Shown: piece after piece, positions 1 through 64,000 of the stretch
Layout: every line of letters starts with the position of its first letter
Numbering within the stretch: position 1 is the first letter of the stretch
Source of the DNA: an uncultured Actinomycetes bacterium
Lineage (GTDB): Bacteria; Actinomycetota; Thermoleophilia; RBG-16-64-13
Length of the DNA stretch: 64,000 nucleotides
NCBI GenBank assembly: GCA_963841735.1
Contig: CAWJDT010000001.1
Location: forward strand, 800,001-864,000
Direction: 5' to 3'
Notes under the pieces: model-generated
What the model saw: the letters and a program-made list of their open reading frames with translations, nothing else
Database searches by the model: none
What the model was told of the DNA's origin: nothing
Made by a program: the position numbers and the translations under genes

Positions 1-434
1 ACAGGCCGGGTGATCAGGTAGAACCAGCGGAGCGGCACGGCGATCAAGAGCGTGGAACGCTCGGCTTTGCGGATGGCCACCGACTTTGGCACCAGCTCAC
101 CGAAGATTATGGTGATGAAGGTGACAAAGACAAAAGCCACGATGGCGGCCGCCGTGCGATTCATCGCCAAGTCGAAGATGCGCGTGAACGCCGAGGCCCC
201 CAGCCAGCCAAGGCCTAGGCTGGCCACGGTGACCCCCAACTGGGTGGCTGAAAGATACGCATCGAGATGGTTGACGATGTGGTCGGCGACCCGCGCTCGG
301 CGCTTGCCCTCGGCCGAAAGTTCGGCTATCCGGGTGTCGCGCACTTTTACGATGGCAAACTCGGCCACCACGAAGAAAGCGTTCACAACCACCAGCAGAG
401 CGACGCCAATGATCTCAAGAGCTGTGGTGTTCAT
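1..434 (-). CDS. HlyC/CorC (CNNM) family membrane protein, N-terminal part; truncated by window edge
   Basis: Own translation from ATG at 434: MNTTALEIIGVALLVVVNAFFVVAEFAIVKVRDTRI...YLSATQLGVTVASLGLGWLG...IIFGELVPKS; the 'FFV.AEFA' and 'GELVPK' motifs are characteristic. Confidence 0.9.
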   Translation of the reverse strand, partial: MNTTALEIIGVALLVVVNAFFVVAEFAIVKVRDTRIAELSAEGKRRARVADHIVNHLDAYLSATQLGVTVASLGLGWLGASAFTRIFDLAMNRTAAAIVAFVFVTFITIIFGELVPKSVAIRKAERSTLLIAVPLRWFYLITRP

Positions 435-603
435 AGTCGGCCCGTATGGGAGACGGGCATGGGCCCTAAGCGGAGACGGCGGGGATCATCGAGCGTATCC
501 ATTTCGCTGTCCAAGGATAGCATAAGGCATCCACCCGCCCTCTGGCGCAATGCTGCCGAGATGCTGCCAAAACGCGTAGGCGGGTCCCGTCTGGTGGGGC
601 CGC

Positions 604-1566
604 TCAGGTGTGCTTGCAGGTCGCCGAGAGCACGGGCTCCAGTAGCCCCCAGGCCTCCTCCGCCGTCTCTACGAATGAGAAGATGTCCGGGTCGTCGGGC
701 CCGATCACGCCCTCATCGACCATCGCGGCGAAGTTGACCACCCGTTCCCAATACTCGCGTCCGAACAGCAGCACCGGTATGGGCTTGATCTTGCCGGTCT
801 GGATAAGGCACAAGACCTCGAACAGTTCATCAAAAGTGCCGAATCCTCCGGGAAAGACCACCAGGGCTTTCGCCCGCATCATGAAGTGCATCTTTCTCAG
901 GGCAAAGTAGTGGAAGTTGAAGCAAAGATGGGGAGAGATGTACTCGTTGGGCTTCTGCTCGAAGGGAAGCACGATGTTGAGGCCTATGCTGTCGGCGCCT
1001 GCGTCGTACGCGCCCCTATTGGCAGCTTCCATGACGCCGGGCCCACCGCCGGTGACCACGACGACTTTGTAGCGGTTGCGCCGAAGACCGCAGGCATTCG
1101 CCTCTGTCCGGTCGCCCGGCATGCCGGAGATCAACTGTCCCAGCCGGCGGGCTTCGTTATAGAACCTGCTCTTCCCCACGAGAGCCCGGACGGTGCGCTC
1201 TCGGCGGACGGCCTGAAGGTCATCGGGGTTCTCGCCAGCAGCCCGCGTGGCCTCGGCGAGAAGAGCGGCCGCTTGTTCGGGGCTGGGGATGCGGGCACTA
1301 CCGAAGACGACCACCGTGGATGTGATGCCGCGGTCGCGCTGGAGGATCTCGGGCTTCAGGTATTCCAGTTCCAGCCGGGCAGGGCGGAGCTCATCGCGCA
1401 GCAGGAAGTCCGTGTCGGCAAACCCCAACTTGTAGGAGGGCGAACTTGTCTGCGGCGTCTCGGGATCTAGGCGGATGTGGCGGCTGTCCTCTTCGGCGGA
1501 GGGGAAATGTCTCATTTCCTCCCCATATTCGGGGATCGGCTGCCGGGTGGGCCTGCGTTCTTCCAT
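604..1566 (-). CDS. LOG family (TIGR00730-like) nucleotide monophosphate nucleosidase
   Basis: VVVFGSAR, TGGGPGVMEAANRGA, RKMHF and FPGGFGTFDE motifs. Confidence 0.9.
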   Translation of the reverse strand: MEERRPTRQPIPEYGEEMRHFPSAEEDSRHIRLDPETPQTSSPSYKLGFADTDFLLRDELRPARLELEYLKPEILQRDRGITSTVVVFGSARIPSPEQAAALLAEATRAAGENPDDLQAVRRERTVRALVGKSRFYNEARRLGQLISGMPGDRTEANACGLRRNRYKVVVVTGGGPGVMEAANRGAYDAGADSIGLNIVLPFEQKPNEYISPHLCFNFHYFALRKMHFMMRAKALVVFPGGFGTFDELFEVLCLIQTGKIKPIPVLLFGREYWERVVNFAAMVDEGVIGPDDPDIFSFVETAEEAWGLLEPVLSATCKHT

Positions 1567-1707
1567 AGATTACTGCTCCTTGTCCGTCGCCGTTAGGGGG
1601 GGACCGGATGACGACGATCATACTGCAAGCGCTCCCGCGCGGCGACTCTGGGGTATCTTGGTGAAGAGCGGTTGAGTCGCCGTACCCCACTGAGCAAGGG
1701 GCGCCAG

Positions 1708-2367
1708 TTGCAGATTCTCATCATTGAGGACAATCGGACGCTCGCCGTGAATATTCGACGGTATCTCGAATTGGAGCACTACGCGGCTTCCGTCAGTCTC
1801 AACGGTCTGGACGGGCTCGGTAGGGCCCTCTCCGAGGCGTACGACTGCATCATTCTTGACCTGGACCTGCCTGGGCTACACGGTCTAGAGGTATGTCGGC
1901 GATTGCGGGCCGCGGGCAGCAACTCACCCATTCTGATCCTCACGGCCAGCGGCGCGAAGCCGGATATAGTCCGGGGCCTTGACGCCGGCGCGGATGACTA
2001 TCTGGTCAAGCCGTTCGACATGGAGGAGCTGCTGGCTAGGGTGCGCACTCTGGTGCGTAGGCGGGGTACGACCTGCAGCCCCCTGCTTACAGCGGCTGAT
2101 GTGACCGTCGATAGCAACACCCACGAAGTCCGGCGTGGCGGTGTCACAGTGCATCTGGCGCCCAAGGAGTATGCCCTGCTGGACTACCTGATGCGCAATC
2201 TTGGTGTAGTCCAGGATCGACGCACCATCGTCATGCATGTTTGGGGAGAGCACAGCGCCCTGATCCCATATCAGACAGTGGATGTGCACGTGTCATATCT
2301 GCGGCGCAAGTTGGGCAACAACCTCATTCGCACAGTGCCCGGCAAGGGCTACTTCGTGCCGGCTTAG
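1708..2367 (+). CDS. OmpR-family response regulator
   Basis: ILIIED...DLDLPG...DDYLVKPF receiver domain plus winged-helix VDVHVSYLRRKL; likely TTG start at 1708 within ORF 1672..2367. Confidence 0.9.
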   Translation: MQILIIEDNRTLAVNIRRYLELEHYAASVSLNGLDGLGRALSEAYDCIILDLDLPGLHGLEVCRRLRAAGSNSPILILTASGAKPDIVRGLDAGADDYLVKPFDMEELLARVRTLVRRRGTTCSPLLTAADVTVDSNTHEVRRGGVTVHLAPKEYALLDYLMRNLGVVQDRRTIVMHVWGEHSALIPYQTVDVHVSYLRRKLGNNLIRTVPGKGYFVPA

Positions 2368-2373
2368 TCGGCC

Positions 2374-3567
2374 GTGTTTAGGCGTCTCCGTTACAAGATC
2401 GCTCTGCAGTTCACCGCTCTGGTGTTCGTATTGATGCTGGTGGTCGGCAGCGTGTATATCGGGGCGCAGTACTTCAGTACGCACCGCTCCACCAGCGATC
2501 AACTGCGCAACGACGCGGCGCTGATCCAGCTGGAAATCGCAGAGACGGGGTCGACAGACAGTGACGATCTGCTGACCATAGCCGGGAGCGCGGACGGCGC
2601 TTCCGTGCGCGTTTACACGGCGCAGGGCGACGTCCTGTTCGCCGGCGATCTGTTCGGGCGTATTTCCGCTCCCATGCAGCCCGATGCGGTGGCCCGCTTT
2701 CTCACCGTCAAAGGCTCCACGGGCTACTACCGGTTGTACCAGGTGCCGGTGATCACGCAGGGCGGCACGACTCTGTACGTCCAGATCGCGCGACCGGAGC
2801 GTATCGATATGCATGAGCTGCCGGGTGAGGTGCTGCTCTTCCTGGCGGTAAGCCTGATCATCACGTCGCTCACGTTCTTGTTCGGGCTTGTGTTCGCAAG
2901 GCGGAGTCTTGCGCCGGCCGAGGCTATGCTCGGCCGCCTGCGGCAGTTCACGCATGACGCCAGTCACGAGTTGCGCACGCCGCTGGCCGCGGCCAACTCG
3001 TCGCTGGATCTGGCCATACGCACCGGCGATTACGTAGAGGAGATCCGCGCGGCCAAGCGGGAGCTGCAACAGGGCTCGCGGTTGATCGAGCGGCTGCTGC
3101 AACTTGCTGACCTAGACGAACTGGCGTTGGTGCCCGAGCCGGTGGACCTGTCTGGGCTTGTGCGCGAGGAAGTGGCCCAGCACCAGGGGGCCGCGGCTGA
3201 TGCCGGGGTCGAACTCCGAAGCGAGGTAAGCGATGGGCTGGTGGTGCACTGTGATGAATCCCTGGTTCGCCAGCTCTTGGACAACCTATTGGCCAACGCC
3301 ATGAAGTTCACCCCCGCCGGCGGCTCGGTGTCGGTGGAACTGACCGCCGGTCACCTGTCCGTTTGCGACACCGGAGTGGGCATCCCGGCGGCTTCGCTCC
3401 CCCATGTGTTCGAGCGCTTCTATCAGGCGGAGACCTCTCGATCTGGAGAGGGTTCGGGGCTCGGCCTCGCCATCGTGGCGCGCATCGTCGAGACGCACGG
3501 CTGGACGATGCGGGTAGATAGTCGCGAGGGAGAGGGAAGCGTCTTCACCGTCGATCTCTCTTTCTGA
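2374..3567 (+). CDS. Sensor histidine kinase
   Basis: Two TM segments, DASHELRTP H-box, NLLANAMKF, DTGVGI, GSGLGLAI. Confidence 0.93.
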   Translation: MFRRLRYKIALQFTALVFVLMLVVGSVYIGAQYFSTHRSTSDQLRNDAALIQLEIAETGSTDSDDLLTIAGSADGASVRVYTAQGDVLFAGDLFGRISAPMQPDAVARFLTVKGSTGYYRLYQVPVITQGGTTLYVQIARPERIDMHELPGEVLLFLAVSLIITSLTFLFGLVFARRSLAPAEAMLGRLRQFTHDASHELRTPLAAANSSLDLAIRTGDYVEEIRAAKRELQQGSRLIERLLQLADLDELALVPEPVDLSGLVREEVAQHQGAAADAGVELRSEVSDGLVVHCDESLVRQLLDNLLANAMKFTPAGGSVSVELTAGHLSVCDTGVGIPAASLPHVFERFYQAETSRSGEGSGLGLAIVARIVETHGWTMRVDSREGEGSVFTVDLSF

Positions 3568-3574
3568 GCCACTG

Positions 3575-3609
3575 TCTTAATCTGCTCTTAAGGCCCCGCG
3601 GCGCACAAT
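3575..3609 (+). promoter_or_regulatory. Candidate OmpR-type tandem binding site and -10 element
   Basis: TCTTAA at 3575 and 3586 (11-bp period); CACAAT at 3604; directly downstream of an OmpR-type two-component pair. Confidence 0.45.
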
Positions 3610-3612
3610 GGC

Positions 3613-3975
3613 ATGGTCGTGGACGGCCCGGTCCGTGGGCTGCGAGTGAGGTGGGAGGCCGCCTTGGATGCCGGAGCAAGATCAGAGAGAGCCAGAACCA
3701 TCCGTCAGGATCTTGGCTTCGTCGTCAGCATACTGTTGCTGCTCGCGGTCATGGGAGCTGCTCTCACCGGTATGGCCGGAGAGGAGGAAGGGTTCTTCGG
3801 TCTGGGCGACGATCTGCATAGTTTCGCCGGATGGAGCACAGTCATGCTCGTGGTGATCCATGTCCTTCTGCGCATGGGGTGTATGGCTCGGTACGCGAAA
3901 CGCAGGCTGCGCCGCCTCCTGGGCGTGGGCAGTGTCGTGCAATCCGGTTGTGATGAGAGCCAGGAGGCGAAGTAG
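3613..3975 (+). CDS. Small membrane protein (DUF4405/cytochrome b-like, two His-bearing helices)
   Basis: Two hydrophobic helices; LH...VIH pattern. Confidence 0.55.
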   Translation: MVVDGPVRGLRVRWEAALDAGARSERARTIRQDLGFVVSILLLLAVMGAALTGMAGEEEGFFGLGDDLHSFAGWSTVMLVVIHVLLRMGCMARYAKRRLRRLLGVGSVVQSGCDESQEAK

Positions 3976-4629
3976 TTGGACTTCGGTTCTCTTGGCTATA
4001 TTCTCGACCCCGCGGGTCTTCTATCTGATCTGCTGGGCCACATGGGTGTCTGGGTCTACGCGATCATCTTCGTCATTGTGTTCGCCGAGACTGGGTTGGT
4101 GTTCGCCCCATTTCTGCCGGGAGACTCTCTGCTTTTCGCGGCGGGTGCTCTTGCCGGCACGGGGCAGCTGGATCTCTGGGTCGTCACTGTGATCGTGGTG
4201 GGGGCCGCAGTGGTGGGCGACGGAGTAAACTACGCGGCCGGAAGGCTCTTCGGCAAGGTGATCGCGGCACGGACGGGGCGAATCATAAAGCGTCGGCATA
4301 TTGAAGCGGCCGAGGGTTTCTACGAGCGACACGGCGGCAAGGCACTTGTACTTGCGCGTTTTGTGCCCGTGGTCCGTACGTTCGCCCCCTTTGTGGCCGG
4401 TATGGGTAAGATGCCCCTCCGGCGTTTTTGGCTCTTCAATTGGCTGGGAGCGCTCAGTTGGACGGCCGTTTTCGTCACTGCTGGCTACTTCTTTGGGAGC
4501 CTACCTTGGGTCGAGCGCAATCTGACTCTTATGGTTCTACTTATCGTGGTTGCTTCTGTGATGCCGGTTGTAGTCAAGGCCGGACTTCATAGGCGCGGTC
4601 TGCGCCAAGCTGCAAAACAGAACGTCTAG
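3976..4629 (+). CDS. DedA/VTT family membrane protein
   Basis: FAETGL..PFLPGDSLLF and ARFVPVVRTFAPFVAG motifs. Confidence 0.93.
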   Translation: MDFGSLGYILDPAGLLSDLLGHMGVWVYAIIFVIVFAETGLVFAPFLPGDSLLFAAGALAGTGQLDLWVVTVIVVGAAVVGDGVNYAAGRLFGKVIAARTGRIIKRRHIEAAEGFYERHGGKALVLARFVPVVRTFAPFVAGMGKMPLRRFWLFNWLGALSWTAVFVTAGYFFGSLPWVERNLTLMVLLIVVASVMPVVVKAGLHRRGLRQAAKQNV

Positions 4630-4648
4630 GAAAGGAAAGGAACGGGCC

Positions 4649-4972
4649 ATGGATTGTCCGGTTTGCGGAGAGAAACTCAGGGAGATCGACCGATACGGCG
4701 TGACGATAGATATATGCCCGGGCTGCAAGGGCTGCTGGCTCGATCGTGGGGAGTTGGAGAAGATCGTCGCGATGGAGGAAGCAGAAGCTAGGCCGGCCTC
4801 AGGCGAGCGCCCCGCGCCCCGCGATTCCGTCGACCGTTCCCACGACTACGACCGCAAGAAGGACGACGACCACTATGACCGTGGCAGCCGGAGCGGCGAG
4901 GGCGGATACAGCAAGCCGAAGAAGCGCAGCTCTCTGCTCAGCGACATTCTTGGGAGCCTGGGCGGCGAGTGA
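4649..4972 (+). CDS. zf-TFIIB-type zinc-ribbon protein
   Basis: CPVC...IDICPGCKGCWLDRGELEK. Confidence 0.85.
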   Translation: MDCPVCGEKLREIDRYGVTIDICPGCKGCWLDRGELEKIVAMEEAEARPASGERPAPRDSVDRSHDYDRKKDDDHYDRGSRSGEGGYSKPKKRSSLLSDILGSLGGE

Positions 4973-7608
4973 AGACTGAGATGGTGGAAGATCCTCAAGG
5001 CCTCACCTCCTCAGAGGCAGCCGAGCGGCTGCGAGCGGAGGGGTACAACGAGCTCCCGTCGACTTCGAAGCGGGGGTTCCTGCGCATAGCGCTCGGCGTG
5101 GCTCGGGAGCCGATGTTCCTCCTTCTGGTGTTCGCCGGGGCTTTGTACGCTGCCCTGGGTGACCTGCAGGAGGCCATCATGCTGCTGGGCTTCGTGTTTG
5201 TGGTCATGGGCATCACCATTTACCAGGAGCGCAAGACGGAGCGCGCCCTCGAGGCTTTGCGCGACCTATCGAGCCCCCGCGCTCTGGTGATACGCGACGG
5301 GCAGCAAATACATGTTCCCGGCCGGGAGGTCGCGCGCGGCGACATAGTGCTCATCGCCGAAGGTGATCGCGTACCCGCGGACGCTGTGCTCCTCTCATGC
5401 AGTGACCTACAGGCCGACGAGTCACTGCTCACGGGCGAATCGGTGCCGGTTCGCAAGATGCCCCGCGAAGGCCTGGCCACCGAGGAGTCGGTCCGGGTGC
5501 GACCTGGCGGAGACGATCTGCCCAACATCTTCTCGGGCACCCTGATCGTGCAGGGCCAGGGAATCGCTGAAGTCACCGCGACCGGGCCCAAGACCGAGAT
5601 GGGTCTCATCGGCGTGGCTCTCGAGAACACCGGCGAAGAGAAGACCCAACTGCAGCGGCACAGCGCGCGCCTCGTGCGCAACATGGCCTTGGTGGGACTG
5701 TTGGTGTGCGCCTTGGTGGTGGTCATCTACGGGCTCACCCGCGGTCATTGGCTGGACGGCCTGCTGGCCGGACTCACTTTGGCCATGGCCACCTTGCCCG
5801 AAGAGATCCCGGTGGTGCTCACCATCTTCCTGGCCCTCGGAGCTTGGCGCATCAGCCAGAAGCGCGTCCTCACCCGCCGGATCCCCGCTGTGGAATCGCT
5901 GGGCTCCGCCACGGTGCTGTGCGTCGACAAGACCGGGACGCTGACTCTCAACAAGATGACCATCGCGCGCCTCCACTCCGCCGGGCGCTTCTTCGAGGTG
6001 TCGCCGGAGACCGAGGACGCGGAAGAGCCGGGTGCGGTCGCCGCAAACGATCCTGATCAGGGGCTGCCTGCTCTGGGTGAGCCAGCCTACGAGGATTTCC
6101 ATCAACTGGTGGAGTACGGAATCCTGGCCAGCGAGCTCAATCCGTTCGATCCCATGGAGAAGGCGTTCACGCGTCTGGGCGAGCGCTACTTCAAAGGCAC
6201 GGAGCATCTCCATGGCGACTGGGCCCTCGTGCACGAGTACCCGCTGTCGCGGGAGCTGCTGGCCATGTCTCACGTCTGGAAATCGCCGGCAGGCGACGCC
6301 TACGTCATCGCGTCCAAAGGAGCGCCGGAGGCCATAGCCAATCTGTGTCACCTTGACGAAGCGCAGCTGGCGGAAGTCTCGCGGTCCATAGACGCTATGG
6401 CCGAGGATGGACTAAGAGTGCTGGGAGTGGCACGGGCTCTTCACAGCGGAAGCGAGTGGCCCGGCGCGCAGCACGACTTTGATTTTGAATTCCTGGGCCT
6501 GGTCGGTCTCTCCGATCCGCCGCGCGCGTCGGTGGCTCAGTCACTCAAGGAGTGTGCCACCGCCGGCATCCGCGTGATCATGATCACCGGCGACTACCCC
6601 GGCACTGCCCGGGCGATCGCCCGCCGCATCGGCTTGGGACCGGTAGAAGTGGTCATCACCGGTCCGGAGCTGGACGTCATGAGCGACTCCGAGCTCCAGG
6701 AGCGCATCGGCGACTGCAATATCTTCGCCAGGGTGGTGCCTGAGCAGAAGCTGAAGCTGGTCCAAGCGCTCAAGGCGCGCGGCGAGCTGGTTGCCATGAC
6801 CGGCGACGGAGTCAATGATGCGCCCGCTCTCAAGGCCGCCAACATCGGAGTGGCCATGGGGCAACGCGGCACCGACGTAGCCCGCGAAGCCGCCTCACTC
6901 GTTCTGCTTGACGACGACTTCTCTTCGATCGTGGCCGCCGTCAGGTTGGGCCGCCGTATATTCGATAATCTCAAGAAGGCCGTCGCCTACATCTTCGCCG
7001 TACACACGCCCATCATCGGTCTGACCCTCATCCCACTCGCCCTGCGCTGGCCGCTGATCTTCTCGCCGGTGCACGTGGTGTTCTTGGAGCTCATCATCGA
7101 CCCCGCGTGCTCGGTGGTGTTCGAAGCGGAGCCCGAAGAGAAGAACGTGATGACTCGCAAGCCTCGTCAGGTAGGCGAGCCTCTGTTTGGCCGAAAGGTC
7201 CTGGGGATCAGCGTCCTGCAAGGAGCAGTCGTGCTCGCCATCCTGGTGGCGGTGTACGCCATCGCCCGGGGGCGCGGCCAGAGCGACGATCAGGCTCGGG
7301 CTCTCACCTTCACAGCGCTGGTAGTGGCCAATCTGGCCTTGATCCTCACCAACCGCTCGTGGAGTCGCGGCTTCATCAGCACACTGAGGACTCCCAACAA
7401 AGCATTGTGGTGGGTGCTCGGGGGAGCGGTCGTGCTCCTAGGTCTTGTTCTCTATATCCCGGCCTTGCGTCAGTTGTTCGGCTTCGGCGTGCTGCACGCC
7501 GCCGACATCTTCATATGCCTGGCCGCGGGCGTGGTGAGCGTCGCCTGGTTCGAAGGCCTGAAGGCCATCAAGGCAAAAAGGGAGCGCGCCGCGGAGTCCC
7601 TGGCATAA
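4969..7608 (+). CDS. Cation-translocating P-type ATPase (P2-like)
   Basis: TGES, PEE, DKTGTLT, KGAPE, MITGD, TGDGVNDAPAL motifs. Confidence 0.95.
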   Translation: MKTEMVEDPQGLTSSEAAERLRAEGYNELPSTSKRGFLRIALGVAREPMFLLLVFAGALYAALGDLQEAIMLLGFVFVVMGITIYQERKTERALEALRDLSSPRALVIRDGQQIHVPGREVARGDIVLIAEGDRVPADAVLLSCSDLQADESLLTGESVPVRKMPREGLATEESVRVRPGGDDLPNIFSGTLIVQGQGIAEVTATGPKTEMGLIGVALENTGEEKTQLQRHSARLVRNMALVGLLVCALVVVIYGLTRGHWLDGLLAGLTLAMATLPEEIPVVLTIFLALGAWRISQKRVLTRRIPAVESLGSATVLCVDKTGTLTLNKMTIARLHSAGRFFEVSPETEDAEEPGAVAANDPDQGLPALGEPAYEDFHQLVEYGILASELNPFDPMEKAFTRLGERYFKGTEHLHGDWALVHEYPLSRELLAMSHVWKSPAGDAYVIASKGAPEAIANLCHLDEAQLAEVSRSIDAMAEDGLRVLGVARALHSGSEWPGAQHDFDFEFLGLVGLSDPPRASVAQSLKECATAGIRVIMITGDYPGTARAIARRIGLGPVEVVITGPELDVMSDSELQERIGDCNIFARVVPEQKLKLVQALKARGELVAMTGDGVNDAPALKAANIGVAMGQRGTDVAREAASLVLLDDDFSSIVAAVRLGRRIFDNLKKAVAYIFAVHTPIIGLTLIPLALRWPLIFSPVHVVFLELIIDPACSVVFEAEPEEKNVMTRKPRQVGEPLFGRKVLGISVLQGAVVLAILVAVYAIARGRGQSDDQARALTFTALVVANLALILTNRSWSRGFISTLRTPNKALWWVLGGAVVLLGLVLYIPALRQLFGFGVLHAADIFICLAAGVVSVAWFEGLKAIKAKRERAAESLA

Positions 7609-7635
7609 ACCTCACGCTTGGAGCCGACCCGGGGG

Positions 7636-8997
7636 CTACGCGCCCCCGGTGTCCTCCTTGCGGAGGTCGACCACTCGCTGAGCTTTGCCCTCGCTGCGCT
7701 CGATGGAGCCAGGTTCCTTGAAGGTCACCTTGGTATTGATGCCGATGATGTCCTTGATGTTCTTCTGGATGTCGCCCTTGAGAGCCACCAGAACATCGTG
7801 TTCGGTGAATGTCGTGACGTCGTCAAGAGAGAGCATGGCCTCCGAGACCTCTTTGTGGAGGCTGGGTTTGATCTCCACCTGCACTTCCATGTTGTCCATG
7901 GCGCCCTTGCGGGTGACGATGAGACGGTAGTGAGGCTCCACCTGGGGCGACATCAACAGCACCGACTCAACCTGGCTGGGGAACACGTTGACTCCGCGGA
8001 TGATGAGCATGTCGTCGGTGCGGCCCGAGACGCGGGCCATGCGCACGGTGGTGCGTCCGCAGATGCAGGGCTCGGGGTTCAGAGTGGTGATGTCGCCCGT
8101 GCGGTAGCGGATAAGGGGGAAGGCTTCCTTGGTGAGGGTGGTGAACACCAACTCGCCCTGCTGCCCGTAGGGAAGCACCTCGCCGGTGTCCGGGCTGATG
8201 ATCTCGGGGAGGAAGTGGTCTTCGTTGATATGCAGGCCGGACTGGGCCTCCACGCACTCACACGAAACGCCGGGGCCCACGATCTCGCTCAGACCGTAGA
8301 TGTCGCAGGCTTTGATGTTCCACTTGGCCTCGATGTCCCTGCGCATGGCTTCCGACCAGGGTTCGGCTCCGAACACCCCTACCTTGAGCGGCAGTTTGGT
8401 GACATCCATGCCCACCTGCTGGGCCACGTCCCATAGGTAGATGGCGAAGCTGGGAGTGCAACAGATGACAGTGGTGCCGAAGTCCTGCATGAGCATGAGT
8501 TGCCGCTGGGTGTTGCTGCCCGAGATAGGGATGACCGACGCGCCCAGTGTCTCAGCTCCGTAGTGCATGCCCAGGCCGCCCGTGAAGAGGCCGTAGCCGT
8601 AGGCCACCTGGACGACGTCCTCGTCGGAGGCGCCGACGCCGGCCAGCGTGCGGGCCGCGACGTGGGCCCACATGTCGATGTCGTTCTGGGTGTAGCCAAC
8701 AGTTGTCGGCTTGCCTGTGGTGCCTGACGAAGCGTGGATGCGCACCACTTCTTTGAGCGGGGTGGCGAACATCTTGAACGGGTAGTTGTCGCGCAGGTTG
8801 TACTTGCGGGTGAAGGGGAGACGGGTGAGGTCGTCCAGCCCGCGGACGGATTCGGGGGCGATTCCGGCCTTATCGAGCAGGTCTCGATAGAAGGGCACCT
8901 TGTCGTAGACCCTCTTTACCAGGGCGCTCAGGCGCTCGCCCTGCAGCTGCCTCATGTCGTCCCGGCTCATGCACTCGTGTTCACGGTCGAAGATCAC
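7636..8997 (-). CDS. paaK: Phenylacetate--CoA ligase family protein
   Basis: [50 protein letters not shown]. Confidence 0.9.
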
Positions 8998-9072
8998 GGT
9001 TGACTCCCCTTATACTCGCGCACCCTACCGGGCGATGGTAGCACGGGACCGGAGTCTCACTCACTGTGACTA

Positions 9073-9531
9073 CCGGCTCAGGCCGGTGCCTGCCGACTCG
9101 GCACTCGCCGGGGTTGCCCTTTGCTTCGCTCGGGCGGCAAAAGCCTCGCTGGCAGACACCGACCTGAGCCGGCACCCTCCGCCCAGCGGCGCCGGTCCCG
9201 CGCTTCCCGCGCGGTAGATGGTTTTCGGTGAGGGGTGCCTGCCGACTCGGCACTCGCCGGGGTTGCCCTTTGCTTCGCTCGGGCGGCAAAAGCCTCGCTG
9301 GCAGACACCGACCTGAGCCGGCACCCTCCGCCCAGCGCGCCAGTCCCGTGCTTCCAGCACGGTAGATGGTTTTCGGTGAGGGGTGCCTGCCGACTCGGCA
9401 CTCGCCGGGGTTGCCCTTTGCTTCGCTCGGGCGGCAAAAGCCTCGCTGGCAGACACCGACCTGAGCCGGCACCCTCCGCCCAGCGGCGCCGGTCCCGCGC
9501 TTCCCGCATGGTAGCTGTTCTCTCTGAGGGG
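9073..9531. repeat. Three tandem ~148-bp GC-rich palindromic repeats
   Basis: Units starting GTGCCTGCCGACTCGGCACTCGCC at 9086, 9235 and 9383 are near-identical; the first copy folds CCGGCTCAGG (9073) onto CCTGAGCCGG (9163-9172). Confidence 0.92.
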
Positions 9532-9609
9532 GCTTCTCCGCACACGCGGCTGCTTGTCAACCCAAGGTCTGATTACAGGGCGACGTCTATTCGTGTGACC
9601 CTGGCGACG

Positions 9610-10575
9610 ATGGACACGCCGCCAAGACTGCTCGATCAAATGCGCGAGGCACTACATGCGCGGCACTACAGCCTCCGCACAGAACGGGCCTACTGCGCCT
9701 GGGTGAGGCGCTTCATCTACTTCCACCACGTCCGCCATCCAGGTGAGATGGGGGGCCCGGAGATCAACGCCTTTCTCACTCACCTCGCGGTGGCGGAGAA
9801 CGTGAGCGCTTCGACGCAGAACCAGGCGCTGGCGGCGCTGCTCTTCCTGTACCGGCACGTACTAGACCGCGAAGTGGGCGACTTGGACGGAGTAATCCGT
9901 GCCAGGCACAGTGCCAAGGTCCCGGTGGTGATGACTCGCACCGAAGTGCGGGAGGTGCTTGCTCAACTCGCGGGCGACAAGTGGCTCATCGCCTCTCTAC
10001 TCTATGGCTGCGGGCTGCGACTACTGGAGTGCCTCCGGCTCCGGGTCAAGGACATCGACTTCTCCCGGGGCGAGATCACAGTGCACGATGGCAAGGGCGG
10101 GAAGGATCGTGTCACCATGTTGCCCGCGTCACTTGCCGATCCGTTGCAGCATCACCTTGTCTCGGTCAAGACGATCCACCAGGCCGATCTGGCCGACGGC
10201 TGGGGTCGCGTGCTCCTTCCTAACGCTCTTGATCGGAAGTACCCGAACGTGCCGGCCGACTGGCGCTGGCAGTGGGTCTTTCCCCAGGCCAACCGCTGGA
10301 AGAACAGCAGAACTGGGGAGGAAGGGCGGCATCATGTTCACGAGACCCTTGTTCAGCGCGCGGTGAAGGAGGCCGTAAGTCGCGCCGGTGTTGTCAAGCA
10401 CGTGGGGTGCCACACCTTCCGACACTCCTTCGCTACTCATCTCCTGGACGCGGGTTACGACATCCGCACGATCCAGGAACTCCTGGGCCACAAGGACGTT
10501 CGCACCACCATGATCTACACCCATGTGCTCAACCGCGGCGGCCAGGGCGTCCGCAGCCCGCTTGACTCCCTGTAG
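9610..10575 (+). CDS. intI: Integron integrase
   Basis: [49 protein letters not shown], plus the integron-specific insert '[20 protein letters not shown]...WQWVFP'; start ATG 9610 (the longer ORF just runs through the repeats). Confidence 0.97.
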
Positions 10576-10677
10576 GGCGGGCATATACAGATGGGATGAG
10601 AAGGCCGACCTCCCCCGGAGTACCGTGAGGTCCCCAATCAGAGTCGGGCTCGTGGGCCCAAATGAAGGAGGCCAGCC

Positions 10678-11760
10678 ATGTGCGATGCTAGCACCACCGA
10701 GCAAGCGAAGGTGACCGTGGGTCTCGATCTGAGCGACCGTTGTTGTCAGATCTGTGTGCTCGACGAAGCGGGCGAGGTGACCGAGGAGGGCCGGGTGACG
10801 ACCAAGCCGGAAGCCTTGCGTCGCCGCTTCTCCGGGGCGGATCCGCTACGCATCGTGATCGAGGCCGGCACCCACTCCCCCTGGGTTAGCCGTCTGCTTT
10901 CCGAACTTGGACACGACGTTGTCGTGGCCAATCCCCGCAAGCTCCGCTTCATCTACCAGAACGACTCGAAGTCAGACCGGGTGGACGCCGAGTACCTGGC
11001 CCGGGTCGGTCGTCTGGACCCGGAGCTGCTGGCCCCCCTCACCCATCGGAGAGCCGAGACCCAGTCCGACCTCGCGCTTGTGCGCAGTCGCAATGCCCTG
11101 GTCAGGGCTCGCACCCGTCTGATCAGTCATGCCCGCGGCTGCACGAAGTCCTTGGGCAGCCGCCTGCCCACCTGCGCGAGCGACGTCTTTGCCCAAAAGG
11201 CCGGGCCGTGTGTCCCCGAGGAGCTTGCTCCCGCCCTGGCTCCGGTCCTCACCGTCATCCAGAACATCTCCGATGAGATCCGCGCTCTCGATCAGAAGAT
11301 CGAAGACATGGCCAAGGAGCGCTACCCAGAGACCGCGCTTCTCTCCCAGGTGCCCGGCGTGGGCACGCTTACGGCCACAGTCTATGTCCTTACCGTGGAA
11401 GATCCCGAGCGCTTCCCCAAGTGCCGCTCGGTGGGCTCGTATCTCGGCCTCAGGCCCCGGCAGGCAAGCTCCGGTTCCCTGGAGCCTCAGCTGCGCATCA
11501 CCAAAGCCGGGGACGAGCACCTGCGCTGGCTCCTCGTGAGCGCCGCCCACTACATCCTCGGGCCCTTCGGCCCGGACTCGGATCTCAGGCGTTGGGGTCT
11601 TGCCTTGGCCGCGCAGGGCGGCAAGCGGGGCAAGAAGCGAGCGGTAGTGGCGGTGGCCCGCAAGCTCTCGGTGCTCCTCCTGCACCTCTGGAGGACCGGT
11701 GAGGTCTACGAGCCACTGCGCAACGTCCGGCTCCGCGGCGAGACTGCGCCCACCACCTAG
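10678..11760 (+). CDS. IS110 family transposase/recombinase
   Basis: DEDD residues in GLDLS, IEAG, KSDRVDA; C-terminal SSG serine motif; AVVAVARKL. Confidence 0.95.
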   Translation: MCDASTTEQAKVTVGLDLSDRCCQICVLDEAGEVTEEGRVTTKPEALRRRFSGADPLRIVIEAGTHSPWVSRLLSELGHDVVVANPRKLRFIYQNDSKSDRVDAEYLARVGRLDPELLAPLTHRRAETQSDLALVRSRNALVRARTRLISHARGCTKSLGSRLPTCASDVFAQKAGPCVPEELAPALAPVLTVIQNISDEIRALDQKIEDMAKERYPETALLSQVPGVGTLTATVYVLTVEDPERFPKCRSVGSYLGLRPRQASSGSLEPQLRITKAGDEHLRWLLVSAAHYILGPFGPDSDLRRWGLALAAQGGKRGKKRAVVAVARKLSVLLLHLWRTGEVYEPLRNVRLRGETAPTT

Positions 11761-12100
11761 GAGCGGTGAAGATGAGAGATGCCGACGGGAAGGATCGATA
11801 ACCAAGGAAGACCGGCGGGTGAACCCATCGCAGGAGACCAGCAAAAAGACCAACCGCCCAGGGTGAAAGCGACTGCGCACACAGACTCGGCCGTACAGAA
11901 CGACACCAACCCGGTGCCGTCCCCAAGGCCGCTATACAGATAGCAGCGCTTCCCCCCGGCCGGACCCCAACGTGCACCGGGTCCCGCCATAGGTTCCCGA
12001 CAAAAAGTGCGAATGGAAGCGTGGCCGTGGTCTTGGCTCTTCGCGGCGGAAGAGGGATGATAGAAACCGAGCAGAGGAGGAAGAAGCAACCCAAGAATCG
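11761..12100 (+). ncRNA. Putative bridge/seek RNA region of IS element A (boundaries approximate)
   Basis: CAGACT (11882) is the reverse complement of core plus right flank; CGGCC/GGCCG stem; TATACAG (11933) equals left flank plus core; ATGGAAG (12013) equals the IS right end. Confidence 0.6.
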
Positions 12101-12130
12101 CTCTTGACACCGGCCGGCTTCTCATGGAAG

Positions 12131-12284
12131 TCTGCATAACCCCAAGACCGCGCGGGCGTCTTGGGTTCAGAAACCGCTCGGTATGCCGACCAGGGGGGCT
12201 GTCTTGAGAATCGCAGCCGGAGTTATGCAGACAACCTGGTGCTGCGACGGTTGAGTTGGGCAGACTGGATAAGCATTGTTAGAC
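12131..12284 (+). other. Candidate attI region; crossover core GTTAGAC at 12278-12284
   Basis: GTTAGACAC (12278) is the exact complement of GTGTCTAAC (13128) ending cassette 1; no attC-type hairpin immediately upstream; repeated TATRC(A/C)GAC-like motifs. Confidence 0.7.
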
Positions 12285-12311
12285 ACAGACGCTGGGAGGC
12301 GCGCGGCGCGA

Positions 12312-13121
12312 ATGTCGTGGATGAGCGACAGCGGCACCGAGTACAGACTGTGCTTGCTCGACACAAACGCCTTGAGCAACATCGTCGAGCATCGCGACAC
12401 CTTTGGGCACGCTTTCATCGAGCGGTTTCCCCCAAGTGATTGGGCGCCATGCTGGACAATCTACAACGTCATCGAATTGCGTCGTGCCCCAGAGCATCTA
12501 CGACTATACGATGCCTGGCTCGACTTCTTCTCAAGGTATCCGAGCTTCCTTCTTGAGCCATATTCGCGCATCGTGGCGGCAGAGGTGGCGGCCTATCACC
12601 ACTATCCAGCTGGACCTCCGTTGCTCAACGCCTTCACTCTGGCTGGGTCCGAAGACAGGCACTTCCTGCGGCCGTTCCTAGAGAAGCTCTTTGTGCAGGA
12701 CTGGATGATCGAGCTTGAGGCCGGGTGGCGCGACGATGAGAATGACACCCTCCGGGAGTGGGTCTCACGTTCGAACGACGGTCGCAAAGCTGACCAGTAC
12801 GTCGCCGAGTCAGTGGTTGTTCACTTGGCCGAGAATCACCAATCTTGGACGGCGGGACTCCTGAACTCGGGTAGCACACTGGACATAAACCGATTCCCTG
12901 CGCTGCAGGCTATGCTGTATTCGCAGTTCTATCGTATTCGTGAGCCGGGGCGGGTTCATGAGGCAAGCGACGTTACGGACGTTCGGATCATGGCGGCGGC
13001 GCCCTATATGGAGGCGGTTGTCACGGAGAGGTTCCAGGCAGAGGTCTTTCGCAAGGCAAAGAGAGCGCTTTCGTCGATAGCACAGCTTGATGTCGTGAGG
13101 GTTGGTGAGTTGTGTGGCTGA
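12312..13121 (+). CDS. Gene cassette 1: PIN-like domain protein
   Basis: N-terminal LLDTNALS, mid-protein E, C-terminal DVTDVRIMAAAPYMEAVVTE; start ATG 12312 or 12321; bounded by attI and attC1. Confidence 0.6.
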   Translation: MSWMSDSGTEYRLCLLDTNALSNIVEHRDTFGHAFIERFPPSDWAPCWTIYNVIELRRAPEHLRLYDAWLDFFSRYPSFLLEPYSRIVAAEVAAYHHYPAGPPLLNAFTLAGSEDRHFLRPFLEKLFVQDWMIELEAGWRDDENDTLREWVSRSNDGRKADQYVAESVVVHLAENHQSWTAGLLNSGSTLDINRFPALQAMLYSQFYRIREPGRVHEASDVTDVRIMAAAPYMEAVVTERFQAEVFRKAKRALSSIAQLDVVRVGELCG

Positions 13122-13129
13122 CGCTTCGT

Positions 13130-13220
13130 GTCTAACAAGTGCGTGCAACCGACACCGGCGTTGTCTGCTGCATGGAGTACCATGGCCAACGGGCGCGGCT
13201 GACGCACTAGAACGTTAGCG
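13130..13220 (+). other. attC site 1 (intact)
   Basis: R'' GTCTAAC 13130; arm AGTGCGT(G)CAACCG pairs with CGGCTGACGCACT leaving an extrahelical G; R' GTTAGCG 13214. Confidence 0.93.
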
Positions 13221-13255
13221 TTACAAGGGAGAGTGGGGTTCTGGTGGGGGGTCGA

Positions 13256-14323
13256 ATGATCAAGCCGAAGTCGTACATCGTAGGGTTGGGTCTGTTGCTG
13301 ACCTTGGGGGCGGCAGTCGACGGTTGCTCAGGGCGTTCCTCCGATCAAGTCACTTTCGAGAGCGAATACGTTTCTCTGCAACTGCCCGACTCGTTCGTCG
13401 GAGGCGATCCAGCGGATCCGAATGTGATGGCCGCGCTCAAGAAGCATGCCGAGAAGAACCCTGATTCCGAGACCCGTGCCGACCTCAAGTCGTACCTGGA
13501 CGGACTAGAGAGTGACATCCGAAGGGACGAGGAGTACCACTTCGTAAGGAATGGCCCTCTTCTTCTCCTCTGGGGTGAGCCGGATAAGGACGGCTCCATG
13601 GCGGAGGTCTACGTGTCGCGCGTTCTCGTGCAGAACATACTCCCGCTGACCGACGGTGACTCCTCAATGGAAGCCCTCGTGAAGGGTTTGAACTTCTGGC
13701 CAGAGTCAGAGTGGTACATCGATAATCTCACCGCTGATGCTGCGGAGGTGTTGCTCTACCATGTCAAAGAGAGTCCCGACGACATGACGGTGCGCGAACA
13801 TCATGTGTTCAAGGCCACGGCTGAGTATGTCTACGAGTTCACCTACGTCTACTACGACGAGATTTCGGCAGACCTGGACTCTGTCTTCGCCTCAAGTGCC
13901 GACACTGCTACCGTCAAGTGGCCCTACAACTCACAGAAGCAGTCTGTGGACCAGAAGGCCTACCGGCAGGATGGGGACTGCGAGTCTCTCGTCGAGAAGG
14001 CAAAGTACGCTCTAGAAAAGGCATACAAGGAACTGGGGACATGCGACCCCGGGGTGGTGACACCCAAGGTACTGAGCGAGATCGAGCCGGGTGTTGTCTT
14101 CATCGTCGTCGAGGACGCTGAAGCTGCACTTGCACCCGAAGCTGCAACCGTGCGGAATGAGGTCGCCTACTGGGGCGATGCTGGGACCTATACGGTTGGT
14201 TCGTGCTCCGAGTCTGGCAAGACGTACGGCGTATTCCATGATATGGCGGACCCTGGATGGTATCGAGTTTCCGAAGGCGGTCAGCCGGGCTCCAGGAGAT
14301 ATGAGATACCGACAGACAAGTAG
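13256..14323 (+). CDS. Gene cassette 2: predicted lipoprotein of unknown function
   Basis: Signal peptide ending AVDG-C; cassette bounded by GTTAGCGTT (13214) and its complement AACGCTAAC (14343). Confidence 0.7.
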   Translation: MIKPKSYIVGLGLLLTLGAAVDGCSGRSSDQVTFESEYVSLQLPDSFVGGDPADPNVMAALKKHAEKNPDSETRADLKSYLDGLESDIRRDEEYHFVRNGPLLLLWGEPDKDGSMAEVYVSRVLVQNILPLTDGDSSMEALVKGLNFWPESEWYIDNLTADAAEVLLYHVKESPDDMTVREHHVFKATAEYVYEFTYVYYDEISADLDSVFASSADTATVKWPYNSQKQSVDQKAYRQDGDCESLVEKAKYALEKAYKELGTCDPGVVTPKVLSEIEPGVVFIVVEDAEAALAPEAATVRNEVAYWGDAGTYTVGSCSESGKTYGVFHDMADPGWYRVSEGGQPGSRRYEIPTDK

Positions 14324-14422
14324 CCGCCCGAAAGTGAGACTGAACGCTAACAAGATGGCATGAAAAGGACGCTGCGCCGACACTGTCGTTGTGAGGAGCA
14401 ACGATAGGAAGGAGAAGCGCCG

Positions 14423-15415
14423 ATGCCAACTTACTACCTGGGCCTCGATGTCCACAAGGTCCGCACCCAGTACTGTCTGATGGATCTGGGCGGTGAGATC
14501 CTATCCGAGGGCAATGTCCCCACCGAAGAAGCCGCGTCTCTGGTGTCCGAGATCGATTCTGCCGTGGTGCTGGAGGCCACAGGCAGCTGGCACGCCACCT
14601 ACGACGCGCTCGTCGCCACCGGAGCCGCTGTCAAGCTGGCACACCCCGCCCGCATCAAGGCCATCGCCTCCGCTAAGGTCAAGACCGACAAGATCGACGC
14701 CCGCATCCTGGCGCATCTGTTGCGTGCTGATCTCATCCCCGAGGCCTGGGCACCTCCCACTTCAGTGCGGGAACTTAGGGACCTGGTGCGGCTTCGTTGG
14801 CGCTTCATCTCCCAGCGCACCACTGCCAAGAACCGCATCACCAACCTGCTGGCCCGCGAGAACCTGCGCTTCGCCGGCACCGATCTGTTCGGCAAGAGTG
14901 GCAGGAAGTGGCTGGAGGCGCTGGATCTGCGGGCACACACCCGGAGTCTCATCGCCTTGCTGCTCGTCTCCATCGAGGAGGCCGATGCCCACGTGGCCGT
15001 TCTCACCTCTCGACTGCATGAGCTGCTCGACCGGGACCCGGACATGGGTCTGCTCATGACCATACCCGGTGTGGGTTTCATCACCGCGGCCACGCTCTCC
15101 GCCGAGGTCGGTGACTGGAGCCGCTTCTCCTCGGCAAGGCAGGTCTCCTGCTACTTCGGCATCATCCCCTCGGTGCGGAGTTCAGGTACTGTGGCCCACT
15201 ACGGACACATCACGCGGGCCGGGAGTCCTCACGCAAGGCGAGCGCTCGTCGAGGCGGCGCACACCGCCAAGAAATTGCCGGGGCCGGTCCGCCACCACTA
15301 CCTCGCTCTAGTCAAGCGTCGCGGCAAGAAGGTCGCCCTCGTCGCCGCAGCCCGTGTGCTGCTGGAACTGTCCTGGACCCTCCTGCACAAGAAGGAGGTG
15401 TTTCAGGCGGCTTAA
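14423..15415 (+). CDS. IS110 family transposase/recombinase
   Basis: LGLDVH, LEATG, KTDKIDA (DEDD); IPGVG; VRSSG; ALVAAAR. Confidence 0.95.
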   Translation: MPTYYLGLDVHKVRTQYCLMDLGGEILSEGNVPTEEAASLVSEIDSAVVLEATGSWHATYDALVATGAAVKLAHPARIKAIASAKVKTDKIDARILAHLLRADLIPEAWAPPTSVRELRDLVRLRWRFISQRTTAKNRITNLLARENLRFAGTDLFGKSGRKWLEALDLRAHTRSLIALLLVSIEEADAHVAVLTSRLHELLDRDPDMGLLMTIPGVGFITAATLSAEVGDWSRFSSARQVSCYFGIIPSVRSSGTVAHYGHITRAGSPHARRALVEAAHTAKKLPGPVRHHYLALVKRRGKKVALVAAARVLLELSWTLLHKKEVFQAA

Positions 15416-15610
15416 GAGGAGAGCCCGTTGCACGCGCTGGGAGCGTGTTCGACTCCCGTTAACAAGATTCGGCCTCCTCACCGCCGCATAGCCCATCTGA
15501 GCGCCTGGATAGATGAGCGCGAATGGAAGCTTGGCCCTCGAAGCCGTTGATGGTGGAAGGCGCGCGTTCGGGGACGGTAGAATCAAGAGCGTGCGAAGCT
15601 CAAGATGAAG
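15416..15610 (+). ncRNA. Putative bridge/seek RNA region of IS element B (boundaries approximate)
   Basis: GTTGCACGCGCT (15427), GGGAG/CTCCC stem, TAACAAG (15460), CCATCT (15493) and ATGGAAG (15523) match the attC target flanks and the IS circle junction. Confidence 0.75.
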
Positions 15611-15736
15611 ACTTGCACTCTGAGTCCTTTTCATGGAAGTGCGTGCAACCGACATCCTTCATTGTCTATCGCATGGAGTACCATGGCCAACGGGCGCGGC
15701 TGACGCGCTAGAACGTTAGCCATACAGGGGGTTCTA

Positions 15737-16480
15737 TTGGACCGAGCTAGGGCGGTTGATCTGTACCTTCAGTGTTGTGGCTTGCAGAATGATCTCGAAC
15801 CGAAGCCCGTGGTCGCCAAGTACACGGAGTTTCTCGACGAAGCAGTTGCCCAGTTGTCGATCAATGACTTCGCAATCAACTCCAAGCAGCATCTGCGGGA
15901 CATAGCCAACTTCGTCAATGAGTTCGCTTTCAACCACCAGAGGCTGCGTGCTTGGGAACGGATACTGCCTGATCTGAGCGACCAGGAACGGCTCGATGTC
16001 CTGATCGAATTCGTCGACCCAATCGTCTATCTCTGCATGGGAGCTCCCGCCGCGTTGAAGGGGCGCCTTCACTTCTCGATGAGGTCACTTCTCTCTTGGC
16101 GAACGAACATCGTGTCCCAGGCTGGACTTACTCTCCGCCGCCTGCGCACTCCACGTTTGAGGGCGCTCGTTCTCAGGCCCGGCTTTGGGATAGCTGGCCA
16201 AGATTGCGGGATTGCCTAGGGGTGCTCAACAACCATGATTTCAAGAGGCGCGTATACGAGTTCAGGGATCACTTCGAACATGGGAGTCCTCGGCTGGTAG
16301 AGTTCGGTGAGAAACTAATGGCGTGGAGAGATGCGCATGGTCGTGTTCTGGGCGTCGAACCAGCCATTTCGCTGGCGAGTGTCGTAGAGTCGCTAGGTCC
16401 GCAGCAGTCGGCCTCAGTTGCTGCCTATGATGCATACGTCGCTTTGGTGGAGGAACAGCATTCGGCGATCCTACAAGAGC
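15737..16480 (+). pseudogene. Gene cassette 3: frameshifted HEPN-like (RxxxxH) protein, 3' end and attC missing
   Basis: Follows R' GTTAGCC (15715); overlapping ORFs 15737..16219 and 16096..; FRDHFEH motif in the second frame. Confidence 0.55.
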
Positions 16481-16732
16481 CAGATCGAGGGCGACGGTAT
16501 CGCGGCTGCCTATGTCGCCCAGAAGGAAGCCATCGGCCAGCAGAATGTGGCGGTGATCAAGCTCATGCAGGAGATAGCAGCCGGCAATATCCAAATCGTG
16601 CCCCAGGTCCTGGTGGGCGGCGAGGGCTCAGCGAGCGGCAACCTGTTCAATGCCTGGCTGTCTCAGATGATCTCTCAGAACGTGCCGAAGACCGAGGCAG
16701 ACAAGAAGGCGGAGAAGAAGGCTGCTGGGTGA
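16481..16732 (+). pseudogene. Orphan 3' fragment of a flotillin/SPFH-like gene
   Basis: IEGDGIAAAYVAQKEAIGQQNVAVIKLMQEIAAGNIQIVPQVLVGG resembles flotillin C-termini; no own start. Confidence 0.5.
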
Positions 16733-16744
16733 TCTGAGGGCTTG

Positions 16745-17431
16745 TCATACCCTGAACGCCGACGGACAAGCATCGGCCAGCAGGCACTCACCGCAGCGGG
16801 GGCGCTTGGCGTCGCAGACCGCCCGGCCGTGTTCTATCAACAGGTAGGTCAGGCGGAACCAGTCTTCTCTCGGGACGATCTCCATCAGCTCGCGCTCGAC
16901 CTTCTCGGAGTCGTGCGACGTGGCTAGGCCCAGTCTTTGGCTTAGGCGGTTGACGTGGGTGTCTACCGCTATGCCTGCGTCCGGGTCTGACGCGTACGCT
17001 TCGGGATGGGCGTTGCCCAGCACTACATTGGCCGTCTTGCGCGCCACTCCCGGCAGGGTCAGCAGGCCGGTCATGCTCGCGGGGATGTCTCCGCCGTAGT
17101 CGGCCAGGATCTTATGGGCGGCACCGATGATGTGCTTCGTCTTGTTTCTGAAGAAGCCTGTGGGCCTGATGTCGGCCTCGAACTCCACCGGGTCGGCACC
17201 GGCGTACGCCTCTACGGTGCGGTACTTCTTGAATAGCTTGGCGGTGACTTGGTTGACCATCTTGTCTGTACACTGGGCCGAGAGGATGACGGCCACCAGT
17301 AGTTCCCAGCCGTTGCCGAAGTCGAGCACTATCCCTGCGCTGGGGTATTCAGCCTTCAGGCGTGCGAGTATTTCCAACGCGTACGCGCGCTTGCCCGCCG
17401 ACGGAGTGCTCTGGACTACCTTCTTCACCAT
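16745..17431 (-). CDS. nth: Endonuclease III
   Basis: LLVAVILSAQCTD, HhH LPGVARKTANVV, VDTHV, [4Fe-4S] C-x6-C-x2-C-x5-C; start ATG 17431. Confidence 0.95.
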   Translation of the reverse strand: MVKKVVQSTPSAGKRAYALEILARLKAEYPSAGIVLDFGNGWELLVAVILSAQCTDKMVNQVTAKLFKKYRTVEAYAGADPVEFEADIRPTGFFRNKTKHIIGAAHKILADYGGDIPASMTGLLTLPGVARKTANVVLGNAHPEAYASDPDAGIAVDTHVNRLSQRLGLATSHDSEKVERELMEIVPREDWFRLTYLLIEHGRAVCDAKRPRCGECLLADACPSAFRV

Positions 17432-17536
17432 GGTCCTCGATCGTGTTTGTACTAGGCTTGTTCGTAATACGCCTTTTTCATCATACGATATCCTTGCAGC
17501 CGTCGACTTCTGCGTGAGGGCGGTAGAATCGTCACT

Positions 17537-18166
17537 ATGAGAGAAGCGCTGACAGCACAAGAAGCGGCCGCGGGGGCCTGCGTTCCGGCGCCGGGCGCGC
17601 GGCGGCTGGTGGTGGGCATCTCTGGGGCATCTGGGAGTGTCTTTGGCATTCGGCTGCTTGAGGTGCTCCGCGACACTCCCATCGAGACCCATCTGATTCT
17701 TAGCGAAGCCGCCCGGCGGGTAATCGCACTCGAGACCGAGCAGACCTCGGAGCAGGTGGAGGCTCTGGCGGACTATCACTACGGCTATGCGGACATCGAC
17801 GCCGCCATCGCCTCGGGGTCGTTTCACACCATGGGTATGGTTGTGGCCCCCTGCTCCATCAAGAGCCTGGCGGCTGTTGCCGGCTGCCACGCCAACACAC
17901 TTCTGGCGCGGGCCGCGGATGTGACTCTTAAAGAGCGGCGCAAGCTGGTGTTGGTGGTGCGCGAGACCCCGCTGCACCTCGGTCACCTGCGGTTGATGTC
18001 GGCGGTGACGGAGTACGGCGCCGTGGTGCTGCCTCCCGTCCCGGCCTTTTACCACAAGCCCCGCACCATCGCAGACCTGGTAGACCAAACGGTGGGCAAG
18101 ATCCTCGATCAGTTCGGCGTGGAAAGAGGGCTTTTTGAGCGCTGGCGGGGTGTGGATGGGGTCTGA
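17537..18166 (+). CDS. ubiX: Flavin prenyltransferase
   Basis: VGISGASG, IASGS, APCS, RAADVTLKERR, RETPL, PAFY. Confidence 0.95.
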   Translation: MREALTAQEAAAGACVPAPGARRLVVGISGASGSVFGIRLLEVLRDTPIETHLILSEAARRVIALETEQTSEQVEALADYHYGYADIDAAIASGSFHTMGMVVAPCSIKSLAAVAGCHANTLLARAADVTLKERRKLVLVVRETPLHLGHLRLMSAVTEYGAVVLPPVPAFYHKPRTIADLVDQTVGKILDQFGVERGLFERWRGVDGV

Positions 18167-18641
18167 GGAGAGCGCTGAACTGCGCATCCAAGTTGCCGAC
18201 TATCTGTGCGCGCACCACACGATGACCATCGCGACTGCCGGGGAGGAGGGGAACGCTCCCCATGCGGCCAGCGTTTTCTACGCCGCGGATGACGCGCTTC
18301 GCCTGGTGTTTCTGAGCAAGGCCGACAGCGTGCACGGGCTGCACATCGGAGCCGCGGCGCCGGTGGCGGTCACCGTGACAGAGCAGTACGACGACTGGGA
18401 GAAGATCCAGGGTGTGCAGCTCTGGGGCAAAGCTCACTTGCTGACGGGGACGGCCAGGGCGGGGGCCTTCATGGTCTACCTGAGGCGCTTTCCCTTTGTG
18501 CGCGACCTGCTCCGCCACCCGCGGCACGCTGAGACCCTTCGGCACATCGGGGTGTACCGGGTGGAGCCGGAGCGGGCGGCATTCACCGACAACTCGGCCG
18601 GCGTCTTCGGTCGTAAGATGCTCGATCTGATGGGAGAATGA
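18156..18641 (+). CDS. Pyridoxamine 5'-phosphate oxidase-like (YhbP-type) protein
   Basis: TMTIAT...PHAASVFY...S.H...IQGVQLWG. Confidence 0.8.
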   Translation: MGSEESAELRIQVADYLCAHHTMTIATAGEEGNAPHAASVFYAADDALRLVFLSKADSVHGLHIGAAAPVAVTVTEQYDDWEKIQGVQLWGKAHLLTGTARAGAFMVYLRRFPFVRDLLRHPRHAETLRHIGVYRVEPERAAFTDNSAGVFGRKMLDLMGE

Positions 18642-18647
18642 TCGTTC

Positions 18648-20426
18648 GTGGAAGTGAGACAGTTCGACAGACGTAGCCTCGGACAGCGGCGGCGGGAGCG
18701 CCGCCGTCGCGTTGTTATGCGGTGGCTCGTTCTCCTGGCCTGTGTTGTTATCGTCCTGCTGGTCGTCCTTATTGCCGGGCGTAGCTGCGGAGATGGTGCG
18801 GGCGGAGGCGGTCAGTCCGGAAACACCACCGAGTTCACCACCACCACTCTCCCCGCCGTCAACATGACGGTGGCCCCCGCCGCCGACACCACCCCGGCGG
18901 CTTTTGACCTAAGCACCGGCACGTATGTAAACGGGGAGAAGGTAACCTCCTACACCCGGCCCGACCCCATCGACTTCGGAGCGGGCGAGGACTACACCAG
19001 CCTAGAAGGTGTCATCACCTTCAGGGGCAACAACTACCGAGAAGGCGCCAGCTACGGCACCCCCAATGTCACCTTGGGCAAACTGACCCTGGAGTGGAGC
19101 ATCCCTTCAGGCAGCATAACCAAGGGCGGAGGAACCGGCTCCTGGACCGGCTCGGGCTGGACCGGGCAACCACTCATCGTCAAATGGCCCGAGGCCACCA
19201 AGCAGATCATGAACCTGAAGGATGCCAAGAAGGCCGACCCGAACCTCGTCGAGGTGATCTACCCTTGTCTAGACGGCCGCATCTACTTTCTGGATCTGGC
19301 CGACGGCAGCGCCACCCGCCCCGTCCTTGAAAGCGGCGGCGGCCCCTTCAAGGGCACCGGCAGCATTTATCCCGACGGCACCCCCATGCTCTTTGTGGGT
19401 CACGGAGATGACTCTCCGAACAAAGAAGTGGTGCGGGCCCGCCTCTATAGCCTCATCGATCAGAAGCTCCTCTACAGCTTCGGCAAGAAACCCGATGCCC
19501 TGTCGTTCAGGGCTTGGCACGCTTATGACTCAAGCGCCCTATTTGACGTGGGATCGGACACTTTGATCGAGCCGGGCGAGAACGGCGTCCTCTACACCAT
19601 CAAACTCAATACCAAGTACGACCCCGTCGCCGGCACCTTATCCGTAGACCCCGAGGAGCCCGTTAAACTGCGCTATACCGCTCCCAACTACAGCGTGAGC
19701 GGCGATAACTCCCCCGACCACCGCTGGTGGGGCATGGAAGACTCCGCTGTCATCTGGCGCAACTACCTCTATGTCAGCGATAACGGTGGCAAGCTCATGT
19801 GCTTCGATCTGAACACCATGAAGATGATCTGGGCCCAAGACGTGCTCGACGACACCAACTCCACGCCCATATTTGAAGAATCTCGGGAAGACGGCACCTG
19901 CTACATCTACATCTCCACCTCGCTGCACATCACCGCCACAGGTAACTCGTCGCGCACGGGCGGCATCCCTATCTGGAAGATAGACGCGGCCACCGGTGAG
20001 ATCGTGTGGCAGACGCCCGACTACCCCTGCTACACCATAAGCGGCGTTTCCGGAGGGGTGGAGGCCACCCCAGTCTTGGGTAAGAACGATATCTCCAATC
20101 TGGTGATCTACCCCATCGCCCGCACACCGGGCGCCAACTCCGGGATCCTGGTGGCCCTTGACAAGGCGACCGGAGAAGAGGTCTGGAAGATGCCCATGAC
20201 CAACTACGCCTGGAGTTCACCGATTGCCATCTACACGCCGGCGGGCAAGAGTTACATAGTGCAGTGTGACTCGGTGGGCACCATGTTCCTAATCGAAGGC
20301 ACCACCGGAACCATAGTAGACACGCTTGATCTAGGGACCAACGTCGAGGCTTCCCCCGCTGCCTACGGCAACATGATCGTGGTGGGTACTCGGGGCGAGA
20401 AGATCTGCGGAGTGAGCATCAAGTAG
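18648..20426 (+). CDS. Membrane-anchored PQQ-like beta-propeller protein
   Basis: N-terminal TM, TFRGN, WTGQP, repeated 'DxATGExxW' blades. Confidence 0.8.
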   Translation: MEVRQFDRRSLGQRRRERRRRVVMRWLVLLACVVIVLLVVLIAGRSCGDGAGGGGQSGNTTEFTTTTLPAVNMTVAPAADTTPAAFDLSTGTYVNGEKVTSYTRPDPIDFGAGEDYTSLEGVITFRGNNYREGASYGTPNVTLGKLTLEWSIPSGSITKGGGTGSWTGSGWTGQPLIVKWPEATKQIMNLKDAKKADPNLVEVIYPCLDGRIYFLDLADGSATRPVLESGGGPFKGTGSIYPDGTPMLFVGHGDDSPNKEVVRARLYSLIDQKLLYSFGKKPDALSFRAWHAYDSSALFDVGSDTLIEPGENGVLYTIKLNTKYDPVAGTLSVDPEEPVKLRYTAPNYSVSGDNSPDHRWWGMEDSAVIWRNYLYVSDNGGKLMCFDLNTMKMIWAQDVLDDTNSTPIFEESREDGTCYIYISTSLHITATGNSSRTGGIPIWKIDAATGEIVWQTPDYPCYTISGVSGGVEATPVLGKNDISNLVIYPIARTPGANSGILVALDKATGEEVWKMPMTNYAWSSPIAIYTPAGKSYIVQCDSVGTMFLIEGTTGTIVDTLDLGTNVEASPAAYGNMIVVGTRGEKICGVSIK

Positions 20427-20546
20427 GGCCGGGCTGCGGGTGGCGCGACCTCCCCGTGCTCCTCATGAGGTGACCTCCTCCGGCCGATAGTCCTCCCGTA
20501 GGGTTCTCGCTTTCGAGTGCGAGAGAGTCTCTCGCGTAGGCGGCTC

Positions 20547-20789
20547 ATGGCTACTCCCCATACATGCGAATGCCCCGGCTGTGGTGCGACCGTCGGCTTA
20601 CCGGATAGCTGCTTTGCCGGTGGTTCTCCGTGCGAGGCCGAACGCCTTGGCCAAGTGGCTAGGGCCGTGTGCGGCTGCTGGACGGCGGAGCTGCCCGAGG
20701 GTGTATTCCATCGCCTCTTGAGTGCCGTGACGGCCAGCGCGGGCAGTCACTGTCTCCCCAAGAATCGAGCCGGGCGGACTGCTTTCTAG
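20547..20789 (+). CDS. Small Cys-rich hypothetical protein
   Basis: ATG ORF filling the gap, CECPGC motif; weak support. Confidence 0.3.
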   Translation: MATPHTCECPGCGATVGLPDSCFAGGSPCEAERLGQVARAVCGCWTAELPEGVFHRLLSAVTASAGSHCLPKNRAGRTAF

Positions 20790-22501
20790 AGCGATCCCCA
20801 AGGTCGGCTGTTGGCCACGTCGCTCGCGGTCAGCCAGCCACGCCTGGCCTCCTGCACCCCGTAGCGAAGATTGTCGAAGTCGGACGGGCTGTGCGCGTCG
20901 CTGCTTATGACCAGTTTCGCGCCCAAGGCGGCCGCGCGGCGCGCCGCCTGCGCCGTCAGGTCCAACCGGTCCGGCGATCCGTTGATCTCCAGATAGGTGC
21001 CTGTTTCGGCCGCCACGCGAGCCAACATCTCGAGGTCCACTTGATAGGGTTCACGTCGTCCCAAGAGGCGGCCGGTAGGGTGGCCGAGGGAACGCACGTG
21101 CGGGTTGCGCATGGCGCCGGTGAGCCGTTCCATAATCTTGGCCTGCGGTTGTGCGAACCCGGAATGGATGCTGGCGGTGACGAAGTCTAGGCGGGCCAGG
21201 CTGTCGTCGGGCAGGTCGAGCCGCCCGTCGGCGAGGATGTCCACCTCGATGCCGGCCAGAAGCCGGATGCCTTCCAGCCGGCTATCCAGTTCTCTGATTG
21301 CCTCGATCTGCGCCAGCAGGCGCTCGGGACCAAGGCCCCCGGTCATGCCCAGCGACTGGGAATGGTCACAGAAGCAGAGGTAGTCCAGACCCCTCTCCCG
21401 GGCCGCAAGGGCCATCTCTTCCAAGGTGGCGCGGCCGTCGGTCCAATCGGAGTGCACGTGCAGGTCACCGCGCAAATCGGGGAGAGACACCAAGTCAGGG
21501 AGCGATCCTTCCTCGGCCGCCTGGATCTCCCCCTGGTCCTCCCGCAACTCCGGGGGGATGTAGCGCAGACCCACCTGCGCATACACCTCCTCTTCGGTGG
21601 CGCAGGTGACCTGCCTTCCGGTCTCTAGGTGCTCGACGTGGTACTCGCTGATCTTGCAGCCGCGGCGCTGGGCGTGGCCGCGCAGGGCCACGTTGTGGGC
21701 GGCGCTGCCCGTATAGTGTTGCAGAAGGTTTCCGTACGACTCGGCGGGGACGATGCGGAAGTCGACCTCGAGGCCGGTGTGGGTCTTGGCCGCCAGCTTG
21801 GTGTCTCCACGCTCATCGATTTGGGCCACTTCAGGCAGGGAGGCGAAGAAGTCCATGACCGCCGCCGGACTGGACGAGGCGGCTACCAAGTCGATGTCTC
21901 CCGTCGTGGCGCGCAGACGGCGCAGGCTGCCGGCATAGTCGGCGGCTGAGACCGCGGGCAGGGTGCGCAGCGCATCCACCAGATGGGAAGCCTGGGGCTC
22001 CACCGTGGAACGGAGGCGGCGGATCTCCTCTCCGTTGGCAGCTGCCGCCTTGTGAGCCTCCAAGGCGCGGAGCAGCTTGGCCTCTGTTCTATCGCCCATG
22101 CCGGGGATCTCGCGGATGTGACCCTCGCGGCAGGCCCGCTCCAGACCGCGCAGATCGACTACTCCCGCGGACTTCCAGACTAGGCGCGCCCTCTTGGCCC
22201 CCATGCCGGGCATACGCATGATGGCGAGCAATCCCTCGGGATAGCGCTCCCGCAGTTGCTCCAAGAAGGCCATCTTGCCGGTAGCGATGTACTCCAGGAC
22301 TTTGGCCTCGATGGCCTCGCCCACACCCGGTAACGCTCGGAGTTCGCTTCGGACCGCCATCTCGGCGATCGACAGCGGGTGGTCGGCGAAGAGGGTGGCG
22401 GCTTTCTCGTAGGCGATCACCCGGTAGATGGACTCGCCCTCCAGGGCCAAGTAGCCGGCCACGTCGGCGAAGAGGGAGGCCAACTCGCCGTTGGTGGGCA
22501 T
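20786..22501 (-). CDS. polX: DNA polymerase X with PHP domain
   Basis: LPGVG HhH, AGSLRR, GDID, YTGSAAHN, GDLHVHS, DHS, EING, SDAH; start at about 22501. Confidence 0.95.
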   Translation of the reverse strand: MPTNGELASLFADVAGYLALEGESIYRVIAYEKAATLFADHPLSIAEMAVRSELRALPGVGEAIEAKVLEYIATGKMAFLEQLRERYPEGLLAIMRMPGMGAKRARLVWKSAGVVDLRGLERACREGHIREIPGMGDRTEAKLLRALEAHKAAAANGEEIRRLRSTVEPQASHLVDALRTLPAVSAADYAGSLRRLRATTGDIDLVAASSSPAAVMDFFASLPEVAQIDERGDTKLAAKTHTGLEVDFRIVPAESYGNLLQHYTGSAAHNVALRGHAQRRGCKISEYHVEHLETGRQVTCATEEEVYAQVGLRYIPPELREDQGEIQAAEEGSLPDLVSLPDLRGDLHVHSDWTDGRATLEEMALAARERGLDYLCFCDHSQSLGMTGGLGPERLLAQIEAIRELDSRLEGIRLLAGIEVDILADGRLDLPDDSLARLDFVTASIHSGFAQPQAKIMERLTGAMRNPHVRSLGHPTGRLLGRREPYQVDLEMLARVAAETGTYLEINGSPDRLDLTAQAARRAAALGAKLVISSDAHSPSDFDNLRYGVQEARRGWLTASDVANSRPWGSL

Positions 22502-22511
22502 GTGCGTAGCC

Positions 22512-24752
22512 TCAGCGGCCATGGATGAGATAGCACCTGTGGATACGGGGATTGCGCGCGAAGTCCGGGGGGATGGTCTGCGCGCTGATGTCGCTGATCG
22601 CGAATTGCTCGGACAGCTCTGGGTCGAGCTTGAAGCGGCGAGAGTTGGTGGAGAACAGGAGGGCGCCGCCTGGGGAGAGCAGGTGGACGGCGGGCCGGAT
22701 GAGAGCGGCGTGATCGCGCTGGATGTCAAGAGTGTCGGTCATGCTCTTGGAGTTGGAAAAGGTGGGGGCGTCCAGAAAGATGAGGCCGTAGTCGTGGGGC
22801 GCACCCGGGGTGCCACCGGTCTTCCGGGTAGCGGTCGCCTCCAGCCACTCCACACAATCCGCCCGCACGTAGCTGTGCTCGGGCCCGGAGAACCCGTTGA
22901 GGGTCATGTTGCGTCGAGCCCATTCCAGGTAGGTGGACGACAAGTCGAGCGTGGTGGTTTCGGTCGCCCCTCCGGCGGCAGCGTAGACCGAAGCGGAGCC
23001 GGTGTAGGCAAAAAGATTGAGAAACCGCCGCCCCGAGGCCATCTCACGGATGAGGTTCCGGGTGATGCGATGATCGAGGAACAGCCCGGTGTCGAGGTAG
23101 TCGGTCAAGTTCACAAGGAAACGTAGGTCGTTCTCTTGGACCTCGACGAGGTGGCCGTCGTCGCCCAGCTTCTGGTACTGCTCGGGGCCTCTCTGCGGTC
23201 TCCGTATTTTCGTCACCACGTGGGAGGCTGGGACTCCCAGCACCCCGGGAACGGCAGCCACCGCCTGCTTCAACCTGCGCCGGGCTCGTACGGGGTCCAC
23301 TGTATCGGGGGGCGAATACTCCTGAACGTGCACCCAATCCCCGTAGAGATCGACGGCCACCGCATATTCCGGCAGGTCGGCATCGTAGACGCGGTAGCAC
23401 TGGATGTTCTCGCGGGTTGCCCACGACCGCAGATGCTTGAGGTTCTTGCGGAGACGGTTGGCGAACATCTGCGCGCCCTCTCCGAGTGCCGTGTCGGCGC
23501 CGGTGTGCGGACCGGCTGCCTGGCCGTCGCCGCCATGGACGTCACCTATATGGAAGAGCAGCAGTTTGCACTCCAGCGGGCCGTTGTAGAGAACGTTGAC
23601 CCGGTGGGCTCGTAGCCCCAAGTGAGCTCCCAAGTCCGGATTGCCGGTGAAGATAGCGGCTTCCCACCCCGAGAAGTGCTCCTTGAGCTTCTGGCCCAGG
23701 GTCTCGTAGGTCTCCACCAACGCCAGCGCGTCTCCGAGCCGTTTGCCGTAGGGCGGGTTGGTCACCATAAGGCCCGGGATGCCCGTCGGGGCTGCGCGTA
23801 CCTGGCCGTCCGTCCGGACGAGACCGGTGAGCCCGGACAGCCCGCGTTTCCCCAGCAATATGCGGCCCGCGAGCCCCGCCCTGCGGGCGTTGGCGCGGGC
23901 CGTCAGCACGGCCTTGTTATCCACATCGAATCCCAAGATGGGGGGCAGGGTTTTCAGTCCTTGGACGCGTCGCTCCTGGGCCTCTCGTATAAGGTCGGTC
24001 CATTCCGCGGGCTCAAAACCTCTCCACCCCAAGAAGCCGAAGTACTCCCTCAGCAGACCCGGAGCGATGTCGGCGGCCATGAAGGCGCCTTCAACCAACA
24101 GAGTGCCCGAGCCGCACATGGGGTCTATCAGAGTCCCGCCCGCCCCGGCGACGCCCGGCCATCCTGCGCGCAGCAGGATGGCCGCGGCCAGGTTCTCTTT
24201 GAGGGGGGCGTCTCCCCCCTCCATGCGATATCCGCGCCTGTGCAGGCTGTCGCCGGAGAGGTCGAGGCTGACGACCACCCCGGCTGGGGCGATGTGAAGG
24301 TTGATACGGATGTCCGGCCGGGCCAGGTCGACTCCGGGACGGCTTCCGGTCTTCTCGCGGAAGCGGTCGACCACGGCGTCTTTGACCCGCTGTTCGACGA
24401 AATGGGTGTTGATCTGAGCGAAAGGACCCCGGCTGACGGCCGAGGTCACCTCCACGGCCAGAGTGCCGCTGACCGACATATGGTCTTCCCAGGGGAGTTC
24501 GAGCACAGCGGCGTAGAGGTCGTCGGGCTCTTCGGCCGCAAACGAGGTGAGGCGGAGGAGCACCCGGCCCGCCACTCGCGACCACAGGCACACCCGGTAG
24601 GCCAGCGCGAGCGATCCGGTGAAGGCGGCCCCGCCTCTGGTCTCGGTGGCGTCGGTGGCGCCCAGCGAGCGTAGTTCGTCCAGCAAGAGCCCTTCTGTGT
24701 TGCGCAGACAGGTGACGAAGAAGGCGTGATTGTTAAAGGAAGTGAGTGGCAT
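22512..24752 (-). CDS. rlmKL: Bifunctional 23S rRNA m2G2445/m7G2069 methyltransferase
   Basis: THUMP domain, LHRRGYR, DPMCGSGT, NPPYG, YLDTGLFLDHR, NLFAYTG. Confidence 0.95.
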   Translation of the reverse strand: MPLTSFNNHAFFVTCLRNTEGLLLDELRSLGATDATETRGGAAFTGSLALAYRVCLWSRVAGRVLLRLTSFAAEEPDDLYAAVLELPWEDHMSVSGTLAVEVTSAVSRGPFAQINTHFVEQRVKDAVVDRFREKTGSRPGVDLARPDIRINLHIAPAGVVVSLDLSGDSLHRRGYRMEGGDAPLKENLAAAILLRAGWPGVAGAGGTLIDPMCGSGTLLVEGAFMAADIAPGLLREYFGFLGWRGFEPAEWTDLIREAQERRVQGLKTLPPILGFDVDNKAVLTARANARRAGLAGRILLGKRGLSGLTGLVRTDGQVRAAPTGIPGLMVTNPPYGKRLGDALALVETYETLGQKLKEHFSGWEAAIFTGNPDLGAHLGLRAHRVNVLYNGPLECKLLLFHIGDVHGGDGQAAGPHTGADTALGEGAQMFANRLRKNLKHLRSWATRENIQCYRVYDADLPEYAVAVDLYGDWVHVQEYSPPDTVDPVRARRRLKQAVAAVPGVLGVPASHVVTKIRRPQRGPEQYQKLGDDGHLVEVQENDLRFLVNLTDYLDTGLFLDHRITRNLIREMASGRRFLNLFAYTGSASVYAAAGGATETTTLDLSSTYLEWARRNMTLNGFSGPEHSYVRADCVEWLEATATRKTGGTPGAPHDYGLIFLDAPTFSNSKSMTDTLDIQRDHAALIRPAVHLLSPGGALLFSTNSRRFKLDPELSEQFAISDISAQTIPPDFARNPRIHRCYLIHGR

Positions 24753-24768
24753 GATGCCGCAGAGTATA

Positions 24769-24806
24769 GACGGAGGGGCGGGGCGTGATCGCCCCGCCCC
24801 TCCGTC
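24769..24806. terminator. GC-rich hairpin downstream of mscL
   Basis: GACGGAGGGGCGGGGCG-tgat-CGCCCCGCCCCTCCGTC, perfect 17-bp stem. Confidence 0.65.
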
Positions 24807-24837
24807 GGTGCTCGCTTCGTGAGTGGGCGCCGCGGTT

Positions 24838-25287
24838 CTAGGATTTCTCGGCGGCCGGTAGCTCCGAGGTGCAGGCTGGGCAGCGGGTCGCCGCCAGCGG
24901 GATGGATGTGGTGCAGAACGGGCAGTTCCTGGTGGTCGTCGCCTTCGGCTTTGAGACCTTCGCGTAAGCCTTGATGACGAAGAACAGCACGAGGGCCACG
25001 ATGAGGAAGGTCAGTATGGCGTTGACGAAAACGCCGTAGTTGATGGTAACAGCGCCTGCCGCCTGCGCGTCGGCGAGCGTGGCGTACGATCCACCCGGGA
25101 CGCCGTCCTTGATCACCGCGAAGAGATTCGAGAAGTCGACCCCGCCAAGCCCCAAGCCCACCGCGGGCATGATCATGTCGTTCACAAGTGACGTGACCAC
25201 GGTGGCGAACGTGACCCCCATGATGAAGGCCACGGCCAGTTGGACTAGGTTGCCTTTGTCGATAAACGCCCTAAAGTCTTTCAGCAT
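24838..25287 (-). CDS. mscL: Large-conductance mechanosensitive channel with C-terminal CxxC..CxxC
   Basis: MLKDFRAFIDKGNLVQLAVAFIMG...NYGVF...CPFC...RCPAC; start ATG 25287. Confidence 0.93.
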   Translation of the reverse strand: MLKDFRAFIDKGNLVQLAVAFIMGVTFATVVTSLVNDMIMPAVGLGLGGVDFSNLFAVIKDGVPGGSYATLADAQAAGAVTINYGVFVNAILTFLIVALVLFFVIKAYAKVSKPKATTTRNCPFCTTSIPLAATRCPACTSELPAAEKS

Positions 25288-25331
25288 GTCCGCTCTCCTT
25301 GTCCTCGGTCGACAGTATCGGGCACTTCGTG

Positions 25332-27821
25332 CTAGCCCCAGGCCCCGGTCAGCGGCCCGGAGGCATCCTTCCAGTAGGGCATCCACACCAGGCCCAGGGC
25401 GTCCACCGTGATGTCACTCTTGCGGGGCCGCATTAGCAGTTTCTCCAGAGCCTCGGTCTTGGGATCCAGACCGGATTGGAGGGCAGCGATCTGCTCCTGC
25501 AGCTCGGTGTCCAGGTCGGCGAGTTTCTGCTTGACGGCGGTGAGGTTCTCATCGGCCCGCTTGACGTCGCCGCCCTCGTCGATGCTGCGACCCACGTCGC
25601 GCATGGTGGTGGTTGCTCGGCCCAGGGTACCGGTGCTGAGTTTCTTGCGCCCCCCCAGAGCGCTGAGGACGGTGGCGCCAAAGGAGATGGCTGTCTGCAG
25701 CTTGCGGCCGCGAGACTGTTCGGCCTCGCGGGCCTTCGCCTGTTCGGCTCTGAACACCTGCTGCTCCACCGTGGCCTTCTTGGCGTCGTAGCGTTTCTGC
25801 AATGCGTCGACTTGCGCCCTCTTCTTGTCGTCGGCGGCGGCTTGGAGCCGGCCGCGGAAGTCGTCCTCGCTCTCTCCGGGGTTGGAGGTCGCCTTGAAGG
25901 TGGCGCTCTTGAACACCTCCATGGTCTGGGTGCGGAAGGCCCAGTCGGAGAAGTCACCCATCCAAGAGCGATACGACGATACCTTGGTCATGACCGCGGG
26001 CAGGGGGAGCATGGCGGCGCCGGCGTAGGGCCGGCGGTCCAGCTCTTCTAGAGACGGCTCGAGAGCAGTGGCCTTCTCCCAGTCGATGGCGAGAGCGCTC
26101 TCGGGAGCCGATGCGATGCGGCGGATCCGGTTAGAAGTGCCGGCTCCACTTCCCCTGCTGACAAATGCGACGGTCGCTGCCGCTAGGACCCCGGCTTGAT
26201 AGACGAGCTGCCCACCTGGGGGAGTCGTACCCCGCACCGGCAGGTAGTACTGGGGTATATCGGCCGGGATGGTGGCGGGGCCGCCGGCTCCGGCAGCCGC
26301 GGTGGCCGCGACTGCGCCGGGCAGAGGCCCAGCGAGGATGGTGGCGGGCGGTTGAACCTCCGCGGCCGCCCGCCCGGCCGCCCGCTCGGCCTCCTGCTTC
26401 TCGATGCGCGGCCGGCGTGGGTCCATGAGGGTCTTGATCTGCGTGCGGGTGGCCGGCCCAGCCAGGTACGACATGGTCCAGCGGGTTTGGAAGGTCACCG
26501 GGGCGTTCTCGTGCACGTTGTACATGAGGAACACCCGCTTGCCCAGCCCGGCCAGCGTCTCCTCCATCTTGCCACGGTCGAACTTGCCTTCTGTGCCGGC
26601 GGCCACGCCCTCCAGCCCCTCGAGTAGACGGTCTTTGTCGCGCTCGGTCTGCAGTCGGCCGATGAACCAGGTGCCGGCGTTGGCCAGACCTTTGTAGTCG
26701 AGATCCACCGGGTTCTGAGTGGCCAAGAGCACTCCCACCCCGAAGGCTCTGGCCTGCTTGAGCAGAGTAAGGAGTGGCTTCTTGGACGGGGGTTCGGCGA
26801 CAGGCGGGAAGAAGCCGAAGATCTCGTCCATGTATATGATGGCTCTCAGGCCGCCTGTGCCGGGCTGCGACCGCACCCAGCCCAACACCTCGTTGAGCAG
26901 GAGCGACACGAAGAACATGCGCTCGGCGTCGGAGAGATGGGCGATGGAGAAGATGGAGACCCGAGGCCTGCCGTCAGCGGCATGCAGCATGTTCTGGATG
27001 TCCAGGGCGTCGCCCTCGAGCCAGGTCTGGAATGTGGGAGCTGCCAGCAGGTTGTTTATGAGCATGGCCAGCTGGTTTCGCTCCTTGGACGGGTAGAACG
27101 ATTCCAGGTCGACCACTCCCACCGTCGCGAAGGGCGGATTCTGGATCTGCGGGATGAGCGCCGCCAGGTCCAGGTCCCGACCGGCCGACCAGGCGGTGTT
27201 GAAGAGTCTCGACAGCAGGATGTGCTCCCGGCTTTGCACCGGATCGGCGGCTATGCCCACCAGTCCCAAGAGACTCGTGGCGGCGGTGCTTATGCGGTCG
27301 CGAAACGCTTCCTCGTCGTCACGAACGGACTGGGTCGGTGCGGCGAACGATTTGAGGATGCTCACGGGGAGCCCAGCGGTGGACCCGGGGGTGTAGATGG
27401 TGAAGTCGGCAGCGTCCTTCAGACGCTTGATCCGCTCGGGTTCGATATCCCAATCGGCCAGACCTTGCTTCCAGGTCTCCGCCTGTTCCTTGGCGAAGCC
27501 GTCCAAGGACACACCCTTCTTGTTGGCCTCGTCTTCGCTCACCCAGGGGCGGAACTCCTGGGCACTAAGGTCGGGGAAGGTAAGCAGGAGGTTGGCCAGA
27601 TCGCCCTTGGGGTCTATGACGATAGCCGGGATCCCGTCGAGAGCGGCTTCTTCGAGCAGGCCCACGCAGAGCCCTGTCTTTCCGCTGCCGGTCATACCTA
27701 CGCACATGCCGTGGGTGACGAGGTCTGTGGAGTCGTAGAGGAGGGGGTCGCCGGCCTTCTTGGTGGACAGGTCGTACCTGCGGCCCAGGTAGAAGGAACC
27801 CAGCTTGTCGTAGTCATTCAT
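25332..27821 (-). CDS. HerA/FtsK-like P-loop ATPase (DUF87/DUF853-type) with coiled-coil C-terminus
   Basis: GMTGSGKT, IDPKGD, YMDE, LLKQARAFG, LATQNP. Confidence 0.85.
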   Translation of the reverse strand: MNDYDKLGSFYLGRRYDLSTKKAGDPLLYDSTDLVTHGMCVGMTGSGKTGLCVGLLEEAALDGIPAIVIDPKGDLANLLLTFPDLSAQEFRPWVSEDEANKKGVSLDGFAKEQAETWKQGLADWDIEPERIKRLKDAADFTIYTPGSTAGLPVSILKSFAAPTQSVRDDEEAFRDRISTAATSLLGLVGIAADPVQSREHILLSRLFNTAWSAGRDLDLAALIPQIQNPPFATVGVVDLESFYPSKERNQLAMLINNLLAAPTFQTWLEGDALDIQNMLHAADGRPRVSIFSIAHLSDAERMFFVSLLLNEVLGWVRSQPGTGGLRAIIYMDEIFGFFPPVAEPPSKKPLLTLLKQARAFGVGVLLATQNPVDLDYKGLANAGTWFIGRLQTERDKDRLLEGLEGVAAGTEGKFDRGKMEETLAGLGKRVFLMYNVHENAPVTFQTRWTMSYLAGPATRTQIKTLMDPRRPRIEKQEAERAAGRAAAEVQPPATILAGPLPGAVAATAAAGAGGPATIPADIPQYYLPVRGTTPPGGQLVYQAGVLAAATVAFVSRGSGAGTSNRIRRIASAPESALAIDWEKATALEPSLEELDRRPYAGAAMLPLPAVMTKVSSYRSWMGDFSDWAFRTQTMEVFKSATFKATSNPGESEDDFRGRLQAAADDKKRAQVDALQKRYDAKKATVEQQVFRAEQAKAREAEQSRGRKLQTAISFGATVLSALGGRKKLSTGTLGRATTTMRDVGRSIDEGGDVKRADENLTAVKQKLADLDTELQEQIAALQSGLDPKTEALEKLLMRPRKSDITVDALGLVWMPYWKDASGPLTGAWG

Positions 27822-28003
27822 ATGAGAAAGCTCCTCCCGGCTATGGGGTACCCGTCATGTTCCACAATATGCATGCTCGCGCAGAAACTCAAACTCTCCA
27901 CGACCCGGTGGACTGGGGTTACATCGTCGCCGCGCGTGGGTAGTAACCAAGCACACGCCCGGCGACCCCAGGCCGCACCGCCGAAGGACCGAAAGGGGAA
28001 AAG

Positions 28004-28306
28004 ATGGCCGACAAGAAGGTCGAACGCCCCGGTAGAGAACGCCCTCGCACTCCCACTCAGAAGATGCAAGCCGCACTCTCGGAGTCAGGCACCATGAGCA
28101 TGGCCGACACCGCGCACGACAAGGCGAAGTCCGCCTTGGTAGACAAGTTCCGCGACCGTGAGCAGCGGTGGCGCACAGAGCAGGCGCTACGCGACCGGGA
28201 GGTCGTGCAAAGTGGGGAGCATGTCGCCGAGCACGGTACCGAGGACACGGTGGAGGTGGGTGAGACGGCAAAAGCTGAGGGCCCGGGCGAGGGTGGTACA
28301 TCGTGA
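28004..28306 (+). CDS. Hypothetical charged protein
   Basis: SD AGGGG, ATG start; overlaps the next gene (GTGA). Confidence 0.6.
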   Translation: MADKKVERPGRERPRTPTQKMQAALSESGTMSMADTAHDKAKSALVDKFRDREQRWRTEQALRDREVVQSGEHVAEHGTEDTVEVGETAKAEGPGEGGTS

Positions 28307-29448
28307 TAGATAGCGTTGTGGCGGCCGGCGACAAGTTGAAGGCGCTGGCCGGGGCCAAGTCGGCGGGAGGGATGTTCCTATCGGTCACTCTCTCCACCAG
28401 CCGTCTGGACGACTGGCGGCAGGTCGCTCCGGCCTTTCTCCATAGTGAGTTCAACCGGTCCACCAAGGAGCGCGGTATTTCCAAGGAGAAGAAGCGCCTG
28501 CTCCAGGCCGACCTCGACTACGTGCTCGAAGTGCTTGAGTATGACGTGACCCCGAGGACCCAGGGGCTGGCGGTGTTTGTCGATGGGGAAGGGGATTTTC
28601 GCGAGCGCATCGAGTTGCCGCTGCGGCTGGTGAACCGGCTGGTTCTCGAGCCTTCTCCTCATATCCGGCCGGTTGCCCACGCCCTCGCACTACTAGAGCC
28701 TTTCCTGATCGCCAGGGTAAGTCGCGACGAGTCCAGCCTCTTCGTCGTAGACGAATGGGGGGTCGTCAGTGAGGCTGACCTCTCCGGTCCCTGGCTAAGG
28801 AGTAGCGATCGTGAGACTGGTGAGGTCTCCATCAAGGAGTACTACGCTGCTGCTCGCCAAGAGGCTTTGGTGGAACTGCATTTCAAGGAGGTGGGCACGG
28901 CATTAGCCAGGCTCCTGGAGACATCGGGAGCCCCCAGGGTCGTACTGTGCGCGCAGCACGACATCGCCAGCGGGTTTCGACGGGCTCTGCCGGCCGCGAT
29001 AGCGGCCAAAGTGGTGGCGGAGATGCCCCTCGACGCGGCGGCTTCAAACAGCCAGATGGTGGTGAGCGCGCGCGCCGCCGTGGAGCGGGCCCGCCATGAG
29101 GAGATGGCGGCGCTCGTGGGCCGCATCAATGAAGGATTAGGCGGCGGTGGGCGCGGCGTCTCCGGTTTCGAAGACGTGTTGGGGGCTGTCGGGCGCGGAC
29201 AGTTGCAGACTCTTTTGGTCGATCGCAACTTCCGCTTGCCGGGATGGCGCTGTGGCCTGTGTGACTGGACCGGCCTGTCCGCGGTGGAAAGCTGCCCCGT
29301 CTGCGGCGGCGAGCCGGTGCCGGTGTCTGACGTGATAGGGGAAATAGTGCGGCTCGCCATCCTACAGACCGGCCAGGTGAAGGTAGGCGAGAACATTCCG
29401 GCACTGGGCGAGTTGGGAGGCGTAGCGGGTCTGCTGCGTTACGCGTAA
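28303..29448 (+). CDS. Bacterial aeRF1-like (baeRF) protein with zinc ribbon
   Basis: QGLAVF...PHIRP, HFKEV, LLVDR...CGLC...CPVCG, GGVAGLLRY C-terminus typical of eRF1/Pelota domain 3. Confidence 0.8.
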   Translation: MIDSVVAAGDKLKALAGAKSAGGMFLSVTLSTSRLDDWRQVAPAFLHSEFNRSTKERGISKEKKRLLQADLDYVLEVLEYDVTPRTQGLAVFVDGEGDFRERIELPLRLVNRLVLEPSPHIRPVAHALALLEPFLIARVSRDESSLFVVDEWGVVSEADLSGPWLRSSDRETGEVSIKEYYAAARQEALVELHFKEVGTALARLLETSGAPRVVLCAQHDIASGFRRALPAAIAAKVVAEMPLDAAASNSQMVVSARAAVERARHEEMAALVGRINEGLGGGGRGVSGFEDVLGAVGRGQLQTLLVDRNFRLPGWRCGLCDWTGLSAVESCPVCGGEPVPVSDVIGEIVRLAILQTGQVKVGENIPALGELGGVAGLLRYA

Positions 29449-29623
29449 AATCTGCCGAATGACAGGCAGGGCAGCCAACATTATATTGGGGGCGTTGCGC
29501 CCCCACTGCGTGGGGCCGCTTAACGCTCGGCAGAGTGGGCCGCATTGGTGACCGCGGCCGTGATAGTGTCTGTGGTAGCCGTGCTCCTGGGCGGGCCATT
29601 CCGAGCGGAGAAGGAGGTCGAGT

Positions 29624-30370
29624 ATCGCTAACCTTCCTCCGGCTGATCTCGTTCCGTCACTCTGCGAGGACTGCGGCGCGGCTCTTCAGGGGGGCGATGA
29701 GGCCGCCCTCTTTTTCTGCGCGGCCTGCGGTCTCGCGTATGAGCCGGGCGAGGAAGGTCTCGCGTCGTTCTCCCCACTCACCGCCGCGGTGACCACAGAG
29801 CTGGCTGCAGCCGGACCGCTGCAGTATCTGGCGGTATGGCGTCTGGCCGTGTCCATATCAGCGGCGGCGGACAGCGCCTGGGAAGGTATCAGCAAGGTCG
29901 TCGCTCCACGGTCCCCCTATCTGTATGTCCCGGCTTTCAGCCTGGTGCGGCCGGTGGTCCAGCGGCTGGGCATGAGGTTGACCGAGACGCAGCCGGATCT
30001 CAAGCTGGCTCTGGGAACGCCAGAACATGTCGCCCGGAGACCTGCCCTGTTCGAGGTAGCCACACCTTTGGGTCGCGTCCCGGCTCGCGGCGGCGGTCCA
30101 CTCAGCTCGACCATCAACCCAGATGGGAACGTCCCGGATTCCGGGATTATCTCTCCGGTGGTGGCGGGAAGGGATGATGCGCGGGTCTTTGCGCACTTTG
30201 TCTACCGCGCCGTTGAGTCACACGATACCCGCGACCTGCGCTCCGTGGACGATGAGCTGCAGACGGTGGGCGAGGAGCTGATCCTGATGCCGGCAGTGTG
30301 GGATCCACGGTACATCTATGAGTCCAATTGGAGATTGTTGCTGCGCGAGTTCGACGGTCTGGTAGCGTAG
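29624..30370 (+). CDS. Double zinc-ribbon hypothetical protein; start probably ATC 29624 (ORF track starts at 29789)
   Basis: Frame open from 29579; AAGGAGG 6 nt before ATC; extension encodes CEDC and CAAC. Confidence 0.6.
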   Translation: MANLPPADLVPSLCEDCGAALQGGDEAALFFCAACGLAYEPGEEGLASFSPLTAAVTTELAAAGPLQYLAVWRLAVSISAAADSAWEGISKVVAPRSPYLYVPAFSLVRPVVQRLGMRLTETQPDLKLALGTPEHVARRPALFEVATPLGRVPARGGGPLSSTINPDGNVPDSGIISPVVAGRDDARVFAHFVYRAVESHDTRDLRSVDDELQTVGEELILMPAVWDPRYIYESNWRLLLREFDGLVA

Positions 30371-30421
30371 AGCGCGACGCATCCACTAGGGTGGCGCGGT
30401 CAAAAGGGGAAAGGGGAGATC

Positions 30422-30937
30422 ATGGCCGGTATCGACGAACGGGTGGAAGAGAGCAAGAATTGGTGGGAGCGGTTTGTTGGGAAGGTCCCCGGCATCCGTG
30501 GCTATAAGCAGAAGGAGACCCGGCGCGAGACCGACAAGATCCAGCGGGTGTATGTGGCCGAGAGGCTTGACACCTGTCTCAGCAAACTCGACGATGTCAA
30601 GCTCGACCTGGTGAAGGCGGGCAACCTGGATGCGCTGGGGGAAATCGACGTGGTCATGCGCAGGCTACGCACCGCCGCGGACAGGGTGAGGTTCGCCGAC
30701 TACGGCTACGCGGGCATGTTCGACCCTGTCAAGGTGGGAGTGGAGAAGCTCGATGAGCTGTACGCTTTCGACAGGTCGCTGGAGACCGACGCCGGCAGCA
30801 TCGTCGAGTTGTCCGCTGCTCTTTCCGCGTCAAGCCCATCTCTCGGTGCCGACGTCGGCCTGCTGGGCGAACGCATCGAAGCCTTGGACGCTCGGTTCTC
30901 CGAGCGCGAACATCTCATCACCGGAGCCGGGAGGTAA
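30422..30937 (+). CDS. Conserved helical hypothetical protein
   Basis: Strong SD; VPGIRGYKQKETRRETD...ADYGYAGMFD; first of tightly coupled genes. Confidence 0.8.
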   Translation: MAGIDERVEESKNWWERFVGKVPGIRGYKQKETRRETDKIQRVYVAERLDTCLSKLDDVKLDLVKAGNLDALGEIDVVMRRLRTAADRVRFADYGYAGMFDPVKVGVEKLDELYAFDRSLETDAGSIVELSAALSASSPSLGADVGLLGERIEALDARFSEREHLITGAGR

Positions 30938-30940
30938 CCG

Positions 30941-32086
30941 ATGGCCCTCATGAACCTCATCGAATATGTTGACGAAGAAAACGGGGAGATGGTCCACCGC
31001 ATCCCCGAGCAGGGCTCGGGCGAGTTCAAGATCGGCTCGCAATTGATCGTGCGCGAGAGCCAGTGGTCTATCTTCTTCCGCGACGGCAAGGCCTACGACG
31101 TCTTCGAGCCGGGCAGGCACACACTCACTACGCTCAACATCCCCCTGCTGACAGCCATCATCTCGGCGCCCTTATACGGCGATTCGCCCTTCCGAGCTGA
31201 GGCCTACTTCGTCAGCCGGCGGACCTTCACCGATCTGAAATGGGGCACCACCGAGCCCATCCTCTTCCGCGACACTGAGTTCAAGATGATCCGGCTGCGC
31301 TCAAACGGGATCTTTACCTTCCAGATCACCGATCCCAAGCTCTTCGTGGTCAAGATAGTTGGCACCCGGGGCATCTACACCAACACTCAGATAGAGGACT
31401 TTCTCCGGGGTGTCATCGTGGGCCGTTTGGCCGACATCCTGGGGGAGAGCCTAGAGTCGGTACTCGACCTCCCGCGCTACTTCGACGAGTTGGGCGCCGG
31501 TCTCAAGGCTCGCATCAAGGATGACTTCGCCCAGTACGGCTTGGCGATAGTGGACTTCATCATCAACGCCATTTCGCCGCCTGAAGATGTACAGAAGCGC
31601 ATCGACGAGCGCTCGGGCATGGAAGCCGTGGGCGGTATGGACCGCTACTTCCAGTACAAGGCTGCGCAGGCCATCGGAGATCTCGCCAGAGGTGGCGGAG
31701 GCTCAGTGGGCGGCGGAGGCGAAGGAGGCAGTGGCACCGACATCGGTTCGGCCGCGACCGCGGGACTGGGATTGGGTGCCGGCGCTGGTCTGGGCATGAT
31801 GATCCCGGGCATGCTGCAACAGGCCATGGCCGGCGGGACGCAGCCCAAGGTCCGCTGCCCCAACTGCAAGGCCGACATCCCCTTCGGTAGCGCGTTTTGC
31901 CCGCAGTGCGGCACGAACTTGGCTGCCACCGAGAGCTGCCCCAACTGCAAGGCCACTCTGCCCGCCGGTTCGAAGTTCTGCGCCAGTTGCGGGCAGGCTA
32001 TGGGCGCCCCGCCGGCGCCGGCCGCCGGTCCCGCCGCCGCGGCCCCTGAGGCAGGCGACACAGACGCAAAGGACAAGAAGAAATGA
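30941..32086 (+). CDS. SPFH domain (YdjI-like) protein with double zinc ribbon
   Basis: SQLIVRESQ, PGRHTLTT.NIP, KWGT; C-terminal CPNC/FCPQCG repeats. Confidence 0.88.
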   Translation: MALMNLIEYVDEENGEMVHRIPEQGSGEFKIGSQLIVRESQWSIFFRDGKAYDVFEPGRHTLTTLNIPLLTAIISAPLYGDSPFRAEAYFVSRRTFTDLKWGTTEPILFRDTEFKMIRLRSNGIFTFQITDPKLFVVKIVGTRGIYTNTQIEDFLRGVIVGRLADILGESLESVLDLPRYFDELGAGLKARIKDDFAQYGLAIVDFIINAISPPEDVQKRIDERSGMEAVGGMDRYFQYKAAQAIGDLARGGGGSVGGGGEGGSGTDIGSAATAGLGLGAGAGLGMMIPGMLQQAMAGGTQPKVRCPNCKADIPFGSAFCPQCGTNLAATESCPNCKATLPAGSKFCASCGQAMGAPPAPAAGPAAAAPEAGDTDAKDKKK

Positions 32087-33915
32087 CGGTTCGCGGACAT
32101 CAGCGTCGCCTGTGCAGCCTTGGGCTTTTGGTGGTCGCCTGCGCACTGGCAGTGTTGCTCATCGGGCCGACGGCGCAGGCACAGGCGAAGGACTGGCGCA
32201 TCTCCAGCATCGATGAAGTGCTCAATGTGCAGGAGGACGGCGACGTCCTGGTCGACGAGACCGTTACCTTCCTCTTCGAGGGCAACTACCATTTCGTGTC
32301 GATGGGTGTTCCGACGGCGAACTACTTGGGCATCGCCGATATCGAGGTTCGGGATGCCGGCGGTACTGTCTTACCCGAGGGTGATGCTCCCGGCACGTAC
32401 AGTCTCTTTACAGAAGGCGATACCCAGTACATCCAGGTGAACTTCGACCTCACCGATACTGCCGGCACCTGGGTCTTCCACTATCGGGCCAAGAAGGTGG
32501 TGCAGTTCGGGGAGCAGCAGGATGGGCTGGTTTGGTACGTCTTCGACGCCGAGACGCCGGTGCCTATCGACCAAGTGAAGCTCACGGTGAAGCTGCCGGG
32601 TTCAGTGCCATCCGACCAGATGACGCCCGCGGCCCAGGTTGAATACGGCGTCCAGTGGACTCCCTCCTTCCCGGCGGCGTCCACCACGGTCTATGAGGCT
32701 TCAGGTTTCGCTCCCTACTCCTATTTTTGGACCAGCACCGGGTTCCCTACGGGGGTCGTCAAGAACGTCTGGACAGTGCGGCGGGTCTTCAACTACATCA
32801 TCCCCAAGGTTGGATTCGCTCTGCCGATCTTGGCGTTTCTGATCATGTTTCTGATCTGGTTCAAGCGCGGGCGCGACCAACCGGGCGCGGTCTATGCCAA
32901 GTATGTGAGCGAACCACCTTCTGACTTGTCACCTGCCCTGGTGGGGGCGCTCATCGATGAGAGGGTGGACACCAAGGAGGTGATCGCCACCATCGTCGAC
33001 CTGGCGAAACGGGGCTATCTGGAGATGGTGGACGAGCGGGAGGGCAAGGCTTTCAAGAAGCCGCTTACCACTTTCAAGCGGAAGAAGTCCTTCGACGACT
33101 TGGGCGGATTCGAGAAGAAGACGGCGGAGTCGCTTTTCGAGCTAGGTTCGGCCGATGAAGTGACCACGGCTCAGCTTAAGAACCACTTCTTCAGCAAGGT
33201 CCCTCCCATCGTGAGTCAGATCTACAACGCGGTGGCTTCGGAGGGACTGTTCTACAAGAACCCCAAGAAGGCGCGTTCGCGTTGGGTGGGGTATGGGTTC
33301 CTGGTCGGTGCGGTCTTGGCCGTACTGACGTTCGTGCTTAGCGGTGCCGAAATCAACGGTTGGGGCTTGTTCTTAGCGGGCTCGATCGTGTCCACCCTCG
33401 TTGTATGGGGGTTTGCGGGCTACATGCCCCAACGCACTCCCAAGGGCGCGCAGGAGCAGAAGAAGTGGCAGGCCTTCCGAAACTACCTGGAGGACCTCGG
33501 TCGCTTCACCGACATGGACACGGCCAAAGAGAAGTACGAGAAGTACCTGCCCTATGCCATCGCCTTCGGGGTGGAGAAGCAGTGGACCCGGCGCTTTGAG
33601 GATGTCACCGTGCCCGCGCCCCAGTGGTATCACCCGCCCGTGATCATATATGGCTTGCCTCACACCGGGCCGATCGGAGGCGGCATCGGAGGCGGTGCGG
33701 CCGGCGGTGGCGTCGGCGGCGGTTTTAGCCTGGACACCCTGTCCGACAGTCTGTTCACCAGCCTCGGCAATATCTCCAACGTGCTCACTTCGGCTCCCTC
33801 GAGCAGTAGTTCGGGCAAGGGGAGCGCGTTCGGCGGCGGTGGCTTTGGCGGCGGCGGCGGCTTCAGCGGTGGCTTCGGCGGCGGTGGCGGCGGAGGAGGA
33901 TTCCGGGCCGGCTAG
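32083..33915 (+). CDS. DUF2207 (YciQ-like) membrane protein
   Basis: Signal peptide, ATIVDLAKRGY, W.AFRNYL, YLPYAIAFG, Gly-rich tail. Confidence 0.88.
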   Translation: MTVRGHQRRLCSLGLLVVACALAVLLIGPTAQAQAKDWRISSIDEVLNVQEDGDVLVDETVTFLFEGNYHFVSMGVPTANYLGIADIEVRDAGGTVLPEGDAPGTYSLFTEGDTQYIQVNFDLTDTAGTWVFHYRAKKVVQFGEQQDGLVWYVFDAETPVPIDQVKLTVKLPGSVPSDQMTPAAQVEYGVQWTPSFPAASTTVYEASGFAPYSYFWTSTGFPTGVVKNVWTVRRVFNYIIPKVGFALPILAFLIMFLIWFKRGRDQPGAVYAKYVSEPPSDLSPALVGALIDERVDTKEVIATIVDLAKRGYLEMVDEREGKAFKKPLTTFKRKKSFDDLGGFEKKTAESLFELGSADEVTTAQLKNHFFSKVPPIVSQIYNAVASEGLFYKNPKKARSRWVGYGFLVGAVLAVLTFVLSGAEINGWGLFLAGSIVSTLVVWGFAGYMPQRTPKGAQEQKKWQAFRNYLEDLGRFTDMDTAKEKYEKYLPYAIAFGVEKQWTRRFEDVTVPAPQWYHPPVIIYGLPHTGPIGGGIGGGAAGGGVGGGFSLDTLSDSLFTSLGNISNVLTSAPSSSSSGKGSAFGGGGFGGGGGFSGGFGGGGGGGGFRAG

Positions 33916-33992
33916 AGAGCTTGTGATGCGACGCCGGTGCCCGGCCCAGCGGGCCGGGCACCGGCTGTGACCTAGGTAACCAGGAGGTAGTC

Positions 33993-34682
33993 ATGCGGAC
34001 GCGGATAATGGGGATCGTGATGCTCGTGGTCAGTCTGGGCGTCGCGGCCTGGCTGGCCGCCGGCGTTGCCGAGGCGGTGCGCCAAGATCGGAGCATCACC
34101 GGGCATATCCTGGGGTTCGTACTCTTCTCGCTACCCTTTCTGGCCGTGGGCCTGTATCTGCTCTTGACCTCGCGAGGCGAGATCAAGGACGAGACCAAGG
34201 CCGACAAGCAGCGGACCATCCTGAACGCGGTCATGACCCGTGGACGCGTGAGTGTGGCCGACATGGCCATCGAGTGCAACGTGAACCGCGAGCAGGTGAA
34301 GCAACTCATCTACGACATCATCGGCAAGGACTTGTTTCGCGGGTATGTCAACTGGGAGCGCGGAGAGTTGGTGTCGGCCGAGGCCGCTCAGATCAAGGAC
34401 CACAGCTGTCCCAATTGTGGCGGCAAGGTGGAGCTGGCCGGCAAGGGTCTGGTGAAATGCCCCTACTGCGGCACTGAGACCTACCTCTCGGCTCCTACCG
34501 CTTCCGAGAAGCCGTCGTCACCCCGGGTGGATCCGCCGGGCCCTCCGGCCGCCGCGTCAGAGCCGCCGCAGGCGCCGGCCGCCGCGACGACGCCAGCGCC
34601 GGCTCCCACTGCCGCGGCAAGCCCTGCCCCCGGGGGCCCAGAGGCCGCATCGCCACCCTCCGGCGACGGGACCTCTAAGTGA
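33993..34682 (+). CDS. Membrane protein with winged-helix-like segment, zinc ribbon and Pro/Ala tail
   Basis: Two TM helices; CPNCGG...CPYCG. Confidence 0.75.
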   Translation: MRTRIMGIVMLVVSLGVAAWLAAGVAEAVRQDRSITGHILGFVLFSLPFLAVGLYLLLTSRGEIKDETKADKQRTILNAVMTRGRVSVADMAIECNVNREQVKQLIYDIIGKDLFRGYVNWERGELVSAEAAQIKDHSCPNCGGKVELAGKGLVKCPYCGTETYLSAPTASEKPSSPRVDPPGPPAAASEPPQAPAAATTPAPAPTAAASPAPGGPEAASPPSGDGTSK

Positions 34683-34713
34683 TGACCCCGTACCTCCGAG
34701 CACGGATCAAACT

Positions 34714-35094
34714 ATGCGCTTGATGTACAAGTTGTGGCTCGACTACCGGGGTAGGGCCTTCGGCGACGGCCCTGCCCGGCTTCTTGGGGGCGTGCAGGAG
34801 TGGGGCTCGTTGCGCAAGGCCGCCCAGGAACTGGGCATGTCCTACAATAAGGCGTGGCGTATCCTCCATGCGGCCGAAGAACGCCTGGGTTTTGCCCTGC
34901 TTGACCGCAGCGTAGGTGGCAGTCTGGGCGGAGGCTCCAATCTCACCCCCGAAGCCCAGGACCTGATGTCCCGGTATCGCGCCGTGGCGGTGGAAGCGGA
35001 AGAGGCCTTGGAGGTTGTCTTTCAGCGGCATTTCGCCGACTGGAAAGATCCTGAGACGACCACACTCCCGGGGGGCTCTGCTACCGAGAGCTAG
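34714..35094 (+). CDS. ModE-type winged-helix regulator (DNA-binding domain only)
   Basis: FGDGPARLL..GSLRKAA.ELGMSY.KAW...GG..GGGS.LT. Confidence 0.88.
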   Translation: MRLMYKLWLDYRGRAFGDGPARLLGGVQEWGSLRKAAQELGMSYNKAWRILHAAEERLGFALLDRSVGGSLGGGSNLTPEAQDLMSRYRAVAVEAEEALEVVFQRHFADWKDPETTTLPGGSATES

Positions 35095-35134
35095 CTTTCA
35101 GCCTGTCGCGCCGTCGCGCGGGTAGTCGATTTCG

Positions 35135-35158
35135 CGTTATACTCTTGTCCCTATAACG
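35135..35158. promoter_or_regulatory. ModE box
   Basis: Palindrome CGTTATA-N10-TATAACG between the ModE-like gene and the transporter operon. Confidence 0.8.
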
Positions 35159-35180
35159 GGCAGAGGAGCGCGGGTAAGGC

Positions 35181-36302
35181 ATGGCCGGCAGGCGGATAGA
35201 GGCTACGAAGGCAGAGGTGCCGGAGGTCGAAGGGACTGAGGCCTCCGCCAAGACGCGTGCCTTTGCTAAGTCGCGCGCCTCCGCTCTGCGGTCTATGGCT
35301 GTGCGACTGAGGGTGCCCTTCCTGATCGTCTTGCCCGTCGCGGCCTTTCTTCTGTCTCTGACCTTGGGCCGCTATCACGTCTCGGTGGGTGAGATCCTTA
35401 CCCTCTTCGGCTCGAAGTTGGGGCTGACCCACGCGACGGTGCCCGAGAACGTCAATACGGTCATCATGAACGTGCGACTGCCCCGTATCGCGGCCGCGTT
35501 GATGATCGGCGCCGGGCTTTCGCTGTCGGGGGCGGCGTATCAGGGCATGTTCCGTAATCCGCTGGTGTCACCCGACATTCTCGGCGCCTCCGCCGGGGCG
35601 GGTTTTGGCGCCGCGCTGGGCATCATGCTGTCGAAGGGCATTCTGGTGACCCAGATCCTCGCTCTGGGCTTTGGGCTGGGAGCGGTCCTGGCCACCTACA
35701 TGCTGGCCGGGCGGCTGCGCCGCGGCGACCCCACCCTTTTCCTGGTGCTGACGGGGATCCTGGTAGGCACCGTCTTCACATCGCTCATATCGGTTCTCAA
35801 GGTGCTCGCCGACCCCTACGACAAGCTGCCGGCGATCACCTTCTGGCTCATGGGCAGCCTTGCGGCCGTCAACACCAATGACCTTCTCATCTTGCTGGCG
35901 CCTATGGTAGTGGGTGGAGGCGCCCTGCTGGCTGTGCGCTGGCATCTCAACCCTCTCTCGTTCGGAGAGGAAGAAGCCCGAGCCATGGGTGCCGAGACGG
36001 GCAAGCTGCGGGTCATCATCATCGTGGCCTGCACTCTGCTAACCGCCTCCGCGGTCAGCGTGGCCGGCATCGTCGGCTGGGTAGGTTTGATAATTCCCCA
36101 TCTCGCCCGCGGATTGGTGGGTCCCGACTACGGCAAACTGCTCCCGGTGTCGGCTGTTATCGGAGCCGTGTATCTGCTGTTGGTGGACGACCTCGCGCGA
36201 CTGGCCGGTCCCTTGGAGCTACCCCTCGGCATTCTCACCGCGCTCATCGGGGCGCCCTTCTTCATACTCCTGATGGCCCGCACCAGGAGGGCCTGGACAT
36301 GA
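35181..36302 (+). CDS. FecCD/BtuC-type ABC permease
   Basis: VRLPRI, QGMFRNPLVSPDILG, FWLMGS, GEEEARAMG, GWVGLIIPH. Confidence 0.93.
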   Translation: MAGRRIEATKAEVPEVEGTEASAKTRAFAKSRASALRSMAVRLRVPFLIVLPVAAFLLSLTLGRYHVSVGEILTLFGSKLGLTHATVPENVNTVIMNVRLPRIAAALMIGAGLSLSGAAYQGMFRNPLVSPDILGASAGAGFGAALGIMLSKGILVTQILALGFGLGAVLATYMLAGRLRRGDPTLFLVLTGILVGTVFTSLISVLKVLADPYDKLPAITFWLMGSLAAVNTNDLLILLAPMVVGGGALLAVRWHLNPLSFGEEEARAMGAETGKLRVIIIVACTLLTASAVSVAGIVGWVGLIIPHLARGLVGPDYGKLLPVSAVIGAVYLLLVDDLARLAGPLELPLGILTALIGAPFFILLMARTRRAWT

Positions 36303-37084
36303 TCCTAGAACTGCGGGGACTGTCCTGTGGCTATGGCCGCCGCAAGGTGCTCACCGACATCAACCTGACCGTGGGGTTTGGCGACAACCTCTGTCTGCTC
36401 GGCCCCAACGGCGTGGGCAAGACCACCCTGTTCCGCACCATCCTGGGGGCGATCGAGCCCATGGAGGGCGAGATACTCGTCGACGGTGAGAGCATCGTAC
36501 GACAGACTCGGAGGCAGAGAGCACGGTTGATGGCCTACGTTCCCCAGGCCCACACCGCCCCGTTCCCGTTTCATGTTATGGACGTGGTATTGACCGGGCG
36601 TACGGCCCACATCCCCTTGACGTCGGCCCCCTCCCGCCACGACGAAGAGGTGGCCCGGGCGGCGCTGGAGCGGATGGGCATCGCCGACTTGCGAGACAGG
36701 CCCTACACCGAACTGAGCGGAGGCGAGCGGCAGCTGGTGCTTATCGCCCGCGCTCTGGCCCAGGAGCCTAGAGTGCTCATCATGGACGAGCCCTCGTCGC
36801 ATCTGGATTTCGGCAATCAGGCCCGCCTGCTCGCGTTGATCAAGAACCTGGTTGAGGAAGGTGACCTGGCTGTACTCATGTCCTCGCACTTTCCCAACCA
36901 TGCGTTCGCCTGCGCGACGAAGGTGGGGTTGGTCAAGGACGGTCGCCTGGTCGCGCTGGGCTCTCCCGACGAGGTGCTCACCGAGGCTAGTCTGGAGGAT
37001 CTGTATGAGATCCCCGTGCGCATATTGCAGGGTCATCCCGACACCGATCCTTCGCTCAAGGTCTGTGCAGCGAGGATGGTCTGA
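36299..37084 (+). CDS. ABC transporter ATP-binding protein
   Basis: GPNGVGKT, LSGGE, MDEP. Confidence 0.95.
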   Translation: MILELRGLSCGYGRRKVLTDINLTVGFGDNLCLLGPNGVGKTTLFRTILGAIEPMEGEILVDGESIVRQTRRQRARLMAYVPQAHTAPFPFHVMDVVLTGRTAHIPLTSAPSRHDEEVARAALERMGIADLRDRPYTELSGGERQLVLIARALAQEPRVLIMDEPSSHLDFGNQARLLALIKNLVEEGDLAVLMSSHFPNHAFACATKVGLVKDGRLVALGSPDEVLTEASLEDLYEIPVRILQGHPDTDPSLKVCAARMV

Positions 37085-37129
37085 CGTTTCGTTATACTTA
37101 GCAGCGGACTACGCAACCGCGGATCGGAT

Positions 37130-37906
37130 GTGATGAGGCTGAGCGCAAACTGGGACATCTATGACCGTCTGATTCAGGGGATCCCGCCGGAGGCCAAGGT
37201 GGGGTCGTGTCTGGTCAGCACGTGGACTGTGGTCGACTCCGACGGCATGGGTCTGGCCATGACCTATCGGGGCGGCGTGCACGAGGCGAACCCGCTGACC
37301 TCCCTTGCCGGCAGGCCTTTGCGCGAACTGGCCGAGTATGTGAAGAGCTGGGATTTGCGTCGTGCCTCTCTGGGCACGGCGGCCATCAACGCGTTCTACA
37401 ACTCCCCTGGGAGGGTGCAGGAGTGGCTTGGGCGGCCCCTGGAGGGGCTGCGCTCGTCGGGTGCTTTCACCTCCAGCCTGGATGAGATCGCCGGCAAGAA
37501 GGTGGCAGTCATCGGGCACTTCCCCGGTCTGGAAGAGGCCAGAGAGTGCTGTGAGCTCGTGATTCTCGAGCGGGAGCCCCAAGAGGGTGACCTGCCCGAT
37601 TTCGCCGCCGAGTATGTCTTGCCCCAACAGGACTACGTGTTCATCACCGGTACCGCTCTTACCAACAAGACACTGCCCCGTCTGCTCGCGCTCTCGGCGG
37701 GAGCTACCGTGGCCTTGGTGGGACCCAGTGTGCCTTTGGTCCCCTGGTGGTTCGAGTTCGGGGTGGACGTCCTGGCGGGCTCGGTGGTCATGGATAAACC
37801 GAGTGTTTGGCAGCGTTGCCTTGAGGGCGCTCATAGGGGGATATTCGAAGCCGGCGCTTGGATGATAGACATCCGTCAGGCCGATGTCATGGGAGGTACA
37901 CAGTGA
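37130..37906 (+). CDS. DUF364 Rossmann-like putative metal-binding protein
   Basis: SLGTAAINA, KKVAVIGHF, ITGTALTNKT, VGPS. Confidence 0.85.
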   Translation: MMRLSANWDIYDRLIQGIPPEAKVGSCLVSTWTVVDSDGMGLAMTYRGGVHEANPLTSLAGRPLRELAEYVKSWDLRRASLGTAAINAFYNSPGRVQEWLGRPLEGLRSSGAFTSSLDEIAGKKVAVIGHFPGLEEARECCELVILEREPQEGDLPDFAAEYVLPQQDYVFITGTALTNKTLPRLLALSAGATVALVGPSVPLVPWWFEFGVDVLAGSVVMDKPSVWQRCLEGAHRGIFEAGAWMIDIRQADVMGGTQ

Positions 37907-39024
37907 TCAGGCGTTCACCCTTTGCCACGGCCGCCGTCCTACCGGCGTTACTGGTGGCGCTGATGCTGGCTCTGGGAGTCGCCGCGTGCGGCTCAGGCGA
38001 CGACGGCTCAACGGACACTTCGCAGCCCGGCACCATCACCATCACCGACCAGGCCGGTCGCCCCCTGACGATCCCCGACTCCATCAAGACCGTCTACTGC
38101 ACAAGCCCGATGGGCACCAACCTCATGTACACGCTGGCTCCAGAGATGCTGGTGGGCTGGAACATCACTCCCACCGCTCTGGAGAAGCAGTACATTCCCG
38201 AGCAGTACCTGCCGTCGGTGGGTCTGGGCGGCTGGTTCGGCAAGAACACCACAGGCAACGTCGAGGAGATCATCAAGCGCGATCCAGACGTGATCCTCTC
38301 TATCGGCTACCTGGACGAGGCCGCCATCTCCGATGCCGACCGCATCCAGGGGTTGCTCAACATACCGGTGATCATGATCAATGGGTATCTGGTTGATAGC
38401 GCCGAGACCTATCGTTACATTGGTGAGCTGCTGGGAGTGCAAGAACGAGCCGAGGAGTTGGCCGCCTACTGCGATGGGGTGATCAAGGAGGCGCAGACCA
38501 ACGCGGCGCTGATTCCCGATGCCGAGCGAGTGAGGGTGTACTACGCGGAGGGCACGAAGGGGCTTAACACCGACCCGGTTGGTTCTGAGCACACCGAGGT
38601 GTTGGAGCTGGTGGGGGGAGCAAACGTCGCCGACGTCAACGCGGAGTCGGAATACGGGATGGCACCGGTGTCACTGGAGCAGGTTCTTGTGTGGAACCCT
38701 GAGGTCATCCTGGTGGCCAGCGATCCCAAAGAGGAGAGCGTCGCCTACCACGAGATCACCACGGGCTCCCAATGGGCCACCATGACCGCCGTGAAAAGCG
38801 GCCAGGTCTATCAGATACCTCGGGGCCCGTTCGACTGGTTCGATCGCCCCCCTTGTGTCGCGCGCATATTGGGGGTCCGGTGGCTCGGCAACCTGCTCTA
38901 TCCGGACCTCTATCAGTACGACATGAAGGCCGAAGTCAGTGAGTTCTACGATCTCTTCTTTCATATCAACCTGACCGATGCGCAACTGGAGACCCTCATG
39001 GCGCGAGCCGTTAGGAGCAAGTGA
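37903..39024 (+). CDS. Class III ABC substrate-binding lipoprotein
   Basis: Lipobox VAAC, TDQAGR, NVEEII..PD, VSLEQV..WNP, PFDWFDRPP; GTG start after GGAGG. Confidence 0.9.
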   Translation: MIRRSPFATAAVLPALLVALMLALGVAACGSGDDGSTDTSQPGTITITDQAGRPLTIPDSIKTVYCTSPMGTNLMYTLAPEMLVGWNITPTALEKQYIPEQYLPSVGLGGWFGKNTTGNVEEIIKRDPDVILSIGYLDEAAISDADRIQGLLNIPVIMINGYLVDSAETYRYIGELLGVQERAEELAAYCDGVIKEAQTNAALIPDAERVRVYYAEGTKGLNTDPVGSEHTEVLELVGGANVADVNAESEYGMAPVSLEQVLVWNPEVILVASDPKEESVAYHEITTGSQWATMTAVKSGQVYQIPRGPFDWFDRPPCVARILGVRWLGNLLYPDLYQYDMKAEVSEFYDLFFHINLTDAQLETLMARAVRSK

Positions 39025-39028
39025 GCCC

Positions 39029-39574
39029 ATGCGTTCCCTAGAAGAAGACCTGGCTGCCGCCCAAGCCTTTCACGGCCACCTGTGCCACGGCATGGTGATG
39101 GGAGTGCGGCTCGCCCGCTACGCCTGCCGGGAACTGGGGATCGACGATCCTCACTCGTACCGGGATCTGGTGGTCTACGTGGAAATGGACCGCTGTGCCA
39201 GCGATGCGGTGAGCGTGGCGGCCGGTGTGACGCTGGGCAAACGGCGTCTGAAGTGGGTGGACTACGGCAAGATGGCCGCCACCTTTGTCGACCTGGCTAC
39301 AGGCCGGGCGCTGCGTGTTGCTCCCCGCCCCGAGGTGCCACACGCAGGCCGGGACACCGACCCGCTCGTGTTGTGGAAAGATTGGACCGACGAGCGGCTC
39401 TTCAGTTGTACCCCTGTCAATATGACCGTCCCCGAGGGGGACAGGCCGGGGCACTCGATCCGCAGTGTGCTGTGCGCGGAATGCGGCGAGAAGGTGAGCG
39501 ACGGCCGCGAGGTAGTGCAAGAGGACCGTACCCTGTGCCGGGCCTGCGCTCATGGGCCCTACTACCAGGTTTGA
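39029..39574 (+). CDS. FmdE family protein with C-terminal zinc finger
   Basis: FHGHLCHG, E.DRC.SDA, CAECGE...LCRAC. Confidence 0.9.
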   Translation: MRSLEEDLAAAQAFHGHLCHGMVMGVRLARYACRELGIDDPHSYRDLVVYVEMDRCASDAVSVAAGVTLGKRRLKWVDYGKMAATFVDLATGRALRVAPRPEVPHAGRDTDPLVLWKDWTDERLFSCTPVNMTVPEGDRPGHSIRSVLCAECGEKVSDGREVVQEDRTLCRACAHGPYYQV

Positions 39575-39606
39575 CGCAGCTGTCGTGCGCTTCCGGCTGA
39601 AGGTAG

Positions 39607-40182
39607 GTGTTGATGCGGTCGCATGGGCTGATCTACGTAATCACAGGAGAGCGGGGATCGGGCAAGAGTACTGTCTGCGCCCAGGTGGCCCGCGAAGCCG
39701 CAGGCCGGGGAATGGTGGTGGCCGGGATACTCACCGAACGCTCGTCGCCCGAGCCGGGCGCAGCCAGAAGAGTGGTCGACCTGCGCTCTGGCCAAGCCAG
39801 GCCTTTCGGTGTTCAGTCCGCGCGCGGCTCAGGCTTGGGGCAGTCCGACCCGCTCACCCCCAGTTGGGAGTTTGACTCAGAGGGCTTCGCCTGGGCCAAC
39901 GAGGTCTTCGCCCGCTGCACCCCGTGTGACCTCTTGATTGTCGACGAACTGGGTCCCCTGGAGTTGCTGGGCGGTCGCGGTTGGACGGCGGCGCTCGCGG
40001 CGCTCAGCTCGCGCGACTTCGGCGCGGCCCTGGTGGTGTGCCGGCCCGGTCTGCTGGCGCAACTGGAGACTAGTCTAGGTGCCTCGCCCCGTGGGATGTT
40101 CGCGGTCGATGCTGAAAGCAGGGATAGCCTACACGCCGTGATCATTGAGGCGTTGCCGCGTGTCGACGACGGCGACCGGTAA
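39607..40182 (+). CDS. P-loop NTPase (THEP1/DUF2478-like)
   Basis: ITGERGSGKST; LLIVDELGPLE. Confidence 0.8.
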   Translation: MLMRSHGLIYVITGERGSGKSTVCAQVAREAAGRGMVVAGILTERSSPEPGAARRVVDLRSGQARPFGVQSARGSGLGQSDPLTPSWEFDSEGFAWANEVFARCTPCDLLIVDELGPLELLGGRGWTAALAALSSRDFGAALVVCRPGLLAQLETSLGASPRGMFAVDAESRDSLHAVIIEALPRVDDGDR

Positions 40183-40187
40183 AGCTA

Positions 40188-40215
40188 GGGCTCCCGCCTG
40201 TCTAGGCGGGAGCCC
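40188..40215. terminator. Hairpin between convergent genes
   Basis: GGGCTCCCGCCT-gtct-AGGCGGGAGCCC. Confidence 0.65.
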
Positions 40216-40247
40216 CGAAGTCTCGTCCCAAGGTTCTGCTGAAGGTT

Positions 40248-42158
40248 CTACGGGGCTGTCGTATCCGTCGTCGACGTTGGCAACGTCGTAGTCGACGAAG
40301 TGGAGGACGGCGGCGGACCCGCGGTGGTGACAGTCGTCACAGGCACCGTGGTGACAGTCGTCGCGGTGCCCACTATGGTCTTGCGCGGAATCATAGGCCA
40401 GTAGCTGCTGAACTTCTCGCTGGTCTTCGTGCCGTCGGCCCAGGTGATGGTGCGGGTGGTCACGCACTGCATGCCTCCCTGACCCCCGATCTCGACGTCT
40501 GTGTAACCCACGGGTTTGGTGGGGTCCTGCACGGTCACGTCGGTGCGGCCGACATGGCCATAGAAGCCGGAGAAGGTATAGTTCACGTCGCGGCCGTCGT
40601 CGGTGCCGTAGATATAGAACGTGGTCAACGCGCCGTTGGACTCACCAACGATCCAGATGTAGTTGTCCATGTCGTTGCTGAAGCGTAGGTTCTTGCCGCC
40701 CGTAGTGACAGTGGCGTCTCTGCCGTCGGGGTAGTGGCTGATGTAGATGGAGTGATTCCAGCGCTCGTCGACTTTGAGCCCCGCGAAGAACACCGCGTTG
40801 AAGAGCGTGGTGGAAACTTGGCAGATGCCGCCTCCATAGACGTCTTCCAGCTTGCCTGGGCCGACGATGCCGGGGGCGGTTAGAAAGCCACGGGAGGCGA
40901 TTCGGGGACCGATCTGCTTGTCAACGTCGAATGTGTCCCCAGGAGCCATGAGGATGTCGCTGCAGTACTGGGTAGCCATGCGGACGTTCTGCCGCCGGTT
41001 GGCGGTGCCCCAGTATTCGGGAGTGGTGTACTTCGCCAGCCGGTCCTTGATCCCCAGGGCTTCCGCTTCGGCTGTGGTGAAGTCAGGCTCGGCCGCTGTC
41101 ACAGCCAACTGGGCGATGCGCTCGGTGGTCTTGCGGGCGGCTTCAGTTATGGCCTCGGCGGTCTTTTCCGGGTCGAGCTTCTCGCCATCTACACCGGGCA
41201 CGACCGAGGCCGTGGTGCCGTCGTGGGTGAAGTGGGCATCCACCGGTGCTGTGGCCACCAACGCTTCGATGCTCGCGAAGAACTCCGTCATCTTTGCAGC
41301 TGAGAGAAACGGCACCGAGGCGTTGGCGCCCGTCTGTTCCTCCTGCCGCACGTCTAGAAAGCTCGACAACTGCGTGGGGGTCAAGGTCCAAGACTGATCG
41401 CCGCGGGTCAATTGTACGGGTGCGCCCACCATAGACTGCGCCTGGTCAATGACCGGCTGCAGGTCGGCGGCCGTCAGGCTTGGTGTGGTGACCACCAGTG
41501 GGATAGGAACCTCCGCCGTCTCGAAGGCAAACACCAAGGCCTTCAATTGCTCGCGCAGCGCTTCCTGATCGACGGCGCGTCCCTCTTGGGCTTCGGCCAC
41601 CTCCATCTGTCCGTCGGTGACGGTCAGGAGAGCATCGATGGCAGGTTGGTCGAGCTCCTGCGCTATCTCGGCGAGGACGGCGTCCATCTTGGTGCTGTCG
41701 ATGGTGCCCGTGAGCGGGAAGTCTTGGTGGCTGAAAAACAGCTTCCACCTCCGCCCCAGATCGACGAAACCGTTGCTCTGCCGGGTCAAGTCGTATGCGG
41801 CTGTCACCGCGCCTTGGACGTCAGTCAGGGTGCCGAGGTCGGCGGGCAGGATATCCCAGGTCTTGTCACCGCTGGAGACGGTGATCGGCTCGCTCTGGAG
41901 TTGGCTCAGGTACTTGTTGACGGCGGCCACCGCTTCGTCCTGGGTGAGCCCGCCCAAGTCTTGTCCGGCGACGCTTATGCCGGAATGAATTTTGCTGTGA
42001 GAAACGCCGGCCTCGATGAGGATGGCCAGTCCAAAGACCAGCACGACCGCGCCGACTGCTATGAGAACGCGGGCCCAGATAGGCCCTAGGTTGGGTATGC
42101 GACCGCGAAACCGCGAGGACCCAGACTTGGGCCGGCCGGTGTCAAGCAGATTATTCAA
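40248..42158 (-). CDS. VanW family protein with PG_binding_4 repeats and Thr-rich tail
   Basis: N-terminal TM; GGGICQVSTTLFNA; NHS..ISHYP.GRDAT. Confidence 0.88.
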   Translation of the reverse strand: MNNLLDTGRPKSGSSRFRGRIPNLGPIWARVLIAVGAVVLVFGLAILIEAGVSHSKIHSGISVAGQDLGGLTQDEAVAAVNKYLSQLQSEPITVSSGDKTWDILPADLGTLTDVQGAVTAAYDLTRQSNGFVDLGRRWKLFFSHQDFPLTGTIDSTKMDAVLAEIAQELDQPAIDALLTVTDGQMEVAEAQEGRAVDQEALREQLKALVFAFETAEVPIPLVVTTPSLTAADLQPVIDQAQSMVGAPVQLTRGDQSWTLTPTQLSSFLDVRQEEQTGANASVPFLSAAKMTEFFASIEALVATAPVDAHFTHDGTTASVVPGVDGEKLDPEKTAEAITEAARKTTERIAQLAVTAAEPDFTTAEAEALGIKDRLAKYTTPEYWGTANRRQNVRMATQYCSDILMAPGDTFDVDKQIGPRIASRGFLTAPGIVGPGKLEDVYGGGICQVSTTLFNAVFFAGLKVDERWNHSIYISHYPDGRDATVTTGGKNLRFSNDMDNYIWIVGESNGALTTFYIYGTDDGRDVNYTFSGFYGHVGRTDVTVQDPTKPVGYTDVEIGGQGGMQCVTTRTITWADGTKTSEKFSSYWPMIPRKTIVGTATTVTTVPVTTVTTAGPPPSSTSSTTTLPTSTTDTTAP

Positions 42159-42273
42159 GAACGATCACACTCCTGATCCTGAATTCGAGGATGGTACAAG
42201 GTACCAGATGCTACTTGCTTCAAAAAGGTTTCCTCAGTCATGACGCCGGTCCTGCATACGCGTGTATCGGACG

Positions 42274-44151
42274 TCACGGAGTCGACGCGGTGGTGGTCGG
42301 TTCCGACACTGTGGTCGTGGTAGTCGATGGCGGGGTGGTCGTGGTGGTGGTCGCCGTTCCTACCGCGATCTGCTTGTCTATCGGCAGCCAGCTGCTGTAG
42401 AACTTGTCCACCTTCGTCCGGCCGTCGGGCCAGGTAATTGTGCGGGTGACCAGGCACTTCTGGCCGTCCTGGCCCTCAGTCTTGATCAAGGTAGTCCCGA
42501 CGCCCAGCATCGGGTCTTCGGTGGTGACCGAACCGCGTGCAACGGTGTCGTAAAACTCGCCCGTCTTGATGTCGACCGTGCGCCCGTCGTCGGTACCGTA
42601 GATGCTGAAGACGGTAGTGACCCCGTCAGACGAGCCCCGGACCAGGATGTAGTTGGCGGTGTCGTTCACGAAGCGCAGGTTGGGACTGACGTCACTGACC
42701 GTTGCGTCTCTGCCTTTGGGGTAGTGGCTGATGAGAATGGAGTGGTTCCTGCGCTCCTTTATCTCTAGGCCCGCCTCGAGGGCGGCATTGAAGACCGTAG
42801 TGGAGACCTGGCAGATGCCTCCGCCGTATACATCCTCCAATTTACCTGGTCCGACGATGCCGGGTGCGGTCAGGAACCCTCGCTCGGGTGTGCGCGGCCC
42901 GATCTCTTCTATGAAGTTGAACTCCTCGCCGGGGGCGAGCAGCACGTCACTGACATACTCGGTGGCCATGCGTACGTTCTGCTGCCTATTGGGGGTGCCC
43001 CCGTAGGTGGTCTTGTACCCGAGCCCCAGCTTGTCCTTGATGCCCATGGCCTCGGCCTCTTCGGTGGTGCGGGCGGGGTCGGTGGTCATGAGTACCGCCT
43101 CCACACTGCGACCGCCCGTCTTCAGCGCAGCGGCTGTGAGGGCCTCCGCGGTCTTCTCTGCGTCGAGTGTCTGGCCCTGCACCCCCGCTACGACCCAAGC
43201 CTGCGTTCCGTCGCTTTTCCAGGTGGCGTCGACGGCTTCGGTCCCCACAGCGTCGGCAACCTCCTCAAAGAGCGAAGCCATCTTCTCGGGCGAAAGGTAT
43301 GGCACCAGGGTGGAGACCCCGCTGCGGTCTTCGGCCCCGAAATCCAGATAGGCGGCGATCTTGTCGGGAGACAATGTCCACGTATGGTCGCCGCTAGTCA
43401 GCTTCAGCGATGAAGAGAACATGATCTGTGCTTGTGTCTTTGCCGCCTCGTTGTCCTCGGCCGCTACGCTCGGCTCCTTGACGATCATGGGGACTTCGAG
43501 ATCGCTCGAGTGGAGGCTGAAGAGAAGCGTCTTCAACTGCTCCCGCAAGGAGTCCTGATCGACCACTCGGCCCTTCTCGGCATCGACCACCTGGAGCTCG
43601 CCGTCAACCACCACCAAGCCGGCGTCGACGGGAGGCATGTCGATCTCGGCGGCCACCATCCCGAGCACGGCGTCCATCTTCTCGCTGTCGACAGTGCCTC
43701 GGAGGGGGATGTCGTTGTCGCCGAAATACAGCTTCATCCGTCTGGCTACGTCGGCAAAGAAGTTGCTGTCGCGGGTGTAACCCATGGCGGCGGACACGGC
43801 CCCCGTCACGTCGATATCGGTGCCCACGTCGGCGGGCATGATTTCCCAGGTCTTGTCACCGCTGGTGAGGGTGATGGGCTTCTTGCCCGCCTCTTTGACG
43901 AAACGGTCAAGAAGGGCGGTGGCCTCGTCGCGGGTGAGGCCTCCCAAGTTCTGCTCGGATACTCTCACGCCGGAATGGACTTTGTTGTAGTAGACTCCCG
44001 CATCGACTAGGATGGCCAGCAGCAAGATGGCCACCAATATGCCTGTGATGATCAGGGCGCGCAGCCTCGCCAAACTCGCTTTTGGTCGGCGGGTGCGGTG
44101 CTTTTTGGTGGAGCCGCGCTGGCGCTGATCTTGGTTACGCTGATTTGTCAA
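42274..44151 (-). CDS. VanW family protein (tandem paralog)
   Basis: Same architecture; GGGICQVSTTVFNA. Confidence 0.88.
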   Translation of the reverse strand: MTNQRNQDQRQRGSTKKHRTRRPKASLARLRALIITGILVAILLLAILVDAGVYYNKVHSGVRVSEQNLGGLTRDEATALLDRFVKEAGKKPITLTSGDKTWEIMPADVGTDIDVTGAVSAAMGYTRDSNFFADVARRMKLYFGDNDIPLRGTVDSEKMDAVLGMVAAEIDMPPVDAGLVVVDGELQVVDAEKGRVVDQDSLREQLKTLLFSLHSSDLEVPMIVKEPSVAAEDNEAAKTQAQIMFSSSLKLTSGDHTWTLSPDKIAAYLDFGAEDRSGVSTLVPYLSPEKMASLFEEVADAVGTEAVDATWKSDGTQAWVVAGVQGQTLDAEKTAEALTAAALKTGGRSVEAVLMTTDPARTTEEAEAMGIKDKLGLGYKTTYGGTPNRQQNVRMATEYVSDVLLAPGEEFNFIEEIGPRTPERGFLTAPGIVGPGKLEDVYGGGICQVSTTVFNAALEAGLEIKERRNHSILISHYPKGRDATVSDVSPNLRFVNDTANYILVRGSSDGVTTVFSIYGTDDGRTVDIKTGEFYDTVARGSVTTEDPMLGVGTTLIKTEGQDGQKCLVTRTITWPDGRTKVDKFYSSWLPIDKQIAVGTATTTTTTPPSTTTTTVSEPTTTASTP

Positions 44152-44245
44152 GAATGGTCTGCTCCTGGAATCAAAGGTGCTACAAGATATCAGATGCTGT
44201 GACCATCAGGTAGGGTTCCCGCGATGGCGGGCCTGGTAGGCGGCC

Positions 44246-45406
44246 GTGCGCTTCAGTGTGCCTGAGCGCCCGCGTGGGGCTAGAACTCCCCAAACTATCG
44301 GGCTGGGCGAGACTCGGCGACTGGCCCTGCTGGAGCGGCTCCTGGCTACGCTGGCCCCCGAGGGCTCTGAGGCTTTCGACTGTGTGGTTTCAGGGGAGTC
44401 GCTGGGCAAAGAGTTCGGACTGTCTCGGGCCGCCGTACACAAGCACGTTGAGCACCTGCGCGCGCTTGGTTTTGCCTTGGAGTCTGCCGGCGGTGCCGGC
44501 TACCGGTTGACTCGCCCGTTCACCGACCTGGTCGCGCCTGAGGCCGTGCTGCCCCACCTTCTTGAGCGCATGGACCCAGAATGGGCCTGGGTAGCGGGTC
44601 TTCCCTACCACTACCAAGCTCGCTGCCCCTCCACGAATGCTGTCTTGAGGCAGGAGGCGGCTTCTTCTCCCTCTGGGACCATGGTGGTGACCGACGACCA
44701 GACTGGGGGGCGCGGTAGGCTGGGCCGTACCTGGGTCAGCGAGCCGGGCAAGGATCTGACCTTCTCGGTTTTGGTGTTGCCGTCGCTTGCGCCTGCGCAG
44801 GTCCACCTGCTTTCCTTGGCCGCGGCTCTGGCTGTGGCCGACACCATCGACGAACTGTTGCGCGCCGAAGGCGTCGAGGGGCTCGTGCAGGTGAAGTGGC
44901 CCAACGACGTGCTGGTGGACGGGAAGAAGGTGTGCGGCGTCCTTCTGGAGGGTTCTCTGGACTCCGACCGGGTGCTCTGGGCGATCGCCGGCATCGGGCT
45001 CAACGTCAACAGTGCTCCATCGGCCATGGTCTGCCGCCTTGGGCCACAACAGAGGCCGGACTGGCAGGGCAGGCCGCATCCACTCTCGCTAAGTGAGCAC
45101 CTGGGCCACCAAGTGCCCCGGGCTCCTCTGCTGGCGGGACTGCTGTGCTCTCTGACTCGGCGCTGGAACCAGGCCGGTGCGCCGGGCGTGCTGGATGACC
45201 TCCGCAGGCGGGACGCCCTGGCAGGCCGGCGGATCGAGGTCTTTGCCGGGCCACCGGGCAACGAACCAGTGGTAGCGGGCGAGGCTGCCGGCATCGGGCC
45301 GGAGGGCCAATTGCTGGTGCTCGACTCCACCGGGAGGACGGTGCCCGTCTTCGCAGGAGAGGTGACTGTGCGAGAGCCGGTAAACCGGACGGGGGAGCGC
45401 GGTTGA
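44246..45406 (+). CDS. birA: Bifunctional biotin ligase/repressor
   Basis: HTH SGESLG...SRAAVHKHV; STN, QTGGRGRLGR, KWPND, KVCGVL. Confidence 0.93.
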   Translation: MRFSVPERPRGARTPQTIGLGETRRLALLERLLATLAPEGSEAFDCVVSGESLGKEFGLSRAAVHKHVEHLRALGFALESAGGAGYRLTRPFTDLVAPEAVLPHLLERMDPEWAWVAGLPYHYQARCPSTNAVLRQEAASSPSGTMVVTDDQTGGRGRLGRTWVSEPGKDLTFSVLVLPSLAPAQVHLLSLAAALAVADTIDELLRAEGVEGLVQVKWPNDVLVDGKKVCGVLLEGSLDSDRVLWAIAGIGLNVNSAPSAMVCRLGPQQRPDWQGRPHPLSLSEHLGHQVPRAPLLAGLLCSLTRRWNQAGAPGVLDDLRRRDALAGRRIEVFAGPPGNEPVVAGEAAGIGPEGQLLVLDSTGRTVPVFAGEVTVREPVNRTGERG

Positions 45407-45432
45407 CAGACCCGGATGCGCCCGGGTAGACT
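45380..45432 (+). promoter_or_regulatory. BirA operator overlapping the bioY promoter
   Basis: GTAAAC-N16-GTTGAC (45380-45407); -35 TTGACA 45403, 18-nt spacer, -10 TAGACT 45427. Confidence 0.65.
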
Positions 45433-45482
45433 GCGGCCGTCGGCTCACAGGTGCCGGCAGGCGACGGCGAAGAGAGGACGAC

Positions 45483-46133
45483 ATGAAGCGGAATCTACAC
45501 ATCATGGCGGTAGATCGTTCAGAGGCGCTGGTCGTCGACGCGCCTGGGTATGCGCGCGCTGCCGGCCGACACGCGGTAATGGGCGCGCTTCTGGTGGTGG
45601 CCGGCATAGGGGTGTTGACGGCCAGCGCTTGGTTGTCGGTGCCTTTTTACCCGGTGCCGCTGACCATGCAGACTCTGGCTGTTCTGTTGGTCGGGGGCCT
45701 CTTGGGGCCCAAGCGGGGGACCGCCGCGGTGGTGGGCTATCTGGCGCTGGGTCTTGCGGGAGCGCCCGTCTTCCACGGTGGCTTGGGAGGGCCTGCCGTC
45801 TTTGCGGGACCGACCGGCGGTTATCTGCTGGGCTTCGTACCCGCCGCTTTGCTGATGGGTTTGGCGGCCGACTGGGCGCTGAGAGGGGCGAGGCGGGTGC
45901 GACCGCTTGGGCAGTTCCTGATCCTGGCGGCCGGTGCCGTATCCGCGGAGATCGTCATCCTCTGCCTGGGAGTCTCATGGCTTACCATAATCTTTGGGCT
46001 CGGCCTGCGCGAGGCCTTGGCCTTGGGCTTCGTGCCCTTTCTCTTGGGCGATCTGCTCAAGGCCGCGGTTGCCATCGGCGCCATCCGTGGGGGCCGGAGC
46101 GCGCTCGCCCGCTGGGGGTCGCTACCCCTCTAG
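45483..46133 (+). CDS. bioY: Biotin transporter
   Basis: PVPLTMQT, GLAGAPVF, GPTGGYLLGF, PFLLGDLLK. Confidence 0.93.
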   Translation: MKRNLHIMAVDRSEALVVDAPGYARAAGRHAVMGALLVVAGIGVLTASAWLSVPFYPVPLTMQTLAVLLVGGLLGPKRGTAAVVGYLALGLAGAPVFHGGLGGPAVFAGPTGGYLLGFVPAALLMGLAADWALRGARRVRPLGQFLILAAGAVSAEIVILCLGVSWLTIIFGLGLREALALGFVPFLLGDLLKAAVAIGAIRGGRSALARWGSLPL

Positions 46134-46185
46134 ATGATATTGTGCCCGGCGATGTGTGCGGCTAGGGAAAGGAACGGGCCAGACT

Positions 46186-47004
46186 TTGACCGTCCTTGAT
46201 GCTCTGATTCTCGGAATAACCCAGGGACTGACCGAGTTCCTTCCTGTCTCCAGCTCCGGTCATCTGGTCTTGGTGCCCGAGTTCTTCAACATGCCGGCAC
46301 CCACGCTGGGATTCGACATCCTCATGCACCTGGCCACTCTGGTCGCTGTGCTCGGCTACTTCATTAGAGACGTGGTCAAGATGGTGGTCTCGCTGGTCGC
46401 TCCCGCTCGTATGAGCCAGAAGGAAGTCAGATTTTGGCGGCGCCTCTTCTTGTGGTTGGTGGTCGGGTCCATCCCGGCTGCGATAGCCGGTTTCGCGTTC
46501 GCCAGCTACTTCGAAGACCTCTTCTCGAGTACCCTGGCCGTAGGAGTGTTTCTTATGGTGACGAGTTTGCTGCTCTGGGGCTCGGATTTCGTCATGGAGA
46601 GAGTGAAACGCGAGCCCGTGCAGCTCGATAGGATGCGGGCGGGTGACGCGATAATAATCGGATGCTTCCAAGCTCTGGCTATCGCTCCCGGACTAAGTCG
46701 TTCGGGCTCGACCATCGCCGCCGGGGTGTTCTTGGGCTTCGACCGGCCGACAGCGGCGCGTTTCTCGTTTCTGCTTAGTATTCCCGCCATCCTCGGTGCC
46801 ACCCTGGCCAACGTCGGGGACATCAGCGGCGGGTTTGCGGGCGCCAGCGGGACGGCCTATGCGGTGGGTGCACTCGTCGCGGCCATCTCGGGATTCCTAG
46901 CCGTCTTCTTTCTCATGCGCTGGATCAAGGAGCACCGGTTGCGCGGTTTTGGCATCTACACCGCCGCGTTGGGCATTCTGACCATTCTGCTGTCGGTGCT
47001 GTAG
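46186..47004 (+). CDS. uppP: Undecaprenyl-diphosphate phosphatase
   Basis: QGLTEFLPVSSSGH; PGLSRSGSTI; FSFLLSIPAI. Confidence 0.95.
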   Translation: MTVLDALILGITQGLTEFLPVSSSGHLVLVPEFFNMPAPTLGFDILMHLATLVAVLGYFIRDVVKMVVSLVAPARMSQKEVRFWRRLFLWLVVGSIPAAIAGFAFASYFEDLFSSTLAVGVFLMVTSLLLWGSDFVMERVKREPVQLDRMRAGDAIIIGCFQALAIAPGLSRSGSTIAAGVFLGFDRPTAARFSFLLSIPAILGATLANVGDISGGFAGASGTAYAVGALVAAISGFLAVFFLMRWIKEHRLRGFGIYTAALGILTILLSVL

Positions 47005-47062
47005 GGGCGGCGGAGTCGGCCAGAGGTCGCTGTAGTCGGAGGGGCGCGTGGGTGGGCGCAGG

Positions 47063-48388
47063 TCAGGAGAGGTTGGCGGGCACTCCGGCCAAGCGGGCGG
47101 GGAAGGTGACTGTCACGCGGAGTCCGCCTGAATCGGGGGCGATGAGGTCCACTGTGGCTCCATGAGCGGTCGCGACCGACCTGACTATGGAGAGCCCCAG
47201 ACCGAACCCGCCGGTCTTGCGGCTTCGCGATCTATCGGGGCGGTAGAAACGATCGAACAACCGGTGGACCTCATCGGGCGCGACCACCGGACCGCCGTTG
47301 GCCACCTCCAGCACGATCGTGTCGCCCGCGACCCACGTCTTAACCGAGAACCAGCCGTCGATAATGTTGTGTCTTATGGCGTTCTCGACCAGGTTTGCCA
47401 CCATTCGCCCCAGAAGAGAGCGTTCGCCTTGCACCGGAGCAGGTTGAAGGTCCATCTCCAGCCGGAGCCTAAGGGCGTCGGCTTCGTTGGAGGCAAGGCC
47501 CACTTCGTGGCGGGCTATCTCGTCCAGATCCAGGAGGGTCATCGTGGGAGTGCTCTCGGCGGTGGCGAGAACCAGTAGGCCGTCGATGAGGCTCTCGCTC
47601 CGTTCCACGGCTTCGATGACGGCCGTACCCATGTCCCGCAGCTCCTCCGCCGAGACCTCAGGATTCGCGAGAGCCACGTCGATTTCGGTGCGGATGATGG
47701 TGAGGGGGGTGCGGAGCTCGTGAGAGGCGTTGGCGACGAACTCCCTCTGCGCGTTGAAGGCCTTGTCGAGGCGACCGAGCATGCCGTCAAACGTATCGGC
47801 CAGCTCCTTCAACTCGTCCCGCGGCCCGGTGAGCGCGATGCGTTGGTCAAGGGTGGATTCGGAGAGCCGGCGGGCGGTGTTGGTTATCGCGTGCAAGGGC
47901 TTCAACATGCGGCCGGCCAGCAGCCAGGCAGAGCCAAACGTGATGACCGTCATTATGGCCAGGGCAAGCAGCGATCTGGTCCACAGCTGGCGCAGGGCTT
48001 CGTCTTTCAGCTCGTGCTGGGCCTCTCGGATTAGTTGTGAGGCGGGAACGCCGGTGGTCCCTTGGAAGATCCACAGTTCTCCGCCAAGCCCAGGCGGGTG
48101 GAAGTCGGGATGCGGCTCCAGGACGTCGGGGTCCAAGCCGAAGCGCTCGGCCACCACAGCTCGAGCCTTCTCCGGGGCAACCGCCAGGCTATCGCGGACC
48201 ATGAAGTAGTTGATGGCGATGAGCAGCACACCGGCCAGCAGGAAGAGCGTGCCGTACCAAAGCGTCAGCTTCAATCGAACGGTAAGCCCCTGGAGCCGGC
48301 GCTTCTGAGTCGGCGGTTCTTGGGTGACGGTCGCGGTCGGTCCGACGTCGGGGGCCGCCGACCCCTTATCGGCGCGTCTCTTCTTCAT
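47063..48388 (-). CDS. HAMP sensor histidine kinase (CutS-like)
   Basis: DELKELADTFD, NASHELRTP, NLVENAIRHN, GLGLSIV. Confidence 0.93.
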   Translation of the reverse strand: MKKRRADKGSAAPDVGPTATVTQEPPTQKRRLQGLTVRLKLTLWYGTLFLLAGVLLIAINYFMVRDSLAVAPEKARAVVAERFGLDPDVLEPHPDFHPPGLGGELWIFQGTTGVPASQLIREAQHELKDEALRQLWTRSLLALAIMTVITFGSAWLLAGRMLKPLHAITNTARRLSESTLDQRIALTGPRDELKELADTFDGMLGRLDKAFNAQREFVANASHELRTPLTIIRTEIDVALANPEVSAEELRDMGTAVIEAVERSESLIDGLLVLATAESTPTMTLLDLDEIARHEVGLASNEADALRLRLEMDLQPAPVQGERSLLGRMVANLVENAIRHNIIDGWFSVKTWVAGDTIVLEVANGGPVVAPDEVHRLFDRFYRPDRSRSRKTGGFGLGLSIVRSVATAHGATVDLIAPDSGGLRVTVTFPARLAGVPANLS

Positions 48389-49038
48389 AGTTTGTAGCCA
48401 ACGCCGGGGATGGTTTCGATAAGTGGTGGGTCCCCTATCTTGCGCCGGAGAGTCATGATGGTGACGCGGACCACGTTGGTGAACGGATCGGCGTTCTCGT
48501 CCCAGACCTTCTCCAGCAGCTCTTCTGCACTGATCACCCGACCTTCGGCGGACAAGAGGGCTTCGAGCACTCCGAACTCCTTCTTGGTGAGGCAGAGGTC
48601 GCGGCCTGCGCGCTCGGCGACGTGGCGGGCGGGATCGAGCGAGAGGTCCCCAGCGGAGAGCACCGGCGGCACGGGCGTGGCCGCCCGTCGGCTAAGGGCG
48701 CGGATGCGGGCGACGAGCTCCTTGAGGGCGAATGGCTTGGGGAGATAGTCGTCGGCACCGAGGTCAAGGCCGTAGACGCGGTCGTGGATAGAACCGGCCG
48801 CAGTGAGCATCAGGATACGGCTGAGTGACTGCCTGGCCACCAATTCCTTGCAGACATCGTCGCCGTGGACTTCAGGGAGGTTGCGATCGAGCACCACCAC
48901 ATCGTAGTTGTTGACAGCGGTCTTTGTCAGCGCCGACCGCCCGTCTAGGACAACGTCCACAGCCATTCCTTCGCGGCGCAGTCCGCGCGCGATGGTCTCG
49001 GCCAGCCGCTCTTCGTCTTCGACCAGGAGGACTCGCAT
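48385..49038 (-). CDS. OmpR-family response regulator (CutR-like)
   Basis: MRVLLVED, LDRNLP, DDYLPKPF, WDENADPFTN; ATG 49038. Confidence 0.93.
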   Translation of the reverse strand: MRVLLVEDEERLAETIARGLRREGMAVDVVLDGRSALTKTAVNNYDVVVLDRNLPEVHGDDVCKELVARQSLSRILMLTAAGSIHDRVYGLDLGADDYLPKPFALKELVARIRALSRRAATPVPPVLSAGDLSLDPARHVAERAGRDLCLTKKEFGVLEALLSAEGRVISAEELLEKVWDENADPFTNVVRVTIMTLRRKIGDPPLIETIPGVGYKL

Positions 49039-49330
49039 CCCCTCTCCGATGTTCGGCTCTGGGCCCCCGATGGGGCGATGATACCCTGTCACTTGGTCCT
49101 GCCGCAGTGGGCGTGGCAAATGAATCTAAGCCAGGAGTCTACACACGCTTCGGTAAGGTGGCCGTAAACCCCGGATGTCGTCCCCCACTCAGACTCGTTG
49201 CCTGTCTTTACGGCGCTTTTATTCGCCAGGGGGCATCATGTCGGCACGGAGAGACAAGCGGGAGTTCACCTCAGCAGGGGCCCGGGTACAATACGGGCAC
49301 TGAAGAAGGCACTTCGGGAAGGAATCAGAC

Positions 49331-50551
49331 ATGGCGTATCTAGGCGGAGGAGCTTACCGGGATGCGCGGGCGCGACGGATGTGGCGCGCACTGGCGGCGG
49401 GTCTCGTGGTTGTTGCCCTGCTGGTGACCACCGGTCTTGTTGCGGTGGGGTGTACTTCGGAGTGGGGAGGCAAAGACGACACCACAGTCACGTCGGCGGC
49501 CGTCAACGGGTCCGACGGTTCCGCGGCGGCGACCGGTACGACGCCTCCCTCGGTGAATGTGGTAGTCAGCGGCGACGGTTTGGCCAGCCCTGCGCAATTG
49601 GTCGCCAGCGTTCTGGGCCCTAGTGTGGTCAACATCGCCTCCAGCGGTACCGAGACTGGGTTTGGCGGTCCCGGCTCTCAGGAGTTCGAGTATGCGTTTG
49701 AGGGCTCCGGGGTCATCTATTCGTCCGACGGAATGATTGTCACCAACAATCACGTGGTTACGGACGACAACGGTGATCTGGCCGACAGGCTGGAAGTCAC
49801 GCTGGCAACGGGTGAGAGACTTCCCGCGACCATAGTGGGGACCGACCCCATGACCGACTTGGCCGTAGTGAAGGTGGACGCCGGCATCGAGCTTCCGAGC
49901 GCCATCTTCGTAACCGACACGCCGGAAGTCGGTGAGTATGCCATCGCCCTCGGGAGTCCCCTGGGGTATCAGAACTCTGTGAGCTTAGGCATCGTCTCGG
50001 GGGTGGGGCGTAGCATCGAGGAAGCGCAGGGGCAGGACGGAGTGGCTCTCAACAACCTTATCCAGACCGATGCCCCCATCAGCCCCGGCAACTCCGGGGG
50101 GGCGCTCGCGAACGCCAGCGGCCAGGTGATAGGCATCAACGTGGCCTACGAACCGCCCGCGAGCGGCGCGGTGAGCATCGGGTTCGCCATCCCGTCTGTG
50201 GTGGTGACTCAGATCGCCGATCAGATCATCAGCACCGGCAAGGCGACACATGCCTACTTGGGAGTGAGCACGCGGACGGTCACTCCAGACCTAAAGGAGC
50301 AGTTCAACCTCTCTCGCTCCGCGGGCATCCTGGTAGCCGAAGTGACGTCCGGGGGACCAGCCGCAAGGGCCGGCATCCTCCAGGGTGACATCATCACCAT
50401 GATCGACGGCGAAGAGATGGTGGAGTCCGCCGATGTGCTCGTTGCTATCCGCGACAGAAGACCCGGCGAGACGGTGGAAGTGGAGCTTGATCGGAACGGT
50501 ACGGTGCTCTTGATCAAGGTGATCCTAGAGGAGCGTCCGACCAGTTTCTAG
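49331..50551 (+). CDS. HtrA/DegP-like serine protease with PDZ domain
   Basis: TNNHV, DLAV, QTDAPISPGNSGG, PDZ domain. Confidence 0.93.
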   Translation: MAYLGGGAYRDARARRMWRALAAGLVVVALLVTTGLVAVGCTSEWGGKDDTTVTSAAVNGSDGSAAATGTTPPSVNVVVSGDGLASPAQLVASVLGPSVVNIASSGTETGFGGPGSQEFEYAFEGSGVIYSSDGMIVTNNHVVTDDNGDLADRLEVTLATGERLPATIVGTDPMTDLAVVKVDAGIELPSAIFVTDTPEVGEYAIALGSPLGYQNSVSLGIVSGVGRSIEEAQGQDGVALNNLIQTDAPISPGNSGGALANASGQVIGINVAYEPPASGAVSIGFAIPSVVVTQIADQIISTGKATHAYLGVSTRTVTPDLKEQFNLSRSAGILVAEVTSGGPAARAGILQGDIITMIDGEEMVESADVLVAIRDRRPGETVEVELDRNGTVLLIKVILEERPTSF

Positions 50552-50642
50552 GGGCAGCAGTGCGGCCGTTGAACGCGGGTCCCTTCGCCGTCGCGGCCTT
50601 CGCAGACTGCCTCCACCAGCACGCGTGCCAAGGGCCGCTCAG

Positions 50643-51344
50643 TCATCGCGCGTAGCCCTGCTCACCGATGAGGGGCACGAAAGTGCACCTGAGCATGCGG
50701 GTCTCACGGAAACGGGGTGTGGGCTCGGCGGAGACTTCATCTTCGACAAGGTCTGCGGCCAGCCGTTCGACGAGAAGTAGGTCCTCGGAGTCGCCGGCCC
50801 TTACTGGTATTACCATCCGACCACGCACTGCCAGTTGCGCGCGGAGTGCTTGGGGGACGCGCGGAGCGCCCGCCGTAACCATGATGCCGTCGTAGGGAGC
50901 GCCTTCAGGGAGGCCGAGAGTGCCGTCGCCTATGACAAACCTGACGTTGACATGGCCAAGGCGACGGACGAGAGCTTCGGCAGGTCGCCCGAGCTCGGGC
51001 AAGCGCTCGATGGTGACGACGTGCCCGGCTAGTTCGGCGAGCACGGCGGTCTGGTAGCCGGAGCCCGTACCTATCTCGAGCAGGCGAGATTCCGCGTTGG
51101 GGCGGAGGAGTTCGGTCATCAAGGCCACCATGTACGGCTGGGAGATGGTCTGCTCCATACCGATTGGGAGTGCTCCGTCATCATACGCGGCATAGCGGTT
51201 GGTCTCGGGTACGAAGAGATGACGGGGGACCTTCTCCATGGCTGCCAAGACCCGCAGGTCGTTTACGCCCCGCCCGCGCAACTGCTCTTCTGCCATGCGG
51301 TGCCGGAGGTGTTTGAATTCGGCGTCGGCCGGTTCTGCGCCCAT
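50643..51344 (-). CDS. pcm: Protein-L-isoaspartate O-methyltransferase
   Basis: VPRHLF, QTISQPY, LEIGTGSGY, APYD, FVPL. Confidence 0.95.
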   Translation of the reverse strand: MGAEPADAEFKHLRHRMAEEQLRGRGVNDLRVLAAMEKVPRHLFVPETNRYAAYDDGALPIGMEQTISQPYMVALMTELLRPNAESRLLEIGTGSGYQTAVLAELAGHVVTIERLPELGRPAEALVRRLGHVNVRFVIGDGTLGLPEGAPYDGIMVTAGAPRVPQALRAQLAVRGRMVIPVRAGDSEDLLLVERLAADLVEDEVSAEPTPRFRETRMLRCTFVPLIGEQGYAR

Positions 51345-51419
51345 AATCTTCCTATCAAGTCCCTGGTCGCCCGCCCCGGCTTGGTGCCCGGGCCGTGGTG
51401 GAGGCAGGCCTAGATCGAC

Positions 51420-52019
51420 CTAGCCTCTAAGGATACGCAGGCCCTTGTGTTTGCGCTTGCTTCTGAGGCGGATGCGGTAGAAGAGCAGCACGAGGAAGCA
51501 GGCGACCAGCGCGCCGATAAGAGGCACCAGGACAAAGAGCAAGGTGCCGATGAGCACGGCCACATCTTCGTAGATGCTGATAAGGACAAGGGCCGTATGG
51601 TTGGTGTTCATGCCGGCGCGGCTTGTACGGCGGACATGGTCGGCAAGCCCGGCGATGATCAGACCCAAGACGCCGGCGACCGTTATGGCTATCCAACCCT
51701 CGGCAGCCATGGCCGCGGCGAAGACCATACCTCCCAACACGATCCGGATGGGTCGCATTATGTGATCGCGCGTGGGAGAGACGACAAAGATCTTGTCCAG
51801 GGCCAGCTCGATGACGGCAAGGCTTAGGAGGAGCGCTATGACCCATGTCTTGTCGAGAAAGGCGAACGCTGTTCCATCAAAGACGGGTGCGCTGGCGAAC
51901 TCCAACCGCGAATAGAGGGCCAAGAAGCCGACTGGGAGAAAAGCGCGTACTCCGGTGAGAACGGCTAACCCTGCACCCATGCAAGCGCGGGCGTAGATGC
52001 TGTTGAAGATGACGTCCAA
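51420..52019 (-). CDS. DUF4126-like membrane protein
   Basis: G.RAFLP, E..LDKI, SIYED motifs. Confidence 0.75.
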   Translation of the reverse strand: MDVIFNSIYARACMGAGLAVLTGVRAFLPVGFLALYSRLEFASAPVFDGTAFAFLDKTWVIALLLSLAVIELALDKIFVVSPTRDHIMRPIRIVLGGMVFAAAMAAEGWIAITVAGVLGLIIAGLADHVRRTSRAGMNTNHTALVLISIYEDVAVLIGTLLFVLVPLIGALVACFLVLLFYRIRLRSKRKHKGLRILRG

Positions 52020-52331
52020 GGTGTTGTGCTACCCGCGGCCCTGCTGCATGACGATGTCGACGAACTCCACGGGGCCTCGCTTCTGACAATGAAACTGGAC
52101 TGAAGGTCAGTATACACAAGGGCCGAGCCGTCGCTGGGACCCGCCTCGGGCGGGTAGCCCCGCAATCTGCGGGCGCGCGGCGCCTGGGCCATGGTGTGGC
52201 GGCTGCGACTCGCCGGGGCCGGGGCGGCGTTCGCGGGGGCCCGCGGACGGCGAGGATGCTAGAATCTCTGCGCCGGTCGCGGCGCCCGAAGCGGAAGCCC
52301 ACCCCCAGTGGGCCCCAGCATGGGGTGATGC

Positions 52332-52403
52332 GCCCCCGTAGCTCAGGGGATAGAGCAGAGGTTTCCTAAACCTTGTGCGGAGGTTCGAGTCCTCCCGGGG
52401 GCA
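52332..52403 (+). tRNA. tRNA-Arg (CCT)
   Basis: Cloverleaf: acceptor GCCCCCG/CGGGGGC, anticodon arm GAGGT-TTCCTAA-ACCTT, T arm GGAGG-TTCGAGT-CCTCC; no encoded CCA. Confidence 0.95.
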
Positions 52404-52533
52404 TTTGCTGGATCGCGCCCACATTCGCCCAAATCTAGGCCCGGGCTATGGACTACCGCCGGGTTCTGCACTACGCTTGCAGCTAGATATCTGAGCAAGC
52501 ACGCCACAGACACTTGGCCCCAGGAGGGTAACG

Positions 52534-54210
52534 ATGCTCTGTACAAATTGCGGTCAGGCGATCGAAGAAGGAGTGGCATTCTGCACGAACTGCGGTGCTC
52601 CTGCTCTACCGGCCCCGGCCACGCCGCCGTCTCCGCCGAGTTTCGCGCCACCTCCACCAAGTTTCGCGCCGCCCCCACCGGCCCCTCCGGCAATGGGCGG
52701 ATACGGCGTGGGTTGGCAACCTCCGCAGGCTCCGCCACCGGCGGGGCGCAACCGTACCGGCCTGATCATCGGTTCGGTGGTAGCGGGAGTGGTCGTCTTG
52801 GCGGGGTTGGGGGTCGGTCTGTACTTCGGCCTGCGGGGTGACGACTCCGACAACACCAGCTCCAGCAGGACCACCGTCACTTCGCACTCCACCAGCTCCT
52901 CCGGCTCCACCTCTACCACCGAGGCAGCCTTCGTTCAGAAAGAAGGGGAGATCTTCCTTGAGCCGGTAGGGATGGCCGGTCCGGACTCGTTCGGTGGCGA
53001 GACCTTCGTGCCAGCGGTCCCGATGCCCACGCCCAACATCTTCACTGCCGGCTCCCAGATTCCCGGGGCGACGACTACCGTGCTCGGCGGGGTATTGACC
53101 ACGGTGCTGGGCGGTCCTACCACCACTCTGGCTGTGACCACCAACACGACCGCCGGAGGAGGTGTGCAGGTTGCCTCCTACAGCGGGGACACCCCTGCAC
53201 TCTACGGCGGGTCGAAGGACAAACAACTTGTAGACAAAGAGGGCCAGCTCGCCTTCTTTGAGAAGAATCCCGAGAAGGCCGCCGCCTTCTGCGCCGCCCT
53301 CAATGCCGATCCCACCTTCAAGTGGAGCGGCGGCACCCAGATACAGCCCTCCCAGCTCCGCGACTACTTCGCCGAGCTCACTCCCATGATGCTCACCCGC
53401 GACACCCGGGTCACCAACCACGGTTTCCGCAACGGCAAGCCCACCCCGCGCCAGTCGGTGTTGCAGAAAGGGCAGATGGTGCTGGTAGACCAATACGGCG
53501 TGCCCCGGGTGCGCTGTGAATGCGGCAATCCGCTCGCTCCGCCCAAACCCGTGCAGAAGACCCCCACGTACACCGGCCCCAAATGGCCTGGCTTCGATCC
53601 GACCACCATCATCGTGGTTCAGCCGACCACGGTGATCATCAACATCTTCGTCGTCGTTGACGTCTACACCGGAGATCCCTTCGACCGACCGGCCGGCACC
53701 GAAGGTACTGAAGACGTGGCGCATGACACCACGGTATGGCAATTGGATGTCGCGATGGTTTGGGACGACGCAGAGCAGCAGCATCACTTCACAGTCAACT
53801 GGACTGGTGCGGTCACCCTCAACCCCGACGACGGGTCACTGAGCGGCGAGGGCGCCGGCCAATGGCACGTGGACGGCGCATGCTGGTATGGAGATACGGT
53901 GAACGGCCAGATGACAGGAGACGGCTCGTTCGGCGTGGAATTCAGCGGTCAACTCGATGACAGCGATCCGGGCCAGGTCCTCACCATATTCCCATTGATG
54001 ACCGACTTCTCGATAGACGGGTCAACCTGGGATCCACCCACCGGGTTGGAGGATGCGCGAGCCGACTTTGAAGCTTCCATAGAGTCGTTGATCGCGTCGT
54101 CGTTCAACACTAACCTTGTGTTTCCACCGATCAACGAGGGCCCCATGACTATTGATATCGCGAAGGATGACTGGACAGGCACCGCTACCTTCGCCCCTTA
54201 CGAGGAATAG
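52534..54210 (+). CDS. Zinc-ribbon / Pro-rich / TM / DUF6777-like surface protein
   Basis: CTNCG..FCTNCG; LTRDTRVTNHGF; VLVDQYGVPRVRCECGNPL. Confidence 0.8.
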   Translation: MLCTNCGQAIEEGVAFCTNCGAPALPAPATPPSPPSFAPPPPSFAPPPPAPPAMGGYGVGWQPPQAPPPAGRNRTGLIIGSVVAGVVVLAGLGVGLYFGLRGDDSDNTSSSRTTVTSHSTSSSGSTSTTEAAFVQKEGEIFLEPVGMAGPDSFGGETFVPAVPMPTPNIFTAGSQIPGATTTVLGGVLTTVLGGPTTTLAVTTNTTAGGGVQVASYSGDTPALYGGSKDKQLVDKEGQLAFFEKNPEKAAAFCAALNADPTFKWSGGTQIQPSQLRDYFAELTPMMLTRDTRVTNHGFRNGKPTPRQSVLQKGQMVLVDQYGVPRVRCECGNPLAPPKPVQKTPTYTGPKWPGFDPTTIIVVQPTTVIINIFVVVDVYTGDPFDRPAGTEGTEDVAHDTTVWQLDVAMVWDDAEQQHHFTVNWTGAVTLNPDDGSLSGEGAGQWHVDGACWYGDTVNGQMTGDGSFGVEFSGQLDDSDPGQVLTIFPLMTDFSIDGSTWDPPTGLEDARADFEASIESLIASSFNTNLVFPPINEGPMTIDIAKDDWTGTATFAPYEE

Positions 54211-54336
54211 CAGGACGACCACAAGACAGGGCCATCGGCCGGCCGCGCATCAGGTCCGCGCTCCGGCCGGTGGTCTGCTTCGGGGGGTATAGTGCACAAG
54301 AAGTGCACGAGCTTCAGCAACGGAGGTGGCTAGAAC

Positions 54337-57300
54337 ATGAGTGATCGTAGAGAGGTCTGCGACCACTCGACCGGCGTGGAGGGTTCTCGCCAGTCTTCAA
54401 TCGAGCCCCGCCCCATGCTTCCTACTGCGCTCGCCTTCTTGCTCGCACTTTTGGCATTTGGGCTCCTAGGGGGCTCACCCGCAAACGCGTTCACGAGCGG
54501 TGCCCCCATCATGTCGGCCTCAGAGGAAGCCTACCCGCCGTTCTGCGTCGTTGGCGCGGACGGCCAGGCCGACGGTTTCTCGGTGGAGCTCATGCGAGCG
54601 GCACTCTCCGCCATGGGGCGCGAGGTGAACTTCCGCACAGGCGTCTGGGGCGAGGTCCGGGGTTGGTTGGAGTCTGGTGAGGTGCAAGCTTTGCCTCTCG
54701 TGGGGCGGACGCCCGAACGCGAGGCCGCCTATGACTTCACTTTTCCCTACATTGCCCTCTATGGCGCCATCGTCGTCCGGGACGACAACACCGATATCCA
54801 AGACATGGCGAGCCTGCGCGGGCGCGACGTTGCCGTCATGCTGGAGGACAACGCCGAGGAGTACCTGCGAAGGGAGGACCGCGGCATTGATATCCAAACG
54901 ACGGCAACCTTTGAAGAAGCTCTCCAAGGCCTGTCCGAAGGCCGGTACGATGCCGTGGTCATCCAACATCTCGTTGCCGTGCGTTTGATACAGGATCTTG
55001 AGATCGCCAACCTTCGGGTGATCCCGGATCCGATAGCAGACTATCGTCAGGACTTCTGCTTCGCCGTCAACGAGGGCGACAAGGATACGCTTGCGCTTCT
55101 AAATGAAGGGCTTGCCCTGGTCATGGCAGACGGGACCTACCAACGACTGTACGGCAAATGGTTCGCCGCTCTCGAGTTGCCCACCGATCGCCGCATCGTT
55201 GTTGGTGGAGACAGCGACTACCCGCCCTACGAGTACCTCGATGAGAACGGACGTCCGGCCGGCTACAACGTCGAGCTCACGCGTGCCATCGCCGAGGCGG
55301 TCGGCTTGGATGTCGAGATCCGTCTGGGGCCATGGGCTGGGGTCCGAAAGGCCCTGGAGCAGGGGGAGAGCGATGTATTGCAGGGGATGTTCTATTCGCC
55401 TGAGCGCGACCTGACCTTCGACTTCAGCCAGCCACATGCGGTGGCTCACGGGGTGGCCATTGTTCGAAAGGGCGACGGCGATCCGCCGGCCGATCTCGAC
55501 GATCTGAGGGGCAAGCGTATCGTCGTGCAGCAGGGGGACATCATGCACGACTTCGCGGTGGACAACGGCCTGTCGGTCACCGCGGTTGAATCCCCGGAGC
55601 AGGCGCTTAGGGAGTTGGCGGATGGTAGCTACGATTGTGCTCTCATGTCCCGGGTGGTCGCCCTCTACACCATCGAGCAGGAGGGGAGAAAGAATCTAGT
55701 CGTAGGCAAGAATTCGCTTCTCTCCTCTGAGTACTGCTATGCAGTCGCGAACGGTCAGGCGGCGCTCTTGGCGGAGTTCGCCGAAGGACTAAAGACTCTT
55801 CAAGACAATGGTGAATATCGTCGCATCTATGAGAAGTGGATGGGCGTCTACGAAGAGTCGTCCCCTGGGCCCCTCGCTATCCTTCGCTACGTTGCCTACG
55901 GCGTCGGCCCCCTGCTCGTTCTGCTTCTGGCGGCTCTGTTCTGGACTCGCTCCCTGCGAAGACAGGTGGCCAGGCGAACTGAGGCCCTGCGCAGCAGCGA
56001 GGAACAATATCGGCTGTTGGCGGACAACGCCGGTGATGTGATTTGGATGATGGACCCCGAAGGTCATCTCACCTATGTCAGTCCCTCCGTCGAGAAGCTG
56101 CGCGGTTACACTGCCGCCGAGGTGATGCAGCAGTCGTTTGAGGAGTTGCTCACTCAGGAATCAGCGGCTATTGCGCTGCCCCGCCTTGCGGAGGCGACTG
56201 AAGCCGCGCGGTCAGGGGGACCAAACGCAGAATTCCGCAGTGAGCTGGAGCAGCCCCGCAAGGACGGCTCGACAGTATGGACTGAGATGAGGATCTCGGA
56301 ACTGCGCAACTCCGCCGGCGAATGGGTCGGCTTTCTTGGCGTGGCTCGCGACATCACTGAGCGCAGGCAGGCCGAAGAGTGGATGCGAGAGCTTGCCTTG
56401 CGCCAGCAGGCTATCTTGGCTGCCGTCCCGGACATCCTCATGGAAGTCGATAACCACAAGGTATATACGTGGGCCAACCATGCGGGGCTCGAGTTCTTCG
56501 GCGAGGATGTCATTGGCAAGGAGGCTTCGTTCTATTTCGAGGCCGAGCAGGACACCTACGGCGTGGTTGCTCCCCTTTTCGCCGGCCGCGAGGCTGTGAC
56601 ATATGTCGAAAGCTGGCAGCATCGCAAGGACGGAGAGACGCGCCTGCTCGCCTGGCTATGCCAGAGTCTTCGCGACGAAGCGGGAAACGTTGTCGGAGCG
56701 CTTTCGTCTGCGCTTGACATCACCGAGCGCAAGCAGATGGAGGAATCTCTCCGCCGCACGCAGTTCGCGGTGGATCACTCATCGGACTTCGTCCACTGGC
56801 TAAGCCCTGAGGGTCGGTTTCTCTACGTCAATGACTACAGCTGCCGCCGGTTGGGCTACTCGCGCGAAGAACTACTGGGCCTGAGCGTCTACGAGATCGA
56901 CCCCAATGCGCCCCGGCCGTGGTCGGACCATTTCCAGGAGATCAGGGAGCGGGGTACTTATGCCTTTGAGTCGTCGTACCGGACCAAGCACGGAGAGATG
57001 ATCCCGGTGGAAGTGACGGTGAACTACGTCAAGTACGGAGACCAAGAGTACAACTGTGCCACTTCTCGTGACATCACCGAGCGCAAGCAGGCGGAAGAGG
57101 CTCTGAGGGACAGCGAAGAGCAACTGCGTCAATCCCAGAAGATGGAAGCTGTAGGCCAGCTGGCCGGCGGTATCGCCCACGATTTCAACAATCTCTTGAC
57201 GGCCATCCTTGGCTACTGCGAGCTGCTGCTCGCGAGTGAGGAGCTCCCAGGCTCGGCGCGAACAGACCTGCAGGAGATCAAGCAGGCCGCCGAGCGGGCC

Positions 57301-58281
57301 GGCGCTCTCACCAAGCAGATACTGGCTTTCTCTCGTCGCCAGGCCCTCAGGCCGGACGTCGTTTCGCTAAACGAGGTTCTCAGCGGAGTGGAGTCGCTGT
57401 TGCGCCGCACCCTGGGGGAGAACATCGATCTTGTCAGTCTCCCTCACCCTGCCCTGGGACATGCAGAGATAGACGTGCATCAATTTGAACAGGTGCTCAT
57501 GAATCTGGCCTTGAATGCCCGGGATGCCATGCCCGCGGGGGGCAGGCTTACCCTGGAGACTGCGAACGTGGAGCTGGATAGGGAGTTCGGCCGGACCCAT
57601 CCAGAGGCGACACCCGGCAGGTATGTGATGCTGGCCGTGTCCGATACCGGGATCGGTATGGACGAGGCCACGCTGAGCCACGTCTTTGAGCCCTTCTTCA
57701 CCACCAAGGCTCCGGGGGAGGGCACGGGCCTCGGGCTGGCAACGGCATACGGCATCGTCAAGCAGAGCCGGGGATACATCTTCGTTCGTAGCGAGCCCGG
57801 CCGGGGTACCACCTTCAGGATATACCTCCCCCTAGTGGCGCTACGAGAGACCGCCGAGCCGGTCGTTCTTCCGGGGCACATGCCCAGCTCGGGGAGCGAG
57901 AAGATAATGGTGGTAGAGGACGAGTCTGCTCTGCGAAGCCTGATCGAGCGCGTGCTCACGGGCGTGGGCTACGAAGTGATATGTTTCGGATCCGCGGATG
58001 AGGCCCTGATCGTTTTGGAGCAAGGCCGGATCGAGGTGGACCTGCTTCTCACCGATGTGGTCCTGCCCGGGGTGCTGCAGGGCAAAGACCTGGTGGACAT
58101 GGTGCAGGTCTCCAGGCCCGAACTGCTGGTGCTCTACATGTCCGGCTATACCCGCGATGCAATCGTCCATAGCGGACGGCTGGACGAGGGAGTCAACTTT
58201 CTAGAGAAGCCCTTCACCCCCGAGGCGTTGGCGAGGATGGTGAGAGAGGTATTGGACCGGCGCGGCGCCTCCGCTCTGTGA
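54337..58281 (+). CDS. Hybrid histidine kinase: two periplasmic-binding domains, three PAS, HisKA/HATPase, REC
   Basis: YPPF/YPPY PBP repeats; DITERK motifs; [19 protein letters not shown]; TDVVLP. Confidence 0.92.
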   Translation: MSDRREVCDHSTGVEGSRQSSIEPRPMLPTALAFLLALLAFGLLGGSPANAFTSGAPIMSASEEAYPPFCVVGADGQADGFSVELMRAALSAMGREVNFRTGVWGEVRGWLESGEVQALPLVGRTPEREAAYDFTFPYIALYGAIVVRDDNTDIQDMASLRGRDVAVMLEDNAEEYLRREDRGIDIQTTATFEEALQGLSEGRYDAVVIQHLVAVRLIQDLEIANLRVIPDPIADYRQDFCFAVNEGDKDTLALLNEGLALVMADGTYQRLYGKWFAALELPTDRRIVVGGDSDYPPYEYLDENGRPAGYNVELTRAIAEAVGLDVEIRLGPWAGVRKALEQGESDVLQGMFYSPERDLTFDFSQPHAVAHGVAIVRKGDGDPPADLDDLRGKRIVVQQGDIMHDFAVDNGLSVTAVESPEQALRELADGSYDCALMSRVVALYTIEQEGRKNLVVGKNSLLSSEYCYAVANGQAALLAEFAEGLKTLQDNGEYRRIYEKWMGVYEESSPGPLAILRYVAYGVGPLLVLLLAALFWTRSLRRQVARRTEALRSSEEQYRLLADNAGDVIWMMDPEGHLTYVSPSVEKLRGYTAAEVMQQSFEELLTQESAAIALPRLAEATEAARSGGPNAEFRSELEQPRKDGSTVWTEMRISELRNSAGEWVGFLGVARDITERRQAEEWMRELALRQQAILAAVPDILMEVDNHKVYTWANHAGLEFFGEDVIGKEASFYFEAEQDTYGVVAPLFAGREAVTYVESWQHRKDGETRLLAWLCQSLRDEAGNVVGALSSALDITERKQMEESLRRTQFAVDHSSDFVHWLSPEGRFLYVNDYSCRRLGYSREELLGLSVYEIDPNAPRPWSDHFQEIRERGTYAFESSYRTKHGEMIPVEVTVNYVKYGDQEYNCATSRDITERKQAEEALRDSEEQLRQSQKMEAVGQLAGGIAHDFNNLLTAILGYCELLLASEELPGSARTDLQEIKQAAERAGALTKQILAFSRRQALRPDVVSLNEVLSGVESLLRRTLGENIDLVSLPHPALGHAEIDVHQFEQVLMNLALNARDAMPAGGRLTLETANVELDREFGRTHPEATPGRYVMLAVSDTGIGMDEATLSHVFEPFFTTKAPGEGTGLGLATAYGIVKQSRGYIFVRSEPGRGTTFRIYLPLVALRETAEPVVLPGHMPSSGSEKIMVVEDESALRSLIERVLTGVGYEVICFGSADEALIVLEQGRIEVDLLLTDVVLPGVLQGKDLVDMVQVSRPELLVLYMSGYTRDAIVHSGRLDEGVNFLEKPFTPEALARMVREVLDRRGASAL

Positions 58282-58931
58282 GACCAGATGCCCTGATATT
58301 CGATCTCGACGGGACCCTTTGGGACGCCGCGGTGCCCTCCGCTGAGGGCTGGAACCTTGCCCTGGAAGAGATCGGGGTTGAGCAGCGAGTGGATGGGGCC
58401 GACATTCGCTCGGTTTCGGGCACTCCTTTCGAGCAATGTGTGCGGACGCTTCTGCCGGGTATGAGTCCCCCGTCGGAGGCCATGGTTGAGGCCCTCGATG
58501 CGGGCGAGCGCAAGATGATCGAGGCGGTCGGCGGGACACTCTATCCCGCTGTGGCCGAGGGGCTGCGCCGCCTGTCCGAGGTCTACCGACTCTTCGTGGT
58601 GAGCAACTGCCCCGACTGGTATCTGGAGTGTTTTCTGCAGATGACGGGGCTGCGCGGGTGCTTCACTGGTTGGGATTGTCACGGCTCGTCGGGCCTGCCC
58701 AAGCCGGAGATGATGCGGGGTCTGTGCCAGAAGCACGGGTTGCTGCACGCGGTCTACGTGGGCGACACTCACGGCGACCGGCAGGCCACTGAAGCCGCCG
58801 GCTTGGAGTTCGTCTTTGCCCGCTACGGCTTCGGCCATACTGAGGCCCCGACCCTGGTGTTTGACGACTTTGAGGAGCTGGTGGAGCATTTCTTGGCAGG
58901 CAACGGCATCACCGTGGTGAAGCGGGACTGA
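58278..58931 (+). CDS. HAD family hydrolase
   Basis: FDLDGTL, VSN, K, YVGD..GD. Confidence 0.9.
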   Translation: MRPDALIFDLDGTLWDAAVPSAEGWNLALEEIGVEQRVDGADIRSVSGTPFEQCVRTLLPGMSPPSEAMVEALDAGERKMIEAVGGTLYPAVAEGLRRLSEVYRLFVVSNCPDWYLECFLQMTGLRGCFTGWDCHGSSGLPKPEMMRGLCQKHGLLHAVYVGDTHGDRQATEAAGLEFVFARYGFGHTEAPTLVFDDFEELVEHFLAGNGITVVKRD

Positions 58932-59054
58932 GGCTGCTTTACGTGCGGACAACTCGGCGCTAGACTGGATTACAGGGTCCGTTCTTGCGCGGCGGGCCAT
59001 GTGTGTCCACCGGCTCGTATTAGTGGGGTACGGGCGATAGGAAAGGGGACTGTC

Positions 59055-59567
59055 GTGGGATCTGGGTTTGCCAATCGCATCACTACTCTGATCTGCTGCG
59101 TGCTTGCTCTGGTCGTTTTGGGGTTGTCGACGGGAACGAGCACAAGCGTGGGCGCGCCTGCGCCCTCCATACCCGCCGTGCAACAGACGATTCCGGGCCT
59201 TGACCCGGGGGTGATAGCTACAGCGTTCATCACGACCACTACTGCGCCGACCCCTACCACCGTAGCGCCCACTACGACCACGCACGCGGCCCCTGTAACG
59301 ACCACCACCGCGGCTCCCGCGACTACTACCTCCGCCGCTCCCACTACCACCGAGGCGCCTACTACCACCGAGGCGCCGACCACCACCGAGATGGTGTCTA
59401 CCACGATCGATGACGCGGCAGCCGGCGGCGGGCTCGGGGGCGGATGGACGGCGTTCATCGTGGTAATGGCCGTCCTCGCCTTGGGTGGCTTGGGTACGAT
59501 GTTCTACCTGCTTGGCAGGCGGGGCAAGGGTGGCGGTTCCCCGGGATCGCAGAGCAACGCCGCGTAG
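59055..59567 (+). CDS. Thr-rich secreted, membrane-anchored protein
   Basis: Signal-like N-terminus, PTTTEA x3 (18-bp repeats at about 59340-59390), C-terminal TM plus basic tail. Confidence 0.6.
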   Translation: MGSGFANRITTLICCVLALVVLGLSTGTSTSVGAPAPSIPAVQQTIPGLDPGVIATAFITTTTAPTPTTVAPTTTTHAAPVTTTTAAPATTTSAAPTTTEAPTTTEAPTTTEMVSTTIDDAAAGGGLGGGWTAFIVVMAVLALGGLGTMFYLLGRRGKGGGSPGSQSNAA

Positions 59568-59648
59568 ACAATCTGCGCCCAGGGCGGGAAACCCGTCTAG
59601 CAAAGACGGCTCCTCACAGGCGCGGCAGGGTTGAGCAGGCGCAGGAGT

Positions 59649-62573
<2,925 letters not shown>

Positions 62574-62697
62574 CAGCCGCTCCAGACATCTCGCCGGTCA
62601 TTTGTGGGCTTCCCGGTACTCTGAGTTCTCAACACCATATTGTCAGGGCTTTCAAGACCTCTTGTACCGCGGGTAGCGCTGGGGGTAACATAGCGCC

Positions 62698-62708
62698 GAA
62701 CAGTGTTC
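62698..62708. promoter_or_regulatory. Candidate TetR operator
   Basis: GAACA-G-TGTTC palindrome upstream of the TetR gene. Confidence 0.35.
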
Positions 62709-62765
62709 ATCAAGTTGTGCAGCGTTCCACCGCATGACGCATGTTCGCCGACCAGGGAGACTGTC

Positions 62766-63395
62766 TTGGAAGTTGACCTCTGTCTATCGCGCCGGGACCG
62801 TCGGCGCAAGGACACAAGGGAAGAGATACTAACGGCAGCACGCGAGCTGATGCTTGAAGTCGGACCCGAAGCACTCAGTCTTCGTCAAGTGGCCAGACGA
62901 GCGGATTTCAGCCCCGCGGCGCTCTACACCTACTTCTCCAGCCGGGACGAGTTGGTGGCCTCGCTCTTTGCCGAGTCGTTCGCCCGGCTGGACGACTACC
63001 TAGGGCGTGTACCCACCGATCTGCCCTGGGAGAAGCGGGTGGTGGAGCTGGGGATGGCCTACATGGACTTCGGCCGGAACAACCCCATGGACCTGCGCTG
63101 CATCCTTGCAGCCACCTCGTTGGAGGGACCCTACTTGGCGAACGTGACGGCCATGGGCCTGGGAGCGATACGGCTGATCGGGGAGACGTTCAGGGAAGGC
63201 ATGGAGAAGGGGCTCTTCTCGACAGTGCAGGGTCTCACCGCGCCCGAACTGGCTTTTGGCACATGGGCTCTTGTTCACGGGATGGTCTCAGTGGCCGGCA
63301 CAGACCTGAGCGGCGTGGCAAACGATGTCTCGGCTGATCCCCGCCGGGTGCTCGAAGCATTTGTGGCCACGCTCACTTCTTCTGGGACGGAGTAG
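62766..63395 (+). CDS. TetR/AcrR family regulator (WHG-type)
   Basis: ILTAAREL...SLRQVARR...ALYTYF; WALVHG. Confidence 0.9.
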   Translation: MEVDLCLSRRDRRRKDTREEILTAARELMLEVGPEALSLRQVARRADFSPAALYTYFSSRDELVASLFAESFARLDDYLGRVPTDLPWEKRVVELGMAYMDFGRNNPMDLRCILAATSLEGPYLANVTAMGLGAIRLIGETFREGMEKGLFSTVQGLTAPELAFGTWALVHGMVSVAGTDLSGVANDVSADPRRVLEAFVATLTSSGTE

Positions 63396-63400
63396 GGAAA

Positions 63401-64000
63401 ATGTTCGAAGCCCTAGGACGGTTCTCGTACCGCTTCAGATGGGCGGTGATCGCCTTCTGGGTGGTGGTGTTCGGCGTTAGCGTAGCGGCGACGCCTCTGC
63501 TCGAGAACGTGCTCACGGGGGGATTTTCCGATCCCAAGGCGCCGGCGGAGCAGGCGGGCGCCCTTGTCCAAGAGAAGTTCGCGCAGGGTGCGACCACCCT
63601 GGTAATAGTGTTCAAGAGCGAGACGCTGGAAGCCACCGGGGAGGAGTTTCAAGCGGCCGAGAAGGCGGCGCTGGACGCGCTGGCAGCGGCACGGATCGCC
63701 TTCCTGGACAGCGTTCAGAGCTACGCCAGCACCGGGACCGAGCTGATGGTCTCCAAGGATGGGCACAGCTCGGTGGCTGTTCTCAACTTCTCTGCCCCAC
63801 TGCAGACCGTCCAGGGCGAGGTGGACCAGATCCGGCAGTCGATCGCCGGTGGGCCGCTGAAAACGTATGTGACGGGCGAGCCCGCGGTCTATGAAGACAT
63901 AACTACTCACTCGTTCAGCGACCTGCGCAAGGTGGAAATCTACGGCCTGCCGGTGGCGCTCATCGCGCTCATTCTCGTCTTCGGGAGTCTGGTGGCGGCG
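63401..64000 (+). CDS. MMPL family transporter, N-terminal part; truncated by window edge
   Basis: Own translation MFEALGRFSYRFRWAVIAFW...SKDGH...VTGEPAV...DLRKVE...LILVFGSLVA. Confidence 0.9.
   Translation, partial: MFEALGRFSYRFRWAVIAFWVVVFGVSVAATPLLENVLTGGFSDPKAPAEQAGALVQEKFAQGATTLVIVFKSETLEATGEEFQAAEKAALDALAAARIAFLDSVQSYASTGTELMVSKDGHSSVAVLNFSAPLQTVQGEVDQIRQSIAGGPLKTYVTGEPAVYEDITTHSFSDLRKVEIYGLPVALIALILVFGSLVAA

Follow-up and report, generated by a model that had tools for sequence, protein, structure and literature searches.

A chromosomal integron with co-oriented integrase gene and cassettes, interrupted by two insertion sequences, in an actinobacterial genome

Does an integron whose integrase gene is read toward its own cassettes belong to the actinobacterial chromosome in which it lies, and how much of it is still in order? 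The available parts of published accounts describe Actinobacteria as nearly integron-free and without complete integrons. A sequence-only reading of the 64,000-nucleotide stretch analysed here (the window) had nevertheless proposed a sedentary integron in an under-sampled lineage, and under-sampling is borne out by the parts available of the integron literature (PMC9024848, PMC13323075). From the observed parts, their order and strand, their family memberships, their distribution among genomes and the targets of the insertion sequences (ISs), we consider it very probable that the locus is a chromosomal co-oriented ('inverted integrase') integron, native to an anaerobe-like, WhiB-less lineage of Actinomycetota and later damaged by two ISs (IS-A and IS-B), which would home by RNA guidance, and by truncation. 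It would thus be a known kind of element in a notable host lineage. The features are listed in Table 1.

Table 1. Features of the integron locus and its flanks (positions in the window)
Feature	Positions	Strand	Remarks
paaK-like gene, native left flank	7636-8997	-	78-93% identical to the nth neighbour in 4 genus relatives
148-bp tandem repeat, 2.9 copies	9085-9514	.	TRF, 96% matches
intI, integron integrase (321 aa)	9610-10575	+	TIGR02249, PF00589, PF13495, 2a3v
IS-A, IS110/IS1111-type	10591-12130	+	transposase 10678-11760; 3' non-coding 11761-12130; NF033542 218 bits
Putative attI region	12131-12284	+	core GTTAGAC 12278-12284, crossover G/TT 12278/12279; cassette 1 begins there
Cassette 1	12279-13214	+	ORF 12312-13121, 269 aa, no family
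attC1	13128-13222	+	R'' GTCTAAC 13130-13136, R' GTTAGCG 13214-13220; model R1, 111.9 bits
Cassette 2 coding part and 5' piece of attC2	13215-14354	+	ORF 13244-14323, 359 aa; R'' CGCTAAC 14345-14351, then AAG
IS-B, IS1111-type	14355-15639	+	transposase 14423-15415; 3' non-coding 15416-15639; NF033542 250 bits
attC2, 3' piece	15640-15721	+	R' GTTAGCC 15715-15721; model R1, 74 bits
Cassette 3 remnant	15716-16468	+	frameshift near 16088-16096; ends ~18 codons early
3' fragment (85 codons) of unrelated gene	16478-16735	+	open frame between array and nth
nth-like gene, native right flank	16745-17434	-	single best match in 16/16 genus genomes

We confirmed that intI encodes an intact, full-length integron integrase. 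The protein scored 486 bits against TIGR02249 (cut-off 265 bits), with residues 7-321 aligned to positions 1-315 of the 315-position model. Its alignment with the solved VchIntIA chain (2a3v) ran end to end (E 2.6e-87) with one single-residue gap, at residue ~196, and none across residues 205-245, which we take to be the IntI-specific extra segment. Residues R131, K156, H262, R265, H288 and Y297 show no variation among 7 relatives (alignment A1) and presumably fit the tyrosine-recombinase catalytic set R-K-H-R-H-Y; the enzyme is predicted to be active. The claim that an intact intI is read toward the array on the strand of the cassettes held, as all cassettes and both attC sites of the window lie on the + strand downstream of intI.

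The array consists of three cassettes and two attC sites. Cassettes are bounded at G/TT, and each of two cassette starts is complementary to the R'' of its own attC site, as had been claimed. The pair GTTAGACAC (12278-12286) and GTGTCTAAC (13128-13136) and the pair GTTAGCGTT (13214-13222) and AACGCTAAC (14343-14351) are exact 9-bp complements, neither of which occurs again in 64 kb (chance expectations, 0.14 and 0.12, respectively). Beside intI, the core at the first cassette satisfies GTTRRRY, and the boxes ..CAGAC.. and the core ATTGTTNGNC are kept in 11 aligned platforms; the region between IS-A and cassette 1 would thus function as attI. No promoter-like site for intI or the cassettes was found on the + strand near attI, and the manner of cassette transcription is one that we infer.

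The two attC sites, described beforehand as near-identical, agree at 73 of 82 positions (89%); this is less than that wording implied, and they belong to one family, which has a ~95-bp and a ~65-bp form in the genome. The consensus fold pairs R'' with R' (..AAC / GTT..) and L'' (GT[G]CAGC) with L' (GCTGAC) around an asymmetric bulge. Over 53 aligned sites, pairing holds in 89.6% of cells, compared with 21-36% once the partners are slid, and 75 double-sided (compensatory) changes were counted against 23 in shuffles, figures that depend on an alignment fitted to the fold model itself. For the bottom strand of attC1, the folding energy is -23.8 kcal/mol (z -2.6). On the bottom strand, the base that bulges from L'' is C, where canonical attC sites have G. 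In the genome-wide search for this family, all 17 matches at E <= 0.1 fell within five integron loci, where every one follows an intI or an intI remnant on the same strand; the window itself contains two, both in the integron locus.

The cassette proteins gave few leads. Searches of Pfam and PADLOC found no match for that of cassette 1, which falls in 'hypothetical' clusters of the atlas with a weak PIN lead; the protein of cassette 2 has a lipoprotein-like signal (by eye) and no match in Pfam, NCBIfam or PADLOC. Cassette 3 is cut off at about 16468 and has no attC. The sole relative found of its product, P0001 (262 aa), aligns to one frame with residues 1-117 and to another with residues 121-244. 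Cassette 1 is also the first cassette of a platform on contig C5. As the two copies are 99.8% identical while the attI regions of both platforms are ~90% identical, and as the likeness ends at the G/TT boundaries, cassette 1 seems to have moved recently between the platforms, indirect evidence that may point to insertion or excision by IntI.

The co-oriented layout is real here, as the sequence-only reading stated in calling it inverted, but it does not set this locus apart. When 80 related loci were searched with model R2, all 101 attC matches came after intI, 100 on the intI strand; they came from 36 loci, namely 24 of the 38 titled as Actinomycetota and 12 others. The narrow model R1 gave 45 of 45 matches downstream of intI and matched loci with Actinomycetota titles only (17/80). 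Within this integrase group such an arrangement is the norm across phyla and not an oddity.

Both ISs carry transposases with PF01548 and PF02371 (DEDD, with the IS110-type C-terminal domain) that exceed the 140-bit cut-off of NF033542. IS-A starts 15 bp past the intI stop, and its ends are ambiguous by 2 nt (AG at both junctions). The genome has five copies, 99.9-100% identical and all at one target, and these occupy all five platforms that retain the target site. The non-coding region of 370 bp after tnp contains guide-like matches to the target flanks (11933-11941 and 12013-12019). The left junction recurs in it as TATACAGAT; the match to the right flank is 6 nt only (TACAGA), exact for the C6 target and with one mismatch for that of the window. 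The sub-terminal repeat is imperfect (ATGAGAAG plus an offset CCG). In a limited search of the literature, in the parts of the sources available, we found no published description of an IS aimed at the intI-attI junction.

IS-B (1.29 kb) is a single copy in the genome and divides attC2 between R'' and L'', with ends ambiguous by 3 nt (AAG at both junctions). It has a perfect 12-bp sub-terminal inverted repeat (CATGAAAAGGAC) and 224 bp after tnp; according to the available part of PMC11187229, sub-terminal inverted repeats of 11-13 bp and a longer non-coding region downstream of tnp are criteria of IS1111. Guide-like matches correspond to the reverse complement of the right target flank (15427-15435), the left junction (15460-15468) and the IS right end (15523-15529). 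Relatives of IS-B occupy the same attC position in locus L018 and a similar site in L090, and insertion point and orientation are fixed in all three cases seen (the IS follows ..CTAACAAG in the window and L018 and ..CTGACAAG in L090). The L090 element has GATGCG in its non-coding region and its right flank reads CGCATC.., so guide and target vary in step. Because the non-coding region after tnp matches the target flanks, as for the seekRNA or bridge RNA of IS1111/IS110, IS-A and IS-B most likely find their integron sites by RNA guidance, and both regions are predicted to make guide RNAs.

The locus lies between paaK and nth, as had been read (both names given by eye from translations). The element, 7.7 kb in size, occupies the paaK-nth spacer, whose length in three genus relatives is 115-150 bp. 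The two genes are adjacent in three of four genus relatives, and the fourth carries a different insert. The 148-bp repeat is native DNA upstream of paaK, outside the integron: one copy stands beside paaK in a relative (G004, L100:6082-6236), and further copies are absent from the rest of the genome. The open frame left of nth had no Pfam match, no paralogue in the genome and no match at the locus in four relatives.

That the host phylum is Actinomycetota is supported by kinship labels and by the pattern of WhiB elsewhere in the phylum, together with the synteny of the flanks with genus relatives, and agrees with the chromosome first proposed; the contig was not placed in a phylum such as Desulfobacterota, which the sequence-only reading had named as the finding that would undo it. 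WhiB was found in 33 of 61 genomes of the same phylum (including the unpublished G041, G057 and G086) and, among 14 control genomes, in C. glutamicum (Corynebacterium) only; it was not found in the source genome (89.7% complete) or in four class-mates. The rarity of integrons in Gram-positives is true of print, but not of this class, in which 38 of 301 genomes have an integrase above the cut-off, concentrated in two families (9/55 genomes of its own family and 29/55 of a sister family). The IntI phylogeny, a midpoint-rooted tree of the 74 nearest rows, places the window IntI in a clade of eight (SH-aLRT 100%) made up of four loci titled as Actinomycetota and four untitled rows from the source genome and genus. 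On this tree the Actinomycetota label requires 5 changes against 22.9 when shuffled.

In the genome as a whole, two integron platforms are intact and at least four have decayed. The second platform has six cassettes (by eye), some toxin-antitoxin-like (by eye), and five attC matches. As IS-A fills every platform that keeps its site and intI has been lost from four of six platforms, the integron system may be decaying rather than working.

Three other explanations were weighed. If foreign DNA, for example from Desulfobacterota or Chlorobiota, had been misjoined or misbinned, the actinobacterial host would be an artefact; IntI relatives of 65-77% identity do occur in many phyla, and the locus is known from the assembly alone, with three sequencing runs containing 0.05-0.06 of the sampled words. 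We regard this as extremely improbable, however, given that the locus sits 800 kb deep in a contig of 1.77 Mb, that both flanks are syntenic with four genus relatives, that five more loci, on contigs C1, C5 and C6, have the same attC family and IS-A, and that intact IntI of the same eight-member clade exists in three genus and two family relatives. It is less far-fetched, and still unlikely, that a mobile integron was newly gained on a transposon, plasmid or integrative element. The paaK-nth site has no integron in any of the four relatives examined, and in G001, G012 and G013, the three genus relatives with intact intI, that gene is on another contig than nth; the genome has several platforms, the array is short, and the cassettes have a GC content of 0.57-0.61 against 0.63 for the genome. 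Against recent arrival, the 7.7 kb contain no transposition, conjugation or plasmid genes apart from the two ISs, IntI groups by host lineage, and the matches of model R1 are confined to Actinomycetota-titled loci. The frequency of the integrase in the two families agrees with long residence and relocation within the chromosome. The word 'sedentary' holds in that the integron is chromosomal, with no transposon or plasmid; the three cassettes and the unconserved site do not fit it.

The remaining explanation concerns IS-A, whose five copies might reflect segmental duplication of one intI-IS-attI block rather than site-specific homing. The shared cassette 1 and similar attI regions of the window and C5 platforms would agree with duplication, which we nonetheless judge very unlikely: the flanks of the IS copies are far more diverged than the copies, the two intact IntI proteins are only 80% identical, the attI region of the window is very different from those of the C6 and C1:403k platforms, the target (GCATATACAG before and TCTG after the insertion point) is kept and unoccupied in L018, and the IS itself carries the left junction in its non-coding region.

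Under the preferred reading of a native integron with later damage, IntI, a tyrosine recombinase, is read toward an attI region starting 15 bp past its stop codon. Cassettes would enter at the G/TT of GTTAGAC and stack on one strand, each ending in a folded attC with a bulge in L''. IS-A has since parted intI from attI, IS-B has split attC2, and the last cassette has been frameshifted and truncated. We give about an even chance to a wider proposal, namely that integrons are old and common in two environmental families belonging to an actinobacterial class that lacks WhiB (about half of one family's genomes have the integrase), and that IS-A is a guide-RNA-retargeted IS specialised on a conserved intI-attI box, filling every platform of this genome that keeps the box. 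If true, this would run against the rule in print that complete integrons are lacking in Actinobacteria, and IS-A would be a parasite uncoupling the integrase from the array, or a switch for cassette expression.

Among known systems, the inverted integron-integrase group is that of the Treponema denticola type. The available part of Cury et al. 2016 (PMC4889954) names it as a group of chromosomal integrons and reports it as paraphyletic. The window integron resembles it in having intI upstream of attC on the same strand, attI at the 3' end of intI and a chromosomal array; Chlorobiota, Thermodesulfobacteriota, Planctomycetota and other relatives of the window IntI have the co-oriented layout in common. 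Unlike the Treponema integrons, it has an actinobacterial host and its own attC family in two size forms, and the likeness is one of layout alone.

The IS1111-attC group includes ISPst6 and ISKpn4 (Tetu & Holmes 2008 and Post & Hall 2009, as given in the available part of PMC11187229). IS-B is like it in its DEDD transposase, its 12-bp sub-terminal inverted repeat, its non-coding region after tnp with segments matching both target flanks, and its position at one attC end, directly after R''. It differs in host phylum, and nothing in the plasmid collection exceeds 40% identity to its transposase. The two are likened by features and not by transposase kinship; IS-A differs in its target, the intI-attI junction. 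Group IIC-attC introns, described as mobile retroelements homing on attC sites in the part available of PMC3001079, are like IS-B in that homing and unlike it in being retroelements and not ISs with a DEDD transposase. None was seen at the integron locus.

The sedentary chromosomal integrons of Vibrio and Xanthomonas have tens to hundreds of cassettes. The integrons of this genome are similar in being chromosomal, in having attC sites that appear more alike within than between genomes, and in the toxin-antitoxin-like cassettes of the second platform; in contrast, they have arrays of three and six cassettes on several platforms, a position that is not conserved in the genus, and the reversed orientation.

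The integron occupies a 7.7-kb block between paaK and nth. The sequence-only reading had named these two genes as its neighbours, and they do flank it, the names paaK and nth coming from translations read by eye and not from family-library matches. It had also reported that intI is co-oriented with the array, and we confirmed that the element is an integron with this orientation. Over its full length, the deduced integrase can be aligned with the Vibrio IntI structure 2a3v (E 2.6e-87); this covers the stretch 205-245, taken here as the IntI-specific segment.

Features of the integron locus in the window and integron-related places elsewhere in the same genome (C1, C5 and C6 are contigs of that genome)
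Feature	Position	Strand	Description
paaK	7636-8997	-	
Tandem repeat	9085-9514		148-bp unit, 2.9 copies, 96% matches; upstream of paaK, precedes intI
intI	9610-10575	+	TIGR02249, 486 bits (cut-off 265), all 315 positions; PF00589 and PF13495
IS-A	10591-12130		IS110/IS1111-type, 1540 bp; starts 15 bp past the intI stop codon
attI region	up to GTTAGAC at 12278-12284		154 bp; between IS-A and cassette 1
Cassette 1	12279-13214		
attC1	13128-13222		attC of cassette 1
Cassette 2	from 13215		its attC (attC2) interrupted after CGCTAACAAG by IS-B
IS-B	14355-15639		second element, inside attC2
attC2 remainder	15640-15721		3' of IS-B
Cassette 3	cut off near 16468		frameshift near 16090; no attC
Gene tail	16478-16735		85-codon tail of some other gene, between array and nth
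nth	16745-17434	-	
Second complete integron (L098)	C6:24800-32503		same layout as in the window, same IS-A insertion
Decayed platform (L099)	C5:146174-151751		truncated intI, IS-A, attI, four attC
Decayed platform (L105)	C1:1356034-1359688		intI stub, IS-A, attI region, three attC
Decayed platform (L104)	C1:402285-403823		intI stub, IS-A, attI region, no attC match
Decayed platform (L104)	C1:390278-392191		intI fragment, three attC

The cassette proteins matched no family in Pfam, NCBIfam or PADLOC; we set aside a weak NCBIfam match of cassette 1 to an amidotransferase, which at 19 bits is far below the cut-off of 309. The frameshift in cassette 3 may stem from a misassembly. A flotillin-like identity for the gene tail found no support from Pfam or from a search for paralogues in the genome. 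Rfam gave no match in the locus, and its sole match in the window was a tRNA at 52332. The scan for promoters and terminators gave nothing usable near intI or attI, with three promoter-like sites against 1.5 expected and none of them well placed. The short motif ..CCAAGGTCYGrT.., some 45-60 nt before the start of intI (window 9545-9570), recurs at the same place in other integrons of its clade (L018, L019 and L023); it may be a promoter or operator.

The first bases of two cassettes had been said to complement their own R'' over 9 bp. Both complements are exact, and each pair occurs once in 64 kb, where 0.12-0.14 would be expected by chance. The description of attC1 and attC2 as near-identical was too strong; they agree at 73 of 82 positions and are members of one family. 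An attC finder based on motif and fold gave no matches at a strict setting and, at a loose setting, many on both strands of ordinary genes; as it was uninformative, we replaced it with covariance models. The first model, built from 7 attC sites of the window's genome, found 17 sites at E <= 0.1 in the 2.8-Mb assembly, all within five loci and, in every one of these, downstream of intI or an intI remnant and on its strand. In the 64-kb window, it matched the two attC sites of this locus alone. Across 53 aligned sites, 89.6% of the cells pair (21-36% with slid partners) and double-sided changes number 75, against 23 in shuffles; because the alignment was fitted to the model, these figures lean towards the structure.

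The same arrangement was found in other genomes. When the 80 nearest IntI loci were scanned with the first model, all 45 matches lay downstream of intI on the same strand, and all were in loci titled Actinomycetota. The second model, made from the 53 sites and scanned against the same loci, gave 101 matches, all downstream of intI and 100 of them on its strand. These fell in 36 of the 80 loci, namely 24 of the 38 titled Actinomycetota and 12 others (Chlorobiaceae, Smithella, Desulfobacteraceae, Planctomycetales, Nitrospiraceae, NC10, Latescibacterota and others). No attC match occurred upstream of intI, where most loci included 6 kb of flank. Co-orientation of intI and array is not a peculiarity of the window's locus.

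The assignment of the host to the actinobacterial phylum stood. The locus is embedded 800 kb deep in a 1.77-Mb contig, one of 8 in an assembly with 89.7% completeness, and the genes on either side are syntenic with those of four genomes of the same genus. WhiB (PF02467) served as a marker, its matches among 14 control genomes being confined to Corynebacterium. It was absent from all 5 sampled genomes of the window's class. As the window's own genome is one of these, we turned to the occurrence of WhiB in the phylum as a whole: 33 of the 61 genomes placed in the same phylum have it (three of the 33, G041, G057 and G086, are unpublished). This places the host in Actinomycetota, in a class that lacks WhiB. 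Among public species genomes, the closest IntI loci come under titles such as Actinomycetes, Actinomycetota, Coriobacteriia, Anaerosomatales and Thermoleophilia bacterium; as a guess, the class may be Coriobacteriia or near it.

Of 41 relatives, counting the window's genome, 7 encode an integrase that scores over the family cut-off, as do 38 of the 301 class genomes that were sampled. Counted by family (matches at E <= 1e-70, own genome left out), it was present in 9 of 55 genomes of the window's own family, 29 of 55 of a second family and 1 of 24 of a third, and in none of the 166 genomes across the remaining nine families of the class. We constructed an IntI tree of 74 rows, rooted at the midpoint and containing no reference IntI; 10 of the 80 loci were left out (match shorter than 290 residues, or stops). 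The window's IntI fell into a clade of 8 (100% SH-aLRT) composed of this genome and actinobacterial relatives, and a second clade comprised 31 rows titled Actinomycetota and 3 titled Eubacteriales. The Actinomycetota label changes 5 times on the tree, against 22.9 when shuffled. This tree fits a lasting presence in Actinomycetota better than an isolated transfer. The loci show complete integrons in Actinomycetota, mostly in two families, with an intact IntI, an attI and a lineage-specific attC family.

The integron had been proposed to be sedentary. This proposal was not borne out at the paaK-nth site, which is without an integron in all four genus relatives examined. In three relatives (L101, L102 and L103), paaK adjoins nth at a distance of 115-150 bp; in the fourth, G004 (L100), a different 3.2-kb insert lies between them, together with one 148-bp unit beside paaK (L100:6082-6236). 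This makes the integron an insertion specific to the window's genome. Where a genus relative has an intact intI (three genomes), intI and nth lie on separate contigs. The 148-bp unit has no further copies in the window's genome and no Rfam match, and its paaK-sense strand folds moderately better than shuffles (z -2.1). On the other side of paaK, window 1672-7608 encodes, as read by eye, a response regulator, a histidine kinase, a DedA-like protein and an 879-aa P-type ATPase. In the four genus relatives, paaK directly adjoins the counterpart of the gene at 604-1566, so 1672-7608 represents another insert, some 6 kb long, at the same hotspot.

None of the sequencing runs searched contains the stretch (shares 0.05-0.06); what matched were short contigs of other organisms. 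In run X1, one contig connects 8996 directly with 16792, one of its two sides being covered by 29 letters only. It resembles a relative's paaK-nth spacer without an insert and is too slight to serve as evidence. Parts of cassette 2 (window 13502-14115) match wetland metagenome contigs of runs X1 and X3 with 1-2 differences in 151-173 bases, and the matching depth over the attC2 region is by far the highest of the stretch, the run shares being small. As a lead only, cassette 2 and its attC family may circulate in wetland-type habitats.

The window's genome has six integron-related places. Two integrases are intact, that of the window and that at C6:31559-32503, and their proteins are 80% identical. 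By eye, the six cassettes of the L098 array encode toxin-antitoxin-like pairs and a TPR-like protein, and the array ends with what resembles the tail of an IS30-type transposase gene. Cassette 1 is first in the array both in the window and on C5 and is 99.8% identical between the two, whereas identity between the attI regions reaches only about 90% and the match of cassette 1 stops at the G|TT boundaries. This pattern is the mark of cassette-level movement, and the system was therefore active not long ago.

Both insertion sequences encode DEDD transposases (PF01548 and PF02371; NF033542 at 218 bits for IS-A and 250 bits for IS-B) and have a long non-coding region 3' of the transposase gene, and IS-B has a perfect 12-bp sub-terminal inverted repeat. 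These three features are described as marks of the IS1111 family by Siddiquee et al. 2024 (PMC11187229). Five copies of IS-A, 99.9-100% identical, exist in the genome, all at GCATATACAG|TCTG(C/T)ATA, 15 bp past the intI stop codon or its remnant. The site is identical in three of the four decayed platforms, and it is filled in every platform of the genome that keeps it; in the related integron locus L018, the target sequence is present and unoccupied. The sequences around the five copies have diverged much more than IS-A itself, so the insertions were separate events. The non-coding region of IS-A contains TATACAGAT and ATGGAAG. By our own sequence comparison, the target box resembles an inverted copy of a box beside the attI core.

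Relatives of IS-A with 67-84% nucleotide identity (L107-L112, from G355, G271, G303, G141, G233 and G312) follow ..TAGCAG, ..TAACAG or ..TTGCAG at sites unrelated to integrons, and in all six readable left flanks of relatives in family genomes there was no intI remnant. Homing on integrons thus does not extend to the wider IS lineage, which makes the aim of IS-A at the integron a recent retargeting. The comparison shows a change of target within one IS lineage.

IS-B lies in attC2 directly after R''. Three stretches match in its non-coding region: GTTGCACGC reads as the reverse complement of the target's right flank, TAACAAGAT equals the left junction and ATGGAAG repeats the right end of IS-B itself. 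In L018, a transposase of 91.5% identity stands at ..TTCTAACAAG| of another attC, and one of 73.5% identity in the related locus L090 stands at ..CTGACAAG|CGCATC.., with GATGCG in its non-coding region; thus the guide-like stretch and the target change together.

By analogy with other integrons, the bottom strand of attC would be folded and recombined with attI at G|TT by IntI. With intI read towards the array, cassettes might be transcribed by read-through or from attI. IS-A now stands between intI and the attI and array, and IS-B would keep attC2 from folding as one site.

The IntegronFinder 2.0 survey of complete genomes gives no complete integron in Actinobacteria (PMC9024848), and a 2026 study of metagenome-assembled genomes speaks of a 'virtual absence' in Actinomycetota (PMC13323075). 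It has been proposed that something hinders integrons in these lineages (PMC4889954), and a 2021 review lists Actinobacteriota among the phyla with detected integrons (PMC8618304). Full-text searches found no literature on integrons with attC in Coriobacteriia, and searches on integron integrase in Anaerosomatales, OPB41 or Actinomycetota found nothing on this subject. The interest lies in the host lineage, in the prevalence in two actinobacterial families, which we did not find in print, and in two insertion sequences aimed at integron sites. The locus and its relatives offer a concrete system for asking whether integron recombination works in a Gram-positive-type cell. The two insertion sequences add natural cases of elements, most likely RNA-guided, that target integron sites; we found no description of the intI-attI junction as such a target.

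In layout, these loci correspond to the 'inverted integron-integrase group' of Cury et al. 2016, which that paper reports as paraphyletic (PMC4889954). The behaviour of IS-B at attC parallels that of the IS1111-attC group of Proteobacteria; the closest transposase in the plasmid collection has 40% identity. The integron is a known kind of element, in a lineage where integrons were held to be near-absent.

What the first reader, a model, noticed from the sequence alone, without database searches (positions are those of the whole stretch)
10584..12140. Second, divergent IS110 aimed at the intI-attI region, with the same donor ends but a different target guide
Seen: removing 10591-12130 restores CATATACAG|TCTGCATAAC. 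The non-coding region has CAGACT (11882; reverse complement of AGTCTG), a CGGCC/GGCCG-closed hairpin, then TATACAG (11933), the same guide-hairpin-guide layout as IS B. Both elements share ends AG|ATGGnATGAnAAG...CTTnTCATGGAAG| and the motif GCGAATGGAAGCnTGGCC (12009, 15519), although their transposases are clearly divergent. Inference: two natural reprogrammings of one scaffold, one to attC and one to an attI-associated motif. I am not aware of attI-region targeting being described. The right-target match is only 6 nt and the second donor guide is not clearly identifiable.
Basis: partly seen in the sequence, partly recalled or inferred. Interest (0 to 1): 0.82.

Follow-up and report, generated by a model that had tools for sequence, protein, structure and literature searches.

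The report
Insertion sequence aimed at integron attI edge
A small RNA-guided jumping gene of the IS1111 family has five identical copies in this genome, each at one conserved 11-base motif between the end of an integron integrase gene and the integron's gene-capture site; this integron-linked target did not turn up in the literature I could search.

Summary
Window 10591-12130 is a 1540-bp IS1111-type element. It has a 360-aa DEDD transposase, a 370-bp 3' non-coding region and 8-bp subterminal inverted repeats.

The genome holds 5 copies that differ at only 2 alignment columns. All 5 sit at ...TATACAG|TCTG..., 15-20 bp after the stop of intI or of an intI 3' stub, and 148 bp before the attI crossover G|TT. 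A sixth attI locus is an uninterrupted site that fixes the boundaries; it has one mismatch to the motif.

The motif recurs, uninterrupted, after intI in related genomes: exact in 6 of 17 loci read, and with 2 mismatches or fewer in 14 of 17. A metagenomic relative with 89% transposase identity sits at the same place in a different integron.

In 30 related elements, the two RNA segments flanking a hairpin inside a covarying stem track each element's own flanks. This is the published IS1111 seekRNA layout.

Relatives at 78-87% identity carry other guides and sit at other sites.

RNA guidance, activity and the effect on the integron are inferred, not shown. I found no described attI-side targeting. 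I rate it a new variant of a known kind, of moderate interest.

The parts
9235..10575 (+). Integron integrase gene intI. It is on the same strand as the cassettes (the 'inverted integrase' arrangement). The integrase domain is residues 132-446; the long N-terminal part of the ORF may be an over-extended start.
   Evidence: NCBIfam TIGR02249 scores 484.5 bits against a cut-off of 265. Pfam PF00589 and PF13495 also match.
10582..10590 (+). Left half of the target, CATATACAG, ending in the core AG. It lies 7-15 bp after the intI stop codon.
10591..12130 (+). IS1111-type insertion sequence ('IS A'), 1540 bp. By the 7/3-bp extension convention it is 10589-12128.
   Evidence: Five copies in the genome differ at 2 alignment columns. 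An uninterrupted site confirms the boundaries.
10596..10603 (+). Left subterminal inverted repeat, ATGAGAAG.
   Evidence: The ends are conserved in relatives.
10678..11760 (+). DEDD transposase / bridge-type recombinase, 360 aa.
   Evidence: PF01548 and PF02371. NF033542 'IS110 family RNA-guided transposase' scores 217.7 bits against a cut-off of 140. PDB hits: ISCro4 at E 1.4e-11 and IS621 at E 2.7e-10.
11869..11949 (+). Predicted seekRNA / target-binding module, 81 nt. The stem GCGACUGCG (11869-11877) pairs with GCAGCGC (11943-11949) and encloses guide-hairpin-guide.
   Evidence: RNAalifold on 30 relatives gives 17 pairs, 8 of them with compensatory changes.
11878..11887 (+). 5' guide CACACAGACT, complementary to the top strand of core plus right target. 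CAGACT pairs with AG+TCTG, which is 6 nt in this genome. It matches 9 of 10 at a same-genus attI variant, AGTCTGTGTA (L108).
11888..11931 (+). Hairpin CGGCC...GGCCG between the two guides.
11933..11939 (+). 3' guide TATACAG, identical to the left target plus core, so it would pair with the bottom strand.
11974..12019 (+). Second conserved stem-loop (GCAC 11974-11977 pairing with GUGC 12007-12010), followed by AUGGAAG (12013-12019), which is identical to the last 7 nt of the right end. Candidate donor-side guide.
   Evidence: ATGGAAG is present in 28 of 30 aligned relatives.
12104..12109 (+). TTGACA, conserved about 21 nt from the right end in relatives. Candidate -35 of a promoter formed at the circle junction (inferred).
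   Evidence: The junction-promoter concept comes from a PMC11187229 passage.
12118..12125 (+). Right subterminal inverted repeat, CTTCTCAT.
12131..12278 (+). attI region. It runs from the right half of the target (TCTGCATAAC, 12131-12140) to the crossover G12278|T12279. It contains GTTATGCAGAC (12222-12232) and GTTGGGCAGACTGGATAA (12255-12272); both are inverted copies of the target's right half.
   Evidence: The right flanks of six loci stay alignable up to CATTG|TT and then diverge. The crossover-proximal copy (12255-12272), read on the opposite strand, is a 1-mismatch copy of the target 11-mer; GTTATGCAGAC (12222-12232) is the inverted copy of the target's right half.
14355..15639 (+). Second IS1111-type element ('IS B'), used as a comparator. 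It is inserted in an attC (GCTAACAAG|...|TGCGTGCAACC). It has the same terminal motifs and the same guide-hairpin-guide layout.
   Evidence: An uninterrupted similar attC lies at 13122-13216.

Best explanation
IS A is a mobile, seekRNA/bridge-RNA-guided insertion sequence of the IS1111 group. Its target guides are set to the 11-bp sequence TATAC-AG-TCTG.

This sequence is the centre of an imperfect palindrome (TATACAG-T-CTGCATA). In this bacterial lineage the palindrome is conserved 10-40 bp after the end of intI and marks the intI-side edge of attI.

Proposed steps:
1. The 3' non-coding region is transcribed into an RNA of about 81 nt.
2. CAGACU in that RNA pairs with the top strand (AG+TCTG), and UAUACAG pairs with the bottom strand.
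3. The DEDD recombinase exchanges strands at the AG core between the target and the joined ends of a circular copy.
4. Insertion follows in one orientation, without target duplication.

Because the motif is present at every attI of this genome, the element has filled 5 of 6 such sites. The sixth has a mismatch in the left guide match.

Insertion leaves the intI reading frame and the 148-bp attI intact. The element's last G even restores GTCTGCATAAC. The effect is to put 1.5 kb between intI and attI, with the transposase co-oriented with both.

Shown here: the anatomy, copy number, sites, uninterrupted sites, conservation of the motif, and covariation of guides with flanks.

Inferred: RNA expression, base-pairing as the recognition mechanism, the circular intermediate, current activity, and neutrality for the integron.
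For: Family and anatomy
- Searches place it in the family. The non-coding region lies 3' of the transposase gene, and the subterminal repeats have 7/3-bp extensions, as PMC11187229 defines the IS1111 family (passages).

Sites in this genome
- There are 5 copies, differing at 2 alignment columns.
- All 5 have the flanks ..CCGCTTGAC..TAG..GCATATACAG| and |TCTG(C/T)ATA...
- The flanks are far more diverged than the copies. attI identity is 90-95% where BLAST aligns it, and two right flanks fall below the BLAST threshold. This argues for separate insertions.
- An uninterrupted site exists at C1 near 392030.
- The exact 11-mer is expected 0.41 times and is found 0 times uninterrupted. None of the 15 sites with one mismatch is occupied.

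The motif belongs to integrons
- Of the 17 intI 3' ends read in related genomes, 6 carry it exactly, 3 with 1 mismatch and 5 with 2 mismatches. All are uninterrupted.

A second case
- L053 has 89% transposase identity. It lies 21 bp after an intI stop at TTTATACAG|TCTGCCCATG. Its 5' guide is changed to CAGGCAGACT, which fits that site better, at 8 nt.

Guide assignment
- In alignment A1 (30 elements), the stem enclosing the guides has compensatory changes.
- The 5' segment matches the reverse complement of its own right flank with mean 6.11 nt (n=27). Non-cognate pairs give 2.81 (n=754).
- The 3' segment matches its own left flank beyond the core with mean 4.20 nt (n=20). Non-cognate pairs give 0.40 with a maximum of 3 (n=560).
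- The order, top-strand match 5' of bottom-strand match, is what PMC11187229 section 9 reports for IS1111 seekRNAs of 82-96 nt.

Reprogramming in close relatives
- L054, L055 and L056 (78-83% identity) carry the guides GCTAGCAGCCT and CTAAGAG and sit at CTAAGAG|GCTGCTGAAC.
- L007, L010, L016 and L020 (85-87% identity) sit at CTAGCAG|....
Against: - No RNA, circle junction or excision product was observed. Laying four public runs gave only fragments of relatives.
- In this genome the right-side guide pairs with only 6 nt including the core. The 4 nt beyond the core is a match that 21.6% of non-cognate pairs also reach.
- A second donor-side guide could not be identified.
- The identity of the 5 copies could partly reflect gene conversion rather than recent transposition.
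- C1_1356k and C5 have nearly the same attI, so fewer than 5 independent right flanks exist.
- An 80% relative in another family of the same class (G494, L125/L130) has similar guides (GACGCAGACT and CTATGCAG). It sits at ..CAGGCAG|TCTGTGTC.., with no intI detected by tblastn in the 16 kb fetched. The lineage is therefore not confined to integrons.
- Only two integron-linked cases are known: this genome and L053.
- The left-junction pattern was found in 1 of 401 sampled genomes of the phylum, G000 only.
Confidence: 0.85

Rival explanations
1. IS A is just another IS1111-attC element. On this reading the 103-bp stretch 12130-12232, closed by GTCTGCATAAC/GTTATGCAGAC, is an attC or a fossil attC, and the element targets its R''-like end.
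For: - GCATAAC and GTTATGC resemble the RYYYAAC and GTTRRRY boxes (consensus recalled, not from a call).
- The stretch has a typical attC length and folds well as single-stranded DNA, with z-scores of -4.1 and -4.8.
- Relatives at 53-55% identity, and IS B, do sit in attC sites.
Against: - The site lies upstream of the attI crossover, with no cassette between it and intI.
- The fold is an 11-bp closing stem with three branches, not the single long bulged hairpin of the genome's attC.
- The pairing extends outward (GTCT/AGAC), not inward to an L box.
- The inverted repeat is poorly kept in related integrons, while the 11-mer is kept.
- The insertion point is 5' of the box, whereas IS B inserts 3' of its box.
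Confidence: 0.07
2. The five copies spread passively. On this reading a block of intI stub, IS and attI was duplicated, or the IS was copied between attI loci by homologous recombination or gene conversion, so the shared site says nothing about targeting.
For: - The C1_1356k and C5 attI regions are nearly identical.
- The window and C5 share the same first cassette.
- The flanks offer 35-150 bp of homology.
Against: - The IS copies differ at 2 of 1540 alignment columns, while all five left flanks differ at several of the last 35 nt.
- The C6 and C1_402k right flanks share little beyond about 10 nt with the others.
- L053 shows the same junction in an unrelated integron, with a co-varied guide.
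- The uninterrupted site is the one with a guide mismatch.
Confidence: 0.06
3. Site choice is made by the protein recognising the palindromic DNA (or an IntI-bound complex), and the RNA matches are incidental.
For: - The target is an imperfect palindrome.
- The right-side RNA match is short.
Against: - Guide-flank covariation is seen across 27 and 20 elements, with non-cognate controls.
- There is published proof of principle for the family (PMC11187229 abstract and section 9; PMC11208160 passages).
Confidence: 0.03

Closest known systems
IS1111-attC group (ISKpn4, ISPst6, ISPa21, ISPa25; Tetu & Holmes 2008 and Post & Hall 2009, both seen only as citations; ISKpn4, ISPst6 and ISPa25 in PMC11187229 passages, ISPa21 in a PMC11616780 passage)
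   Same: Same family and architecture: DEDD transposase, 3' non-coding region encoding a seekRNA, and subterminal inverted repeats. They also insert in one orientation at a conserved integron recombination-site sequence. IS B in this window is of this kind.
   Different: Their target is one end of attC, inside the cassette array. IS A's target is a palindromic motif between the intI stop and attI, 148 bp upstream of the attI crossover. It occurs once per integron and lies outside any cassette.
[quoted passage not shown]
   Same: An IS1111 element that uses a conserved functional end-sequence of another mobile genetic platform as its landing site.
   Different: A different host element and sequence. 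The seekRNA paper gives nearly 900 insertions for IS4321. IS A has 5 insertions here plus 1 relative.
ISEc11 / ISPa11 seekRNA systems and the IS621 bridge RNA (PMC11187229; PMC11208160)
   Same: The two-strand recognition logic. For the IS1111 members, the top-strand match also lies 5' of the bottom-strand match, around a hairpin in an RNA of 82-96 nt.
   Different: Those systems were tested experimentally; IS A was not. IS621 encodes its RNA in the left end. IS A's donor-binding part is only half identified (AUGGAAG).

Membership tests
IS110 family, IS1111 group | DEDD (RuvC-like) N-terminal domain plus the IS116/IS110/IS902 C-terminal domain | tested here: met
   PF01548 at 2e-17 and PF02371 at 1.5e-18. 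NF033542 scores 217.7 bits against a cut-off of 140. PDB relatives are the ISCro4 and IS621 transposases.
IS110 family, IS1111 group | The longer non-coding region lies downstream of the transposase gene | tested here: met
   370 bp on the 3' side (11761-12130) against 87 bp on the 5' side (10591-10677). The criterion is from PMC11187229.
IS110 family, IS1111 group | Subterminal inverted repeats with terminal extensions of 7 bp (left) and 3 bp (right) | tested here: met
   ATGAGAAG and CTTCTCAT. With the core AG counted on the left, the extensions are AGATGGG (7 bp) and GGA (3 bp). The repeat is 8 bp here, shorter than the 11-13 bp called usual. Relatives have 9-10 bp.
IS110 family, IS1111 group | Site- and orientation-specific insertion without target duplication | tested here: met
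   5 of 5 copies are at the same sequence and in the same orientation. The uninterrupted site has a single AG.
IS110 family, IS1111 group | seekRNA with a top-strand match 5' of a bottom-strand match to the target | tested here: met
   The enclosing stem covaries. This rests on DNA sequence only; the RNA itself was not observed.
IS110 family, IS1111 group | Circular intermediate with a junction promoter; RNA co-purifies with the transposase | not testable with these tools
   Only a conserved TTGACA at 12104-12109. No circle-junction record appeared among the contigs laid.
IS1111-attC group | Inserted within an attC site of a gene cassette | tested here: not met
   The site lies between the intI stop and the attI crossover. 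It does not fold like an attC. IS B (14355-15639) does meet this feature.
Integron (context of the target) | Integron-type integrase next to an attI followed by attC-bounded cassettes | tested here: met
   TIGR02249 scores 484.5 bits. Cassette 1 runs from G|TTAGAC at 12278 to an attC with the complementary GTCTAAC at 13129. Related attCs lie downstream of four of the six attI loci.

The most novel reading that the evidence does not exclude
IS A and its 89% relative may be 'integron riders'. On this reading they land in the outermost of three inverted copies of an IntI-site-like motif that bound attI, a spot that leaves both intI and attI working. They are co-oriented with intI, with no terminator-like site between (simple scan only). 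Their transposase and seekRNA would then be transcribed by read-through from intI, so the element moves when the integron is switched on. The insertion would also change how cassettes are expressed in integrons whose integrase points toward the array.
Probability: 0.2. Interest if true: 0.7.

Novelty: new variant of a known kind. Interest (0 to 1): 0.5.

Why it matters
Until now, the insertion sequences known to specialise on integrons were the IS1111-attC group and the group IIC-attC introns, and both hit attC.

This element is a natural example of the same RNA-guided machinery set to the other side of the integron. It brings three useful things:
- an uninterrupted-site control in the same genome;
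- near-saturation of the available sites;
- close relatives (78-89% identity) whose guides and flanks changed together, which amounts to a natural retargeting series for a compact recombinase.

It also draws attention to a conserved palindrome at the intI edge of attI in integrons with a co-oriented integrase. The role of that palindrome could be tested; one candidate is an accessory IntI site.

The mechanism itself is already known, so the advance is in natural history and in a testable integron question, not in principle.

Tried and rejected
- Rfam, E-value mode, window 9000-17000: no match. The library has no hit for this RNA here.
- Promoter idea: I considered that TTGACT-16 nt-TATACA just left of the insertion point might be the cassette promoter. 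The consensus scan of 10300-12500 found 0 sigma-70-like sites, because TATACA lacks the T at position 6. I dropped the idea. The same scan found no terminator-like site on the + strand, which is only a weak statement.
- Second donor guide: by eye I compared the reverse complement of AG+ATGGGATGAG with the conserved GGACCCCAAC (6 of 8) and with CCCATC near 11822. Neither is convincing, and neither covaries with ATGGA/ATGGG left ends in relatives.
- Public reads: 20 rows hold part of the stretch, the best share being 0.24. Laying X1, X2, X5 and X19 gave only fragments of relatives. No record bridges a junction by 31 nt, and there was no circle junction. One contig from an RNA library covers 11843-11977 with 3 other letters and 1 gap, which does not show transcription.
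- Genome-contig scan with the transposase: 19 loci, all at 61% identity or less. For those where my end patterns matched, the flanks read showed no intI 3' end; for L047 and L050-L052 no end was found and no flank was read.
- Left-junction pattern in 401 genomes of the phylum sample: only G000.
- Guide pattern in 251 genomes of the class sample: G000 plus G494 with one mismatch, and the latter is not at an integron.
- C4:236963-237127, a 55-aa match to IntI: on reading it is the end of another tyrosine recombinase, and the motif does not follow it.
- Papers: PMC2447020 (Tetu & Holmes) is not held; Post & Hall 2009 was seen only as a citation.
- Supplements: closed. The target logos for more than 300 IS in the supplement and figures of PMC11187229 could bear on the novelty claim, and I could not see them.
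- ISfinder could not be consulted.
Full report
**What is at the coordinates**

Window 10591-12130 is bounded by ATGGGATGAGAAG... and ...CTTCTCATGGAAG. It holds one long ORF on the + strand, 10678-11760, of 360 aa.
- The ORF carries the two Pfam domains of IS110-family transposases.
- It passes NCBIfam NF033542, 'IS110 family RNA-guided transposase', at 217.7 bits against a cut-off of 140.
- Its closest solved relatives are the ISCro4 and IS621 recombinases.

The non-coding DNA is 87 bp before the gene and 370 bp after it. The 8-bp inverted repeats ATGAGAAG and CTTCTCAT sit inside the ends. If the ambiguous AG is counted on the left, the terminal extensions are 7 and 3 bp. These are the features that Siddiquee et al. 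(PMC11187229, passages and sections 9 and 13 read) give for the IS1111 family as opposed to IS110 proper.

**Surroundings**

Upstream, 9235-10575 on the same strand encodes an integron integrase. TIGR02249 scores 484.5 bits against a cut-off of 265, over residues 132-446. Its stop codon is 15 bp before the element.

Downstream, the first cassette begins at G|TTAGAC (12278|12279). It ends in an attC whose GTCTAAC (13129) is the complement of that box. So attI lies between the element and 12278, and intI points toward the cassettes. This is the arrangement of the group that a review calls the 'inverted integrase group' (PMC3575428, one passage).

A second IS1111-type element, 14355-15639, interrupts the attC of the second cassette at GCTAACAAG|TGCGTGCAACC. 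An uninterrupted attC of the same type is at 13122-13216. Its transposase is 32.7% identical to that of IS A.

**The element in the whole genome**

The 2.82-Mb assembly (8 contigs, 89.7% complete) holds 5 copies. They differ at only 2 alignment columns: one substitution and one 1-nt run-length difference.

All 5 have the same junctions:
- On the left, ...CCGCTTGAC...TAG/TGG...GCATATACAG|, which is the last codons of intI.
- On the right, |TCTG(C/T)ATA....

tblastn finds only two full intI genes: the window's, and one on C6 with 78.9% identity. A 65-aa remnant lies next to the C5 copy. The C1_1356k and C1_402k copies have stubs of about 45 and 100 bp.

The right flanks stay alignable for about 148 bp, up to CATTG|TT, and then diverge into different first cassettes. 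The exception is the window and C5, which share the first cassette.

A sixth locus of the same kind, on the minus strand of C1 near 392030, is uninterrupted. It reads ..GTAGGGCGGCACATACAG|TCTGCATAAACCCAAG... This fixes the boundaries and shows a single AG, so there is no target duplication.

attCs related to the window's lie downstream of four of the six loci.

**Is the shared site more than chance or duplication?**

The reconstituted 11-mer TATACAGTCTG is expected 0.41 times in this genome. It occurs 0 times uninterrupted and 5 times split by the element. There are 15 uninterrupted sites with one mismatch (16.2 expected), and none is occupied. Among them are the uninterrupted attI locus (CATACAGTCTG) and three copies of the crossover-proximal attI repeat read on the other strand (TATCCAGTCTGCCC).

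The flanks are much more diverged than the copies. Every left flank differs within the last 35 nt. attI identity is 90-95% where BLAST aligns it, and the C6 and C1_402k attI fall below the threshold. Separate insertions into pre-existing diverged sites is the simplest reading. Gene conversion among copies cannot be excluded, and the near-identity of the C1_1356k and C5 attI is a caveat.

**The target is a conserved integron feature**

TIGR02249 finds integrase matches in 20 of 61 genomes of the same order, 11 of 61 over the cut-off. Of the 27 places listed I read the 18 whose match reaches the 3' end of the model. I left out 9: L092, which is the window itself, and L103, L106, L107, L111, L113, L114, L117 and L118, whose matches stop short of the 3' end.

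One of the 18 is the occupied C6 locus. The other 17 score as follows against the 11-mer, which lies within about 10-40 bp of the model's end:

| Mismatches | Loci | Count |
|---|---|---|
| 0 | L094, L096, L099, L100, L101, L102 | 6 |
| 1 | L093, L104, L108 | 3 |
| 2 | L095, L098, L105, L109, L115 | 5 |
| 3 | L097 | 1 |
| 5 | L110, L116 | 2 |

All 17 are uninterrupted.

The motif is the centre of an imperfect palindrome, TATACAG-T-CTGCATA. Its right half, GTCTGCATAAC, is repeated in inverted orientation as GTTATGCAGAC (12222-12232) and as GTTGGGCAGACTGGATAA (12255-12272), next to the crossover.

I infer that these are integrase-binding or otherwise functional attI repeats. This was not tested. 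The element's terminal G restores GTCTGCATAAC after insertion.

**Relatives and the guide RNA**

Transposase relatives are present in 15 of 61 genomes of the order at E <= 1e-40. There are also 19 loci in the species-representative collection (all at 61% identity or less) and 39 metagenome contigs.

Almost all share the terminal motifs, but their flanks differ.

In the 3' region they share this scaffold:
..GACUGCG-[about 10 nt]-hairpin-[about 8 nt ending AG]-AU(U)GCAGC.. then ..GGACCCCAAC.UGCACC-hairpin-GUGCG.AUGGAAGC..

RNAalifold on 30 of them predicts 17 pairs, 8 with compensatory changes. The covarying stem is the one that encloses the two variable segments. The window's own 187 nt fold at -69.3 kcal/mol, z = -2.6.

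The variable segments track the flanks:

| Element | Identity to IS A | 5' guide | 3' guide | Site |
|---|---|---|---|---|
| L023 | 62% | AACGAACACT | CGTTAG | GCGTTAG\|TGTTCATTTG |
| L028 (second copy, same genome) | 62% | AACGAACACT | CGTTAG | GCGATAG\|TGTTCGTTT |
| L054 | 83% | GCTAGCAGCCT | CCTAAGAG | CTAAGAG\|GCTGCTGAAC |
| L017 | 59% | AAAGGCUCU | UUUGCAG | TTTTGCAG\|GGCCTTTATC |

A control computed from the stored files gives these figures:

| Segment compared | Cognate mean | n | Non-cognate mean | n | Non-cognate maximum |
|---|---|---|---|---|---|
| 5' segment vs reverse complement of own right flank | 6.11 nt | 27 | 2.81 nt | 754 | 6 |
| 3' segment vs own left flank beyond the core | 4.20 nt | 20 | 0.40 nt | 560 | 3 |

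The order, top-strand match 5' of bottom-strand match, and the size of the stem-enclosed module in IS A (81 nt, 11869-11949) agree with the IS1111 seekRNAs described in PMC11187229 section 9 (82-96 nt).

For IS A itself the matches are CAGACU (6 nt with the core) and UAUACAG (7 nt with the core). The right-side match is short in this genome. However, the full 10-nt segment fits 9 of 10 at a same-genus attI variant, AGTCTGTGTA (L108).

**A second integron-linked case, and a counter-example**

L053 is a 1759-bp metagenome contig with 89% transposase identity. It carries the element 21 bp after an intI stop.
- The left flank aligns with the window's intI 3' end at 82% mean column identity, with a 1-nt indel.
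- The site reads TTTATACAG|TCTGCCCATGCAGG, which resembles the L100, L102 and L105 type of attI.
- Its 3' guide is unchanged. Its 5' guide is CAGGCAGACU, which pairs with 8 nt of that site.

By contrast, relatives at 78-87% identity (L007, L010, L016, L020, L054-L056, L079) have other guides and sit at sites with no intI 3' end in the flank read.

A guide-pattern search in 251 genomes of the class sample found one more element, in G494, with 80% identity and the guides GACGCAGACU and CUAUGCAG. It lies at ..CAGGCAG|TCTGTGTC.., next to a fragment of another IS110-family gene. No intI was detected by tblastn in the 16 kb fetched. It does show that the lineage is not confined to integrons.

Several relatives at 53-55% identity (L063, L069, L084 and others) sit in attC-like sites near the GTTAGG end. 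Integron sites have therefore been adopted as targets more than once in this clade.

**Mechanism and its status**

The best-supported reading is the published IS1111 mechanism with a new address. An RNA from the 3' region pairs with both strands of TATAC-AG-TCTG, and the recombinase exchanges strands at AG with the joined ends of a circular copy.
- The conserved AUGGAAG (12013-12019), identical to the right terminus, is a plausible donor-side guide.
- The conserved TTGACA (12104-12109) is a plausible -35 of a junction promoter.
- Both are inferences from position and conservation and from the family literature.

The RNA, the circle, present-day activity and the consequence for the integron were not observed. 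The public-read attempt gave nothing usable.

**Comparison, membership and novelty**

IS A meets every sequence-level criterion of the IS1111 group that I could test. It fails the defining feature of the IS1111-attC subgroup, because its site is not an attC:
- the site lies upstream of the attI crossover;
- the local single-strand fold is a short closing stem with three branches, not an attC hairpin;
- the insertion point lies on the other side of the box compared with IS B.

The searches were:
- 'IS1111' with 'attI' and 'integron': 11 papers held all three terms, 10 were listed, and passages were read in three;
- 'seekRNA' with 'IS1111';
- 'bridge RNA' with 'integron' and 'IS110';
- 'IS1111-attC'.

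In PMC11187229 the words attI and intI occur 0 times. In PMC11208160 'integron' occurs only in the reference list.

None of these describes an IS aimed at the intI-attI junction. This is not proof of absence: the two founding IS1111-attC papers were not readable, supplements were closed, and ISfinder is not available here.

I rate it a new variant of a known kind. The machinery is known and known to be programmable. The target class and the near-saturation of a genome's attI loci are new. Interest is moderate.

Noticed in passing
Own genome: C1:810591, C1:1356034, C1:402285, C1:~392030, C5:149999, C6:30002: One 2.8-Mb genome has six attI loci but only two full intI genes. The other four keep only a 3' intI stub of about 45-200 bp plus the motif and attI. 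Two of the loci (C1 near 402k and 392k) lie 10 kb apart on the same strand. I have no explanation for why the stubs always retain the last codons.
   Followed up: partly
window 12279-13216 and own genome C5:~148913-149850: The same first cassette (a 281-aa ORF with no Pfam or NCBIfam match) and its attC (97.9% identical) sit at two attI sites that are only about 91% identical to each other. This fits independent IntI-mediated insertion of one cassette at both sites.
   Followed up: no
window 14355-15639: A second IS1111-type element lies in an attC. Its transposase is only 33% identical to IS A's, yet it has nearly the same terminal motifs and the same GCGAATGGAAGC box. Its guides, GTTGCACGC and GTTAACAAG, flank a GGGAG...CTCCC hairpin.
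   Followed up: partly
L063, L069, L084, L086, L091 (and L045, L062 for one flank each): Relatives at 53-55% identity are inserted at ..GCGAGCG(C/G)A(A/G)GCGAG|TCCGCTGCA(G/A)CG..GTTAGG.., which looks like the R' side of attC sites. That would be a third integron-linked address in this clade.
   Followed up: no
L034-L040 (one Acidobacteriota MAG record): Seven copies of a 58% relative all sit at ..AATAGTCTCCCGACCGAAGGGAG|GGAGGAGGTT(C/T)GCG.., a repeated palindromic extragenic-type sequence.
   Followed up: no
window 9085-9338 (upstream part of the long intI ORF): tblastn of the 446-aa ORF against its own genome shows short internal repeats (92-100% identity over 31-52 aa) just upstream and within the N-terminal extension. 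This suggests a tandem DNA repeat before the true intI start.
   Followed up: no
L130 (G494:C10) 4271-6714: An 80% relative of IS A abuts a fragment of another IS110-family transposase gene. Its left flank contains GGTGCTAGCAG, the sequence at which the L007-type relatives insert.
   Followed up: partly
window 12117: IS A's right inverted repeat lacks one C compared with nearly all relatives (CGGCTTCTCAT against GGCCTTCTCAT). This shortens the repeat to 8 bp.
   Followed up: no

Follow-up and report, generated by a model that had tools for sequence, protein, structure and literature searches.

An IS1111-family insertion sequence within an attC site of a non-proteobacterial integron and its predicted RNA guide

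In the window, the whole 64,000-nucleotide stretch of DNA that was analysed, an integron attC site is interrupted by a complete IS1111-family element of 1285 bp, here called IS B (14355–15639, + strand). We consider it very probable that the IS B recombinase is aimed, by an RNA from the element's own 3' non-coding region (NCR), at the R''/L'' junction of attC. RNA guidance of attC-targeting IS1111 elements is already known, experimental demonstration having been reported in 2024 (PMC11187229). What is new is that IS B belongs to a lineage placed by phylogeny apart from the proteobacterial IS1111-attC group, that it is inserted in sense at the same R''/L'' junction with its guides swapped between the loop halves, and that it resides in co-directional chromosomal integrons outside Proteobacteria.

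The element and the site that it splits

The integron integrase gene, intI (9628–10575, + strand), is co-directional with the cassettes and lies 3.8 kb upstream of IS B, whose transposase gene shares its strand with intI and the cassette ORFs. Residues 132–446 of the ORF at 9235–10575 match the integron integrase model TIGR02249 at 484.5 bits (cut-off 265), and the Pfam domains Phage_int_SAM_4 and Phage_integrase are found in the same ORF. Direct reading of the sequence shows attC2 to be split by IS B at CGCTAACAAG|TGCGTGCAAC. The left part of attC2 (14345–14354, + strand), CGCTAACAAG, consists of the R'' box and AAG, and corresponds to the left target plus core; the right part (15640–15721, + strand) begins TGCGTGCAAC and spans the L'' arm to R', the latter being GTTAGCC at 15715. 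When rejoined, attC2 gives a 91-nt attC fold with six terminal pairs. By splitting attC, the insertion should block its folding as an integrase substrate.

Another attC site, attC1 (13130–13220, + strand), is intact and unoccupied, with R'' GTCTAAC at 13130 and R' GTTAGCG at 13214; the repeat family to which it belongs, D5, shares 90% identity with the right part of attC2. The earlier note had pointed to attC1 as an identical empty target, and it does hold an uninterrupted TAACAAGTGCGTGCAAC at 13133–13149, the only match in the window at three or fewer mismatches. Genome-wide there are two perfect empty targets, this one (C1:813133) and a second on contig C5 (C5:148980).

The ends of IS B were set by comparison with attC1 and with 16 two-ended relatives (1271–1312 bp). 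The first bases, ATGGCATGAAAAGGAC, start at 14355 and the last, ..GTCCTTTTCATGGAAG, finish at 15639. Inverted repeats of 12 bp lie 4 nt in from each end: CATGAAAAGGAC (14359–14370, + strand) follows the terminal ATGG, and GTCCTTTTCATG (15624–15635, + strand) continues with the terminal GAAG to 15639. These repeats fit the description of the IS1111 group, in which subterminal inverted repeats of 7–17 bp carry short terminal extensions (PMC11208160), and the layout of the NCRs, 224 nt on the 3' side (15416–15639) as against 68 nt on the 5' side (14355–14422), is also IS1111-like.

The transposase/recombinase gene (14423–15415, + strand) encodes 330 aa with the Pfam domains PF01548 (DEDD_Tnp_IS110, 8.2e-20) and PF02371 (Transposase_20, 4.1e-24), and its product scores 249.9 bits against NF033542, ‘IS110 family RNA-guided transposase’ (cut-off 140). 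The catalytic residues D9, E51, D89 and D92 are kept in 118–122 of 122 aligned proteins, and the G246..P249..S254 motif is present. The recombinase had been called compact, but its size is typical of the family, IS1111 transposases being given as 330–350 aa (Siddiquee et al., PMC11187229). The DEDD domain, PF02371, the repeats and the downstream NCR place IS B in the IS1111 group of the IS110 family, and on these sequence features it is an intact IS1111-family insertion sequence.

In a consensus scan of 14300–15750 the + strand showed nothing resembling a sigma-70 promoter and the − strand a single weak match; no intrinsic terminator came up either. The idea of a promoter at the circle junction comes from the ISEc11 literature; TTGCAC at 15613–15618 (+ strand), spotted by eye, is a candidate −35 for such a promoter, and TTGCA stands at the equivalent place in the relatives L002 and L003.

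Guide segments and predicted fold of the 3' non-coding region

The earlier note had read four short segments and a GGGAG/CTCCC pair from the 3' NCR, and these, like the split of attC2, proved correct to the base. The right-target guide, GTTGCACGCGCT (15427–15438, + strand), is complementary to the top strand: at 11 of its 12 bases it is the reverse complement of the core AG followed by TGCGTGCAAC, and the odd base is a G opposite T. Against the first ten right-flank bases it makes nine Watson–Crick pairs and one G:T wobble, the core AG being paired as well. The left-target guide, UAACAAG (15460–15466, + strand), equals the left flank plus core and is matched to pair with the bottom strand. Hairpin arms GGGAG (15439–15443) and CTCCC (15453–15457), on the + strand, stand between the two target guides. 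Of the two putative donor segments, CCATCT (15493–15498, + strand) matches the reverse complement of AG|ATGG, and ATGGAAG (15523–15529, + strand) matches CATGGAAG, the right end of the IS.

Chance occurrence was assessed in 20,000 dinucleotide-preserving shuffles of 15416–15615. The 12-mer, allowing one mismatch, was present in 7 shuffles and TAACAAG in 42, so each of the two target matches is far above chance. CCATCT and ATGGAAG were present in 408 and 493 shuffles, respectively (∼2% each), and all four segments occurred jointly in none. The donor matches are therefore weak singly, and what backs them is where they lie and their constancy among relatives: CCATC and ATGGAAGC do not vary in any of the 16 aligned sequences and agree with the inferred circle junction ..CATGGAAG|ATGGCATG.., and it is plausible that CCAUCU and AUGGAAG, which are invariant with the IS ends across the clade, are donor-binding segments. 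In the left guide, AACAAGA is invariant in all 16 sequences and the T before it nearly so.

A seekRNA/bridge RNA target-binding domain is predicted at 15417–15478 (+ strand) from the centroid fold, from RNAalifold on 16 sequences and from pair counts. It has an outer stem, AGGAG(A)GCC / GGCCUCCU, a 13/13 internal loop and a hairpin at 15439–15457, and RNAalifold puts both target guides within the internal loop. IS B has the arrangement of a seekRNA: within one loop, the match to the top strand comes first (5') and that to the bottom strand second, with the core common to both. A putative donor-binding domain (15483–15535, + strand) has a stem, GCCG/UGGC, and a hairpin, GCGCC..G(A)GCGC; CCAUCU and AUGGAAG occupy the flanking strands, and RNAalifold pairs CCAU with AUGG.

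Covariation in the predicted structure is directly observed. Paired cells make up 95.2% of the alignment at the predicted pairs, as compared with 28–49% when the partners are slid, and the covariation score is 0.161, as compared with 0.109 in shuffles, none of 500 scoring as high. The two stems around the target loop show compensatory changes among relatives; at two hairpin pairs GC and AU are exchanged, in 7 sequences at one and 5 at the other. Minimum-free-energy folding of the entire NCR did no better than that of shuffles (z +0.38; z +1.87), and the 65-nt target domain alone gave z = −1.37. Single-sequence folds being so near those of shuffles, the structural case rests on the comparison between sequences. 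The folding and covariation check put forward in the earlier note thus bore out the placing of the guides in one internal loop and the compensation in the stems, but not a distinctive fold of the NCR as a lone sequence. A search of 10000–17000 against Rfam 15 gave no match at E ≤ 1.

Contigs from wetland RNA libraries cover the 3' end of the transposase gene and the NCR, one over 15301–15545 with 5 differences and one over 15372–15589 with 22. They come from relatives, carry neither strand nor ends and may represent DNA carry-over; they give a weak hint of expression. The share of the window's words in any sequencing run was at most 0.16; four RNA runs were compared, in which stretches left uncovered are uninformative.

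Published work on the family indicates that IS1111 transposases are purified together with seekRNAs derived from the 3' NCR, and that in these RNAs the match to the top strand precedes, on the 5' side, the match to the bottom strand, the two overlapping in the target (PMC11187229); a right-end bridge RNA has been predicted in 93% of IS1111 elements (PMC11208160). We propose that IS B works in the same manner. The first RNA domain (15417–15478) would be a stem closed around a hairpin and a large internal loop. On the right of the crossover, the 5' half of this loop would base-pair to the L'' arm of attC (top strand); on the left, the 3' half (UAACAAG) would do so to the conserved R'' box (bottom strand), and each half would read the shared core AG. 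In the second domain (15483–15535), CCAUCU and AUGGAAG would hold the joined ends of the excised circle. The DEDD/Ser recombinase would then exchange strands at the core, and IS B would land between R'' and L'' of attC in the same direction as the cassettes. By analogy with the family, the RNA would be produced, the circle would form, the donor loop would serve as described and IS B may be currently active.

Flanks and guides among relatives

Of the 21 related elements among the matches listed, four lie in MAGs with an Actinomycetota label and the other 17 in metagenome contigs. The left flank is CTAACAAG in 18 of the 21 and one base off in the other three. Fifteen targets could be rejoined: eight fold as attC (62–121 nt, at least five terminal R''/R' pairs), four are attC-like by eye, one is cut short and two are not attC-like. 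The CTAACAAG context is absent from the copies of four multi-copy outgroup families at 36–43% identity (L008/9, L032/33, L039/40 and L023/24, with ends that are approximate), and the copies of each of these families have differing flanks.

The 5' half of the conserved loop varies together with the variable right flank. Guide and flank are GTTGCACGCGCT and TGCGTGCAAC in the window, GCTGCACGCGCT and CGCGTGCAGC in L088, AAGCACGCGCT and CGCGTGCTT in L002, GCAACGGCT and CCGTTGC in L004, GATCCGCT and CGGATC in L094, and GATGCGCT and CGCATC in L096. Over 16 elements, Watson–Crick matches between each guide and its own flank sum to 92, as compared with 69.9 ± 4.3 for permuted flanks, a value of 92 being reached in 1 of 20,000 permutations by a test that ignores kinship among the elements. 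The insertion sites of other elements, to which the earlier note had looked for a check, thus agree with its reading, the left flank being shared and the right guide tracking the right flank. Complementarity ranges from 10/10 for the L088 guide at its own site to a looser four Watson–Crick pairs of the first 8–10 in L089, L092, L097 and L099; L090 and L092 have one identical guide and attCs with differing arms.

The second IS1111-type element of the window, IS A (10591–12130, + strand, 1540 bp), is distantly related to IS B and provides a control for the guide model from within the window itself. Its transposase gene lies at 10678–11760 and its target loop at 11862–11955, with CAGACU at 11882–11887 and UAUACAG at 11943–11949. 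The flanks of IS A, CATATACAG|TCTGCATAAC, match its own two loop halves, so that the same loop design is applied to a target that is not an attC. The genome contains five identical copies of IS A, all at the same target site. IS A separates intI from attI.

An account without RNA guidance would have the protein read the folded attC hairpin or the R'' box, the matches in the NCR being chance or captured leftovers of attC. The near-invariant left flank is consistent with this and, because of that near-invariance, guiding on the left is indistinguishable from protein recognition of the R'' box; the occurrence of only four Watson–Crick pairs on the right side of some elements points in the same direction. 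Protein recognition does not account for a right guide that changes with the right flank, nor for the use of the same loop by IS A at a non-attC site, and published seekRNA swaps retarget IS1111 elements (PMC11187229). Chance is opposed by the joint absence of the four segments from all 20,000 shuffles. Copying of a piece of attC is not the source of the guides, since one is in sense and the other is the reverse complement, with a hairpin between them. We therefore regard this account as very improbable. RNA-guided targeting of attC, as the earlier note had read it, is supported by the position of the guides in the loop, by guide–flank covariation, by the compensatory stems and by IS A.

A different doubt concerns whether the guide is still in use. 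Mapping of genomic copies, also suggested beforehand, found IS B only once in the 2.8-Mb genome (89.7% complete), yet two perfect empty targets are available and IS A has reached five identical copies. Together with the G:T wobble of the IS B guide against its own site, where L088 pairs perfectly, this would suit a resident relic, no longer mobile, whose guide can be read but is unused in this genome. Nevertheless, the ORF is open with all conserved catalytic positions kept, and both ends, both subterminal repeats and all four guide segments are intact, with no departure from the clade consensus. Single copies are also common in the family, 110 IS having been reported at only one or two locations (PMC11187229). 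We consider it unlikely, though by no means negligibly so, that IS B is such a relic.

Known systems and the integron setting

The closest known counterparts of IS B are found in the IS1111-attC group (ISPa21, ISPst6, ISKpn4 and ISPa25). Like IS B, these have subterminal repeats, a 3' NCR and a seekRNA with both target matches in one internal loop, and their insertion point is the R''/L'' junction, close to the 5' end of attC. ISKpn4 and ISPst6 have been purified with RNA, and an ISPa25 seekRNA has been predicted (PMC11187229). For ISPa21, folding gives a like arrangement, UAACAAU occupying one loop half and UUGAA the other.

The same target class and a near-identical sub-site (ISPa21, CGCTAACAA|TTCAAGCC; IS B, CGCTAACAAG|TGCGTGC) could suggest that IS B is a diverged member of the proteobacterial group (ISPa21, ISPst6, ISKpn4) spread by horizontal transfer. 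However, the IS B transposase is 26% identical to that of ISPa21, as compared with 35–47% to about 140 listed IS1111-type elements without known attC association. The IS B clade belongs to a group of 119 rows with 99% support that excludes both ISPa21 and IS4321, and a tree joining the IS B clade with ISPa21 is 61.2 log-likelihood units worse (p-AU 0.00013), with ISPa21 as the sole IS1111-attC representative in the trees. The orientations are also opposite: the IS1111-attC group is described as antisense to cassette transcription (PMC3001079), and ISPa21 in pME-1a is on the opposite strand, whereas IS B is in sense. Descent of IS B from that group thus appears extremely unlikely; IS B inserts into attC as the group does, but lies outside the ISPa21 clade and lacks its antisense orientation.

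The separate lineage to which we assign IS B differs from the group in further respects. UAACAA, which reads R'', occupies the 3' loop half in IS B and the 5' half in ISPa21; with the guides swapped between the halves and the same physical strands read, the element would land the other way round. The crossover is shifted by ∼1 nt, the core being AG in IS B and AA in ISPa21. In the IS B lineage, unlike the IS1111-attC group, a long variable guide reads the variable L'' arm, and the hosts of the clade are non-proteobacterial MAGs with co-directional intI. In the open-access papers searched we found no attC-targeting IS1111 lineage that was non-proteobacterial or sense-oriented.

More distant systems share parts of this design. 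ISEc11 and ISPa11, whose seekRNAs have been shown experimentally, resemble IS B in domain layout, transposase length (330–350 aa), downstream NCR, order of the matches and their overlap, but their targets are a short linear site and REP sequences rather than attC. As described for IS621 and the IS110 group (Durrant et al., 2024; Hiraizumi et al., 2024), a DEDD recombinase likewise works with an RNA whose target- and donor-binding loops each read both strands around a shared core; in these elements, however, the RNA comes from the left end and so precedes the gene, the guide order is reversed and the subterminal repeats are only 2–3 bp. Group IIC-attC introns, as characterized in published accounts, are also mobile elements specialized on the 5' part of attC sites within cassette arrays, but are retroelements with ribozyme-based targeting that are antisense to cassette transcription.

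We tentatively suggest, while thinking the whole of it rather doubtful, that attC targeting had a second origin among IS1111 elements, mirroring the proteobacterial solution, with the same strands read, the guides swapped and a sense landing; that the L''-arm guide diversified into at least seven alleles tracking host attC types, a natural series of retargeted recombinases; and that, with IS A at all five intI-stop/attI junctions of the genome, these elements form a guild of RNA-guided parasites on both recombination sites of one integron family outside Proteobacteria. If this is true, such elements could freeze cassette arrays or put them under IS-borne control, and a second origin would mean that two IS1111 lineages had independently colonized attC with the same RNA logic in opposite orientation. 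Specialized IS elements of their own are found in the integrons of little-known bacteria from soil and wetland, and the splitting of attC by elements of the IS B type and the separation of intI from attI by IS A are likely to alter cassette excision and expression. For genome engineering, ∼20 natural orthologues of a single small recombinase are available in the clade, with guide alleles that can be read against known targets. It is useful comparative material, although one of many such sets, and the mechanism itself is not new.

As regards the host, WhiB (PF02467) and LpxC (PF03331) were not found in its genome, and WhiB was not found in the four relatives' MAGs labelled Actinomycetota. The rpoB gene, which gave matches in several frames, was set aside. 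The signals from other host proteins in a protein atlas are conflicting, RlmKL pointing to Pseudomonadota and RecA to Omnitrophota and Bacillota.

An IS1111-family element in attC2

The element IS B occupies 1285 bp of the forward strand, from 14355 (ATGGCATGAAAAGGAC...) to 15639 (...GTCCTTTTCATGGAAG), and lies between the left part of attC2, CGCTAACAAG (14345–14354), and its right part, TGCGTGCAAC, which starts at 15640. Both ends are fixed because the uninterrupted sequence TAACAAGTGCGTGCAAC has one further occurrence in the window, at 13133–13149 in the intact site attC1 (13130–13220). Direct reading of the sequence agrees with the boundaries and the split attC2 described in an earlier note, and with its view of attC1 as an identical, empty target.

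The transposase gene, tnp (14423–15415, forward strand), encodes a 330 aa protein with DEDD_Tnp_IS110 and Transposase_20 domains, which scores 249.9 bits against NCBIfam NF033542, ‘IS110 family RNA-guided transposase’ (cut-off 140), and retains D9, E51, D89 and D92 together with the G246..P249..S254 motif. Subterminal inverted repeats of 12 bp lie 4 nt inward from either end, and the non-coding region (NCR) measures 224 nt 3' of the gene versus 68 nt 5' of it; these domains, repeats and the longer 3' NCR are described as marks of the IS1111 group (PMC11187229; PMC11208160). The recombinase had been called compact; however, Siddiquee et al. (PMC11187229) give 330–350 aa as the usual size in IS1111, so its length is ordinary for the group. 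The genome (2.8 Mb, 89.7% complete) contains one copy of IS B.

A predicted guide RNA and its covariation with the target

IS B very probably targets attC by RNA guidance, a mechanism that is already published for IS1111: seekRNAs encoded in the 3' NCR are recovered together with purified IS1111 transposases, and they are required for movement and can be reprogrammed, with ISKpn4, ISPst6 and ISPa25 as attC-targeting examples (PMC11187229), and bridge RNAs were predicted in 93% of IS1111 elements (PMC11208160). In the 3' NCR of IS B, four candidate guide segments start at exactly 15427, 15460, 15493 and 15523, the positions first noted for them. In 20 000 dinucleotide-preserving shuffles of 15416–15615, the 12-mer, one mismatch being allowed, arose in 7, TAACAAG in 42, CCATCT in 408, ATGGAAG in 493 and all four jointly in none.

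Species-representative genomes and metagenome contigs, scanned once each, yielded at least 21 relatives with transposases 65–92% identical to that of IS B. Among the matches listed, these came from MAGs labelled Actinomycetes or Thermoleophilia (L002, L003, L004, L027) and from metagenomes (L088–L102, L107, L109; L090 and L091 are identical in sequence), and the remaining matches were at most 47% identical. With the window counted, the left flank CTAACAAG stands directly outside the element in 18 of the 21 loci that show the left end and is one base off in the other three (L003, L088, L107); this context was absent in four multi-copy outgroup families. The right flank is variable among the 17 loci that show the right end, and the 5' half of the predicted loop varies along with it: GTTGCACGCGCT faces TGCGTGCAAC in the window, GCTGCACGCGCT faces CGCGTGCAGC in L088, AAGCACGCGCT faces CGCGTGCTT in L002, GCAACGGCT faces CCGTTGC in L004, GATCCGCT faces CGGATC in L094, and GATGCGCT faces CGCATC in L003, L095 and L096. 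Over the first ten flank positions, Watson–Crick pairs range from 10 in L088 and 9 in the window and L002 to a minimum of 4 in L089, L092, L097 and L099, several of the mismatches being G:T. Summed over 16 non-redundant elements, guides matched their own flanks at 92 positions versus 69.9 ± 4.3 with flanks permuted, a value reached in 1 of 20 000 permutations, uncorrected for relatedness among the elements. The reading of these segments as RNA guides to attC is supported, with corrections. On one 118-kb metagenome contig, L090 and L092 lie 5.6 kb apart and carry an identical guide at different L'' arms, where 6 and 4 of the first ten positions form Watson–Crick pairs; natural insertions therefore occur despite several mismatches to the right guide.

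The RNAalifold consensus of 16 distinct NCRs (alignment A1) shows an outer stem, interrupted by a bulged A, around a hairpin and a 13/13 internal loop. The two strands of the loop are the two target segments, so that both target guides lie in an internal loop, as the earlier note's reading had it. In this structure 95.2% of cells are paired, versus 28–49% with partners slid by 1–3 columns; the covariation score is 0.161 versus 0.109 in shuffles, none of 500 shuffles being as high, and GC to AU switches occur at two hairpin pairs, in 7 and 5 sequences. For the 65-nt sequence from the window, the centroid fold agrees in shape with the consensus; single-sequence folding energies for IS B were not significant.

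A second domain, with a GCCG/UGGC stem and a hairpin in which one pair is compensatory, may bind the donor. Its CCATC and ATGGAAGC are invariant in the 16-NCR alignment and match the presumed circle junction ..CATGGAAG|ATGGCATG..; the donor role stays putative because the ends of IS B are invariant within the clade. RNAalifold pairs CCAU with AUGG in this domain; in many IS1111 RNAs, donor-binding nucleotides are located in multiloops (Durrant et al., PMC11208160).

Among sequencing runs, the share of the window's sampled words was at most 0.16 in any run. Contigs of relatives from four wetland libraries cover parts of IS B, and two cross the 3' end of tnp and the NCR (15301–15545, 5 differences; 15372–15589, 22 differences). 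As they show neither strand nor ends, and DNA carry-over is possible, they give only a hint that NCRs of the IS B type are expressed. Contigs from three wetland RNA-library runs (X7, X14, X18) carry, over 15637–15722, unoccupied attC sites of attC2's family, with loose ends reading ..GCTAAC ahead of 15637; such cassette arrays therefore appear in metatranscriptomes.

Comparison with proteobacterial attC-targeting elements

ISPa21, ISPst6 and their relatives form a monophyletic subset of IS1111 and insert near the 5' end of attC, antisense to the cassettes (PMC3001079). IS B uses the same attC junction, about 1 nt further on, but lies sense to the cassettes. ISPa21, taken from plasmid pME-1a, has an alike fold with UAACAAU and UUGAA in its loop, and its site in cassette orientation is CGCTAACAA|TTCAAGCC. 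Because both RNAs carry UAACAA, both would pair with the R'' bottom strand; this motif is in the 3' half of the loop in IS B, whereas in ISPa21 it is in the 5' half. Such a swap of loop halves may be what reverses the orientation of insertion.

Judged against ISPa21 alone, IS B very probably lies outside the ISPa21 group. The two transposases are 26% identical. A FastTree analysis covering 122 transposases recovers the IS B clade (16 rows) with support 100 and nests it in a group of 119 rows at 99% support, with ISPa21, IS4321 and IS A, a second, distantly related IS1111-type element of the window, outside. Forcing the IS B clade together with ISPa21 in IQ-TREE (42 rows) cost 61.2 log-likelihood units (p-AU 0.00013), the constrained group having been chosen after the first tree was seen and ISPa21 being the sole representative of the known attC group. 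We found no second, sense-oriented or non-proteobacterial attC-targeting lineage in the open-access literature. Judged from sequence and against this one comparator, three traits of IS B appear new: it would have arisen independently, its guides are mirrored, and the integron family that hosts it lies outside Proteobacteria.

The integron setting and IS A

The C-terminal part of the ORF at 9235–10575 is an integron integrase, IntI (TIGR02249, 484.5 bits; cut-off 265), co-directional with the cassettes. Downstream of intI come IS A (10591–12130), a likely attI region ending in GTTAGAC (12278), and then cassettes 1 and 2, which carry attC1 and attC2, respectively. Rejoined, attC2 gives a 91-nt attC fold with its R''/R' ends paired. 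The 15 targets considered, rejoined or right-hand, include 8 that fold as 62–121-nt attC sites with at least 5 terminal pairs; those of L004, L090, L095 and L096 are attC-like by eye, that of L088 is cut short and matches the window's attC family, and R' was not found in those of L002 and L109.

All four MAGs labelled Actinomycetota (G001–G004) encode an IntI 67–79% identical to the window's (L170–L173); in G001 and G002 the arrangement is that of the window, intI preceding the IS by a few kb and pointing the same way. Complete chromosomal integrons with co-directional intI and attC cassettes are seen in the window (9628–15721), elsewhere in its genome, G000 (contig C6:31559–32506), and in G001–G004; the IntegronFinder 2.0 paper reports none in Actinobacteria among complete genomes (PMC9024848). 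WhiB and LpxC had no match in G000, nor WhiB in the four MAGs. Matches to rpoB at C1:122993–126436 of G000 are spread over three reading frames, which suggests assembly indel errors, and short ORF calls in G000 therefore need care. A second cassette array of G000 (C5:146185–149003, L175) has an attC 97.8% identical to attC1; there, a perfect unoccupied IS B target (C5:148980–148996) lies beside a copy of IS A and a fragment of intI.

IS A serves as an internal control. Its transposase is at most 36% identical to any protein compared, and its NCR folds (z −3.6) to a like design: GCACACAGACU and CUAUACAGAUA occupy an 11/11 loop, and the element is flanked by CATATACAG|TCTGCATAAC. Five genomic copies with identical transposases (the others at C1:402657, C1:1356121, C5:150371 and C6:30375) share the junction CATATACAG|TCTG(C/T)ATA, about 20 nt past the stop codon of intI, be it a full gene (two copies) or what is left of its 3' part (a 65-aa fragment, a 36-aa remnant and a 34-nt remnant, one copy each). 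G001 has an empty site, GCATATACAGTCTGCATAAC, 5 nt past the intI stop. The intI/attI junction may be a new target class for an IS1111 element; relatives of IS A at 55–59% identity occupy unrelated sites.

The stretch from IS A to the first cassette (12131–12284) contains the inverted pair TCTGCATAAC / GTTATGCAGA. It also has repeated TGCAGAC-like motifs, which follow intI in G001–G004 as well and are probably the IntI-binding repeats of attI. Immediately upstream of intI, a 148-nt unit is repeated three times in tandem (9040–9484, 78–97% identity), within the long N-terminal extension of the ORF at 9235–10575.
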